A stretch of 42,426 nucleotides of DNA from a virus (taxonomy: Duplodnaviria; Caudoviricetes). The translations under genes were made by a program, and so were the position numbers. Under the pieces are notes generated by a model. The model saw only the letters and a program-made list of their open reading frames with translations. It made no database searches and had not been told where the DNA came from. The stretch spans positions 1 through 42,426 of IMG/VR virus record IMGVR_UViG_3300033067_001711. One strand, given 5' to 3'. Within the stretch, counting starts at the first letter, position 1. Each line of letters starts with the position of its first letter. Shown in pieces: positions 1-42,426 of the stretch.

Positions 1-134
1 AGGTTACCGCCCTTCCAGCCGTCATCCATTTCGGCAGATTGGAGCAGGTAGTCCCGCTTCATCATCTCTGCCTTCATGAGTTCGATAGGAAGATACTCAT
101 TGAGCATGCTTTGAAAATCACGTGAAGTTGCCAT
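1..134 (-). CDS. Major capsid protein, 5' part (continues across the circular junction into 42426..41301)
   Basis: ATG at 134 with a GAGG RBS upstream, directly after the scaffold gene. Reads MATSRDFQSMLNEYLPIELMKAEMMKRDYLLQSAEMDDGWKGGN and joins in frame (CT|G) to LVPFEGQNASSVEFGQLAADTD at the window end. Confidence 0.85.
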   Translation of the reverse strand, partial: MATSRDFQSMLNEYLPIELMKAEMMKRDYLLQSAEMDDGWKGGN

Positions 135-151
135 TTATTAACCTCTTAAGT

Positions 152-1156
152 TTAAAGTTTTGCCGCCATCGCTTTTAAATCAGCGATAGAAGTTGGTTGT
201 TTTTTCACCGGAGAGCGTGCGCTTCCTCCGACGTGCGGAATGATCGGTGCTTTAGCAGGAGCAGCATTTTGTGGCGCTGCCTCTGGGTTAATTACTGCTC
301 CAGCCGATGAAGCGCCCGGGGTTTGGGCTTGCATAAACCGTCCGTACTTCTGGAGCGTCATCTGCACCGCTTTGTCTGCGGGAAGATCCTCTCCTGTACG
401 ATGGTAATGATTCATGGCCTCTTCAATAACTAAGTTTCTAAATGCTCCGCTCTCCCCATAGGCCCGGTCCACTTGTTCCGCTTGTGACGAAACATCGGAA
501 CGAGACAAAATGCTATCCAGCTGCATGCTCCTGGTTTCGGTAGCTAGCTGCTGGTATTGCTTCTGCGTTTCTGCAAGGTCCTGCTCGTAGCGATAGTTCT
601 GCTGACGAACCAGGGCTTGTCTTTCAAACTCAGCTTTCTGTTCGGGTGGAAGATTCCGAAGCTGTAGTTTTTTTTCTACGTAGTTGAAAAGTTCCTCGTC
701 GGGAATCTTCAAACCACCGAAAAAATTGTCCCAATCCTTATTTTTTAAGAGATTGTTAAAATGAGCCATCGCCTTAAGATTAGGTTCAGCCTGCTGGCGA
801 TATCCTTCGAAATCACCTTTTAGCTTGCGCTCATTTTCCTGAAATTTCTCCATAGCGTAAGCCTTCTCATGAAGCTTACGAACCTTTTCTTCCATTTCTT
901 TGTTGGTGATAAGGCTTCTGTAGTGCTCTTCGATCTCCTGCTCTTTACCGAACGCCTTGAACTTAAAGTTAGGCGTGTAGGTAGGCGCGGCGGCAGTATT
1001 AGCAGCCGCATCGGTGCTCGCTGAGGCATTTTGTCCGCCTTCGGCTCCCGAACCTGTATTCTCAGGCGCGGGCGTTGAGGGCGTAGAAGTTGTGGTTGTG
1101 TCACCTGAAGCTGCACCCGTGGATGCCGTTTCCTGTGACGAATTTTCTGTCGTCAT
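152..1156 (-). CDS. Capsid scaffolding protein
   Basis: Lies between portal and capsid. Low-complexity S/T/A/E N-terminus, helical coiled-coil core, and a P/A-rich linker before a basic C-terminal helix. Confidence 0.7.
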   Translation of the reverse strand: MTTENSSQETASTGAASGDTTTTSTPSTPAPENTGSGAEGGQNASASTDAAANTAAAPTYTPNFKFKAFGKEQEIEEHYRSLITNKEMEEKVRKLHEKAYAMEKFQENERKLKGDFEGYRQQAEPNLKAMAHFNNLLKNKDWDNFFGGLKIPDEELFNYVEKKLQLRNLPPEQKAEFERQALVRQQNYRYEQDLAETQKQYQQLATETRSMQLDSILSRSDVSSQAEQVDRAYGESGAFRNLVIEEAMNHYHRTGEDLPADKAVQMTLQKYGRFMQAQTPGASSAGAVINPEAAPQNAAPAKAPIIPHVGGSARSPVKKQPTSIADLKAMAAKL

Positions 1157-1161
1157 GGCAG

Positions 1162-3372
1162 TTATCTCCTACCAGGCATTGGTCCAGCGCCAGGCAGCTG
1201 GGGAGGTGGCACAGGCATCTGCGGATTTGCCGACGCTTGCATCATGGCTCCTTGTTGTTGATCGAACTTACCCGCAATATCTGCGGCCACACTTGTGCCG
1301 AGACCTGCGATCTGTTCCTGTGCTGAGCCCTGATCGGCGAGACGCTTAATAAGCCAGTCTACCGATTCTGCTGGAAGGGTGGCGCGCATCGGGCGCTCGG
1401 GATTCTTCGGGTCGGGTACGTAGTAATCGACCTTGATCCGCGCGCCGCCGGAGGGAATAAACTGGCTCTGCGCCTGTTTGATCTCCTGCTGCTTCTGCGT
1501 CTCGATGTCCTCATAGAGAGAAATCAGAACTTCGTAGTTCTGCTGAATGCTAGGATCTAGCATACTGAAATCGCTCATGCGCTTTCTAGCCGTTAGCCGA
1601 CGAATCATATAAGGAGCGTCGTCATATTTGTTGGGCATCGGCTGTTCACCACGATCAAGCGCTAGAATCATGTTCTGGGCTGAATCGTAGTTAATAGTCA
1701 TGTCGGTGAAGGACTCATCGAAGTTACCAAACGGCATCTGACGCATGAGCTTGCCGATGTCTTCTTTGTCCATCTGGCTTCCCACGTACTGAAGCGCATG
1801 GTTGATCGTTAGCTGACGTCCCATCATCGTAGTGATGTCATCTGTCTGCGGTTCGACCTTGATGTTGTAGGAAAGATCGTTGGTGGTCTTGAACTCGGAG
1901 ATGTTGACCACTTCAGTGCGACCGATCATCGGAATGAGCATGTCGTCCGTGAAATAGCGCCGAGCCAAATCCAGATACGTCGAACATACGCGGCACAAAA
2001 AGCTCTCGAATTTATCGCTGTAGAGCGTGAATTTCTTCTTGTCGTGGACAGAGGCGAACAGCTGGCCAAACGGGTCTGCTGCCATTTCCTTTAGCTGCGT
2101 GTCCTCAGACAGGTTTGCCACCTGATACATCTCGGCAATCTGAGATGCTGCATAAGCTGTGTATTGATCCCCGGCGCGTCCCGCAAGGATCGTGGGAGCA
2201 ACACCAGAAAACTGGATCGAACGAATTCCGGGAAGCTGAACGCCCGTTGTAATTTTGGTACCGGACTGGATTAGGAGCTTGTCGTCTCCGAGCGTTACCT
2301 GGTGCTCGGCGATTTTCGATGCTGCGCGGTTAATCTCCGCCTGATAGGGACGGAGCTGCTTAACGATTGAACGATGGCGAGGAGATGTTTGGATCTCATC
2401 GAAGCCTTCGTAGCAGATCGGGAAGATGCCGAAGGGCAGTTCGCCCTCGAACAGGATTCCACCATCGACCGCTATGTAGAAATACCCTAGCGGGTAGTCC
2501 ACGCACGGCTTGAAGTAGTATTCCTTAAACATGACCTGATTCTCAGACTTTTGGTAATTCTGCTGATTACCGTCGAACACGAGGAACGTGTCGTCCTTCT
2601 GAGCCTTGAGCATTTTCAGCTTATCTTCATCGTTGCCTACGAGCGCTTTCGCCTCTTCAATATCAACCATCTTTCGGATGATCAGAAACTTGCTCTCATC
2701 CATCGATTTAGCAGAAGGGTCTCGGAGCAAGTTGAAGGAAAAGAGCCTCTCAATTATAAGATCGCCCGAGAAGACAGCCTGTCCCGAGGAGATCATTTGC
2801 CCTGACTCGTCTAGGACAGGCTGTCCCATCTCATCTACTTGGGCGCTATAGCCTAGAAATTTTCCAGCATTTGGATTCCAGAAAATCTTTACCGCTACCT
2901 CGCCAAGGTCAATGTAGTCCTTCGCGAGTTTTTGAGTTCGAATTTTAAGGTTCTGCTTGTCACGTCCAAACTGCCACACGGAGTTATTTAGCTCGGCGGC
3001 TTTTACGTCTTGGTTCTCTTTCGGATTTCTGGGAACGATTTTTACCGAAGGAGCGTGCTGAATGATGTTGTTGACGTAGGTTTTGGTGATCTTTTGAATG
3101 TGGTTTTTGGTGAGCCGCATCTTCTGCTCGTTGGATAAATCCTTCGAGTCTCGAATCCGGTTCCAATACTTGGCATTCTTCCGAGTGTAGTGTTCACCTG
3201 CAATAAGCAGAACGTTCGAGCGCTGCTCGGTGAAAATATCCTGATCTGCTTGGTCCGCGCTCTCATAGAGTGCGTTCAGCTCGGCAACGGTATGGCGTTT
3301 AGGTTCCGGAGAGCTGGGCGTCGATGATGGACTGCTCATGCTCAGTGATTGTGCGTCCGCCGGGTCCATCAT
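1162..3372 (-). CDS. Portal protein (podovirus/P22-like size); start codon uncertain (3390, 3372, 3369 or 3339)
   Basis: About 740 aa between TerL and scaffold. Portal-like motifs (N-x-I-x-K at the N-terminus, FPI..Y, LRPYQAEINR) and a Q/P-rich C-terminal tail. Confidence 0.8.
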   Translation of the reverse strand: MMDPADAQSLSMSSPSSTPSSPEPKRHTVAELNALYESADQADQDIFTEQRSNVLLIAGEHYTRKNAKYWNRIRDSKDLSNEQKMRLTKNHIQKITKTYVNNIIQHAPSVKIVPRNPKENQDVKAAELNNSVWQFGRDKQNLKIRTQKLAKDYIDLGEVAVKIFWNPNAGKFLGYSAQVDEMGQPVLDESGQMISSGQAVFSGDLIIERLFSFNLLRDPSAKSMDESKFLIIRKMVDIEEAKALVGNDEDKLKMLKAQKDDTFLVFDGNQQNYQKSENQVMFKEYYFKPCVDYPLGYFYIAVDGGILFEGELPFGIFPICYEGFDEIQTSPRHRSIVKQLRPYQAEINRAASKIAEHQVTLGDDKLLIQSGTKITTGVQLPGIRSIQFSGVAPTILAGRAGDQYTAYAASQIAEMYQVANLSEDTQLKEMAADPFGQLFASVHDKKKFTLYSDKFESFLCRVCSTYLDLARRYFTDDMLIPMIGRTEVVNISEFKTTNDLSYNIKVEPQTDDITTMMGRQLTINHALQYVGSQMDKEDIGKLMRQMPFGNFDESFTDMTINYDSAQNMILALDRGEQPMPNKYDDAPYMIRRLTARKRMSDFSMLDPSIQQNYEVLISLYEDIETQKQQEIKQAQSQFIPSGGARIKVDYYVPDPKNPERPMRATLPAESVDWLIKRLADQGSAQEQIAGLGTSVAADIAGKFDQQQGAMMQASANPQMPVPPPQLPGAGPMPGRR

Positions 3373-3697
3373 CCTCGATTTGCCTTTCAATCATTAGCTG
3401 CTCGTAACGGACCGGATCTTCGATCTGCATTACGGCAAGGTCTCTCTCATCCAAAGCCTCCGAGGCCTGGGTGAGTGCTTCCTTCTCAACTATCTGGGAT
3501 TGAACTTCGGCTTCCTTGGTTTGGCTTGCCGTGGGCATTTCTAAGGAGTCCTTGGTTTGGCCCTTAAAAACTACCTGTAACCCTCCGAGAACCAGCTCGG
3601 AGACCCCGCTCTTCTTACATGCCTCAAGGAGTCTTACGATATCCTTGAGGACTAGTCCCGTTTCGACCACTCGCGGTTCAGGGCTCTTGCGCTTCAT
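3299..3697 (-). CDS. Hypothetical protein between TerL and portal
   Basis: 132-aa ORF overlapping both neighbours on the coding strand. Confidence 0.6.
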   Translation of the reverse strand: MKRKSPEPRVVETGLVLKDIVRLLEACKKSGVSELVLGGLQVVFKGQTKDSLEMPTASQTKEAEVQSQIVEKEALTQASEALDERDLAVMQIEDPVRYEQLMIERQIEDDGPGGRTITEHEQSIIDAQLSGT

Positions 3698-6044
3698 TCC
3701 AGTACTCTAATTCATCCTCAACGGATTGCGACTGCTCGGACTCTTTTGAGCCCATAAACCAGTCACGCCTTTTTTCAGAGTCCGTTTTCGGCACCGCGCC
3801 TTTTATTTCCGCGAATTGATCTCCCCCATCCGAGTGTAACTCAAGATCGGAAAAATCCCAAGGCACCGCATTGGCGGCATACCTTAGCGCATCGCATAGA
3901 TCATCTTTGGCCTTTCGCTTGTCCCCGGTAGCCGAGAGCGAGCGAATTTCCGATATCAACTTTTCTAATTCGGGATCTTCCCGATAAATCTTTAGCATTC
4001 CGCTCTTAAAAAGTGTGTTTAAGAGCGAATATCCGCTGACATGGTCCTTATTTGCCGGGGAAAAGGACTCTCCCTTTGAACTTACGTGCAAAAAGAACTC
4101 TTTTGAAGCCCAGTCATATTTCTGGGCCGTCATCGTAAGCTTTCCTCGAAGCTCTCGGTATTTGGCGAAAATATCCGGCGAGGCAGTGTTGATCCCATCC
4201 CCGCGCCACGCGCGCCACACTCGGCCGTGCTTAAAATCGGGAGAGACGGCAATAAAGACTATGGCCGCCGGGTGCGCCGAGCCTCCGGTCCCCGGATCAA
4301 CGCCCGAGAAATGCTGCCAGTGTTTTGGCGGGGGATGGTATTCACTCGTGTTCCGTGCCACATCGAAAGAGGGGAACATAAGGCCTTCGGTCTTGATGAA
4401 CCGGCCATAAATCCTTCGCTGGACCTCGGCATCGGTGGGACACTTGGCGATGGCCCGCTGGATCTTAGCGTCGGTCCAGTGTGAGTCGGTACCATCAATG
4501 TATTTTTTGCACTCAAAGACCGAGACCGTTTTTTTCCACGCATTTGGATATTTCTCATCACTTGCAGTTGTTGGCTCCATGGTCTGCGCCCAGTAGAGCT
4601 GTCCTATGGTAGCGGTAAAGACCATGTGGAAGTAGCCATCGGAGGCATTTAGCCGGGCCTGCAGCTCGGGAACGAACTCCACCGGCATTTCCTCGTCACA
4701 GTTGTGCGTAAGGAAGTCATTGGCAAAGTAAGTGTGCGCGTCGTCTACGGTGATGCTGTAGACCCTACTTTCCCCGCTGATTGGCGCATTTTTTACCACA
4801 GAATCGCTGCTCGCTATCTTTGCGAGCCAGGAACTTTTTATTGCACCGCTCACAGCGAGTCTCAAACTGCCAAGCCCGGCGGCTACAAATCCGTGAACAA
4901 AAGCGGGTAGTATTTTTCTTAGATGTTCTAGAAAGAAAATCTTTCTTACAGAAGTGGCAAGTGAACGGGAAAGCTTTAGCCTTTTTCCACTCCTCGATTT
5001 TATGAATTCTAGTGTGCTCCGCCCTAGTAAGGCGACATAGATTTTTAAGCGAGTTATCCAGAGGGTTGAAGTTGGCGTGGTGGATAACGTGCCCGCGCCC
5101 GACAGGTTTTCGGTGGTGAGCTTTCCAAATATCGATGTGCAGGCAAGCGCCCGTTCTGGAGCGCCAGTAGTTTCGTACCCTACAGTCCTTGGACCATGCT
5201 TTCCGGGTGTAAATTTCTCCTTGAAAGAGTACCAGATCCGTAAAAGCTCTCTTAGGCATATAGGGGTCTTAAAGCATACATCCCCAGGCCTCAAATCCTT
5301 TGCTTCTACCCATCCCCTATTTGTGAAAAAAGGGTGTTCATCTGTGACCCTAAGGCTCGCTTTTAAGAACTCAAGTTCCCGTACTGGTGCTACACGCGAG
5401 CCGCGCGCTATAACCCTGCGGAATCCTTTATGAGAGAGTACAGAGTCCTCTTCGGTAACGTCCTCGATGTTCTTTTCGCCAAACTCGGTATGAATTTTAG
5501 TGCCCGCAGGAAAGCAAAAAATAGAGTAAACGGTACCAGACTGCAAGTCCTTGATCTTCTGCGAGTAGGTCTTAAAGTAGATCGTAACGCCCGAGTTAAA
5601 CTCGATCTTCTTAATCAATCCCTTGTCATAGAATTCGTTCCACCCATAAATCGGGTGATCTTTGTATTTTCCGCGCGGCAAAAACTGCGGCTCCCACTTC
5701 GTCTCGAACTCGGTCTGCGCGGTATCTCCGGTAGGATAAAAATACCAGAACTGATTGGGCTTCTGACCTGCCATTAATGATGGCCAAAGCTCCTGCCACT
5801 TAGAAGGATCGGTAGCCCAGTCGATTGCCTTGCGAATCTGAGTCGAGGACTTTGAGATTTGGTTCGCGGCGCACAGAAAGTTCTCTCTGTTTCGCGAATC
5901 AAAAAATTCCTTGGCCCACGAGTACCATTTAAATCCGTAGAGGTGCGGAAGCCCTTCCTGCAATTCGAGCTGCGCGCGAAGAATCTCTAGCTCTCGCTTC
6001 TTAAGTGCTAGCTCTTCCTTCTCCGTGAGCTTTTTTTTAGTCAC
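3678..6044 (-). CDS. terL: Terminase large subunit, intein-containing (about 516 aa after splicing)
   Basis: Walker A-like AANQISKS, Walker B YSIF|CDEE split by the intein, motif III FTAT, RNase H-like nuclease GVDPG and C-terminal DDLCDALRYA. Confidence 0.92.
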   Translation of the reverse strand: MTKKKLTEKEELALKKRELEILRAQLELQEGLPHLYGFKWYSWAKEFFDSRNRENFLCAANQISKSSTQIRKAIDWATDPSKWQELWPSLMAGQKPNQFWYFYPTGDTAQTEFETKWEPQFLPRGKYKDHPIYGWNEFYDKGLIKKIEFNSGVTIYFKTYSQKIKDLQSGTVYSIFCFPAGTKIHTEFGEKNIEDVTEEDSVLSHKGFRRVIARGSRVAPVRELEFLKASLRVTDEHPFFTNRGWVEAKDLRPGDVCFKTPICLRELLRIWYSFKEKFTPGKHGPRTVGYETTGAPERALACTSIFGKLTTENLSGAGTLSTTPTSTLWITRLKIYVALLGRSTLEFIKSRSGKRLKLSRSLATSVRKIFFLEHLRKILPAFVHGFVAAGLGSLRLAVSGAIKSSWLAKIASSDSVVKNAPISGESRVYSITVDDAHTYFANDFLTHNCDEEMPVEFVPELQARLNASDGYFHMVFTATIGQLYWAQTMEPTTASDEKYPNAWKKTVSVFECKKYIDGTDSHWTDAKIQRAIAKCPTDAEVQRRIYGRFIKTEGLMFPSFDVARNTSEYHPPPKHWQHFSGVDPGTGGSAHPAAIVFIAVSPDFKHGRVWRAWRGDGINTASPDIFAKYRELRGKLTMTAQKYDWASKEFFLHVSSKGESFSPANKDHVSGYSLLNTLFKSGMLKIYREDPELEKLISEIRSLSATGDKRKAKDDLCDALRYAANAVPWDFSDLELHSDGGDQFAEIKGAVPKTDSEKRRDWFMGSKESEQSQSVEDELEYWNEAQEP
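4701..5516 (-). mobile_element. Intein (272 aa, TerL residues 177-448)
   Basis: Block A CFPAGTKIHT..G.KNIEDV, block B LRVTDEHPFFTNRGWVEAKDLRPGD, block F VYSITVDDAHTYFAN and terminal THN followed by Cys+1. Confidence 0.93.
4765..5259 (-). CDS. HNH homing endonuclease with C-terminal Cys4 zinc-finger repeats, nested out of frame inside the intein
   Basis: LHIDIW...VIHHANFNPLDNSLKNLCRLTRAEHTRIH is an HNH_3-type motif, followed by two CxxC...FCxxxC modules. Has its own ATG and TAG. Confidence 0.85.
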   Translation of the reverse strand: MPKRAFTDLVLFQGEIYTRKAWSKDCRVRNYWRSRTGACLHIDIWKAHHRKPVGRGHVIHHANFNPLDNSLKNLCRLTRAEHTRIHKIEEWKKAKAFPFTCHFCKKDFLSRTSKKNTTRFCSRICSRRAWQFETRCERCNKKFLARKDSEQRFCGKKCANQRGK

Positions 6045-6217
6045 CGAAGCGCCATCTCCGCCTCAACCATATCGATCGGGGTGAGTTTCCCCTCAAGTGC
6101 TTTTGAAAGATGCTCGATCTTTTTCTGCCACTCGGGTGTTCTGAGAATTTTGTCGTTGTAGCCTTTTTTGCGGAGCTTTCTTAGAACCACATATTTCTTT
6201 GAGATTATTTCTTTCAT
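6041..6217 (-). CDS. Small basic hypothetical protein (58 aa, not in ORF track)
   Basis: MKEIISKKYVVLRKLRKKGYNDK...EMALR. ATGA overlap with the upstream gene and GTGA overlap with terL. Confidence 0.65.
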   Translation of the reverse strand: MKEIISKKYVVLRKLRKKGYNDKILRTPEWQKKIEHLSKALEGKLTPIDMVEAEMALR

Positions 6218-6876
6218 TCTGTGTCCTCCGGAGCCGATATCGCGAGCGGCGCGCCTTGAGTCTCTAGTTTACGCCGAAGCTCCAACAGCTCGGCATCGAG
6301 GGCCTCTTTTGTTAGACCCTCTGTGTGCTGGTGCATGTGAACAGATAGATTTTTCTGCTCGATGCGCTGGAGAGGTGAGCCCTTGACCCTAGAGTCTAAG
6401 AATTTGACCGCGGATAAAATAACCGCTGCGTTTTCTTTTATAAAATTTCCCGCCTCCGAAAAGAGGGGCGCTGTGAGCATTTCGCGAACGCGCTCGATCC
6501 CATAGTTGAGCGCCTCTTCGGTGGCGACTTCGTATGATACTGGGGGATGAAGCATCCACGCGTAGACATGCGGACGATCCACTACATCGACATAAAAGTA
6601 GGCCCTAGAGCAGAGATGATCATAGACTGCGGACGGGCTGATGTGGGAGAGGTTTTTCTCATGCGCCACCCGGTATTGGTTCCAGAGGCTCAACTTTAGT
6701 TGCTTTAAAAGAGTGGTTACATTGAAGTGTTGTTCCAGATCAGTCACTGACTGAGTGCAAACTTCAGTTGGCAGCGCGTGAAGCGCTCTAAGGAGCTTCC
6801 CCGTAAGGTATTGCTCAATGGTTTTTCCGAGGTGGTCTTCGGATAGATCTATTTGGGCCTCAACGACTTCGCTCAT
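6214..6876 (-). CDS. Candidate terminase small subunit
   Basis: 220-aa helical protein two genes upstream of terL. Call rests on position; no diagnostic motif. Confidence 0.4.
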   Translation of the reverse strand: MSEVVEAQIDLSEDHLGKTIEQYLTGKLLRALHALPTEVCTQSVTDLEQHFNVTTLLKQLKLSLWNQYRVAHEKNLSHISPSAVYDHLCSRAYFYVDVVDRPHVYAWMLHPPVSYEVATEEALNYGIERVREMLTAPLFSEAGNFIKENAAVILSAVKFLDSRVKGSPLQRIEQKNLSVHMHQHTEGLTKEALDAELLELRRKLETQGAPLAISAPEDTE

Positions 6877-6931
6877 CTACCCTTGATCTTGAAGGAGCTG
6901 GGCTAAAAGTCAACTCGGCGAAAGGCGATCG

Positions 6932-7183
6932 TCAAACAACCCATCTATCGGGGAGCCAGATGCCGCACTGATAAAACCAGTCCTGGACATGCCCTGGGAG
7001 GGGTTCAAAGGGCCTAATTTTGCCCTGTAAGTCGTAGGTGTACCGATTTATAGCGATCAAAAAGTCGATGACAAGCTCGGTGGTCATCTCTTTGCCGTCG
7101 GCATGGTGGGCATACCACTTTTGACCCAGCTTAATGTCGCGGAGTTTTAGTTTCTGAGAAGTAGATGACAAGAACGCCTCCAA
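6932..7183 (-). CDS. Hypothetical protein
   Basis: ORF in a tightly packed leftward cluster. Confidence 0.5.
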   Translation of the reverse strand: MEAFLSSTSQKLKLRDIKLGQKWYAHHADGKEMTTELVIDFLIAINRYTYDLQGKIRPFEPLPGHVQDWFYQCGIWLPDRWVV

Positions 7184-7210
7184 AAAACAAGAGAAGGATA
7201 TGGGCCGCGG

Positions 7211-7435
7211 TCACTTCGTTTTTTCCGCCTCGATCCGCGCTACGACATCTTCGAACTTCTCATCTAGGCTAAGGTATGCAGGCTTCGGAGGTGTTGCGTT
7301 GATGCAAACCTCCACGCGCATTTGCTTGCTATCGGTAAGCAGGTGATTGCTCACATAGAGTATATTCTCGGCCCGAATTGCTATACTAGCGTTTTCAGCG
7401 TCAACATTAGTGCTGTACAGCTTAAAAACTAGCAT
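7211..7435 (-). CDS. Hypothetical protein
   Basis: GGAG RBS; overlaps the upstream ORF. Confidence 0.6.
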   Translation of the reverse strand: MLVFKLYSTNVDAENASIAIRAENILYVSNHLLTDSKQMRVEVCINATPPKPAYLSLDEKFEDVVARIEAEKTK

Positions 7436-7611
7436 TTCTTCTCCCTAAAAAGAGCATTCGGGTCCGTTTGTTTCTCGTTTATGTAGCCATGCTTTTTACA
7501 CCAAACACGAAAATTCTCCTCCCGAATTCTCTGTTTTTCTGTATCAAGAGGCTTTGGCTTCAGCTTTTTCCGCTCAACGGTTGGGCAGGGCCTAGGGAAA
7601 GTGACTCTCAC
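7429..7611 (-). CDS. Hypothetical protein
   Basis: GAGG RBS and GTG start; coupled to neighbours. Confidence 0.5.
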   Translation of the reverse strand: MRVTFPRPCPTVERKKLKPKPLDTEKQRIREENFRVWCKKHGYINEKQTDPNALFREKKC

Positions 7612-7714
7612 TCAAACCTCAGCCATTCAAAGAAGAGCCAGCTCCAATGTGTGTAAAAGCCCGTGCGCTCAAGGCGCTTCGGAAGCAGTCTAAAGGTGCT
7701 GGTGCAGTAGATTC

Positions 7715-7954
7715 TCACTTCCCGCGCGCCTCCTTCTGCTTCTGTACCATAGACAGAAACGGGTTATCGTTCTCTAGTGCTTTCTTTAAAAGCTCTGTGG
7801 GGTACACAAATCCCATAAGATCAATCAAAGCTGCGAACTTCACATATGAAAGCGCGTTCTTTATAAACTTTTTCCTAAGCCTCTTTGTACGAAACTTTCG
7901 CGGGTTAGCCTTGAGCCACCGCTCTGCAATTTCTATCTGTGACGCTTCCATCAT
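7715..7954 (-). CDS. Hypothetical protein
   Basis: ATGA overlap with the upstream ORF. Confidence 0.55.
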   Translation of the reverse strand: MMEASQIEIAERWLKANPRKFRTKRLRKKFIKNALSYVKFAALIDLMGFVYPTELLKKALENDNPFLSMVQKQKEARGK

Positions 7955-8415
7955 TTCCCACCGAGACGACGAAGGACCTCTGCGCGGAGCCTATAAAGTG
8001 CAACTCGCCATAGATTTTCCACGGCAATTTCTTCGCAGGATAAATGCATTTGAATTTCTTGCTCTAGCTGCGGCATCCACTCTTTTTCACTCGGCCAGAC
8101 CGACTCCAGGTGCGCGATGGCGTTCATTGAAAAACACTTTTTAAATCCCGCATCCCAACCGGCTTGGTACACGGCGGCCCTCGATGGCTTCATTGTGTCT
8201 TCTGGTGAGGCGTTGATTCTAGCGTCTAAAGACATTTCTATAAAATCAACATCGCTAATCACCCGAGGACCGGCGGCCAGGAGCGATTGCTCGATGAGAG
8301 CGACGGCTGCGTCCGAATCACACTCGTGCGTGTGGATTTGGTAGCGGAAGGTCTTCATCTTCGCGACGATTTCTTCAGCGGTTTTGCGCGCGGGGTTCAT
8401 ACGTGATCTCCCCAT
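7951..8415 (-). CDS. Hypothetical protein
   Basis: Packed ORF; the start may be the second Met at 8400. Confidence 0.55.
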   Translation of the reverse strand: MGRSRMNPARKTAEEIVAKMKTFRYQIHTHECDSDAAVALIEQSLLAAGPRVISDVDFIEMSLDARINASPEDTMKPSRAAVYQAGWDAGFKKCFSMNAIAHLESVWPSEKEWMPQLEQEIQMHLSCEEIAVENLWRVALYRLRAEVLRRLGGK

Positions 8416-8630
8416 CGAGCGCCTTCTTTGGTGCGCCCTAAAGTCCAGTTTCGCGATACATGCTCCTCAAGGAAAAACTCTTTCGCGCAATGCGGACACT
8501 TGTCGTTCAATCTACCGTCGCCCCAGTAGGTGACGGGAACGTCTTCTGTTTCCCAACCAAGCATCGTATTGCAATGCGGACAGCATATATCGCCCGCGTA
8601 GGTATAATCGTGCCATTCTTGGCTCATCAC
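8397..8630 (-). CDS. Small zinc-ribbon protein
   Basis: Two CPHC motifs (CCPHC...KCPHC). Confidence 0.6.
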   Translation of the reverse strand: MMSQEWHDYTYAGDICCPHCNTMLGWETEDVPVTYWGDGRLNDKCPHCAKEFFLEEHVSRNWTLGRTKEGARWGDHV

Positions 8631-9061
8631 CCCACCCCAAGTTCCGCGAGCTGCGATAGGGCGGCGCGGGCCGTTTGACCATCATCATGACTCCAGTGAC
8701 ATTCACCCGGCTCGTCCGGCGTAGATGCAGCACGAAACAATTTTCCTGGGATTCCTTCTTCGCTGTAATTTTTGTCTTCGCTATAGAACCGCAGCGCCTC
8801 GGCCGCAGTTTCAAGTGCGTCGAGCAGCGTGAGCATTGTGGCGGGGTTCGCGGCGGTGATGTATTCGGCTAAGTCTCTCATCCCCCCATTAACCTGGATG
8901 CATTCCCACGGTCCGTTAGGATGACAAACGGAAATCACTTCGACCGGCCGATTAACAACGGTAGTTCGACCGCCCGCCATATTCCACGGGCCAGAGAAAT
9001 TAGGGCTCATGCTTTCCGCGAGTTTCCGCAGCGCCTTTATGTCGATGGGCTGGGTCGTCAT
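8627..9061 (-). CDS. Ead/Ea22-like phage protein
   Basis: IDIKALRKLAE...GPW...AEYITAANPATMLTLLDALE resembles the Ead/Ea22 N-terminal signature. Confidence 0.65.
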   Translation of the reverse strand: MTTQPIDIKALRKLAESMSPNFSGPWNMAGGRTTVVNRPVEVISVCHPNGPWECIQVNGGMRDLAEYITAANPATMLTLLDALETAAEALRFYSEDKNYSEEGIPGKLFRAASTPDEPGECHWSHDDGQTARAALSQLAELGVG

Positions 9062-9741
9062 GTACGCTCCAAGGGATAGTTGTTCAAAATATCAGAGAGC
9101 GTAAAATCAGACTCTCCGCGCAGCATGGAGGCGAGTTTGCCGCGTTGTGCGTCCCACGCTGCGGCCCTCGCTGCGTCCCACGCTGCGGCCCTCGCTGCGG
9201 CCCTCGCTGCGGCCCACGCTGCGTCCCTCGCTGCGGCCCTCGCTGCGGCCCCCGCTGCGGCCCTCGCTGCGGCCCCCGCTGCGTCCCACGCTGCGGCCCT
9301 CGCTGCGTCCCACGCTGCGGCCCACGCTGCGGCCCTCGCTGCGTCCCACGCTGCGGCCCTCGCTGCGGCCCCCGCTGCGTCCCACGCTGCGGCCCTCGCT
9401 GCGGCCCTCGCTGCGGCCCCCGCTGCGTCCCTCGCTGCGTCGTCAACTTCGCCGAGGCTAAAACGGACAGATACTTCGACCGCATTCCAGCTCCGCTTAT
9501 CGGTGAACTTTGTTAGAAACAAAGCTTCAGCGGCGCACCATGCAGCGAATCTACGCAATAGCCTTTCATCAATACATTCTTTTCGGCACACGACCCAGAG
9601 CACATCTTCCCACGGAATATCAGTGCGCATTACTAAATCGAAGGCTGTTCCAGCCCAGTCTTTTGAAAGGTGTTTCTTGGGGTCGTAACAAGGGCGCCAC
9701 GAACGAATGTCTTCAATAGTGAATTTATGTAGCTGGTTCAC
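9058..9741 (-). CDS. Phage protein with AA[R/W/G][A/D] tetrapeptide repeats
   Basis: Globular N-terminus (WRPCYDP...LRRFAAWCA) followed by 24 tetrapeptide repeats. Confidence 0.75.
9151..9438 (-). repeat. Tandem array of 24 x 12-bp units GCAGCG[A/T/G]GGG[A/C]C
   Basis: Counted directly; only two positions vary per unit. Confidence 0.95.
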
Positions 9742-10033
9742 TCTTCATCTCCTCGCGGTTCGCGCTGGTGGGCTCACCGTCCTTGGTGGGTGGGGTGGAC
9801 TGCTTTTCATGATAAGCACGAACGGCAGCTTCAAACTCAAACTCTGCTGCCTGAAGACGAATTCCATATGCAGCTACTAACGGGTCAAAATTGCACTGCG
9901 CAACATTAAGTATAATCGGAGCCGTGTCTATAATCTTTCGCAGCAGTTCAGCTTCGCGTCCTCGCATCGGCTCGCTTTGAGGTAACTGTAACGCCATACG
10001 TTCATGTGCAGTAAATTTTACTTCGTCACTCAT
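9725..10033 (-). CDS. Hypothetical protein
   Basis: Coupled ORF with RBS. Confidence 0.55.
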   Translation of the reverse strand: MSDEVKFTAHERMALQLPQSEPMRGREAELLRKIIDTAPIILNVAQCNFDPLVAAYGIRLQAAEFEFEAAVRAYHEKQSTPPTKDGEPTSANREEMKSEPAT

Positions 10034-10269
10034 ACTTTCCCCTCCACGAGCCGAGCGGCGCGGTCCAGGGCTTCGTCAATTGCTCGACCAACGATTGTCA
10101 CCCATGAGGATGGGTCTGCGCTCGCACGCTCGCCAGTACGTCCTTCGCTGATAACTTTCATTGTGTTTAGTAGCTCCTCGATCACCCTGCGCTGCCGCTC
10201 TATGCGGGTGCGGGCGTCGATGTCCTCGCGCCCCAGCCACGCGCGCAGGCGTTCGGTGGGCGTGGTCAT
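10030..10269 (-). CDS. Hypothetical protein
   Basis: ATGA overlaps with neighbours. Confidence 0.55.
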   Translation of the reverse strand: MTTPTERLRAWLGREDIDARTRIERQRRVIEELLNTMKVISEGRTGERASADPSSWVTIVGRAIDEALDRAARLVEGKV

Positions 10270-10469
10270 TTTGACTTCCGTTTTTTTAGGTCACGTTCTA
10301 TACGGTCAGCACATTTACGAAGAAACTTGGCGATCTTGGCCATTTCTTTGTTGTCGTATGTTTCCATTAGATCAGCATTGAATGCGTACCCACCATCATC
10401 ATCGTCTTTCCATAAAGTAGCTTCGTTAAAGTCTCCAAGATCTATGGACAAAACTGCGGTCAGGCTCAT
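10266..10469 (-). CDS. Hypothetical protein
   Basis: ATGA overlaps; AGGAG RBS. Confidence 0.55.
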   Translation of the reverse strand: MSLTAVLSIDLGDFNEATLWKDDDDGGYAFNADLMETYDNKEMAKIAKFLRKCADRIERDLKKRKSK

Positions 10470-10690
10470 TTCTCGCTCTCCTTCATTTCGCGCTCAAGTT
10501 TTTCTGCTTCACGTAAAATCGCGCCTGCAATCGCCGAGGCGTTTCGTGCGTTCACAATCTCGGCCGCCATCCGCAGGCCTTGGATCACGCCACGCGCTTC
10601 GGCAACAGCTTCTCTAGCTTCCTGACTGTGCACCGGGCAGTGGCGCATGTTGATTTCGGCGCAGGCGCACTTAGACATCGTCGGCCTCAC
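10466..10690 (-). CDS. Hypothetical protein with CxC...CPVH motif
   Basis: Packed ORF with a possible metal-binding N-terminus. Confidence 0.5.
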   Translation of the reverse strand: MRPTMSKCACAEINMRHCPVHSQEAREAVAEARGVIQGLRMAAEIVNARNASAIAGAILREAEKLEREMKESEK

Positions 10691-11033
10691 AGTCGAACTG
10701 GGGAACGCGGATCATTTTGTATTTGTCTTGAGAACTTGCAGGTGTGAAATTCATTTCAGAATCGGCAAACACCAAACAATGAATTGGGTTTATTATTTTT
10801 CCATTATCCACACGCAAATACGCATACATCTTCTTCTTCGGCCGCGGCTCTTCGTACAGGGACCACAAATAAAAACTTGCGTCCCAAATTTGCGGCTTCT
10901 CGTCTTCAAGACTATACCCGACGGCAAAATTTCCTGGCGTAATTCCCAGCATCATGAATCGCTCGCCATCGCTCCGAACGACATTCATCGGCTTGCCGCC
11001 GCCCGCATCCCAGAGTTCTTTTAGTGTGTCCAT
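10671..11033 (-). CDS. Hypothetical protein
   Basis: GGGGG RBS; packed ORF. Confidence 0.6.
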   Translation of the reverse strand: MDTLKELWDAGGGKPMNVVRSDGERFMMLGITPGNFAVGYSLEDEKPQIWDASFYLWSLYEEPRPKKKMYAYLRVDNGKIINPIHCLVFADSEMNFTPASSQDKYKMIRVPQFDCEADDV

Positions 11034-11035
11034 GC

Positions 11036-11257
11036 TTAACCCCCCTTCTCGGGATCTGACGGCAACATCCCCCGCGCCATCAGCTCACACTCCTGGAACT
11101 CGGCAAGGATGCGCTGAAATTTCACCGTATCCACAGAGTTCTCAGGATATAAATAATCGGGGATCTTAATGCCCATCCACTTACAAAGCTTCTCGGCCCG
11201 CGTGAGCGGCGTTAAATATCCACACAGCCTAATATCCTTCACGTCACCATCACTCAT
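11036..11257 (-). CDS. Hypothetical protein
   Basis: GGAG RBS; packed ORF. Confidence 0.55.
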   Translation of the reverse strand: MSDGDVKDIRLCGYLTPLTRAEKLCKWMGIKIPDYLYPENSVDTVKFQRILAEFQECELMARGMLPSDPEKGG

Positions 11258-11570
11258 CTAACTTCTCCCTTCGCTTCCTGCGCCGATCGGCGCGCTCCCT
11301 CTGCTCCAAAAGCTCTTCTATGAACCATCTCCTGTAATACGGCGACTCCTTCACCGACCACAAAGACTGAAAAACCTTCACCCACGCCCTTTTTATCTCA
11401 GGGATCGTGAACCGCGGCTCGGGCTCTCCAACCTCGGTAGCTTGCCTGTTGAATACCGGCTCACGCGGCTCTCTATCGCTTGTCGTCATGGTGTGCTTCC
11501 TCGCTACCGTACTCGGTGGGCTGCCGTCTATAGCAAAATGCTTGATTGCGGGTTGTGAAGCGCGCTTCAC
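11250..11570 (-). CDS. Hypothetical protein; likely start at the ATG at 11490
   Basis: First ORF of the leftward cluster; GAGGA precedes MTTSDRE. Confidence 0.5.
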   Translation of the reverse strand: MKRASQPAIKHFAIDGSPPSTVARKHTMTTSDREPREPVFNRQATEVGEPEPRFTIPEIKRAWVKVFQSLWSVKESPYYRRWFIEELLEQRERADRRRKRREKLDE

Positions 11571-12108
11571 CCACCGAGTTCCTAGATCCTCAATCCAAGG
11601 CCCGCGCAGCGCGGCTCGTGGTTCAAATTTTTAAAATTAAAAAATGGTGGCGCGCGGGCACATAGTATCTAACACCCTGTGACCCCCTACCCCCCATAAT
11701 GAGAAGGGGCCTTCAAACCGTGAATCAAGCTTCACAATGCCGTTAACTTTTCACAACGTGGCGAGGGCTTCACGAATCACGGCACAATATACGTAGCGTA
11801 ACGTGTGGCGGTGCATGGATGGCGGCGCGTGGGCGTCGGTGCGCGCTTCGGCGGGCTTTGTTTACGTGGTTCAGGGGCGGATGGACCGTGCCGCGTTGCG
11901 TTCTATTATACAGATGCTTGCAGTATGCCATCATTATACAAGCCAAGTTGCCGTACAACACTTGACAAATGACCATAAGTTCGACGGCATTTTAACTCGG
12001 TGAATTGGCTTTGTTTTGCCCGCGTTGTTACAGGCTATTCACAACTCCGACTAAAAGTTCTGCGCCAACTGAAACAATAACTAATTGATTGCATATTGCA
12101 AGCCTCAA

Positions 12109-12124
12109 TGGCACGCCCCGTGCA
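12109..12124 (+). promoter_or_regulatory. Putative sigma54 (-24/-12) promoter
   Basis: TGGCACGCCCCGTGCA has exact GG-N10-GC spacing and the TGGCACG consensus, about 40 nt upstream of the first rightward gene. Confidence 0.5.
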
Positions 12125-12164
12125 GCTATTAGTATGTAACGCACTCAAACCGAAAGGGGTTCTT

Positions 12165-12629
12165 ATGAAACTTATGAAACGTTCCGGCGAATACCACGCA
12201 TCAAACGTTATGTTCGATCCTAAAAACATTATCGCAACGAGCTACCGTCACTGGCAATTCGTAAAAGTTATCAGCGGAAAAGTTGTGTTCAACGCTTACC
12301 GTTACTCGAACTCTACATCGAAACATCAATATAAAGTTCGGGCACTCATGCAAGAACTCGGTGTGAAGATCGATGTTTTTGCCAATACTCGCTGCAGCCT
12401 AAGTAGCCTTCGTACTCTTAAAGAAGTGCGCGAAACTACGAAAGAACAGAAGATCAAAGAAGAAAAACGCCTAGCCCGTAAGAAGCTTGAACGCAGTCTT
12501 AAGGGCAAGGTCGAACGCCTTAACGCCAAAGGCTTGTACTCTGCGGAACAACGCGAGTGCATGGATAGAGGCTGGGATTATCTGAGCCGCGAGGTGGATA
12601 GCTTAATCCGCTCGATGGAGCAGAAATGA
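12165..12629 (+). CDS. Basic hypothetical early protein
   Basis: GAAAGGGG RBS before the ATG at 12165; YSNSTSKHQ motif; first gene of the rightward cluster. Confidence 0.7.
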   Translation: MKLMKRSGEYHASNVMFDPKNIIATSYRHWQFVKVISGKVVFNAYRYSNSTSKHQYKVRALMQELGVKIDVFANTRCSLSSLRTLKEVRETTKEQKIKEEKRLARKKLERSLKGKVERLNAKGLYSAEQRECMDRGWDYLSREVDSLIRSMEQK

Positions 12630-12709
12630 TCAACTCAATCGAAGACGCACTCTTAAAACTCGGCGCAGCTCTCGCAACTGTAACTATTGTCGCTGCAGCT
12701 TGCAGCTAA
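12626..12709 (+). CDS. 27-aa hydrophobic micro-protein (not in ORF track)
   Basis: GGAG RBS and ATGA overlap; MINSIEDALLKLGAALATVTIVAAACS. Confidence 0.45.
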   Translation: MINSIEDALLKLGAALATVTIVAAACS

Positions 12710-12716
12710 GAAGGGA

Positions 12717-12935
12717 ATGAATATGAAAAACTGGAATGAGTATAACGCCAATGAACAAGCCGTAAGAACCTCGGCGATGTATAAGATGGAGCACTTTCAA
12801 AAGATGTTCCACCACCTTAGCACCGCTGAATATCAAGCCAAACTTAAAGAATACCTTGCGAAAGGTAACGTCGTTGGATTCGACCTTTGCGACGCAGAAC
12901 GTGCAGTCATTAAAGAATGGATGGAACGCCAATGA
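12717..12935 (+). CDS. Hypothetical early protein
   Basis: AAGAAGGGA RBS; start at 12717 or 12723. Confidence 0.6.
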   Translation: MNMKNWNEYNANEQAVRTSAMYKMEHFQKMFHHLSTAEYQAKLKEYLAKGNVVGFDLCDAERAVIKEWMERQ

Positions 12936-13150
12936 ACACCCATAAAGGAAAAACCATCCAAGGCCCTAAGGACCTCATGCAAGAACTGCGTGACTGGATC
13001 GCAGAAGTAACGCTCTCGGATCATCCAGTAGCTGTTACGAATGATCTTCAGCACAAAGCGGCACTGCAGTTAATCGCCGCAGGCTACGCCGTCGCTACTA
13101 AGAAAAAACAATACGGCCATATTGCCGAAGTGAAAGGAATTAACTCATGA
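12932..13150 (+). CDS. Hypothetical early protein
   Basis: ATGA overlap with the upstream gene. Confidence 0.6.
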   Translation: MNTHKGKTIQGPKDLMQELRDWIAEVTLSDHPVAVTNDLQHKAALQLIAAGYAVATKKKQYGHIAEVKGINS

Positions 13151-13296
13151 GTACTTTTCCCGAAATGGTCGCTGCGGGAATCATGCAGCTTGTACGTCAA
13201 AATGAACTTGCAGCGTTCGAGGCGATCCTAAAACTAGTTCGAGAGAACAACGCCCTTAAGAAGGAACTCTCTAAACTAAAGAAAGGTGGCAAGTGA
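13147..13296 (+). CDS. 49-aa coiled-coil protein (not in ORF track)
   Basis: AAGGA RBS and overlaps on both sides; MSTFPEMVAAGIMQLVRQNE...KKGGK. Confidence 0.55.
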   Translation: MSTFPEMVAAGIMQLVRQNELAAFEAILKLVRENNALKKELSKLKKGGK

Positions 13297-13508
13297 TGTC
13301 CTCACAATCCATGGTGCTGAAAGTGAAAGTCAAAAACGTCTACGGCAACGACCTAATATACCCGGCCAATGAAGCGGCCGAGAAGCTCTGCAGGATGCTA
13401 GGCAAGAAGACCGTAGGGCACTTCGAACTAAAGATCATGCAGGAGCTGGGCTTTACGGTCGAACAAGTTGAGAGCGTAACGCTCTCTTTAAACAAGGGGG
13501 AATCATGA
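13296..13508 (+). CDS. Hypothetical phage protein (KVKNVYG..IYP motif)
   Basis: Coupled start with AAGGT RBS. Confidence 0.6.
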   Translation: MSSQSMVLKVKVKNVYGNDLIYPANEAAEKLCRMLGKKTVGHFELKIMQELGFTVEQVESVTLSLNKGES

Positions 13509-13726
13509 GAATCGGCAGAAAGTGCACTTGCGGAGTAGAACTCCACACCGGAAACGTAAAGAACATTGGGCGCCAACATGCACCCTCCCGAGAGTTGTTG
13601 CTACTCAACTGCCTTTGCTGCGGAACTACAGTTGCCATTCGGGACAAGGCTAAGAAAGCAGCAGCCGACCTGTTAAAGGCCCAAAACGTGCCCCTCGCGC
13701 GCGCCCACCAGGGCCGCGATTCTTAG
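13505..13726 (+). CDS. Small Cys-rich (zinc-binding) protein
   Basis: CTCG...NCLCCGTT. Confidence 0.55.
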   Translation: MRIGRKCTCGVELHTGNVKNIGRQHAPSRELLLLNCLCCGTTVAIRDKAKKAAADLLKAQNVPLARAHQGRDS

Positions 13727-14192
13727 TCTCTACCGCTCGCACAAGCCGAAGAGCGCCAAGCCGGTAACTCTTCAAACGATCTTCAGGGAAGACAAACCTA
13801 AACAGAACTGGAGAACGTATATGAAAAACCAAATCAAACTTCTTATGACCCTCAGCCTGATTTTCATCCTCGGGGCCTGCAGCTCCAAGCCTCAAGGCTA
13901 CGAAATGCCGATTGCTATGAGCGAAGTGTTTCGTAACGGCGAACTCAAAGGCCTTGAGTACAAAGACGGCCCTGAACTCGGTATGCCGAACCAAACGGAC
14001 CGGGTGAGCCACACGTGCACTTCGACGCCGCTTTACAGCCTTGAGGGCTATTACACGCGCACCGTCGTTCACTGCCAGTGAACACCCATAGTTCCCTGTA
14101 ACCTCTAGTGGGCCTATCAGGCTCCTTAGAGCCTACAGGAGAGCCCCTAATAGGGCTTACAGGGTCCTTACGCGCGCGCCCACCAGGGCCGC
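13696..14192 (+). repeat. 22-bp exact direct repeat CGCGCGCGCCCACCAGGGCCGC at 13696-13717 and 14171-14192
   Basis: Two identical copies flank the lipoprotein gene. Confidence 0.9.
13821..14081 (+). CDS. Lipoprotein (possible superinfection exclusion)
   Basis: Signal peptide with lipobox ILGA|C; GGAG RBS. Confidence 0.7.
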   Translation: MKNQIKLLMTLSLIFILGACSSKPQGYEMPIAMSEVFRNGELKGLEYKDGPELGMPNQTDRVSHTCTSTPLYSLEGYYTRTVVHCQ

Positions 14193-14229
14193 TGATCCAA
14201 ACCAAAAGTTCGCACGAAAGGAAGTTCGC

Positions 14230-14514
14230 ATGAAACGCTTCAAGTTCCCAAAGCTGATCCTGACCCCAAAAGATCGGGACCTGGCCCAAATCGCACTCGG
14301 CATTGTTTTTGTGTCCATGATCATATCGGTAGTCGCCCACCGTGCCGAGATCGCGTTTAACCTCCAAGAAGGCCTCCAGAAGCTGCGATCCAGGTACGCC
14401 GAGGCCGACCATAGCACCCAAGACACCCAAACGCGCTGTAGAGCCTTTACGGAGGTCACTTCATCGGGAAACACCACCCGTTTGTCGTGCGAACTCAGCC
14501 GTGCGAACCCGTGA
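14230..14514 (+). CDS. Single-pass membrane protein
   Basis: AAGGA RBS; hydrophobic segment IALGIVFVSMIISVVA. Confidence 0.55.
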   Translation: MKRFKFPKLILTPKDRDLAQIALGIVFVSMIISVVAHRAEIAFNLQEGLQKLRSRYAEADHSTQDTQTRCRAFTEVTSSGNTTRLSCELSRANP

Positions 14515-14516
14515 CT

Positions 14517-14862
14517 CGGTGCACGGTGCAAAATATCGCAAAAAACGCCTATTAGTCAGCTGAGCTTTTATATACGTACACACAAATACACATAATGACA
14601 TTTCCCTATATCCCTATACACATTAGTTATTAAAAATATCAAACTATGCACCGGATAGGGCCTAAGCTACCGAAAAACAAGAACAAAGTTCCGGTGCATA
14701 GTTCGGTGTAAAGTTTAACTATGCACCGGAAGTCTGCACCGGATTGCCGATTTAGAACCGTCCGGCGGCATCCACCGAATCATTGACGCAGAGCCCCTTA
14801 AAATAGCGCTGACCTTCAAAGAGCGAAACTTCAAACTTTGCACCGGGCAACTTTGCACCGGA
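14517..14862. repeat. Iteron cluster AACT[A/T]TGCACCGG plus AT-rich tract: putative replication origin
   Basis: Direct copies at 14642, 14717, 14834, 14849 and a partial one near 14731. Exact inverted copy at 14690-14703, partial inverted copies at 14517, 14524 and 14704. AT-rich stretch at about 14565-14640. Confidence 0.7.
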
Positions 14863-17199
14863 AAACGCCTCATAGAACTTAATTTTGCCGATTCTGGGCT
14901 TCCGATTGTACGCCGCTTCATACCATCTGATGAATGCCTCCCAGACCGCGGACCGTAGAACCTTGCACGCCGGATCGTTAGAAACCCTCCATCCCACAAT
15001 CTCACCCTCCATAATTTCGTTGATAAACAGCGCCACCGGATCGTGCTCCATTTGCCACTGCCGCATCTTCTTTTTCCCCGAGTCGGGCGTGAAGTAGTGC
15101 CCATTGGCCTCCAAAACCTCGGTTAGCCCGTCGAGTGCGAAGTTCAAAACCCCCGTGGGGCAGGCATCAAAAACCTCGGTGGCGAAGAACTTGGAGTAGT
15201 TCCCGATGGCCTGAAAGCCCTCCACTTTAAGGAACGTCCAGCGCCGCTCGTGGGCCCTGGAGCCCTTCTCAAAGGTCGCCGGGATGTCGTTACCTCCGAA
15301 GATATGGACCCTGGGGAGGGGGGCCATTACCGAGGTTTTGAACTTCCGATCGATTCGGATAGGGAGCCCGTCTTCGATCTTCTTGATGTGGTTATCGCGG
15401 ATGGGTTCGGTGACCGAGATATCGGTGACAAAGTTCACGAGTTTTCCGGCCATGGACTCCATTTTAAAGCCGTCGAACTCATGCGGCTCCACAGAGCACC
15501 AGTTTCCCGAGGACACTAGTTTTTGGGCCGGGATAATAAGAGAAGTCTTTCCCGATCCGGCCGGGCCGTAGATCATAAACAGGTGGGGGAAGATCGGCGC
15601 TACGGCTGCCCCGTACATTTGCCGAACGGTTTTAATCTTCTCTACCGAGTCTTCCTGGCCCTCGAACACGCGCTCTAGCATCTGCTCGAACTCAGTGTTT
15701 TTAATTTTCCGAGTCTCGTCGAACTCGATGGGGATGAGATTTGTGCAGAAGTCCTTACGAGCGTGGGGCCGAAAATCGAACTGCCATTTCCCCGCGCGCT
15801 GCAGAATATGAATCGTGCCGTTGAGAAGATTTATCATGGTGGGATCGGGAACGAAAAGATTCCTTGGGGAGTCTTTTATCATCGCACGAAAGATTCTAAG
15901 CGTGCCCTCCATCTTGGTGTTTGAGGCAAGCCCCGAGTAGAGCACTTGAAGCTGCATGCGCAGGCGGTTCTCATCCTGAATTTGCATTTCCACCCAGTGC
16001 GTTCCCGAAAAAACAAAGATCGATCCTTCCGAGCTTACGATTCGGTCCTTGTAAAAATTGGCCAGCGCCTTAGCTACCTCGTACTCAGGCGGCATAATGG
16101 GAACGCCCGATTTAGAGAGCTTCATCGGAAGCGGCTCAAGACCCGGCTCCGTGTGCTCTGCTACTAATTCCCTACCCGAGGCGGCTTTGATGTGACCATC
16201 AGCTGCAGCAAGAGCCTGTTTTGTTCCCTTTTCCACTAATTCCTCCACCGTTTGAAAGGTTCGCTGCCACTCATCCGTGGGCCGCGCCGCACGGCTCACC
16301 GCAAGCTCTAGCTGTCCCTCCACCATCGAGAGAGAATAGCCGCACATCAGATCATTGAAATCCGTCCAATCAAGTCCGCGCGCCTTGGGGAAAACAGGAA
16401 GCACCAGCGTTCCCGATATCAGCTCCGCGGCCCGCGCTCCCGCCTCCACGCCCACATTAGGCGTCTCCTTCCAATCATCGTCCGCGCAGATAATGATCTT
16501 CGCGCCAAGGTTCTGCTTTCGTATCTCAGCTGCTACCTCGCACAAATTCCCCGCGGAGAAAGCGCAGATCACCCGATCGTTTGGCCTTGCCATCGCCACC
16601 GTGCACGCCGTCGAATACCCCTCGCAGATAAAGATCGCCTCCTCTTTATAGCTAGAGGGACTAAGACATGCCCACAGGCCGCGAACCTTTGCCCCAGGAA
16701 CAAACGTTTTCATGCCGCTCTCGGTGATGGTCTGGTAGTTCCAGATATTTCCCTGGGAGTCCTGCATCGGCACGATAAGATCAGTGCCTACCGAGGGAGA
16801 TTCGATTTGGATGGCCCCTAAGGCCTGGGGGATTTTCTTTCGCTCAAGATATTTGGAGTGCCCGCCCCAGTTTTCCCTTAGGTATTGGTCTATCCGTTTG
16901 ATGACCGACTTTGATGCCTCTAGCTGCAGGCGCTCTCTCTCGGCATCGGCAGCCTCCCTTCGCTCTTTCTCCGCTTCCCAGTCCGCAGCACTAGGCGCCT
17001 CGCCGCCCCACACGTAGAAGTTTTTTGCACCCCCGCGCCATGAGGCCACGGTTACTGTGCACCGCCCCGATTCATTTTTTGAGCCCTTGTACCAGCCCTT
17101 GAAATCCGCGCTCCTCAGCTGATGAACCTCGCCATCGAGTAGAAGATCAGTATCTTCTCCAATGGAGGCGAGAAATTTTTCCAAATCGTTTTTATCCAT
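14752..17199 (-). CDS. P4-alpha-like primase-helicase (TOPRIM primase plus D5/SF3 helicase)
   Basis: TOPRIM motifs ICEGYSTA, IICADDD and DFND; helicase Walker A GPAGSGKT and RRW arginine finger. AAGGGGA RBS before the ATG at 17199. Confidence 0.88.
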   Translation of the reverse strand: MDKNDLEKFLASIGEDTDLLLDGEVHQLRSADFKGWYKGSKNESGRCTVTVASWRGGAKNFYVWGGEAPSAADWEAEKERREAADAERERLQLEASKSVIKRIDQYLRENWGGHSKYLERKKIPQALGAIQIESPSVGTDLIVPMQDSQGNIWNYQTITESGMKTFVPGAKVRGLWACLSPSSYKEEAIFICEGYSTACTVAMARPNDRVICAFSAGNLCEVAAEIRKQNLGAKIIICADDDWKETPNVGVEAGARAAELISGTLVLPVFPKARGLDWTDFNDLMCGYSLSMVEGQLELAVSRAARPTDEWQRTFQTVEELVEKGTKQALAAADGHIKAASGRELVAEHTEPGLEPLPMKLSKSGVPIMPPEYEVAKALANFYKDRIVSSEGSIFVFSGTHWVEMQIQDENRLRMQLQVLYSGLASNTKMEGTLRIFRAMIKDSPRNLFVPDPTMINLLNGTIHILQRAGKWQFDFRPHARKDFCTNLIPIEFDETRKIKNTEFEQMLERVFEGQEDSVEKIKTVRQMYGAAVAPIFPHLFMIYGPAGSGKTSLIIPAQKLVSSGNWCSVEPHEFDGFKMESMAGKLVNFVTDISVTEPIRDNHIKKIEDGLPIRIDRKFKTSVMAPLPRVHIFGGNDIPATFEKGSRAHERRWTFLKVEGFQAIGNYSKFFATEVFDACPTGVLNFALDGLTEVLEANGHYFTPDSGKKKMRQWQMEHDPVALFINEIMEGEIVGWRVSNDPACKVLRSAVWEAFIRWYEAAYNRKPRIGKIKFYEAFSGAKLPGAKFEVSLFEGQRYFKGLCVNDSVDAAGRF

Positions 17200-17397
17200 T
17201 GATATCCCCTTATTCTGAGCCTTGGCCGAGTGGCCTACGCTCTTCGCAAAAACTCGTTCGGTCAAGATGTCGTCCACGCGATTTTTTGTAAAACTATTTG
17301 GCTTGCACAAGGCTAGGTCTCATTTTATGAGTGAACCGTGAGCCGCGGAAGCCCTTGCCGCAAGTAGGTAAGTGCCCGGGCTTACAAGAAAGATTTT

Positions 17398-17586
17398 ATG
17401 GTAAACGATGAAGTAGCCACAGTTCGCACGATGCTAGATGCCATGACTCAGGAGCGCGATGAACTGAAGATTAATCTAGACTATACGCGCCGTCAGCTGC
17501 TTAAGGCCGAGTCGGAGGCCGCGACGCTAAGGCGGCTTGTGCTCGAATTTTTTTCCAAGACCCTAGAGAAGCAAGCCGGTGAGTGA
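17398..17586 (+). CDS. Coiled-coil hypothetical protein
   Basis: First ORF of the rightward replication operon. Confidence 0.55.
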   Translation: MVNDEVATVRTMLDAMTQERDELKINLDYTRRQLLKAESEAATLRRLVLEFFSKTLEKQAGE

Positions 17587-17705
17587 TGAGCTGCGCCTCG
17601 ACGGTTTGTCTTGATTGTGGGCATGAGATGAATCATGTGCTGCGGGCCACGTGCGATAAGTGCGGCTCATCGAACGTGGATCACGACTGGGATGAAGAGC
17701 CGTGA
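17586..17705 (+). CDS. 39-aa zinc-ribbon protein (not in ORF track)
   Basis: MSCASTVCLDCGHEM...TCDKCGSSNV; TGATG overlap. Confidence 0.55.
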   Translation: MSCASTVCLDCGHEMNHVLRATCDKCGSSNVDHDWDEEP

Positions 17706-17854
17706 AGCGCGCGCTCATGTGGATATTATCCAAGATCAGCCGAGCGAAGGAAAAGCGCCGAGCTGTATCGCTTTTGGGTGAGGTCTACTATCCTTTTCCT
17801 CCGTACCTAGTTTTTAAGAAAGCCAAGCATAAGGAGAAAGAGCATGGAGGGTAA
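17702..17854 (+). CDS. 50-aa basic hypothetical protein (not in ORF track)
   Basis: GTGA overlap; fills the gap in the operon. Confidence 0.4.
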   Translation: MKRALMWILSKISRAKEKRRAVSLLGEVYYPFPPYLVFKKAKHKEKEHGG

Positions 17855-18095
17855 AGTTGTTGTACGTGTCCGCATCCCGAGGGTAGTGACCGACAATCCC
17901 ATGGTTACTTTTGAATCTCGGGACGGGAAGTTCGCGCAGTCGGTGATGCTTACATCACCAATCATTCGGTGGATGAACGGAAAGTATGAGGGGTATTTTG
18001 AGCTTGAGATCCGTGGAGCGCGAATCGTGGGACTTACGCCCGTTGGAGAGGAAAGGTTTTTCAATGAGCCAGAGGAAGAGGCTGAACGTGAGTGA
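17844..18095 (+). CDS. Hypothetical protein
   Basis: AAGGAG RBS. Confidence 0.6.
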   Translation: MEGKVVVRVRIPRVVTDNPMVTFESRDGKFAQSVMLTSPIIRWMNGKYEGYFELEIRGARIVGLTPVGEERFFNEPEEEAERE

Positions 18096-18288
18096 CATCA
18101 TGTCCTCGAATGGTCCTATTATAAAAAAGGATGAGGGCACGCAGATGCCTCTCTTTGATCTGGCAAGCGTCACACCAAAGAACGGCCCCCCCAGCACTAA
18201 GTTTCCCTTCGTTCGGCATCTATCAGATGATGATTTAGCGGAGCTTAATCTAGTTGTTCAGCGCGAGATAACTGGTAGAGCGCCGTAG
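18088..18288 (+). CDS. Hypothetical protein (start uncertain)
   Basis: GAGG before the GTG at 18088, in frame with track ORF 17986..18288. Confidence 0.45.
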   Translation: MSDIMSSNGPIIKKDEGTQMPLFDLASVTPKNGPPSTKFPFVRHLSDDDLAELNLVVQREITGRAP

Positions 18289-18293
18289 ATCAC

Positions 18294-19727
18294 ATGCAGC
18301 CGCTTTGGAAACATCAGATAGAGACCATTGAGCTTGCGAGGACGAAAGCAAGCTTTGGGCTTCTGCACGAGGCGGGCACTGGTAAGACGCGCACTATGAT
18401 TGAGATCTTTCGTCAAAAATGCGCTAACAAAAATTCACTTCTAAAGACCTTGATCCTTTGCCCGCAGGTCGTGATGAACAACTGGAGATCCGAGATTCTA
18501 AAGTTCTCGAAGATCTCCGGGGACGACATCGTACTTTTAACTGGCCCGGGGAAAAATCGTCTTGAGCTTCTCGTGTGGCACACCGGGCACGCGAAGACGC
18601 CGCGAGTTTTCATCGCGAACTACGAAACGCTTTTAATGCCCGAGGTGTACAAACATTTTTTAGGATACGGCCTCGAGTGCATCATTGCCGATGAATCGCA
18701 CCGAATTAAATCTCACAACTCGAAGCGAACGAAGGCCCTTTTACAGCTGGCAAAGCCGGTTCCGCACAAATTTATTCTCACCGGAACGCCCGTGCTGCAG
18801 TCGCCGCTTGATCTGTTCTCGCAGTTTTTGTTTTTGGACGGTGGTGAGACATTCTCTCCTGTGGGGAGCAATTTTTTTGCATTTCGAAACCACTTCTTTT
18901 TTAACAAAAATGCAGGTGCTCCGTCGCACGTAAGCTGGCCTGATTGGAGAATACGGCCCGGCGCTACCGATGAGATATCGGCGCGGATCAAAAGGATCAC
19001 AACGCACTATAAGAAATCGGAGTGTCTTGATCTCCCTCCCATGGTCTACAAGACCATACCAGTTGAGCTAAGCGCCGAGCAGCGCAGACACTACGATATG
19101 ATGAAGAAGAATTTCATCACGTTTTTAGAGGATAAGGCCTGCACGGCTCAGCTTGCCATTACCAAAGCGCTTAGGCTGCAGCAGATTGTATCGGGGTTTA
19201 TCCAGCTCGAGGGAGAAGAGAGCGTGGTTCAGCTCAAGGACAATCCGCGGCTCGCGGCCCTTGAGGACATTATTGAGGATCTGGTGATTGAGTCGGGGCG
19301 CAAGGTCATCGTCTGGGCATGCTGGCGAGAGAATTACAAACAGATCAGCGAGATGCTCGACCGAAAGAAGGTGTCCTATGTTCAGGCGCATGGAGAAATT
19401 CCTCAGCGACTCAGACAAAAAGCAATTGATGATTTCTGTAAAGATGGGGGCGCAAGCGTATTCATTGGAAATCAAGGGGCCGCTGGGATCGGTATCAACC
19501 TTGTCGAGGCGGGTTATGCTATTTATTATTCGCGAAACTTCAGCCTTGAACATGACATACAGTCTGAGGCACGAAACTACCGTGGAGGAAGCGAGAAGCT
19601 CCACGAGTCCGTCACCCGAATTGATTTAGTCGCTAATGGAACAATCGACGAAAGCATTCTGCAAGCACTTGCATCAAAGCAAGAGGTAGGGGATAAGGTT
19701 CTTCGGGACATGGCAAAGAGACTATGA
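18294..19727 (+). CDS. SNF2-family (DEAD/DEAH-like) helicase
   Basis: EAGTGKT, DESH, LTGTP, GIGINL and QSEARNYR motifs. Confidence 0.9.
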   Translation: MQPLWKHQIETIELARTKASFGLLHEAGTGKTRTMIEIFRQKCANKNSLLKTLILCPQVVMNNWRSEILKFSKISGDDIVLLTGPGKNRLELLVWHTGHAKTPRVFIANYETLLMPEVYKHFLGYGLECIIADESHRIKSHNSKRTKALLQLAKPVPHKFILTGTPVLQSPLDLFSQFLFLDGGETFSPVGSNFFAFRNHFFFNKNAGAPSHVSWPDWRIRPGATDEISARIKRITTHYKKSECLDLPPMVYKTIPVELSAEQRRHYDMMKKNFITFLEDKACTAQLAITKALRLQQIVSGFIQLEGEESVVQLKDNPRLAALEDIIEDLVIESGRKVIVWACWRENYKQISEMLDRKKVSYVQAHGEIPQRLRQKAIDDFCKDGGASVFIGNQGAAGIGINLVEAGYAIYYSRNFSLEHDIQSEARNYRGGSEKLHESVTRIDLVANGTIDESILQALASKQEVGDKVLRDMAKRL

Positions 19728-19951
19728 GCGATAAACAGCCGATTCTTGAAGAACACACTTTCGATTTTGGTGGGCACATCATCAAGGTCTCGTGTTCGGT
19801 ATCGGGTGATCGGCGATATATTGAGTGTATTTTAGAGGGCTCAGAGCCCATGAGTAGGCTAGAGGTAGCGACGATTTTTGGCGTATGCCACGATAACTTA
19901 ATGGCGGGGGTGAAGAAGCCGCTTCCCGATTACGCCATGAAGATGAATTAG
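19724..19951 (+). CDS. Hypothetical protein
   Basis: ATGA overlap. Confidence 0.55.
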   Translation: MSDKQPILEEHTFDFGGHIIKVSCSVSGDRRYIECILEGSEPMSRLEVATIFGVCHDNLMAGVKKPLPDYAMKMN

Positions 19952-19960
19952 GAGAATGAG

Positions 19961-20386
19961 ATGGGTGACTTAACGGTTCTAGAGCTAAAAGCCATGTGCG
20001 AAAAGGTTGTGGTCATGCGCGAGCAGATTGAGAAGGCTAAGGCTGTCTATAGCTCGCTTTGTAACCAGGGTGATTTACTGGAGGCTGAACTCATTGATGC
20101 GATGGCTAAGCTCGACATGCGAAGCTTTAAAGAAGGCGGACTTAATTTTATTAGAACCGAGAAGAGTTCCGTCACTATTCCGAAGGGTGAGGCGAAGGAC
20201 GAGTTTTTTGACTACCTCAAAAAAGTTGGGCACTTTGAGGCGCTTGCCACTGTGAACTCGGCAACGCTTAATTCTTGGTACAAATCCGAGGATGAAGCGG
20301 CAAAGGCGCGCGGTGAACCATATGCCGTTATTCCCGGCCTTGAGATGCCCACCATTCGAGTTGGTCTTACGGTTCGAAAAGCGTAA
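19961..20386 (+). CDS. Coiled-coil replication-module protein
   Basis: AGGAG RBS; N-terminal coiled coil and TVNSATLNSW...IPG motif; lies between helicase and SSB-like genes. Confidence 0.6.
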   Translation: MGDLTVLELKAMCEKVVVMREQIEKAKAVYSSLCNQGDLLEAELIDAMAKLDMRSFKEGGLNFIRTEKSSVTIPKGEAKDEFFDYLKKVGHFEALATVNSATLNSWYKSEDEAAKARGEPYAVIPGLEMPTIRVGLTVRKA

Positions 20387-20438
20387 TAAACTCTGCGCGG
20401 AATTTTTCCCCAAAGAGATGAATTAAAGGAGCGATAAA

Positions 20439-21215
20439 ATGGCAAAGGTAGAAACAAAAAAAGAAGTAGCTGTAGTTGAGCCGGTGCATATGCCTGTAGT
20501 GCACAGCCACGCAAAGAGCGTTGTGGATTCGGCGGATATCATTGTGCCGAAGCTTCTCTTGGCGCAGGGGTTATCGGTGAGCGTTGCCGATGGCAAGGCC
20601 AAGATGGGAGACATTACCAACTCTCTTACGGGAGCCGTGGTCGGCGGTCCTAGTAATGATGTTCCGTTCATTCCTATTACGCTCAAGAAATATTGGAAGC
20701 GTTTTGAAACCGTGAACGGCAAGCGTCAGTATCGGGGAAATGAAGAGTTCAACGAGGCGAACCGCAGCCGTGATCTAGTAGAGATGCGCGGCACGGCTAA
20801 ATGGGAATATGACCTTGTGATCGATGCCTACGGATTCACCGAGGAAGACGTACAAGATCCCATTGCGCTTCCTTGTGTGGTGAGTTTCACGCGCACTTCC
20901 TATAAGGCGGGACAGAAGATGAATACTCACTTCGCCTCGCTTGATGGTGCGATCCCGCGCCTTGCGCATTACACCTACAAAATGGCTATCACTTGTAAGA
21001 AGATCCAAAATGATAAGGGCATCTTCTACGTCTTCGATGTTAAGCCCATGCTCGATGGAACAAAGATCGCAAAAACTCCCGCCGAGTACTTCCCGAAGAT
21101 AGAGCGCTGGGAGCAAATTTTAACTGATAGCAGTAGCAACATCACGGTCGATGGCGGCGCAGAAGAGGATGCTGTTTCCACTTCGTCGTCTTCGGTTGAT
21201 GAATCAAGATTTTAA
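20439..21215 (+). CDS. Putative single-stranded DNA-binding protein
   Basis: Upstream of PolA; acidic/Ser-rich tail ending in Phe. Confidence 0.55.
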   Translation: MAKVETKKEVAVVEPVHMPVVHSHAKSVVDSADIIVPKLLLAQGLSVSVADGKAKMGDITNSLTGAVVGGPSNDVPFIPITLKKYWKRFETVNGKRQYRGNEEFNEANRSRDLVEMRGTAKWEYDLVIDAYGFTEEDVQDPIALPCVVSFTRTSYKAGQKMNTHFASLDGAIPRLAHYTYKMAITCKKIQNDKGIFYVFDVKPMLDGTKIAKTPAEYFPKIERWEQILTDSSSNITVDGGAEEDAVSTSSSSVDESRF

Positions 21216-21224
21216 GGAGAACAA

Positions 21225-21389
21225 ATGAAGATCCAGAACATCGATAATACGCCCCTGTACGTATACATTCCGATCAAACTAAAAAAGAAGTTTGAGAAGA
21301 TTGCCACTCGTAAGGGGACGAGCCTTAGCGCTCTCACGCGCATGATGCTTGAGGAATACGTTAGCAAAGAAAGTAGCAAGCCGTCGTGA
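21225..21389 (+). CDS. Ribbon-helix-helix DNA-binding protein (54 aa, not in ORF track)
   Basis: AAGGAG RBS; LYVYIP..LKKKFEKIA...GTSLSALTRMMLEEYV; GTGA overlap with the polymerase gene. Confidence 0.7.
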   Translation: MKIQNIDNTPLYVYIPIKLKKKFEKIATRKGTSLSALTRMMLEEYVSKESSKPS

Positions 21390-23245
21390 TTATCGTAACG
21401 CCCGAAACATTCGAAGAGTGCGTTCGGGCGTTGTTTGCTCACACCTTCCTTGCGGTAGATACCGAGACGACGGGCCTTTTCCCCTATAAGAAGGACCGTC
21501 TATTCTCGATTCAGTTCTCCACTAGCTCGGAAGACTATTATTTCAATTTCATCGAATACAGTCCGGAGCAGAAGGCTCCGGTACTCTCCTATGATCTAAT
21601 CCCGAAGCTTCAGCCGCTTTTCACGCGCACCACGCTTTTTCTTCAGAACGCAAAGTTCGACATGGCCTTCCTTCGGAAAGAAGGGATTAATTTCAACGAG
21701 GCACAGATCCATGATACCGAGGTTGTGGGGAGACTACTTAGAAACGATCATCTGAAGTACTCCCTTGATGCTCAGTGTGAGAGAGAGCTTGGTGAGCGCA
21801 AAGACGACTCGGTGATGGAGTGGCTTAAAAAAAATAAAAAATACTCCATCGTGGAGATACCAGGGAAAGATACCCCCTATAAGGCATACCACTTCGATGA
21901 AGTTCCGTTTGAGCTGATAACTCGGTACGGATGTAAAGATACGCGGTTAACTTTTCATTTGGCTCAAAAGCAGCTGCAGCAGCTAGATCTCGTCCCTGAT
22001 CTCTCAAAGGTTGTAGAGATGGAGTCAAAGCTGATTCACGTGTGCGCGGAGATTGAGCGGGTGGGGATCGGCCTTGATCGGGACTATTGCCAGCAGGCCG
22101 CGGACTATGAGTCAAAGAGAGCGGAGATTGCCGAGGAAGAGTTCGAGAAAATCACGGGCCAGGATCTTACCGATTCGGGCAAGTTTTTGGGGCCTATATT
22201 TGAGGCGCTTGGGTTTAAGCCGGAGTTTACCGAGACAGGAGAGTTTGAGGTAGCCGAAGGATTTTTGTCTTCGGTTACGCACCCGCTAGCTGAGATTGTT
22301 CTTCGGTACCGAGACGCTAGAAAGCGGGCCAACAACTACTTCAAGGGTTACCTCCATTTTGTGGATCGGCACGGGAACGTGCACGCCGACATGCGCCAGG
22401 CAGGGACGCGCACTGGGCGATTTTCGTACCGCGATCCTAACCTTCAGAATATCTCCGGAGATACTGAAGAGGTTGAATTCCCCATACGCCGGGCTTTTGT
22501 GCCGAGGCCCGGTTTTTTCTTCCTATCGCTCGACTATAAGCAGATGGAATTCTGCATGCTTCTCGATGAGTCGGGACAGCAGGATCTAATCCAGCAGCTA
22601 AAGTCCGGGCACGATGCCCACGATGCTACAGCTAAGCTTACGGGCCTTTCTCGAAAGCAGGCGAAGACCCTAAACTTCGGCCTTTTGTATGGCATGGGAG
22701 TGGCCAAGCTAGGTGCTGCGATTGGGGTTAGTCGCGAGGAAGCAGCTAAGTTTAAGCGTCAGTACTTTGCAGCGCTCCCGATGGTGGAGCATTTTATCCT
22801 TCAATGCTCGGGAGCTGTTCGGCAGCGTATATCCCGCGATCCTGGCAATGGCTGGATTAAGACCTGGTTCGGAAGACGCGGCTACTTTGATGATGAGAAG
22901 TGGTCCTATAAAGCCGCAAACTTTCGGATCCAGGGAGGCTGCGCCGACGTGGTTAAGATCGCCATGTGCAATCTCCACGATCTTCTGAAGGATAAGAAAT
23001 CTCGCATGGTTCTTCAGGTCCACGACGAACTTTTGTTTGAGGTCGCCTTTGATGAGCAGGACATCATAGGGGAGATTATCAAAACCATGGAGAGCGCCTA
23101 CCCCGCTAGGTCCCTACCTATGAGCGTATCGGTGGGCTATAGCCTAAAATCTTTCTATGATATCGTGGAGGAAGATCCGAGGGGGAAGGTAGTTGGCCAA
23201 GAAGGCGGAGAGCACATTCAAGGAGCGGATTTATCCAAGCCTTAA
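21386..23245 (+). CDS. polA: DNA polymerase family A with 3'-5' exonuclease
   Basis: ExoI DTETTG, ExoII NAKFD, TGRFS..PNLQNI, motif A LDYKQME, motif B RKQAKTLNFGLLYG and motif C QVHDE. Confidence 0.93.
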   Translation: MIIVTPETFEECVRALFAHTFLAVDTETTGLFPYKKDRLFSIQFSTSSEDYYFNFIEYSPEQKAPVLSYDLIPKLQPLFTRTTLFLQNAKFDMAFLRKEGINFNEAQIHDTEVVGRLLRNDHLKYSLDAQCERELGERKDDSVMEWLKKNKKYSIVEIPGKDTPYKAYHFDEVPFELITRYGCKDTRLTFHLAQKQLQQLDLVPDLSKVVEMESKLIHVCAEIERVGIGLDRDYCQQAADYESKRAEIAEEEFEKITGQDLTDSGKFLGPIFEALGFKPEFTETGEFEVAEGFLSSVTHPLAEIVLRYRDARKRANNYFKGYLHFVDRHGNVHADMRQAGTRTGRFSYRDPNLQNISGDTEEVEFPIRRAFVPRPGFFFLSLDYKQMEFCMLLDESGQQDLIQQLKSGHDAHDATAKLTGLSRKQAKTLNFGLLYGMGVAKLGAAIGVSREEAAKFKRQYFAALPMVEHFILQCSGAVRQRISRDPGNGWIKTWFGRRGYFDDEKWSYKAANFRIQGGCADVVKIAMCNLHDLLKDKKSRMVLQVHDELLFEVAFDEQDIIGEIIKTMESAYPARSLPMSVSVGYSLKSFYDIVEEDPRGKVVGQEGGEHIQGADLSKP

Positions 23246-23504
23246 AGCGCTTCCGCACACCTGGGCGCAGAAGATTCAGCAGCGCACGATCCACGGAACT
23301 CCTGATTTTCTTCTCTGCATCCGCGGACGATTCGTGGCCCTAGAGCTAAAAAAAGACGACAAATCAGACGCCGATCCCCTGCAGCTCTATACACTTGAGA
23401 AGATAAATCAGGCTGGGGGTTTTTGTTTTGTCGTGACGCCTGTAAACTGGCCCGAGGTTTTGGACTTTTTAAAACGACTAAGCCAAGGAGAAATTAATGA
23501 TTGA
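23193..23504 (+). CDS. VRR-NUC (PD-(D/E)xK) nuclease
   Basis: E...GTPD...FVALELK...LQ motif. Confidence 0.85.
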   Translation: MAKKAESTFKERIYPSLKALPHTWAQKIQQRTIHGTPDFLLCIRGRFVALELKKDDKSDADPLQLYTLEKINQAGGFCFVVTPVNWPEVLDFLKRLSQGEIND

Positions 23505-23907
23505 AATTACCCTAGCCCAGCTGAGAAGCCCGTCCTTCTCGAAGTCTTATCAAAAGCTCATGTCTACGACAGGCTTTGATCCGAAGACCGCATACCATGT
23601 GGCTCGCGTCGGGCAAGCCCTAGAGGCTGAACTCACCATTGCCAATCAGGCTTACGATAAGCTGATTGCCGATTGGGCTGAGACTAAAGAAGAGAACGGC
23701 CAGAAGATGTGGCGCGTTCCCGACGAGAAGCTCGAGGGCTTCACGGCGGCAAATAAATCGTTTCACGAGGCAGTCGTATCTGTCCCCAAACGGAAGCTCC
23801 TCGTTGGCGAACTTGAAAAAGCAGCACTCACGCCTAGCGAATACCTGGCTCTTGAGCCGGTGCTGGCAAGTCTTGAGGAGCTAGAAGGGGGGAACAGTGG
23901 CAGCTAA
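23497..23907 (+). CDS. Hypothetical protein
   Basis: AAGGAG RBS. Confidence 0.65.
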   Translation: MIEITLAQLRSPSFSKSYQKLMSTTGFDPKTAYHVARVGQALEAELTIANQAYDKLIADWAETKEENGQKMWRVPDEKLEGFTAANKSFHEAVVSVPKRKLLVGELEKAALTPSEYLALEPVLASLEELEGGNSGS

Positions 23908-23950
23908 GAAAAAAACTAAAACCGCAAAGAAAACCAAATCCAAGTGCTAA
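23897..23950 (+). CDS. 17-aa lysine-rich micro-peptide MAAKKKTKTAKKTKSKC
   Basis: GAAGGGGGGA RBS, GTG start and a stop just before the terminator. Confidence 0.4.
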   Translation: MAAKKKTKTAKKTKSKC

Positions 23951-23971
23951 TTGGCTCTAAGCCATACGCAC

Positions 23972-24003
23972 GAGAGGGGCCCCGCGAGGGGCCTTTCTTT
24001 TTT
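23972..24003 (+). terminator. Rho-independent terminator between convergent operons
   Basis: GGCCCC-GCGA-GGGGCC hairpin (GNRA loop) followed by TTTCTTTTTT. Confidence 0.8.
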
Positions 24004-24317
24004 CAGTCCTCATCAATAATCGCTGATTTTTTCGAAGCCAGCTGCCGAAGTTCTTTCAGATCTTTCGGTTTAGATCCCATTCCCATCGCAGCCGACATAG
24101 CAGCATGCTGACCCTTTAAGTGGGTCATGGCGTGGCCGTGAAGCTTAGGCTTCATCTTGATCGCTTCAGCTTCGGTAAGAGTGCGCGCTGCCGATTCTAC
24201 TTCGTGCTTCTCATAAGATGCGGGCTCGGGATTAGGCTCGGAGTCTGCTACCGACTTGGATTCGTGCTCGTCGTTTTTAATTTTAGCGTTTACGGAAATG
24301 TCTTTAGCGGCTTTCAT
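24003..24317 (-). CDS. Hypothetical protein (last gene of the virion operon)
   Basis: AAGGAG RBS. Confidence 0.6.
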   Translation of the reverse strand: MKAAKDISVNAKIKNDEHESKSVADSEPNPEPASYEKHEVESAARTLTEAEAIKMKPKLHGHAMTHLKGQHAAMSAAMGMGSKPKDLKELRQLASKKSAIIDED

Positions 24318-25930
24318 TTTTGCTCCTTGTTTTGATTGTAGAGACTCTGCCAGATCAGCTGAGTTTGAAGAGGATTTTGGCTCGCTTGATTAGCGAGTCT
24401 TGCGCCAAGGCTCATGGTTCCCGATGCGTTTCGAAGCGTATTGGCCATAATTTGATTGCCGTAGGTTTTTGCCCCGGCATTCACGAGGCCAAGCCCTGCT
24501 CCCATGACGGCGTGTTTTAGGCGCTCCTCGGGAGATCCGCCGATGCTGCCACCGATAATCGCTCCAAGAGCACCCGTTCCGTAGCTAGATGGCGATACGA
24601 TGTTATTAGCAAAGTTTCTCTCCTTGCGATTTTTCACGATGCTCTCTGCGGCACTAGTATTTCCGTAGTCCTCTTTGAGCTTCTTGAATTTATCCACGGG
24701 AAAGCCGGTTTTTTCCGCAAGTTGTTCGCCGCCTTGTTCAACGCCGGTCTTGAGTTTGGTTACAAGAGCCCGGTTGAATTCCTCAGAAACGGGAATATCA
24801 GCTCCCGGGAGGCGGTCCCATTTGACCGTATTAGCGACGTTGCGTTTTTTAAGTTCGGCCTCAAGGAGCGATAGCTTATCGTTTATGGGGCCTTCGGCTC
24901 CGGCCGGTAGATCTCCGCGCCGAAACTGCTCGATGTACTGTTTTATCTGAGCGTTCTTGTCGGCGACTCCTGCGGCATCGGCAGCGCCCGGATTTATGAG
25001 ATCCTTTTCGAGCTGTCCTGCGATTGCTTCACGTGAAACACCTACAGGAATGCCGGTCTCCTTGGCGGCCATAGATTCGACCGTGTCACCCAGCTCTTTT
25101 CCAAGAGAGGCGTTTCTAGCCGCTAGCGCATCTTCAAGGCCAGCGTAGCTCTTTGGCACAGGGCCCATCACTTCGAGAGCCTGACCACCGATGTCCTTTA
25201 CCTTGCCTCGGCCGAAGGCCTGTCGAGCTTGCCGCGCATACGGCCCCAGCGCTTTGAACGCTAGAGTCTTCGCACCGTTCATAGTCTTGTCTGCGGCATA
25301 GCCAAGAGCAGGTCCTGCTAGAGGAAGAGCAGCATCGATGGCTGCAGCGGGAATGGGAATATCGGTGAAGGGGACATCAAGGCCCGATTTGGCGGCAACG
25401 GCGTTATGCGCGCGCTCGGAGAGCTGCAGCGGATCAACAACTCCCTCCTTATCCCCCGGATTCTGAATAGCCCTCGCTGCAGCTCCAGATGCGATCATAG
25501 CAGCAGCTTTAGTCCCAAGCCCCGCTCCCTCGGCAAAGGCTCCTGCAGGAGCGGCCATGCCGGTCGCAAGTGTTCCTAAGAGATTGCCGCCCATGAAGCT
25601 CTTCGGATGCTCCTCGGCCACCTTCTGCTGGTGTTTGATCCACTGATCTCGGCGCGTGGCATAGTCAGGAAGATCCGCGTACTGGTTTTGTCCGGTAGCC
25701 AGGTCCATCACTTTTGTGATGGCGGGCTCAGCCAGGGCCTGCAGTTGCGGCATGTAATTAAGGCTTGCGCCTGCGCCGATGCCTTGAACCGCGGCTCCCG
25801 CATCGCCTAAAATATCGGAGGGAGCTTCCACTTGTGGAACTCCGGCCGGAACCGAAGGAGATGCAGCTGCGGCCTTTGCTTTTAGCTGTAGATATCTAAG
25901 GCGCTCCCGCGCGGCAGCATCATCCATCAC
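24314..25930 (-). CDS. Putative internal virion / DNA ejection protein
   Basis: 538 aa, A/G-rich with GxxxG-type hydrophobic segments; podovirus ejection-gene position. Confidence 0.6.
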   Translation of the reverse strand: MMDDAAARERLRYLQLKAKAAAASPSVPAGVPQVEAPSDILGDAGAAVQGIGAGASLNYMPQLQALAEPAITKVMDLATGQNQYADLPDYATRRDQWIKHQQKVAEEHPKSFMGGNLLGTLATGMAAPAGAFAEGAGLGTKAAAMIASGAAARAIQNPGDKEGVVDPLQLSERAHNAVAAKSGLDVPFTDIPIPAAAIDAALPLAGPALGYAADKTMNGAKTLAFKALGPYARQARQAFGRGKVKDIGGQALEVMGPVPKSYAGLEDALAARNASLGKELGDTVESMAAKETGIPVGVSREAIAGQLEKDLINPGAADAAGVADKNAQIKQYIEQFRRGDLPAGAEGPINDKLSLLEAELKKRNVANTVKWDRLPGADIPVSEEFNRALVTKLKTGVEQGGEQLAEKTGFPVDKFKKLKEDYGNTSAAESIVKNRKERNFANNIVSPSSYGTGALGAIIGGSIGGSPEERLKHAVMGAGLGLVNAGAKTYGNQIMANTLRNASGTMSLGARLANQASQNPLQTQLIWQSLYNQNKEQK

Positions 25931-27198
25931 TTGCCTCCGAATTTTTGCTCAAGGTTAGCCAGCTCCGCCTTTTCAGCTTCAGTTAAACCGCCCGACGCCT
26001 CGGCTCCGCTACCAGCATTGGCTGCTAGATTTTGCGAGGCAGCGATTTTTGATTCTAGGTCCGCTTTAAGATCGGGCCTCCGCGCATACATGCTCTCGTG
26101 GCCGCTTGTTACGGTTTTCAAAAGTGCGTTGCGCTGTTTCTCAATGTTGCCCGCCTCGATGTCGGCAAAGTGCTTCATCGCCACCAGCATTGGATGTTGC
26201 TTGCCGATGTCTACGGGTTTTCCGGTAGCGTACTGCTGGATATCATCTTTAGTAATGCCAAGAGATTTTAAGTAGCGCTCCTGACGTTCGGCAACACCAG
26301 AATTGCCCCGCTGAATTGCTCCGGCGACGGCTTGTTGATATTCTTGGAAGAGCTGCGGAGTAACTTCTTTAGCCTCCGAGATCATCTTCCAAGAGTTACC
26401 AAGTCCGTTAAGCTGCTGCAGCTGTGTGCGTAGCATGGGGTTGTTATCGACAGCGGTGATAACTTTGTTGTGAGTGTTGGTATCAAGGCCCATTCGCTGC
26501 ATCTCGGGCCGCTTCATCATAACATCCGCGAGTGCGTTGTCTTTTCTGATTTTCGACAACATGGCCATTTCAGCTAGAGACCCGGGGCCTGCTTTAGCAG
26601 CCTTGATTTGCTCGGCGAGAGAATCGAGCTGGCTTTTCGTGAGAGACTCTTTTCTCTTCTGCAGCATGTCCTGAAGCCCAAGAAGTTTATCGGCCCGCGC
26701 TTCGGGAGTGGGAGGGGCCATCATCTGCGCTTCTTTTACAAAGTCATTCTCAGGATTAAGAAACTTCGCCATCGCAGCCAGAGGAACAAAATTAAGTCCC
26801 TGCGGCAGCGCTCCTGCCTGCTTAATTTGATCACCGAGCTGATCGATTCCTGCCTGCTGCTCATTAATAGCTTTGTCCGCAAGCGCCGAGTATTTAGCCA
26901 GGATATCCTGGTTACGCACTTCGGGAGTTACGGCCTCTTGGCTCATTGGGCCCTTAGCTTGAATCTTAGCCGTGCGGGCCACTGATCTTTGTAGCTTGGC
27001 CGGATCTACCGGAATGAACTGGCTCGGGTCCGCACCACTGGCTACGGCATTTTGTACGGTATCGTCGTCTAGAAGCTCCATGTTCTGCGGCGATAGCTGA
27101 GACTGCATGAGTTCAGCATCCGTCGCGGACATAGGATCGGTAGGCGAGCTTACCGCCTGTGCTTGTTGTTCCATTGAGAGCCAAGGTGATGCGGCCAT
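25927..27198 (-). CDS. Putative internal virion / ejection protein
   Basis: Q/A/M-rich helical protein of 423 aa. Confidence 0.55.
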   Translation of the reverse strand: MAASPWLSMEQQAQAVSSPTDPMSATDAELMQSQLSPQNMELLDDDTVQNAVASGADPSQFIPVDPAKLQRSVARTAKIQAKGPMSQEAVTPEVRNQDILAKYSALADKAINEQQAGIDQLGDQIKQAGALPQGLNFVPLAAMAKFLNPENDFVKEAQMMAPPTPEARADKLLGLQDMLQKRKESLTKSQLDSLAEQIKAAKAGPGSLAEMAMLSKIRKDNALADVMMKRPEMQRMGLDTNTHNKVITAVDNNPMLRTQLQQLNGLGNSWKMISEAKEVTPQLFQEYQQAVAGAIQRGNSGVAERQERYLKSLGITKDDIQQYATGKPVDIGKQHPMLVAMKHFADIEAGNIEKQRNALLKTVTSGHESMYARRPDLKADLESKIAASQNLAANAGSGAEASGGLTEAEKAELANLEQKFGGK

Positions 27199-27212
27199 GT
27201 GAGAACTCCTTA

Positions 27213-27575
27213 TTAGGCGAATCTAGTTTTTTGAACTGCGGCCCAGGGATTTTGATTGCCGAACTGTGCGGCTTCCTGTGCACCCATTGCGCCGCCACCA
27301 GCCATGGCAGGACCTGCAGGCAGCGGAGAGCCGCCCATTCCACCGAACGCGGAAGCGAGCGATGCTCCAGTCATCGCGCCGCCAACACCACCACCGAAGA
27401 TATCCCCGAATTCGGAGCCTGCTCTTTGGATCGGTGCTGCTCTCATTCCTGTCCACGGAGAATAGCGCTCGGTGGCAGCTGCCCTTGCCCTATCGGCTTT
27501 CTCGTTGGCGACCGCTTGGTCGTGTTTCATTTTTCCAAGGAGCGCGCCCCCAAGTCCTGATACTGCTAGCCACAT
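27213..27575 (-). CDS. Small Gly-rich pilot/ejection protein
   Basis: N-terminus LAVSGLGGALLG and G/A-rich segments. Confidence 0.55.
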   Translation of the reverse strand: MWLAVSGLGGALLGKMKHDQAVANEKADRARAAATERYSPWTGMRAAPIQRAGSEFGDIFGGGVGGAMTGASLASAFGGMGGSPLPAGPAMAGGGAMGAQEAAQFGNQNPWAAVQKTRFA

Positions 27576-27973
27576 AAAAACCTCCCTAAGTTTATAAACT
27601 TTTCATGAGTCGTCACGTAGCCCATTGCCTCGTAACGCTTTGCCATCGATGGGTGAGCCGTCGATGCGCAGATCATTTTAAATCCCTCCGAAGCCGCGAT
27701 TTTATCGAGACATTCGCAGAGGTGATCAAGGCACATAGAACGAAGTGCTTTCGCTGAGTACTTATCCGATACGTAATTGGTGTGAATCGCTAGATTTGCA
27801 TCCGTCTTTGTTAAAAACCCAGCGCACACGGGTTTACCGTCATAGATAATCACAAGACCTGTCGGAGGCATAAGATCCCATGGGGGTACCTCTTGTCCGT
27901 GATCCGCAAACCATCCCTCAAGTAGAGGAATGTGATATTTCCCCTCGAAGGGTATGGAATCTAGCTTCGTCAT
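27566..27973 (-). CDS. GNAT-fold-like protein (second copy)
   Basis: GLVIIYDGKPVCAGFL...GFKMICAST...KRYEAMGY pattern. Confidence 0.5.
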   Translation of the reverse strand: MTKLDSIPFEGKYHIPLLEGWFADHGQEVPPWDLMPPTGLVIIYDGKPVCAGFLTKTDANLAIHTNYVSDKYSAKALRSMCLDHLCECLDKIAASEGFKMICASTAHPSMAKRYEAMGYVTTHEKFINLGRFLCG

Positions 27974-28188
27974 CCGAGTTTAAGTTTCTTCGGCAATTCC
28001 CAGTGCGTGCCGTGCTTTCTTTTCTTGGTCGTTAGTTTTTGGTTCAGCATGTTAGCAAAATCTCTAGCCGTTCCCGAAGTACTCGGCGGCGATCCTGTCG
28101 GAGCACTTGTGGTAGAGCCTTGGTTGGCCATTCCTGACCACGGAGTAAAATCACCCATTGATGCCTCCAAATTCGATTGCATGCTCAA
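27970..28188 (-). CDS. Small hypothetical protein
   Basis: Probable start at MGDFTPW after GGAGG. Confidence 0.45.
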   Translation of the reverse strand: MSMQSNLEASMGDFTPWSGMANQGSTTSAPTGSPPSTSGTARDFANMLNQKLTTKKRKHGTHWELPKKLKLG

Positions 28189-28579
28189 CTAAAATCTTAC
28201 CTTTAAAATTGCGCGTCCCTACGATCAGAAGGCCCGCTTTCATCGCAAGCCGAAGCATTGCCTGATTCGTATTCTCGATTGCTGTCGTGGCTCTTTTGTA
28301 GGTTTTCCCCAACTCACGGACCATGGCCGTGTAGCCGGTAAAGACAATCGCCGTACCAGAGGAACTCGGGAATGCGCCGCCAAATTGCATGTAGACGGTC
28401 TCGGCATCCATCTCGTGACAGCTCATGTATCCCTGCGGCTCTCCGTCTTTTACAAACATGAGAGCAAAGTCCGTTCGATTAAGAGAAGACGGACGAGTTT
28501 TATTAAAGCAAATTACGTGCGCGTCGGCCGCATAATTTGCCCACTCCTTCCCGTCGAATCTGCGAACCTCGAGCTGCAT
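28151..28579 (-). CDS. GNAT-family acetyltransferase-like protein
   Basis: DGEPQGY...TTAIENTNQAMLRLAMKAGLLIVG resembles the GNAT motif N..A..L..K.G(F). Confidence 0.65.
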   Translation of the reverse strand: MQLEVRRFDGKEWANYAADAHVICFNKTRPSSLNRTDFALMFVKDGEPQGYMSCHEMDAETVYMQFGGAFPSSSGTAIVFTGYTAMVRELGKTYKRATTAIENTNQAMLRLAMKAGLLIVGTRNFKGKILVEHAIEFGGING

Positions 28580-29427
28580 TATTTTCCTCCGCTACCTGCT
28601 GCCGCCGTTGCATCGGCAGTTTTACCGGCAGCCCACTTCTTCATCTGTTCTTGGTAGGTCATGTCGTTGTAGCTTCGCTTACCTTGTTGTTCTTGGATAA
28701 GATTATTGATGTTGTACTCTTGTTGCTTGCCCTCGAGCGTTTTGTTGAACTGACCAATATTTTGTTCGGTACCCGCAAGATTCGCAAGCTGAGCAATACG
28801 GTTCTGCTCATCAGTGGTGGCTACGCCGAGAGTGTTAACGTCTCCTGCGCGTGCCGCTTGTTGACGAGCCATGAGCATGTCGCGTGCTGAGCTGCGGGCC
28901 GCAAGTCCCCGAGCGCCTGCAGATAAACCACCGCGCATGGCAAGGGCCGAGTTCGCCTGGTTCATTCCAGCTGCGGCTTGTCTGGCTGCGGCCTCTTTAT
29001 TGGCCATGGTTTGATTCATGATCGATTGATTCTGAAGCGCGGCCCATGCTGAGGGGCCCGTGCGAAGGGCTTCTTGTTTATACTTCGAGTAGCCTTCCCA
29101 CTGCGAGGGATCAAGGCCAGAGAGGCTCATCGTGTAGCCGTCTTTAAGCTTACCTGTCTTTTCGTCTACAAGAGAGTCCCAAGCCTGCCGAATCGGTGAG
29201 CCGTCATCATTAAGACCCTGGGCTAGCATCTTGGCGTGGTTGGTAGAATCGGCTGCTGCCTGCTGCTGATTTGCATAATCCGCTTCGTACTCAGACTTGC
29301 TCAAGACTTTTCCAGTAGCCGTGTTCACGTACTTCCGCGTAACAGGGTCGTACTTGAATCCGTTGGCCACATCATAGCTTTGTTCAGGTGCGTTTCCGTA
29401 TACGCCTTGACCAATGTTCGATCCCAT
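28579..29427 (-). CDS. Putative DNA transfer/ejection protein
   Basis: Q/A-rich with ALAMRGGLSAG and a C-terminal GGK; AAGGAG RBS. Confidence 0.55.
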   Translation of the reverse strand: MGSNIGQGVYGNAPEQSYDVANGFKYDPVTRKYVNTATGKVLSKSEYEADYANQQQAAADSTNHAKMLAQGLNDDGSPIRQAWDSLVDEKTGKLKDGYTMSLSGLDPSQWEGYSKYKQEALRTGPSAWAALQNQSIMNQTMANKEAAARQAAAGMNQANSALAMRGGLSAGARGLAARSSARDMLMARQQAARAGDVNTLGVATTDEQNRIAQLANLAGTEQNIGQFNKTLEGKQQEYNINNLIQEQQGKRSYNDMTYQEQMKKWAAGKTADATAAAGSGGK

Positions 29428-29437
29428 TTGATTCTCC

Positions 29438-30160
29438 TTACGAAAAGTCTTGATAGATAGAGAGATCTTTTACGATCTCCGTGTTGTCGTCAGCTACCAT
29501 CTGTTCCATGGTCGTTATCATCTCAGTTTTCAGCTCTCCGAGCATTGTCAAAGCATCGGCAGTGTTGGGGTGTCCTTCTTTCTCGTAGCAGCGGTATTTC
29601 ACGTACTGATACAAAAACTGCATGGCAATCTGCGGAAGGTCACACAGTAAATTGTCATACAATCCAGCCGGGTCGTAAACCCACTTTGCCGTCTCTCTAA
29701 TGTACCAGATCTTCGCCGCATTGGGTGTGGTCTCACGGCTCGGTGGAACAAGCTGCATAACAACGCCACCAGCCGCCGAGTCGTTTCGGATGAGATATTT
29801 GTAGTAGTCGGTAACAGAGGTGTATTGATTGATGCGGGCTAGATCCTCGAATTTATCCGCACCCCTTAGGCGCTCGATCGTGTAGATCGTAGACCCGAGT
29901 GAGTAGACCACGGCCCGAATCTTGTTCATATAAATCGGTGCGGGAAGAGCGTAGTCTTCCTGTCCGGCAACAAGAGGAAGCGTGTATTTGGTTAGAAAGT
30001 ATTCGTCCTCTAATCCCAGCTTATGGATCGATGCTTCGGCAATAGAGATCCCGTCGTTCACGTACTCAACAAACTCTTCGGGCTGGATGAACTCCTCTAC
30101 CTCGATGTCTAGCTCACGCTCTACTTTGGCCTTAATCTGAGCAAATGTTTTGTAGATCAT
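29438..30160 (-). CDS. Head-tail adaptor (tail tubular A-like)
   Basis: TFAQIKAKV...EYVNDG...LVAGQEDYALP signature. Confidence 0.7.
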   Translation of the reverse strand: MIYKTFAQIKAKVERELDIEVEEFIQPEEFVEYVNDGISIAEASIHKLGLEDEYFLTKYTLPLVAGQEDYALPAPIYMNKIRAVVYSLGSTIYTIERLRGADKFEDLARINQYTSVTDYYKYLIRNDSAAGGVVMQLVPPSRETTPNAAKIWYIRETAKWVYDPAGLYDNLLCDLPQIAMQFLYQYVKYRCYEKEGHPNTADALTMLGELKTEMITTMEQMVADDNTEIVKDLSIYQDFS

Positions 30161-30483
30161 TAGGACTCCTCTCTATAGGCCCCGATGAATGCTCTCACGG
30201 TACACGGCCCAGTAGTCGTGATGACTAAATTAGTGGCATCGAAATCGGCATATTCCCACGTGAGTGCCCCTGTTCCGAGTAGTCTTGTCTGGATCACATC
30301 GGTTGGTTTGAAGCCGAGAGCATGCTGAACTTTTTGTTTGGTAACGGCGCCCTTAAAATCTATCTCAAAGAAAAGAAACTCGGAGCGAAATAACGGGTAC
30401 TTTTGAAAGAACTTATGAATACGAAAGAAGTTCTCTCGGACATATTGGTCAGTGATGTCCTTTAAAATGATATCAGGAATCAT
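30160..30483 (-). CDS. Small virion protein
   Basis: VQHALGFKP motif; coupled to neighbours. Confidence 0.55.
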   Translation of the reverse strand: MIPDIILKDITDQYVRENFFRIHKFFQKYPLFRSEFLFFEIDFKGAVTKQKVQHALGFKPTDVIQTRLLGTGALTWEYADFDATNLVITTTGPCTVRAFIGAYREES

Positions 30484-32747
30484 TTGTTAGCCCCGTCCGA
30501 TCCGCTCTCAAAAGTAGCCTGCGTCTTCGAGAGATTAGCCCAGTGTATGTTGTACGAAAGAAGGTTTAAAACCTCGTCCTTTTTCGTTCCCTTCATCTCC
30601 CACTTTAAGCTTCCCGCGGGTAGGTTGTTTCCGGGATCGAGGACCGTGATTGTATCGTCTGTTCTGTTCGTAATCTTGAACTGCCGAACATAGCCGTCTA
30701 CCTCGGTGGAGATATAATAATTCACGCAATCCGCGGGCCAGTCTGAGGTAGCAGCTGTGTCGAGAGTTACCGTCTTTGTGGCCGGGTTGAAGGTAGCAAG
30801 GCCAATCGTGTCGGAGTTTGTTATAACCGTGTAGGCATTTGTTATATCGATCTGAAGATAGCTAAAGCGAAGGCCTTTAGCGGGCATGCGACGCCACTGC
30901 TCAATAAGTCCCTCGGCATTCCAAATGCAATCAGATGCTCCCCAAACAAACTCGGTGTCGCCCCAGGTAAAGTTTCTTCGCCACCGAATTTCCTTAAGTG
31001 CCCGCGTCGATTTACCGTCGTCATTCACAGCGCTAATCTGAATCGACACGTTGGTGCGATTTCTAGCTGTGAGTAATATTTTGGTGGCGATCTTTCGCAT
31101 GAAGGTTGATCCGAAGTTGAACGCGGAAGATCTGTAGTGATGAATAATCGGCTGCGTGTGCCAGTTGGCAACAAACGTAGTCTGATCGACCATGGGGTCG
31201 GTGGTATAGGCCTCATCGTGAACGAACACATAGCCTCTGGTATCGGCGCGAAGCAGCTGTCCGTTGAAGAACTCAATTGCCGTGGGTCGATAGGAAGTAT
31301 CTCCCGATAGGGACACGAAAGGCATTTGATCCTGGATTCCGAAACGAAGCTCCAGAACAAACATTGAATCGTTGTCCGCTGAGGATGAGTTTGTCTGAAG
31401 ACCCCAGTAGATCCGGCGCTCTTTCTCGTCGAAGCGGCCCACGATCCGGCGCTTGTCGGTGCAGGAGTCGAGCATGAGCTTGTAGTTCTCGTTTATCCCA
31501 TCCGAGATCTTTTGGGTTCTGTAGCCGTCACTGTAGTAGAACCCATCGTTACCAGCCCAGAAAAGGCCGTTCTCCGCTTGCACGATCGATAGGTTCGACA
31601 CGCAGCCCGCGGTATCCGAGATACGAACATGGTTCATCGATCCGCGGCCGTATTGGTCGAACGCTCCCTCAATTCTGTAGATGTACTTATTGCACAGAAC
31701 AATCGGGATGGACTGAACTGAGCTAATCCCCTTGATGGTGTCCTCTACTGAGTCTTCGAAATCTCCTGGGCAGGAGTCGGGATCAAAGGGGGACGACTGC
31801 CGAATCTTGTAGGGAAACTCTTCGGAGCCTTCCTTGATATATCCATAGTAGCCAGTGTTGTTGACTACATGTACGAACTTGGCAAGAGGCGGAGGATCGT
31901 TATCCAGAGTCCCGTCCGAGAGATATATGAGCTGGCCGTCAGTAATACTAGCGTCAGAAAAATTATCCGAAAAAGTTGTCGTACCATTGGTAACCTCCCC
32001 AAGGAGCCACGAGTCCGTGCCTCCGTTGGTGGTTCGGAAGATTTTTACTTTTACTGTAGCCGTGTCCCAATTATCGGTAGCGCCGTTACTGAGAACAGGA
32101 ATGTTAGAGATACTGTTTGGCGTCACCGACGGGTCGGCTGAGTTATTTAGCTCTACAAACGTGACCGGGCCAGCATCTTGAAAGGTCTGCTTGCCTACGG
32201 TGTATTCATAAAAGTAGTGGAATGCGTAGAGAAAGTTCTGCGCACCTGCGGCCCCGGCCGTTACCGTCGGGGATGTGGAAAGGTTAGGAAGACCCGAGGA
32301 GCGAACTCGCATAACACCGGAAGTATCTTTAAAGATCTTCATCGGACGCGGGAACCCATCGTGCGTGATGAACACGTGACCGTTCCATTGTGTGTAAGAG
32401 GCGATCGAAGATACGTCCCCCAGAGAGAACACATCATTTCCTGTTGGTCCAAGGAGCGTAGCGTAGGCCACGGGATTGCGGTAGTAGATCTTCTTAGCGG
32501 ATCTGACTAAGAGCGTGTTGTTATTGTCGTAGTTTATGAGATCGCCAATGCGTTGTGCTCCGGCCGGTATTCTAGAGTCAGCATTTGTAGTCACATCAAC
32601 TACGGACCCAGGACGAGTCTGAAGAGTCTTGTTAGACTGAATTAGGAAGTTGTCGAGAATCTCAGCTGTCGTATTGCTTCCATCGAAGATGTGCTCGGTA
32701 AGACCTCCCGAGAAATCTCCTACTTCCATGGGTCCGACGGAAATCAT
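30480..32747 (-). CDS. Tail nozzle / tubular protein B-like
   Basis: 755 aa, beta-rich; DFSGGL start, TRPG and GCVSNLSI motifs. Confidence 0.7.
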   Translation of the reverse strand: MISVGPMEVGDFSGGLTEHIFDGSNTTAEILDNFLIQSNKTLQTRPGSVVDVTTNADSRIPAGAQRIGDLINYDNNNTLLVRSAKKIYYRNPVAYATLLGPTGNDVFSLGDVSSIASYTQWNGHVFITHDGFPRPMKIFKDTSGVMRVRSSGLPNLSTSPTVTAGAAGAQNFLYAFHYFYEYTVGKQTFQDAGPVTFVELNNSADPSVTPNSISNIPVLSNGATDNWDTATVKVKIFRTTNGGTDSWLLGEVTNGTTTFSDNFSDASITDGQLIYLSDGTLDNDPPPLAKFVHVVNNTGYYGYIKEGSEEFPYKIRQSSPFDPDSCPGDFEDSVEDTIKGISSVQSIPIVLCNKYIYRIEGAFDQYGRGSMNHVRISDTAGCVSNLSIVQAENGLFWAGNDGFYYSDGYRTQKISDGINENYKLMLDSCTDKRRIVGRFDEKERRIYWGLQTNSSSADNDSMFVLELRFGIQDQMPFVSLSGDTSYRPTAIEFFNGQLLRADTRGYVFVHDEAYTTDPMVDQTTFVANWHTQPIIHHYRSSAFNFGSTFMRKIATKILLTARNRTNVSIQISAVNDDGKSTRALKEIRWRRNFTWGDTEFVWGASDCIWNAEGLIEQWRRMPAKGLRFSYLQIDITNAYTVITNSDTIGLATFNPATKTVTLDTAATSDWPADCVNYYISTEVDGYVRQFKITNRTDDTITVLDPGNNLPAGSLKWEMKGTKKDEVLNLLSYNIHWANLSKTQATFESGSDGANK

Positions 32748-33125
32748 TTAGATACCGTAGACCATCGTCATGTTAGACGCGCCATCGTTAGTGGTTACAT
32801 CGACAACCGTGTTGGAGACGCGGGTAACGGTAGGGTTAACATAGTTCCCCGATGCGTCCCGAAAAGATAGAGTCACGATGTCGTAGTCAAAACCAGGAAG
32901 GAGAGCTACCTGCTGGTGAAAGTTACCTCCCCCGAGGCTAACCCAGTTGGCGGCTAGAATTGACTGCGTGGTTACTCCAAGCGACGCCGCAGAAAGTTTA
33001 CTGGAATTTGATCCATCGTGGTTGTGATCGTTTAGCTGCTGGATGTTATCTTCCAGCGCAGGGAAAACAGTCGGTCCGCGGTCCACGGATTGAGGCTTTT
33101 TGTACCCGTAAGTTAAAGTTAGCAT
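32748..33125 (-). CDS. Small virion/tail protein
   Basis: HNHDGSNS motif; beta-rich. Confidence 0.5.
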   Translation of the reverse strand: MLTLTYGYKKPQSVDRGPTVFPALEDNIQQLNDHNHDGSNSSKLSAASLGVTTQSILAANWVSLGGGNFHQQVALLPGFDYDIVTLSFRDASGNYVNPTVTRVSNTVVDVTTNDGASNMTMVYGI

Positions 33126-33437
33126 TTATCTACTCCCAATCTTCTCGGCCACTATGACGAGAACCGAGCCGCTTAAAACACCCAAAAGAAACGCTCGAAA
33201 AGAATGATCCTCTACTACCGCATCTGCAGGGATTTTCTTCTCAAGTAAGTCTTTCACCACCAGATCCTCATTCATCTTCCTAAACTGCCACTCGGGGACG
33301 AGATACCCTTTAAAGGTAGCCACCTCTCCGGCCCCGATCGCTTTTGTCTGTTCAGCCGCCTTCGCTTGGATAGCGCTTGTTAAAATCAGCAGCCAGATCG
33401 TCGCTAGTCTTAGCTTCAACAGTAGTTTTTGCTTCAC
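33126..33437 (-). CDS. Signal-peptide protein with C-terminal TM segment (spanin-like position)
   Basis: N-terminal signal (AKA|AE) and C-terminal hydrophobic helix; overlaps the preceding gene. Confidence 0.5.
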   Translation of the reverse strand: MKQKLLLKLRLATIWLLILTSAIQAKAAEQTKAIGAGEVATFKGYLVPEWQFRKMNEDLVVKDLLEKKIPADAVVEDHSFRAFLLGVLSGSVLVIVAEKIGSR

Positions 33438-33558
33438 TATGAACCTCCTGTTTTAGGTCCCTGAGCTTTAGCGCCCGGCTCTCGAGCCACAGATCCCTAA
33501 TGTATTTAACCGCAAAAAGGATCGCGGCGCTAATCACGGCCAGTAACGTATTGTTCAC
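33352..33558 (-). CDS. N-terminal TM protein (i-spanin- or holin-like)
   Basis: TM helix followed by a coiled coil; directly after the endolysin. Confidence 0.5.
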   Translation of the reverse strand: MNNTLLAVISAAILFAVKYIRDLWLESRALKLRDLKQEVHSEAKTTVEAKTSDDLAADFNKRYPSEGG

Positions 33559-34010
33559 GAGAGATCACCCGCGGGCATCGGCTCAACAAGGGTAAGAACC
33601 CCTGCGTCCCGAAGTTCTTTCCAGTTACGAGCCTCGATATGTGGGATCTCGGGAAAGCGCGACCCCGGAGATCCATACCAGTTTAGAGAGAGGGGAATTG
33701 CCGGAGCCACATTAGCGTTGAACCAAGCCAGATCGTAGAGATTCGTGAAGGGTTTATTTACGAACAGATCTATGGCTGCGTTGTAGTTGTGTGCTGATTT
33801 CCCAAATGAGGCCTTAGAGCGTCCCTCGAGCTTCTTTGCGTCTTGGTCTACTGCTCCGCGGCCCGCGCACGAGATATGCGCCTCGGGGCATTTCTTCTGA
33901 AAAGAAATAAACCAGTCCCGAAGCGGCTGGTAGAAGCCGGGGTATTTATCAAACAGCTCCTTGCACTTCGGGCAGTCGCCGTTATTTTGATGTTTTGTCG
34001 GAAGCGCCAC
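33555..34010 (-). CDS. Endolysin, M15-family (L-Ala-D-Glu-type) peptidase
   Basis: R....Q...KSAHNYNAAIDL...W...EIPHIE motifs. Confidence 0.82.
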   Translation of the reverse strand: MALPTKHQNNGDCPKCKELFDKYPGFYQPLRDWFISFQKKCPEAHISCAGRGAVDQDAKKLEGRSKASFGKSAHNYNAAIDLFVNKPFTNLYDLAWFNANVAPAIPLSLNWYGSPGSRFPEIPHIEARNWKELRDAGVLTLVEPMPAGDLS

Positions 34011-34233
34011 CGCTCACCCCCAGCGCAGCTCTCTCAAGCTCCGTCTTCGCGTCCTTGATATTCATGAAGCCGTAAGCAGCTCCCACCGCACCGAGAAGAC
34101 ACAGCACAGTCATGGTGACCATGTCAGATACGCCGATGTGGCGGTAGGCAATCGGGAGGGCTCCGGCCATGCCCATGACGAGAACCGTCAGGATGAACTT
34201 CCTTGATAAGAATTTTGTGTCTTCAGCGTCCAT
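33982..34233 (-). CDS. Holin (two TM helices)
   Basis: SRKFIL start, two TM segments and a charged tail; directly upstream of the endolysin. Confidence 0.65.
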   Translation of the reverse strand: MDAEDTKFLSRKFILTVLVMGMAGALPIAYRHIGVSDMVTMTVLCLLGAVGAAYGFMNIKDAKTELERAALGVSGGASDKTSK

Positions 34234-34258
34234 TTTCTCTCCCCCTAAAATGGTCTAT

Positions 34259-34555
34259 CTACTGCTTATCGGTCATCTCCAAGCGGACGTTTATCTCCCG
34301 AATCTTTGCGTGCGCTTCATTCACATCCTTCTGCAGCTTAGGAATCGGAGCTACCGACTTCTCTAAAGACTTGATCGAAATCTCTAGCGCAGCGAGCGCT
34401 TTTGAGTTTTGATCTAGCGATGTACCGAGGGCCTTGACGGTGTCATCTTTTAGCTGATCGTGCTTGCGCTTAAGGCCCATGACCCAGTCAAAGAGTTTGG
34501 TGGCTATGAATGCACCAGCCGCCCAAACTACGCCCATAGGAACATCGAGATTCAT
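34259..34555 (-). CDS. Membrane-anchored coiled-coil protein (lysis accessory)
   Basis: N-terminal hydrophobic helix plus heptad repeats. Confidence 0.5.
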   Translation of the reverse strand: MNLDVPMGVVWAAGAFIATKLFDWVMGLKRKHDQLKDDTVKALGTSLDQNSKALAALEISIKSLEKSVAPIPKLQKDVNEAHAKIREINVRLEMTDKQ

Positions 34556-34557
34556 CT

Positions 34558-35322
34558 CTATCCTACCAATCTGATATCCATGTAGTTCGTTCCGCCCGAA
34601 GTAAGAAGCGAGGTCGCAACACCAGAGTTCGCGTACACCCCGATCGTATCTCCTGCGGTAAGTTCTACCGTAACGATTCCGCTTACAATGTGGTTGATAG
34701 AAGATCCCGATCCAATGTGATAGCCGAGAACACGGAACGAGGAGCCGTTCTTGTAGAGCGAAAGGTTCACGGCCTGCGTGGTGCTAAGGTTAACGGCTGC
34801 GGTAATGATCGTCGCGTTTACTTGATACTTACCAGTAACGGGTGCCGTGTAGAGTCCGGTCGCAGCGCTGTATGCCGAGTTCGTATCAAACTCGGTGGTG
34901 TTGAATTTAACGACGGCATCGGAGGTTCCCACCGAGGGACCGTTCGTAGATTCGAGGTGCGCGTTGATATAGACAACACCGCCAATCTGCGTCTCAATTC
35001 CAGAGCTATTGAGCGTATAGATGTTGTTATCGGTTTTGGTGTACACCTTCGTAGTTCCCGCAGAAGGGTTCGAAGGAGTAGATCCTTGGTTCGTGAACAA
35101 GCTAATGTTCACGGTAGGTGTAGTGAGCGATGGAGATGTAAGAGTTTTGTTCGTAAGAGTCTGCGCGGTGCTGTCATCGACAAGAGGCTTCCATGCCGAT
35201 CCATTATCGACGGCTACAAAGCCCGTCGTGGTGTTGAAGGCTACGCGGCCGGTTGTGGCAGCTCCGGGAAGGGAGCTGAGGTTCTCGAATTGTGCTCTTT
35301 CTAGCTGGCTGTTTACTTTCAT
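34558..35322 (-). CDS. Tail fibre with C-terminal C1q-like domain
   Basis: QTLTNKTLTSP shaft motif; VKFNT...AYSAATGLYTAPVTGKYQV...VELTAGDTIGV is C1q/TNF-like. Confidence 0.75.
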   Translation of the reverse strand: MKVNSQLERAQFENLSSLPGAATTGRVAFNTTTGFVAVDNGSAWKPLVDDSTAQTLTNKTLTSPSLTTPTVNISLFTNQGSTPSNPSAGTTKVYTKTDNNIYTLNSSGIETQIGGVVYINAHLESTNGPSVGTSDAVVKFNTTEFDTNSAYSAATGLYTAPVTGKYQVNATIITAAVNLSTTQAVNLSLYKNGSSFRVLGYHIGSGSSINHIVSGIVTVELTAGDTIGVYANSGVATSLLTSGGTNYMDIRLVG

Positions 35323-35357
35323 TTCTCTCTCCTATTTTACGCTTGTCTGCGCCGTTG

Positions 35358-37469
35358 TTATTCAAGTCCGATGAGTCTGTAAGAGCCAGCCGGAAGCGCG
35401 GGACTTACGGTGACCGTCACCGAGGTCGCGCTCGTAGCTTTAATCGTACAGAAAATTTGCTCGAAATCATTAGCATTGTCGTGAAGCTGGAAATTTGCGT
35501 TCCGCGCATCGGCAAGGCCTGTGGTCGTAAATGACTGAGAAGTCTGGGCTCCGTTCCACGAGGTGTCCGACAAATATTTGCCACTTCCAGCCACGAGCCA
35601 CGCGCCGCCGACATCGGCGTAGATTTTATTTACGTCGGTGGCCCACACGAGGCGTCCCGTGTTCTGTCCCGATGCGCTCGGAAGAGCTGAGGATAGAACG
35701 TTCTCAAGCCGTGCGCCCTTTAGCTCGCCTTTGGTCCACAGATCACGGAACTCCATGCCGGACTTACCGAGATCGGTACCGGACCATCCTCCCGAGAAGC
35801 TCGGCGCGGTGAATGCTACAAAGTCATCCTTGGTTTTTACCTTGCCCTTGGAAGCGTTGGAGGTCGACTCAAGGACGAGGTGCTCGGCCGAAGCCGTTCC
35901 ACCCTGAATCGTTTGGCCACCAGCACGTCCGGCTAGAACGACAAACTGCGTATGTCCTGCATCCCCCGTGGTAAGTCCCGATAGCGTGTTGTGTACGATC
36001 TCGGTGTCGGGGAGCGATGCGTTCCATTTGGTGCCGTCGAAGAATAGGCTCATACCAGCCGTCGCCGAGACGTTGATATCCCGAAGAGACTGCAGCACGG
36101 ACTGAGCGATCGAGGTGGTACCATCGGAGATACTGCCAGATAAGTACAGATCTAGAAAGCGCTTGGTTGTAGCTCCCAGATCAAGAGAGGCGTCGGTAGA
36201 AGGCGAGATTTTCGCCGAGCTTTCAACGATGCCAGATCCGTTCGGGGTTAACGTGATATTTCCATTTAGGTTGGTCGATGAGATGACGTTGCCGTCGAGG
36301 CGAAGATTATCTGCGTTTAGCTGGCCCGTGATCGACACCACTCCCGTGACAGTTTGCCCGAGCGTTGTCATGGGATTTTGAACGTCAACGATTCCCGTGC
36401 CGTTGGCCTGAAGGATTAGGTTCCCGTTGCTATTTGTTACGGAGATCGTATTTCCGGATAAACTAAGGTTTCCGATGCCAAATGAGGTGGCGGTGAGTGC
36501 TCCGCAGCTAAGAGTTCCCGTAGTTGATAGGTTGTTAGCTCCGAACGTAATTGCCCCAGATCCGGATACAATCGAGCCGGTCGAGATCACAATTCCCGCA
36601 AGTGTAGACGTCCCGGCTCCGAGAGTTCCCGTGGTCACGAGGTTCGCGGCCCCGAACGTAATCGCTCCTGAAGTATCGGCAATGCTTCCGCCCGTAAGGG
36701 TCATGGTGCCGGTTTTTAGGGAGGTACCCTGAACAGCTCCGCCTGTGATATTTCCCGACGTAGTCAGAATCGTCGAGCCAAACGAGATAGTACCTGAGCT
36801 ATCGGAGATGTTGCCGCTTGCAGCAGTCAGGGTTCCGATCGTTGCCGTGCCCGTCATGTAGAAGTCTTTGAACTTCAGCGCCGAGGTTCCTAGATCGTAG
36901 GTTCCCGTAAGGGTAGGACGGAAAGTATCGTCTACTTGAACGAATCCCGTGTGCGCCCCAACACCGTCTCCGCTATTGGAGGCGAGAGTTAGGTTCTGGT
37001 TCGCGACGTTGCCGCCGTAGATTTTTTGCCCAGCGTAGATTCCCGTAATCGGGTTCCCTGCGGCATCAAGGTCTGACTTACCCTGCTGATAGACATACAT
37101 GTCTTGGGTGATGTCGGTAAAGGCAGCCAGAATGGAGTCCGTGCTCCAATCAAAATCGTAAACTTTATGCCAGCTAGCTGCGACTTCTCCCTCGCGCTGC
37201 TCCCAGCGATATCCAGCCTGCCGAGAGTCACCATCATCAAGCACGACTCGGTAGTCGTTTAGCGTATTTCCTCCAGCGGGAAGATCCGCGGGCGTTGCTA
37301 CCGATGGCTTGGCGTTCGGATAGAGAACTTTATAGAGCCAGTTAAGAGCCGAGTTCACATCGGTTACGCCAGGAGCGCTGGGGTTTGAGTATGCGAAATC
37401 GGAGAGCGTGTGTTTTAGAGGATGCTGGGCTGGAGTCCAAATCTCGAATCTGTGTTTATCAAAACTCAT
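35358..37469 (-). CDS. Tail fibre / spike protein
   Basis: 703 aa, G/T/S-rich repeats (SGAITFG...L.TTGTL; ISSTNLNGNITLTPNGSG). Confidence 0.7.
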   Translation of the reverse strand: MSFDKHRFEIWTPAQHPLKHTLSDFAYSNPSAPGVTDVNSALNWLYKVLYPNAKPSVATPADLPAGGNTLNDYRVVLDDGDSRQAGYRWEQREGEVAASWHKVYDFDWSTDSILAAFTDITQDMYVYQQGKSDLDAAGNPITGIYAGQKIYGGNVANQNLTLASNSGDGVGAHTGFVQVDDTFRPTLTGTYDLGTSALKFKDFYMTGTATIGTLTAASGNISDSSGTISFGSTILTTSGNITGGAVQGTSLKTGTMTLTGGSIADTSGAITFGAANLVTTGTLGAGTSTLAGIVISTGSIVSGSGAITFGANNLSTTGTLSCGALTATSFGIGNLSLSGNTISVTNSNGNLILQANGTGIVDVQNPMTTLGQTVTGVVSITGQLNADNLRLDGNVISSTNLNGNITLTPNGSGIVESSAKISPSTDASLDLGATTKRFLDLYLSGSISDGTTSIAQSVLQSLRDINVSATAGMSLFFDGTKWNASLPDTEIVHNTLSGLTTGDAGHTQFVVLAGRAGGQTIQGGTASAEHLVLESTSNASKGKVKTKDDFVAFTAPSFSGGWSGTDLGKSGMEFRDLWTKGELKGARLENVLSSALPSASGQNTGRLVWATDVNKIYADVGGAWLVAGSGKYLSDTSWNGAQTSQSFTTTGLADARNANFQLHDNANDFEQIFCTIKATSATSVTVTVSPALPAGSYRLIGLE

Positions 37470-37481
37470 CTTAAATTCCCC

Positions 37482-37994
37482 CTAGTAAGACACAGTGAAT
37501 GAAGAATCCGGAACCCAGCTCTCATCCCAGTTCGAGTAGCTTTCTTTTTTTCCTTTGAAGATAACCGAAGTCGCGTTCTGGTAGATGTATTCCACCACTT
37601 TGCAGGGCGTTCCCTGCTTTGCAAAAATAGCCGCCTCGTAAATACGAACCGGGCGCATTTGCCCGTCTAATTCTTGGTACTGCTTGGTAAGTTCATTTTC
37701 ATTTGTGATGATGTGCTGCGTTTTGGAGTAGTGGATATCGGGGACAGTGAAGTCCGCATCGGGAATAAAGGTAGACGACCACACATCGTAGCCATCAACT
37801 TTTCCTTTGAGTGTGCTGGAGCTTCCGTCTACATAAACGAACTCGGTAACCAGGCAAGGATCTCCCGTCTTTGCCCAGTGCGGAGCCGTATAAAGTTTTG
37901 AGGGACGACCGGCACCATCCAATAGTTGGTACTGTTTGATGAGTTCCTTCTCCGATAAAACAAGAAGCTCAGTCTTAGATTTTGTTATCGCCAT
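37482..37994 (-). CDS. Virion protein with two copies of a ~70-aa domain
   Basis: SKT...KQY..LDG..RP..Y.A...G.PC.V.E..Y...KG....W occurs twice. Confidence 0.65.
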   Translation of the reverse strand: MAITKSKTELLVLSEKELIKQYQLLDGAGRPSKLYTAPHWAKTGDPCLVTEFVYVDGSSSTLKGKVDGYDVWSSTFIPDADFTVPDIHYSKTQHIITNENELTKQYQELDGQMRPVRIYEAAIFAKQGTPCKVVEYIYQNATSVIFKGKKESYSNWDESWVPDSSFTVSY

Positions 37995-38481
37995 TTGACC
38001 CCCACTTTTCGCAAATTCCGTAGATTTCTCTGGGGCCCAAGATGTTAGGGTCGTCCGTTCCTATTCCTGGGATAATCTCCTCGAGCGCATACCCGACTAA
38101 AATCGAGCACACCGAACCTTCTTCGGAGCTGAAGGGATTTTTCTTAAGCCCAAAGCACCGAGCCAAGAAGATGCCTATAGCTTTTTTTACGCTATAAGGA
38201 AGACCGGAGCTTTTGATAGCCCAATCAAAGAACTTGCTTTTGGAATTCTCACTTATTTCAAAAGTAAATTCTTTGACGATACTTGCGTTTTTTTTGAAGA
38301 CTTCAAGGCCCATGAAATTAATGGAGTGTCCGCTGGCCTGGTAGATCACATCAACTCCCGAGGCTCTCGGAACACGGATATATGCGTGAGAGAAATCAAC
38401 CCGCTGCCATTTTTTAATAAGCCATGCGTAGGGCTTAAAAAATCCTTTCGGGGTTGAAAATCCTACGATTATTTTAGCCAA
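37975..38481 (-). CDS. Permuted papain-like (NlpC/P60, YiiX/YebB-type) enzyme; probable TTG start at 38481
   Basis: FSHAYI...IYQA...GLPY...VCSILV, with His before Cys (permuted order). Confidence 0.7.
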   Translation of the reverse strand: MAKIIVGFSTPKGFFKPYAWLIKKWQRVDFSHAYIRVPRASGVDVIYQASGHSINFMGLEVFKKNASIVKEFTFEISENSKSKFFDWAIKSSGLPYSVKKAIGIFLARCFGLKKNPFSSEEGSVCSILVGYALEEIIPGIGTDDPNILGPREIYGICEKWGSNGDNKI

Positions 38482-38842
38482 GAGAGCCTGCCAGTCGCCA
38501 GAGGGCATCCAGTTGATCCGAGGTCCACCCAAGAATGGAGCCAACGGCTGCAACAAGAGGCCGGTTTCTTTTAAACGCCACTGAAAATTCCCACTCGATC
38601 TGCGCGAACGATTTCTGAGGGTCGGGAAGAGAGGCTAGAGCATCTTCAATCTGGCTCATACTGATGCCAGATAAGAGAAGGGCTTGCCGAATCTGCCTCG
38701 GGGTTACGTCTGGAATTTCGACGACCGGAGGTGCTGCGTACTCGGCAAGCTTTGCCGCAATTACTTCCTCAGATGTGCCATCCTCAAAATTGAGCGTACC
38801 GATCGTTGCTCCGGAGTAGTCTAGAATGTCTCTTGTTATCAT
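38474..38842 (-). CDS. Tail fibre assembly/associated protein
   Basis: VTPRQIRQALL...IEWE...R..PLV...LG....LD.LW; directly after a fibre gene. Confidence 0.6.
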   Translation of the reverse strand: MITRDILDYSGATIGTLNFEDGTSEEVIAAKLAEYAAPPVVEIPDVTPRQIRQALLLSGISMSQIEDALASLPDPQKSFAQIEWEFSVAFKRNRPLVAAVGSILGWTSDQLDALWRLAGSLG

Positions 38843-38852
38843 CTATCACTCC

Positions 38853-40937
38853 TTAGAAACTTGCGTTACAAGCGCCGCCAGCGCCGCCAGCGCCACCCGT
38901 TGCACCTGTCGCAGCACTACCTGATGTTCCGCTAGATCCAACAATATGCTGACCCGTTAGAGTTCCGAAGTTGATCACGTCAATGTAGCCACCGTTTCCA
39001 CCAAATCCGCCATTACCACCCGCTCCGGTACCAGCTCCGTTAGATCCGTTACCACCAGTTCCTCCGGTCGCCTGTGCGATGTTCGTGACTACAGGACCAG
39101 TTTTAAGGTTATAGGCGATAAATATGTAGCCGCCGCCTCCACCCGCACCACCGCCACCGCCACCAGCGTTCCCAGCCGCGCCCGTTGCTCCGTTACCGCC
39201 CTTACCGCCAAGGCACTGAAAGATACCCGATGCGGTAGAAGCAGAAGTGATAATTTCATCGGCGTAGATGGCCATCACACCCGTGGTACCGCCACCTCCG
39301 CCGCCACCGCGACCAAGGTTTGTTCCATCACCACCACCCGAGCCACCGCCCGCGCCCGAGCAGCCTCCGAGAATTAACGCAGCTCCGCGCATAAACTGCT
39401 GCTCAAATCGACCAAACGTCACCCTGTTAGTTGGAGCAACGCCCGCACGGGCCGCACCGCCTGCGTTTGCTCCAGCGTTTCCGGCCCCGCCCGCACCGCT
39501 AGCGTTACTGGCCCCGCCGTTGGCTGGAGTTTGGGCCGTGGTCGTGGCAGCTTGCGCTCCCGCACCAACAACGCCAGTAGCTCCTGTGCCGCCCGCGACT
39601 CCGCCGCTAAGCATAGCGGCCACTACGGCAGCTCCGCCCGCGCCGCCAGCCTGCGTTGCCGTGGTAGCACCGTTGTTTCCGTTCCATTTAAATACGCCCG
39701 ATGTTGTCGCGTTCGTAAGATCCAAAACCTTGCAGTAAATCGGGTAGCCGTTCATCGTAACTGCGGCGCCCGCGGTAATCGTTAGGGTGTCATAGTACTT
39801 CGGGCCTGTGAGCGAGAGAGCGCCGTTAAGAGTAGCCGATCCATCTAGGCCATCACCAAAGTCCTGTCCTAAGTTCTCATCGGACCAAATCGGGACGCCG
39901 CCGCTCACGCGAAGGAGTTGATCGGTGATGCCGATCGGGAGCCGCGTGTTCACGTTCGATCCGTTACGGTAGAGGATATCTCCTGCCGTAGTCATAGGAT
40001 CGAGAAGGAAGGTTCCGCTAGTATCTGGGAACGAATAAGTACGATCAGCGGTAATGCCGGTGGCGTTAAAGGTTCTTACAAAACCGTTCGTGCCCTTCCA
40101 AGAAAAGCGTCCGGAAGAATCGGCAAAGAGGTTAAATCCAGAGGCAGGAGTTGCGGGCGCGGAGGACTGAGTTAGATAATTTACAAATCCAGCGCCCGCA
40201 GTTCCCGTTATCGATACGGAAGGAACGTTCAGCGCTCCCGTCATGGTATCGCCAGCGAGGTTAACCTTAAGAGCAAGCGCCGTGTTCACTGCCGTTGCCG
40301 ACGGGGCAATTACTGTGGATGCGGTAAGTGAGTTCTGAACCGCGGCCGATTGCGCTGCGGTTGTGAAGTTAGAGACATTAGATGAGGTAATAGAAATAGT
40401 TGCTGAAGACGCAGCCGTTAAGCGTCCTTGAGCATCGACGGTAAAAGTTCCAACCGAACTTGGAGATCCGTAGCTTCCCGCTGCCACGGTAGTGCTTGTA
40501 AGGTCAGCCGAGATAGTATTGCCCGCGTCGTTGTAGGTCCAAGCAATCGACGACGTATCGGTAAGAATTGAGCCTACAGCATCTTGAGCTGCCTCGGTAA
40601 AATCTGTGATGGCCGCCGATGTGTGCGTATGTACGGTATTGGCTTTTCCGGAGAGCTTTGTATCCGTGTCGTCCCGAACTTCTACGATCGCCGTTTGAAC
40701 GGTCGTAGCAGTGATATCACCATCGGGAGTAAATCCTGTGTTAGTTCCGGTGATTGTTACCGCTCCCGTAAGACCGTTAACGGAGAAAACCTTCCCCATC
40801 AAAACCCAATCGGCTACGGAAGAGTTTCCTTTGGATAGATACAAATCACCGTTGGCGGTGTTGATGTAGTGATGTCCTGCATTCGACGGAGGTGTAGCCG
40901 GAGCCACTGCGCCTTTAAAAATATGCTGTTCAGACAT
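38853..40937 (-). CDS. Glycine-rich tail fibre protein
   Basis: SVNGLTGAV, AGSYG...TVDAQGRLTAAS, GDTMTG and FGDGLDG motifs; polyglycine-rich C-terminus. Confidence 0.75.
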   Translation of the reverse strand: MSEQHIFKGAVAPATPPSNAGHHYINTANGDLYLSKGNSSVADWVLMGKVFSVNGLTGAVTITGTNTGFTPDGDITATTVQTAIVEVRDDTDTKLSGKANTVHTHTSAAITDFTEAAQDAVGSILTDTSSIAWTYNDAGNTISADLTSTTVAAGSYGSPSSVGTFTVDAQGRLTAASSATISITSSNVSNFTTAAQSAAVQNSLTASTVIAPSATAVNTALALKVNLAGDTMTGALNVPSVSITGTAGAGFVNYLTQSSAPATPASGFNLFADSSGRFSWKGTNGFVRTFNATGITADRTYSFPDTSGTFLLDPMTTAGDILYRNGSNVNTRLPIGITDQLLRVSGGVPIWSDENLGQDFGDGLDGSATLNGALSLTGPKYYDTLTITAGAAVTMNGYPIYCKVLDLTNATTSGVFKWNGNNGATTATQAGGAGGAAVVAAMLSGGVAGGTGATGVVGAGAQAATTTAQTPANGGASNASGAGGAGNAGANAGGAARAGVAPTNRVTFGRFEQQFMRGAALILGGCSGAGGGSGGGDGTNLGRGGGGGGGTTGVMAIYADEIITSASTASGIFQCLGGKGGNGATGAAGNAGGGGGGAGGGGGYIFIAYNLKTGPVVTNIAQATGGTGGNGSNGAGTGAGGNGGFGGNGGYIDVINFGTLTGQHIVGSSGTSGSAATGATGGAGGAGGACNASF

Positions 40938-41246
40938 TTATGCTCCCACCAATTCTGTACCCAAATCATCGGTCAATGTTTGGAATAAATCATCTGTCAA
41001 AATTTCTTGCCCGTTTCCATCGAACGCAGAGTCCCACGTTCCGAGGCCCTCGGCTCTTCCTTTCACGACGAGCGTTAAGCCGTAGTAAACGTATTCTCTG
41101 ACGTGGCACGGATCTCCTGTAACCGCATCGGGACGAGCGGTGTAGATCATAGAAATTCTATTCAGCCCATCTAGAGCGATGTGCTGCTTATTAATTTCCC
41201 GCAGGATCGTTAGCAGTAAGTCGGTCTTACTCCTATTTAGATTCAT
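40938..41246 (-). CDS. Virion protein, single-domain paralog of 37482..37994
   Basis: SKTDLL...KQHIALDGLNR...YTA...TGDPCHVREYVY...KG...WDS. Confidence 0.65.
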   Translation of the reverse strand: MNLNRSKTDLLLTILREINKQHIALDGLNRISMIYTARPDAVTGDPCHVREYVYYGLTLVVKGRAEGLGTWDSAFDGNGQEILTDDLFQTLTDDLGTELVGA

Positions 41247-41254
41247 GCAACCTC

Positions 41255-41288
41255 AGAGAATGGGGCGAGAGATTTCTCCCCCGCCCCA
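41255..41288 (-). terminator. Hairpin (likely leaky terminator) after the capsid gene
   Basis: TGGGGCG...CGCCCCA stem followed by a weak TTCTCT tail. Confidence 0.5.
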
Positions 41289-41300
41289 AAATTCCTAGCC

Positions 41301-42426
41301 TTAGTAGTTAGGGATTCCGTACATGATCGCGCACTTCCAAGGTGCTTTACAAACCACGTCACCGAAGAAGCAGTGATCGAGAATGTAAGCGTATCCGGAG
41401 GTGGAGCGAACTTCGAAGTACTGCTTGCCATCCGGAGCAGTCCGACGCTTAAACATGCCGTTCGAGTAGACGGTGATAACCGACCAATCGAGATACATGA
41501 TAGCGTCGTCATCGAGTTCTTGAATACCGACGAGTTTCAAAGTTTGGCCGCTAACCGAACCGATTTCGATTTGGTCGTAGCCGTACTGAGAAACTTTACG
41601 GGAGTTCGGAACGATGTTGAAGCCGCCCTTTTGAGTCTCGATCACTTTCAGCGCGCTGCCGAAGTGCTTAAGGCTCATAACAACTTCGGGAGCTGCTCCA
41701 CCCTTACCTAGGATCTGACGACGGGTGTAACCATCGAAGATCTTTTGGAGGATGTTGGTAGCCGAGACAGCCGAGCCATCGATTTGGATAGCTTGGGTGT
41801 AGGGCTGAGCAAGCTTGCTCACACCGAAGATGTTAGCCGTGCCGCCGTTAGCGAACGACAGGAGCTGGCCTTTCAGAGAAGTGAACGAAGCCGTAGCTGC
41901 GCCCGGGTGGTACACTTTAGCCGCTTGCGCTACGGTATAAGCCGAGATATCCGCAGCTGCGCCGCCGCGAGTAGCGGAGAGCGTAACGGAGCCGTTTTTG
42001 AGCGTGCCGCCGTTTACGTTGATCGCAATCACGTAGTAGGTGCCTGAAGCGGTGTTACCGTCGATGAGCGCTACTTTTTGATCGATCGAGAAACGATCTA
42101 CGCGGTCCACTTCCAGAACGCCGCCTGCAGTGCCGTCTACCGTTGCGGTAGCGAAGTGCGCACCGTTCATCATGTTAACGGAAACGACCATCTTCATGTT
42201 GGTGAGGAAGTCGTCGATCTGGCCGGGAAGAATTTTAAGGAAAGTCTTCTCAGGGATCTTGCCGTCGTGTTCCATCAGGTCGCGGTGTTCAAAGCGCATC
42301 GTGCCCCATGCTTCGGGCTGCGTGCTGATTTGACCACGGACGTACTTGTATTTGGAGATATCGGTATCAGCAGCCAATTGGCCGAATTCTACCGAGCTAG
42401 CGTTTTGACCTTCGAACGGAACGAGC
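41301..42426 (-). CDS. Major capsid protein, 3' part (full gene 134..1 plus 42426..41301, 419 aa)
   Basis: Open frame runs to the window end and continues from position 1. Follows the scaffold gene; the C-terminus FFGDVVCKAPWKCAIM resembles HK97-fold capsid ends. Confidence 0.8.
   Translation of the reverse strand, partial: LVPFEGQNASSVEFGQLAADTDISKYKYVRGQISTQPEAWGTMRFEHRDLMEHDGKIPEKTFLKILPGQIDDFLTNMKMVVSVNMMNGAHFATATVDGTAGGVLEVDRVDRFSIDQKVALIDGNTASGTYYVIAINVNGGTLKNGSVTLSATRGGAAADISAYTVAQAAKVYHPGAATASFTSLKGQLLSFANGGTANIFGVSKLAQPYTQAIQIDGSAVSATNILQKIFDGYTRRQILGKGGAAPEVVMSLKHFGSALKVIETQKGGFNIVPNSRKVSQYGYDQIEIGSVSGQTLKLVGIQELDDDAIMYLDWSVITVYSNGMFKRRTAPDGKQYFEVRSTSGYAYILDHCFFGDVVCKAPWKCAIMYGIPNY

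What the first reader, a model, noticed from the sequence alone, without database searches (positions are those of the whole stretch)
4701..5516. Intein whose homing endonuclease is a separate gene overprinted in another reading frame
Seen: the TerL intein (Cys1 at 5516, His-Asn ending at 4701, Cys+1) is open end to end, but its central ~165 codons have no nuclease motif and read like S/T/R/L-rich alternative-frame text. The same DNA, shifted by +2 nt on the same strand (5259..4765), encodes a clean HNH nuclease plus two Cys4 zinc modules with its own ATG and TAG. It starts just after block B and ends just before block F, the slot where inteins normally carry an in-frame endonuclease. Established: canonical inteins encode the endonuclease as an in-frame domain. 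Inference: this is a dual-coding mobile element in which the intein shelters a free-standing nuclease gene and splices out its junk-frame translation, uncoupling nuclease expression from splicing. A second frame staying stop-free for 165 codons has roughly a (61/64)^165 (about 4e-4) chance under uniform codon use, which suggests selection. I cannot verify from here whether this architecture has been described.
Basis: partly seen in the sequence, partly recalled or inferred. Interest (0 to 1): 0.93.

Follow-up and report, generated by a model that had tools for sequence, protein, structure and literature searches.

The report
Terminase intein hiding out-of-frame HNH gene
A phage DNA-packaging gene carries a predicted self-splicing protein insert (intein) whose middle also encodes, in a shifted reading frame, an intact HNH nuclease gene that likely spreads the insert into empty copies of the gene; the layout is conserved in many phages, and its general kind was already in print with other nucleases.

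Summary
Confirmed. terL (6044..3678) holds a 272-aa intein (5516..4701). The same DNA at +2 encodes a 164-aa HNH_3 nuclease with two Cys4 modules (5259..4765), closest in predicted fold to the nicking homing enzyme I-HmuI. It is no artefact: two runs show no differences, and a ~99%-identical phage has the empty allele (exactly 816 nt shorter). Among 119 related inteins, 87 carry this nuclease, all at +2. Median dN/dS is 0.24 in the nuclease frame and 1.0 in the intein frame. The first ATG lies within 10 codons of the upstream stop in 77 of 87 (about 6 expected). Free-standing relatives sit beside terL, and mini, fractured and possibly escaped forms exist. The +2 bias likely follows from composition: 6 versus 21 expected stops. 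Splicing, expression and cutting are untested, and the gene has no Shine-Dalgarno site. The architecture is known: Brucella phage TerL intein with out-of-frame HNH (2015; +1 frame, different HNH type), frame-3 EndoVII inteins (2025) and the dnaX +2 LAGLIDADG (2026). Eight literature searches did not show this family. The scan has noted the arrangement before (44 notes, at least 42 other genomes). New variant of a known kind.

The parts
3678..6044 (-). terL, terminase large subunit precursor (788 aa = 516-aa extein + 272-aa intein)
   Evidence: ORF; PHROG 2 terminase large subunit E 2.6e-16; Terminase_6C; intein-less homologs of 510-545 aa
4701..5516 (-). Intein, class-1 type: Cys1, block B T58-x-x-H61, His271-Asn272
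   Evidence: C1, T58, H61, N272 invariant in 37 aligned inteins; HINT fold, gp41-1 intein E 4.7e-6; absent from the near-identical X3 phage
5262..5516 (-). N-terminal splicing half (residues 1-85)
   Evidence: pLDDT 95-97 over residues 1-80
4765..5259 (-). Nested HNH nuclease gene, frame +2 relative to the intein, 164 aa, own ATG and TAG
   Evidence: AlphaFold mean pLDDT 86.4; top VIA match I-HmuI, Z 7.2, rmsd 2.8, 73 residues aligned
5008..5142 (-). HNH_3 catalytic core (residues 40-84; H60, H61, N69, N73, H82)
   Evidence: Pfam HNH_3; those five residues and H41 invariant in 89 of 89 nested proteins
4885..4959 (-). First Cys4 module (C101, C104, C121, C125), predicted zinc-binding DNA-binding unit
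   Evidence: C101 and C104 in 89 of 89, C121 and C125 in 88 of 89; function inferred
4786..4854 (-). Second Cys4 module (C136, C139, C154, C158)
   Evidence: aligned in 57-58 of 89 nested proteins; function inferred
4701..4763 (-). Blocks F/G of the intein (V252..N272)
   Evidence: pLDDT 93-96 over residues 251-272
4689..4700 (-). +1 Cys and the DEE motif (Walker B of the ATPase; label recalled): the insertion site
   Evidence: alignment with intein-less TerL; the X3 empty allele has Ala at +1
5517..5724 (-). One-sided divergent tract upstream of the intein relative to the empty allele; candidate co-conversion patch
   Evidence: 11 differences in 30 nt at 5524-5553 and 18 at 5619-5724, against 9 in 1095 nt downstream and 7 in 800 nt further upstream
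1162..3390 (-). Portal gene (context)
   Evidence: P22_portal E 3.3e-11; PHROG 156 portal

Best explanation
A class-1-type intein sits in frame at a conserved motif of the phage terminase, and the DNA of its central region also encodes an intact HNH nuclease in the +2 frame, which is likely translated on its own and likely nicks intein-less terL alleles so that the whole insert is copied in. Shown: both frames, the empty allele, and family-wide conservation of frame, start and stop with purifying selection on the nuclease frame only. Inferred steps: (1) the 788-aa precursor splices out 272 aa, including about 165 aa of unconstrained text, and gives a 516-aa TerL; (2) ribosomes start weakly at the internal ATG, which has no Shine-Dalgarno site, and make small amounts of nuclease; (3) in mixed infections the nuclease nicks the empty allele, and repair copies the intein plus some upstream flank; (4) the element arose when a terL-associated free-standing HNH gene landed in a mini-intein, +2 being the frame that costs the fewest stops in terL.
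For: Splicing residues and HINT fold intact; TerL would otherwise be split at its DEE motif. Empty allele in a ~99%-identical phage, 816 nt shorter. 87 of 87 HNH-bearing inteins are at +2. dN/dS medians over 12 disjoint pairs: 0.24 nuclease frame, 1.0 intein frame, 0.18 splicing half. Window against 7 same-site inteins: 46-49% identity in the nuclease frame, 19-30% in the intein frame. First ATG within 10 codons of the upstream stop in 77 of 87, about 6 expected. Catalytic His/Asn invariant in 89 of 89. Top structural match is I-HmuI, a nicking homing enzyme (PMC2988022). Intein identity exceeds every flank bin in 11 of 13 pairs, e.g. 0.98 against 0.52-0.77. Splicing domain and nuclease travel together: nearest-neighbour agreement 32 of 75, about 3 by chance. 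Free-standing relatives lie next to terminase genes in 7 GenBank phage records (and, fractured, 103). Expected stops are 6.1 for +2 against 20.7 for +1.
Against: No RNA or protein evidence was obtained. There is no Shine-Dalgarno site (-1.4 kcal/mol, whereas 13 of 18 other window genes reach -6 or lower; family 20 of 87 at -4 or lower against 24.6% of controls) and no sigma-70 promoter match nearby, so how the gene is read is open. Z 7.2 is in the range the tool calls ambiguous, and Foldseek gave E 0.64. The window has no close relative for its own dN/dS. The identity pairs were chosen for intein similarity and share members. The direction of the X3 patch (gain or loss) is unknown. Splicing-versus-nuclease tree congruence is weak at depth (Mantel rho 0.21).
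Confidence: 0.82

Rival explanations
1. The nuclease is made by -1 ribosomal frameshifting from the terL frame, as a TerL(N)-intein(N)-HNH fusion; +2 equals -1.
For: All 87 lie in the -1 frame; no Shine-Dalgarno enrichment.
Against: The start codon is conserved: ATG in 81 and GTG/TTG in 6 of 87, a median of 4 codons after a stop in its own frame; in L011 and L010 the stop directly precedes the ATG. Slippery heptamers near the start are no more frequent than elsewhere (0.0115 against 0.0109 per codon). Where the ORF starts at the block-B Trp codon, A precedes it in 30 of 31, against 8 of 37 elsewhere (related sequences). Composition explains the frame bias.
Confidence: 0.07
2. The nested HNH is a domesticated packaging helper of the terminase (gp74-like) rather than a homing enzyme.
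For: Free-standing relatives cluster at the packaging genes; PMC4422536 raises this for the Brucella phage gene.
Against: The near-identical X3 phage lacks it at this locus. L007 carries a mini-intein without it while its flanks are 99-100% identical to those of the full-intein phage L166. Most listed TerL homologs are 510-545 aa, i.e. empty. Family members also sit in DegT-like exteins.
Confidence: 0.05
3. The nuclease gene here is a recently silenced relic, and only the splicing domain still works.
For: No ribosome-binding site; decayed members exist (L003, L007 second intein, L234).
Against: All catalytic and Cys residues are intact; an empty allele exists in a near-identical phage; purifying selection in the family.
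Confidence: 0.05
4. Assembly artefact: compensating indels hide a canonical in-frame HNH intein.
For: Only contigs, not raw reads, were available.
Against: Two samples agree; the +2 frame has stops throughout both splicing halves; 86 other inteins and 4 GenBank phage genomes share the layout.
Confidence: 0.01

Closest known systems
Brucella phage (Tb and relatives) TerL intein with out-of-frame HNH (Tevdoradze et al. 2015, PMC4422536; GenBank JN939331 ORF07/ORF08)
   Same: TerL intein, same-strand nested HNH gene with Cys modules, own start and stop
   Different: Frame +1, not +2. Pfam HNH (PF01844) at the C-terminus with Cys modules first, against HNH_3 first here. No significant pairwise similarity (best E 0.10). 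Different insertion site.
Actinophage inteins with an endonuclease VII-like gene in frame 3 (Gosselin, Arsenault, Gogarten, bioRxiv 10.1101/2025.01.02.630785)
   Same: Same strand, frame 3 (= +2), unstructured in-frame text; many non-canonical inteins in TerL; origin proposed from a free-standing nuclease
   Different: Nuclease family (EndoVII-like against HNH_3/I-HmuI-like). Their HNH inteins are in frame. The present family occurs in phages of Actinomycetota, Bacillota and Pseudomonadota hosts and in a Bacteroidales MAG. Their supplementary table could not be read.
Cyanobacterial dnaX intein with +2 LAGLIDADG gene (Phillips, DeSimone, Gogarten, bioRxiv 10.64898/2026.09.14.751524)
   Same: +2 ORF; frame-specific dN/dS with the same pattern; full, mini and empty alleles coexist
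   Different: Chromosomal dnaX and LAGLIDADG; putative Shine-Dalgarno motifs reported there, not enriched here
ShiLan element: out-of-frame HNH in a phage methylase (Arsenault et al. 2025, PMC11855218)
   Same: Hidden out-of-frame HNH, open host frame, no ribosome-binding site
   Different: No splicing domain; the passenger text stays in the host protein
Fractured genes with split inteins and a free-standing nuclease (Dassa et al. 2009, PMC2677866)
   Same: Nuclease gene between intein halves; Lactobacillus phage CL2 shows this form with the present HNH family
   Different: Here the intein frame stays continuous; their nucleases are GIY-YIG and Vsr-like
I-HmuI (PDB 1u3e), group I intron-encoded nicking HNH homing endonuclease
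   Same: Best structural match over residues 11-91
   Different: Intron-encoded; the match does not extend to the Cys4 modules

Membership tests
Intein, class 1 | Cys/Ser at 1, block B TxxH, terminal His-Asn, Cys/Ser/Thr at +1 (motif definitions recalled) | tested here: met
   C1, T58, H61, H271, N272, C+1
Intein, class 1 | HINT fold formed by both ends | tested here: met
   pLDDT 93-97 at both ends and 37-62 over residues 101-230; 32 PDB matches at E<=0.001, best gp41-1 intein
Intein, class 1 | Exact in-frame insert relative to an empty allele | tested here: met
   816 nt net in X3; spliced length 516 equals P0005
Intein, class 1 | Protein splicing activity | not testable with these tools
   needs a bench assay
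Intein, class 3 | Cys at block F position 4 (recalled) | tested here: not met
   Ser254
Canonical bifunctional intein | Endonuclease encoded in frame | tested here: not met
   no nuclease family in the intein frame; 0 of 87 in frame; 0 of the top 150 representative proteins carry intein ends
HNH homing endonuclease, I-HmuI-like | HNH_3 motif with intact His/Asn residues | tested here: met
HNH homing endonuclease, I-HmuI-like | Fold of the I-HmuI nuclease domain | tested here: inconclusive
   top rank in both searches, but Z 7.2 (rmsd 2.8, 73 aligned) and Foldseek E 0.64
HNH homing endonuclease, I-HmuI-like | Site-specific nicking of the empty allele, and homing | not testable with these tools
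   indirect signs only
Non-canonical out-of-frame-nuclease inteins (Gosselin 2025; Phillips 2026) | Separate same-strand nuclease ORF in frame +2 between the splicing halves, under its own selection | tested here: met
Gosselin frame-3 EndoVII type | Endonuclease VII-like nuclease | tested here: not met
   Pfam at E<=0.1 gives only HNH_3 and a weak DZR_2; their sequences were not compared directly
Brucella-phage nested HNH type | +1 frame, PF01844 HNH behind the Cys modules | tested here: not met
Terminase-accessory HNH (gp74-like) | Needed for DNA packaging | tested here: inconclusive
   absent at this locus in X3 and in mini-intein twin L007; a copy elsewhere in those genomes was not excluded

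The most novel reading that the evidence does not exclude
This is a large, annotation-invisible lineage of phage inteins whose homing nuclease is initiated inside an actively translated essential gene, mostly without a Shine-Dalgarno site. In one subclade the start codon is built from the intein's own conserved Trp codon, so that about 15 codons work in both frames. Free-standing, nested, fractured, escaped and mini forms of one nuclease family are all extant, which makes the 'splicing first, nuclease captured later' model directly testable.
Probability: 0.4. Interest if true: 0.62.

Novelty: new variant of a known kind. Interest (0 to 1): 0.4.

Why it matters
The family shows that out-of-frame nucleases are not a rarity among phage terminase inteins. 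In an intein-only search, 39 of 67 distinct inteins had one and only 1 had an in-frame HNH (ranking biased towards the query). These genes are not annotated in 4 GenBank phage records. A single nuclease family shows every stage proposed for how inteins acquire nucleases, and there is a simple compositional reason for the frame chosen. It also offers compact candidate nicking enzymes aimed at terminase motifs, which could mediate competition between phages. The principle itself is already published, which caps the surprise.

Tried and rejected
Single-sequence searches found almost nothing: 0 HNH relatives in viral contigs or the word-indexed protein set, and 1 distant intein; alignments were needed. 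No RNA holder was listed. Runs X5 and X7 laid nothing; X4 and X6 laid only short extein pieces. A PDB sequence search with the HNH profile gave nothing below E 0.05, and Foldseek nothing at E<=0.001; EndoVII was not in the VIA list, which excludes nothing. No sigma-70 promoter match, no Shine-Dalgarno enrichment and no slippery-site excess. A blastn of one member against GenBank phage records gave no match. The GTDB scan gave 1 locus. The HNH tree does not settle single versus repeated origin: 14 non-intein rows among 89 nested need 9 changes, but starred branches force only 1. Literature searches for phiCDHM19 + intein and 'Brucella phage' + intein + HNH returned nothing. Three of 122 intein calls were dropped before counting: L142 (start cut), a spurious long call in L236, and L110 (start mis-set by one residue; it also has a +2 HNH). 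Rejected: indel artefact; in-frame canonical intein; class 3 intein; the uniform-codon chance estimate.
Full report
Observation. The window is a 42,426-base virus record, 99% complete by CheckV. terL runs 6044..3678 (-), 788 aa. Residues 177-448 (5516..4701) form an intein: Cys1, T58-x-x-H61, His-Asn, followed by CDEE. Its predicted structure has confident ends (pLDDT 93-97) that match HINT domains, best gp41-1 at E 4.7e-6, and a low-confidence middle. The same DNA shifted +2 encodes a 164-aa ORF, 5259..4765, with Pfam HNH_3 at E 2e-7 and two Cys4 modules. Its model has mean pLDDT 86.4. The top match among 48,161 chains is the homing endonuclease I-HmuI (Z 7.2, rmsd 2.8, 73 aligned; next Z 4.6), although Foldseek ranks the same chain first at only E 0.64. 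I-HmuI nicks one strand (PMC2988022, passages).

Not an artefact. Run X1 (probably the source) and run X2 (second sample, same study) show no differences or gaps over the intein; X2 lacks 5104-5131, and both are contigs rather than raw reads. Run X3, from another study, holds a phage about 99% identical on both sides that skips 859 nt and has 43 other letters there, 816 net, exactly the intein. The matching 516-aa protein P0005 differs from the window's exteins at 6 positions (one is the initiator), including Ala for Cys at +1. The differences cluster on the upstream side: 11 of 30 nt at 5524-5553 and 18 at 5619-5724, against 9 in 1095 nt downstream and 7 in 800 nt at 6101-6900. This is what a homing event with one-sided co-conversion from a diverged donor would leave. 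A recombinational loss or an escape allele fits too; the direction is not shown.

The family. Among the best 120 of 1151 TerL homologs, most are empty and 13 aligned ones carry inteins at or 5 residues before this site. In 12 of the 13 the middles are long and read like the window's passenger text; one is shorter. Loci were fetched by a junction pattern, a TerL alignment, an HNH alignment and an intein alignment. They gave 122 distinct intein calls, 119 after three were dropped. 87 (window included) contain this HNH at 30 bits or more, all in frame +2; 28 are 180 aa or shorter; 4 are other. The four are a decayed +2 copy, an in-frame LAGLIDADG, an in-frame PF01844 HNH, and a DUF559 nuclease at +1. 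In the intein-only search (80 of 180 hits kept, ranked by likeness to the window's intein), 39 of 67 new distinct inteins were of this type. From the HNH side, 54 of 98 distinct hits lay inside an open intein frame at +2 and 44 did not. Most of the 44 are weak, one (L146, 34 bits) is in frame beside an intein half, and eight score 61-82 bits. By flanking motifs the sites are 10 DE-type, 8 G.DFG.|CDP-type, 67 others (mostly DH|CD-type near the C-terminus of TerL-like proteins) and 2 DegT-like (labels inferred). Four GenBank phage genomes carry the nested form unannotated: TJE1, phiCDHM19, Highwayman and LS06-2018-MD07.

Selection. For 12 disjoint pairs (NG86, dS 0.1-1.6, taken from 78 pairs) median dN/dS is 0.24 in the nuclease frame, 1.0 in the intein frame over the same bases, and 0.18 in the N-terminal splicing half. 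The window has no relative close enough for this. Against 7 same-site inteins it keeps 46-49% identity in the nuclease frame and 19-30% in the intein frame, with most change at third positions of nuclease codons. H41, H60, H61, N69, N73, H82, C101 and C104 are invariant in 89 of 89 nested proteins. The start is ATG in 81 and GTG/TTG in 6 of 87. The first ATG is within 10 codons of the upstream stop in 77 (about 6 expected), and the stop lies 12-29 codons before the intein's end in 84. In 31 inteins the ORF opens by the block-B Trp codon, preceded by A in 30 against 8 of 37 elsewhere, so about 15 codons serve both proteins (related sequences, so not independent).

Mobility and origin. Intein identity exceeds all flank bins in 11 of 13 pairs (pairs picked for intein likeness). 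Splicing domain and nuclease trees agree at the tips (32 of 75 nearest neighbours, about 3 by chance) but weakly overall (rho 0.21). Mini-inteins have full twins (L007/L166, L278/L266). Free-standing relatives lie between terL and portal in PAE1, SN1, EauM-23, Poludnitsa and Shemara (antisense), and before terS in BP10. CL2 has the fractured form. Synonymous resampling of the nested proteins gives 6.1 expected stops in the host frame for +2 and 20.7 for +1, and 9 of 10 non-intein relatives have fewer stops in the +2 host frame. This explains the uniform frame without needing one origin. The tree does not decide between one capture with escapes and several captures.

How it is read is open. The nested ATG has no Shine-Dalgarno site (-1.4 kcal/mol), whereas 13 of 18 other window genes reach -6 or lower. 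The family shows no enrichment, though phiCDHM19 has one (-8.2). Starts are less structured than the rest of the intein in 68 of 87, which A+T content may confound. No promoter match and no slippery-site excess were found. I commit to weak independent initiation at the ATG (inferred), with -1 frameshifting as the main rival.

Prior art. Tevdoradze 2015 (PMC4422536, passages) states that an intein-encoded HNH lies out of frame within TerL in all annotated brucellaphage genomes. I found that gene to be +1, of the PF01844 type, and without significant pairwise similarity to this one; this lead came from earlier scan note e1-6014328. Gosselin 2025 (abstract, passages, sections 8 and 15) reports frame-3 EndoVII-like and antisense nucleases; its supplements are closed and could list members of this family. 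Phillips 2026 (abstract, most of the introduction, results, section 17) reports a +2 LAGLIDADG with frame-specific dN/dS. Also seen: Arsenault 2025 (abstract, discussion) and Dassa 2009 (passages). Gorbalenya 1998 and Kala 2014 were seen only as citations. Eight full-text searches showed no description of the HNH_3/+2 family; subscription journals are not covered. The scan's own notes hold 44 findings with these words in at least 42 other genomes; these are unchecked and not counted as support.

Verdict. The feature is real and well supported, and it most likely works as a homing intein with a separately encoded nicking nuclease (0.82). It belongs to the non-canonical out-of-frame inteins and is a new nuclease variant of them. 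Interest 0.4.

Noticed in passing
L320:1414-2480 (Lactobacillus phage CL2, KR905067): TerL ends in an intein N-half and a stop, then comes a same-family HNH gene, then the intein C-half plus C-extein in another frame, unannotated: a fractured gene with a likely split intein.
   Followed up: partly
L273:2649-3431: Intein with a DUF559 (Vsr-like) nuclease ORF in the +1 frame on the same strand (E 3.5e-10); Gosselin reports this nuclease type antisense.
   Followed up: partly
L148:2247-3041; L191:2253-3062: The nested family also sits in DegT-like aminotransferase exteins (label inferred from the flanks), not only in TerL.
   Followed up: no
L097 near 2421; L224 near 1020: HNH genes outside any detected intein whose +2 host frame still has 0 stops (4-6 expected): possible escapes from inteins.
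   Followed up: partly
L003:1653-2165; L007 second intein; L234:1231-1758: Decay intermediates: the HNH core is deleted while Cys-module remnants stay at +2.
   Followed up: partly
L321:1382-2368 (phiCD119): Same element as in phiCDHM19 but broken by several frameshifts, annotated as a truncated terL plus a hypothetical protein; sequence error or decay.
   Followed up: no
P0041, P0112, P0075, P0114, L047: The window's TerL family has further intein sites: before CDA in the nuclease domain, and LAGLIDADG-type inteins near the N-terminal NQxSK motif.
   Followed up: no
window 9058-9741 (-): 227-aa ORF with a long Ala-rich AARAAAWDA repeat; several frames are open; no Pfam hit.
   Followed up: no
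window 14752-23245 and 34558-35322: Toprim/D5-like primase-helicase, SNF2 helicase, family A polymerase, and a C1q-domain protein among the structural genes.
   Followed up: no
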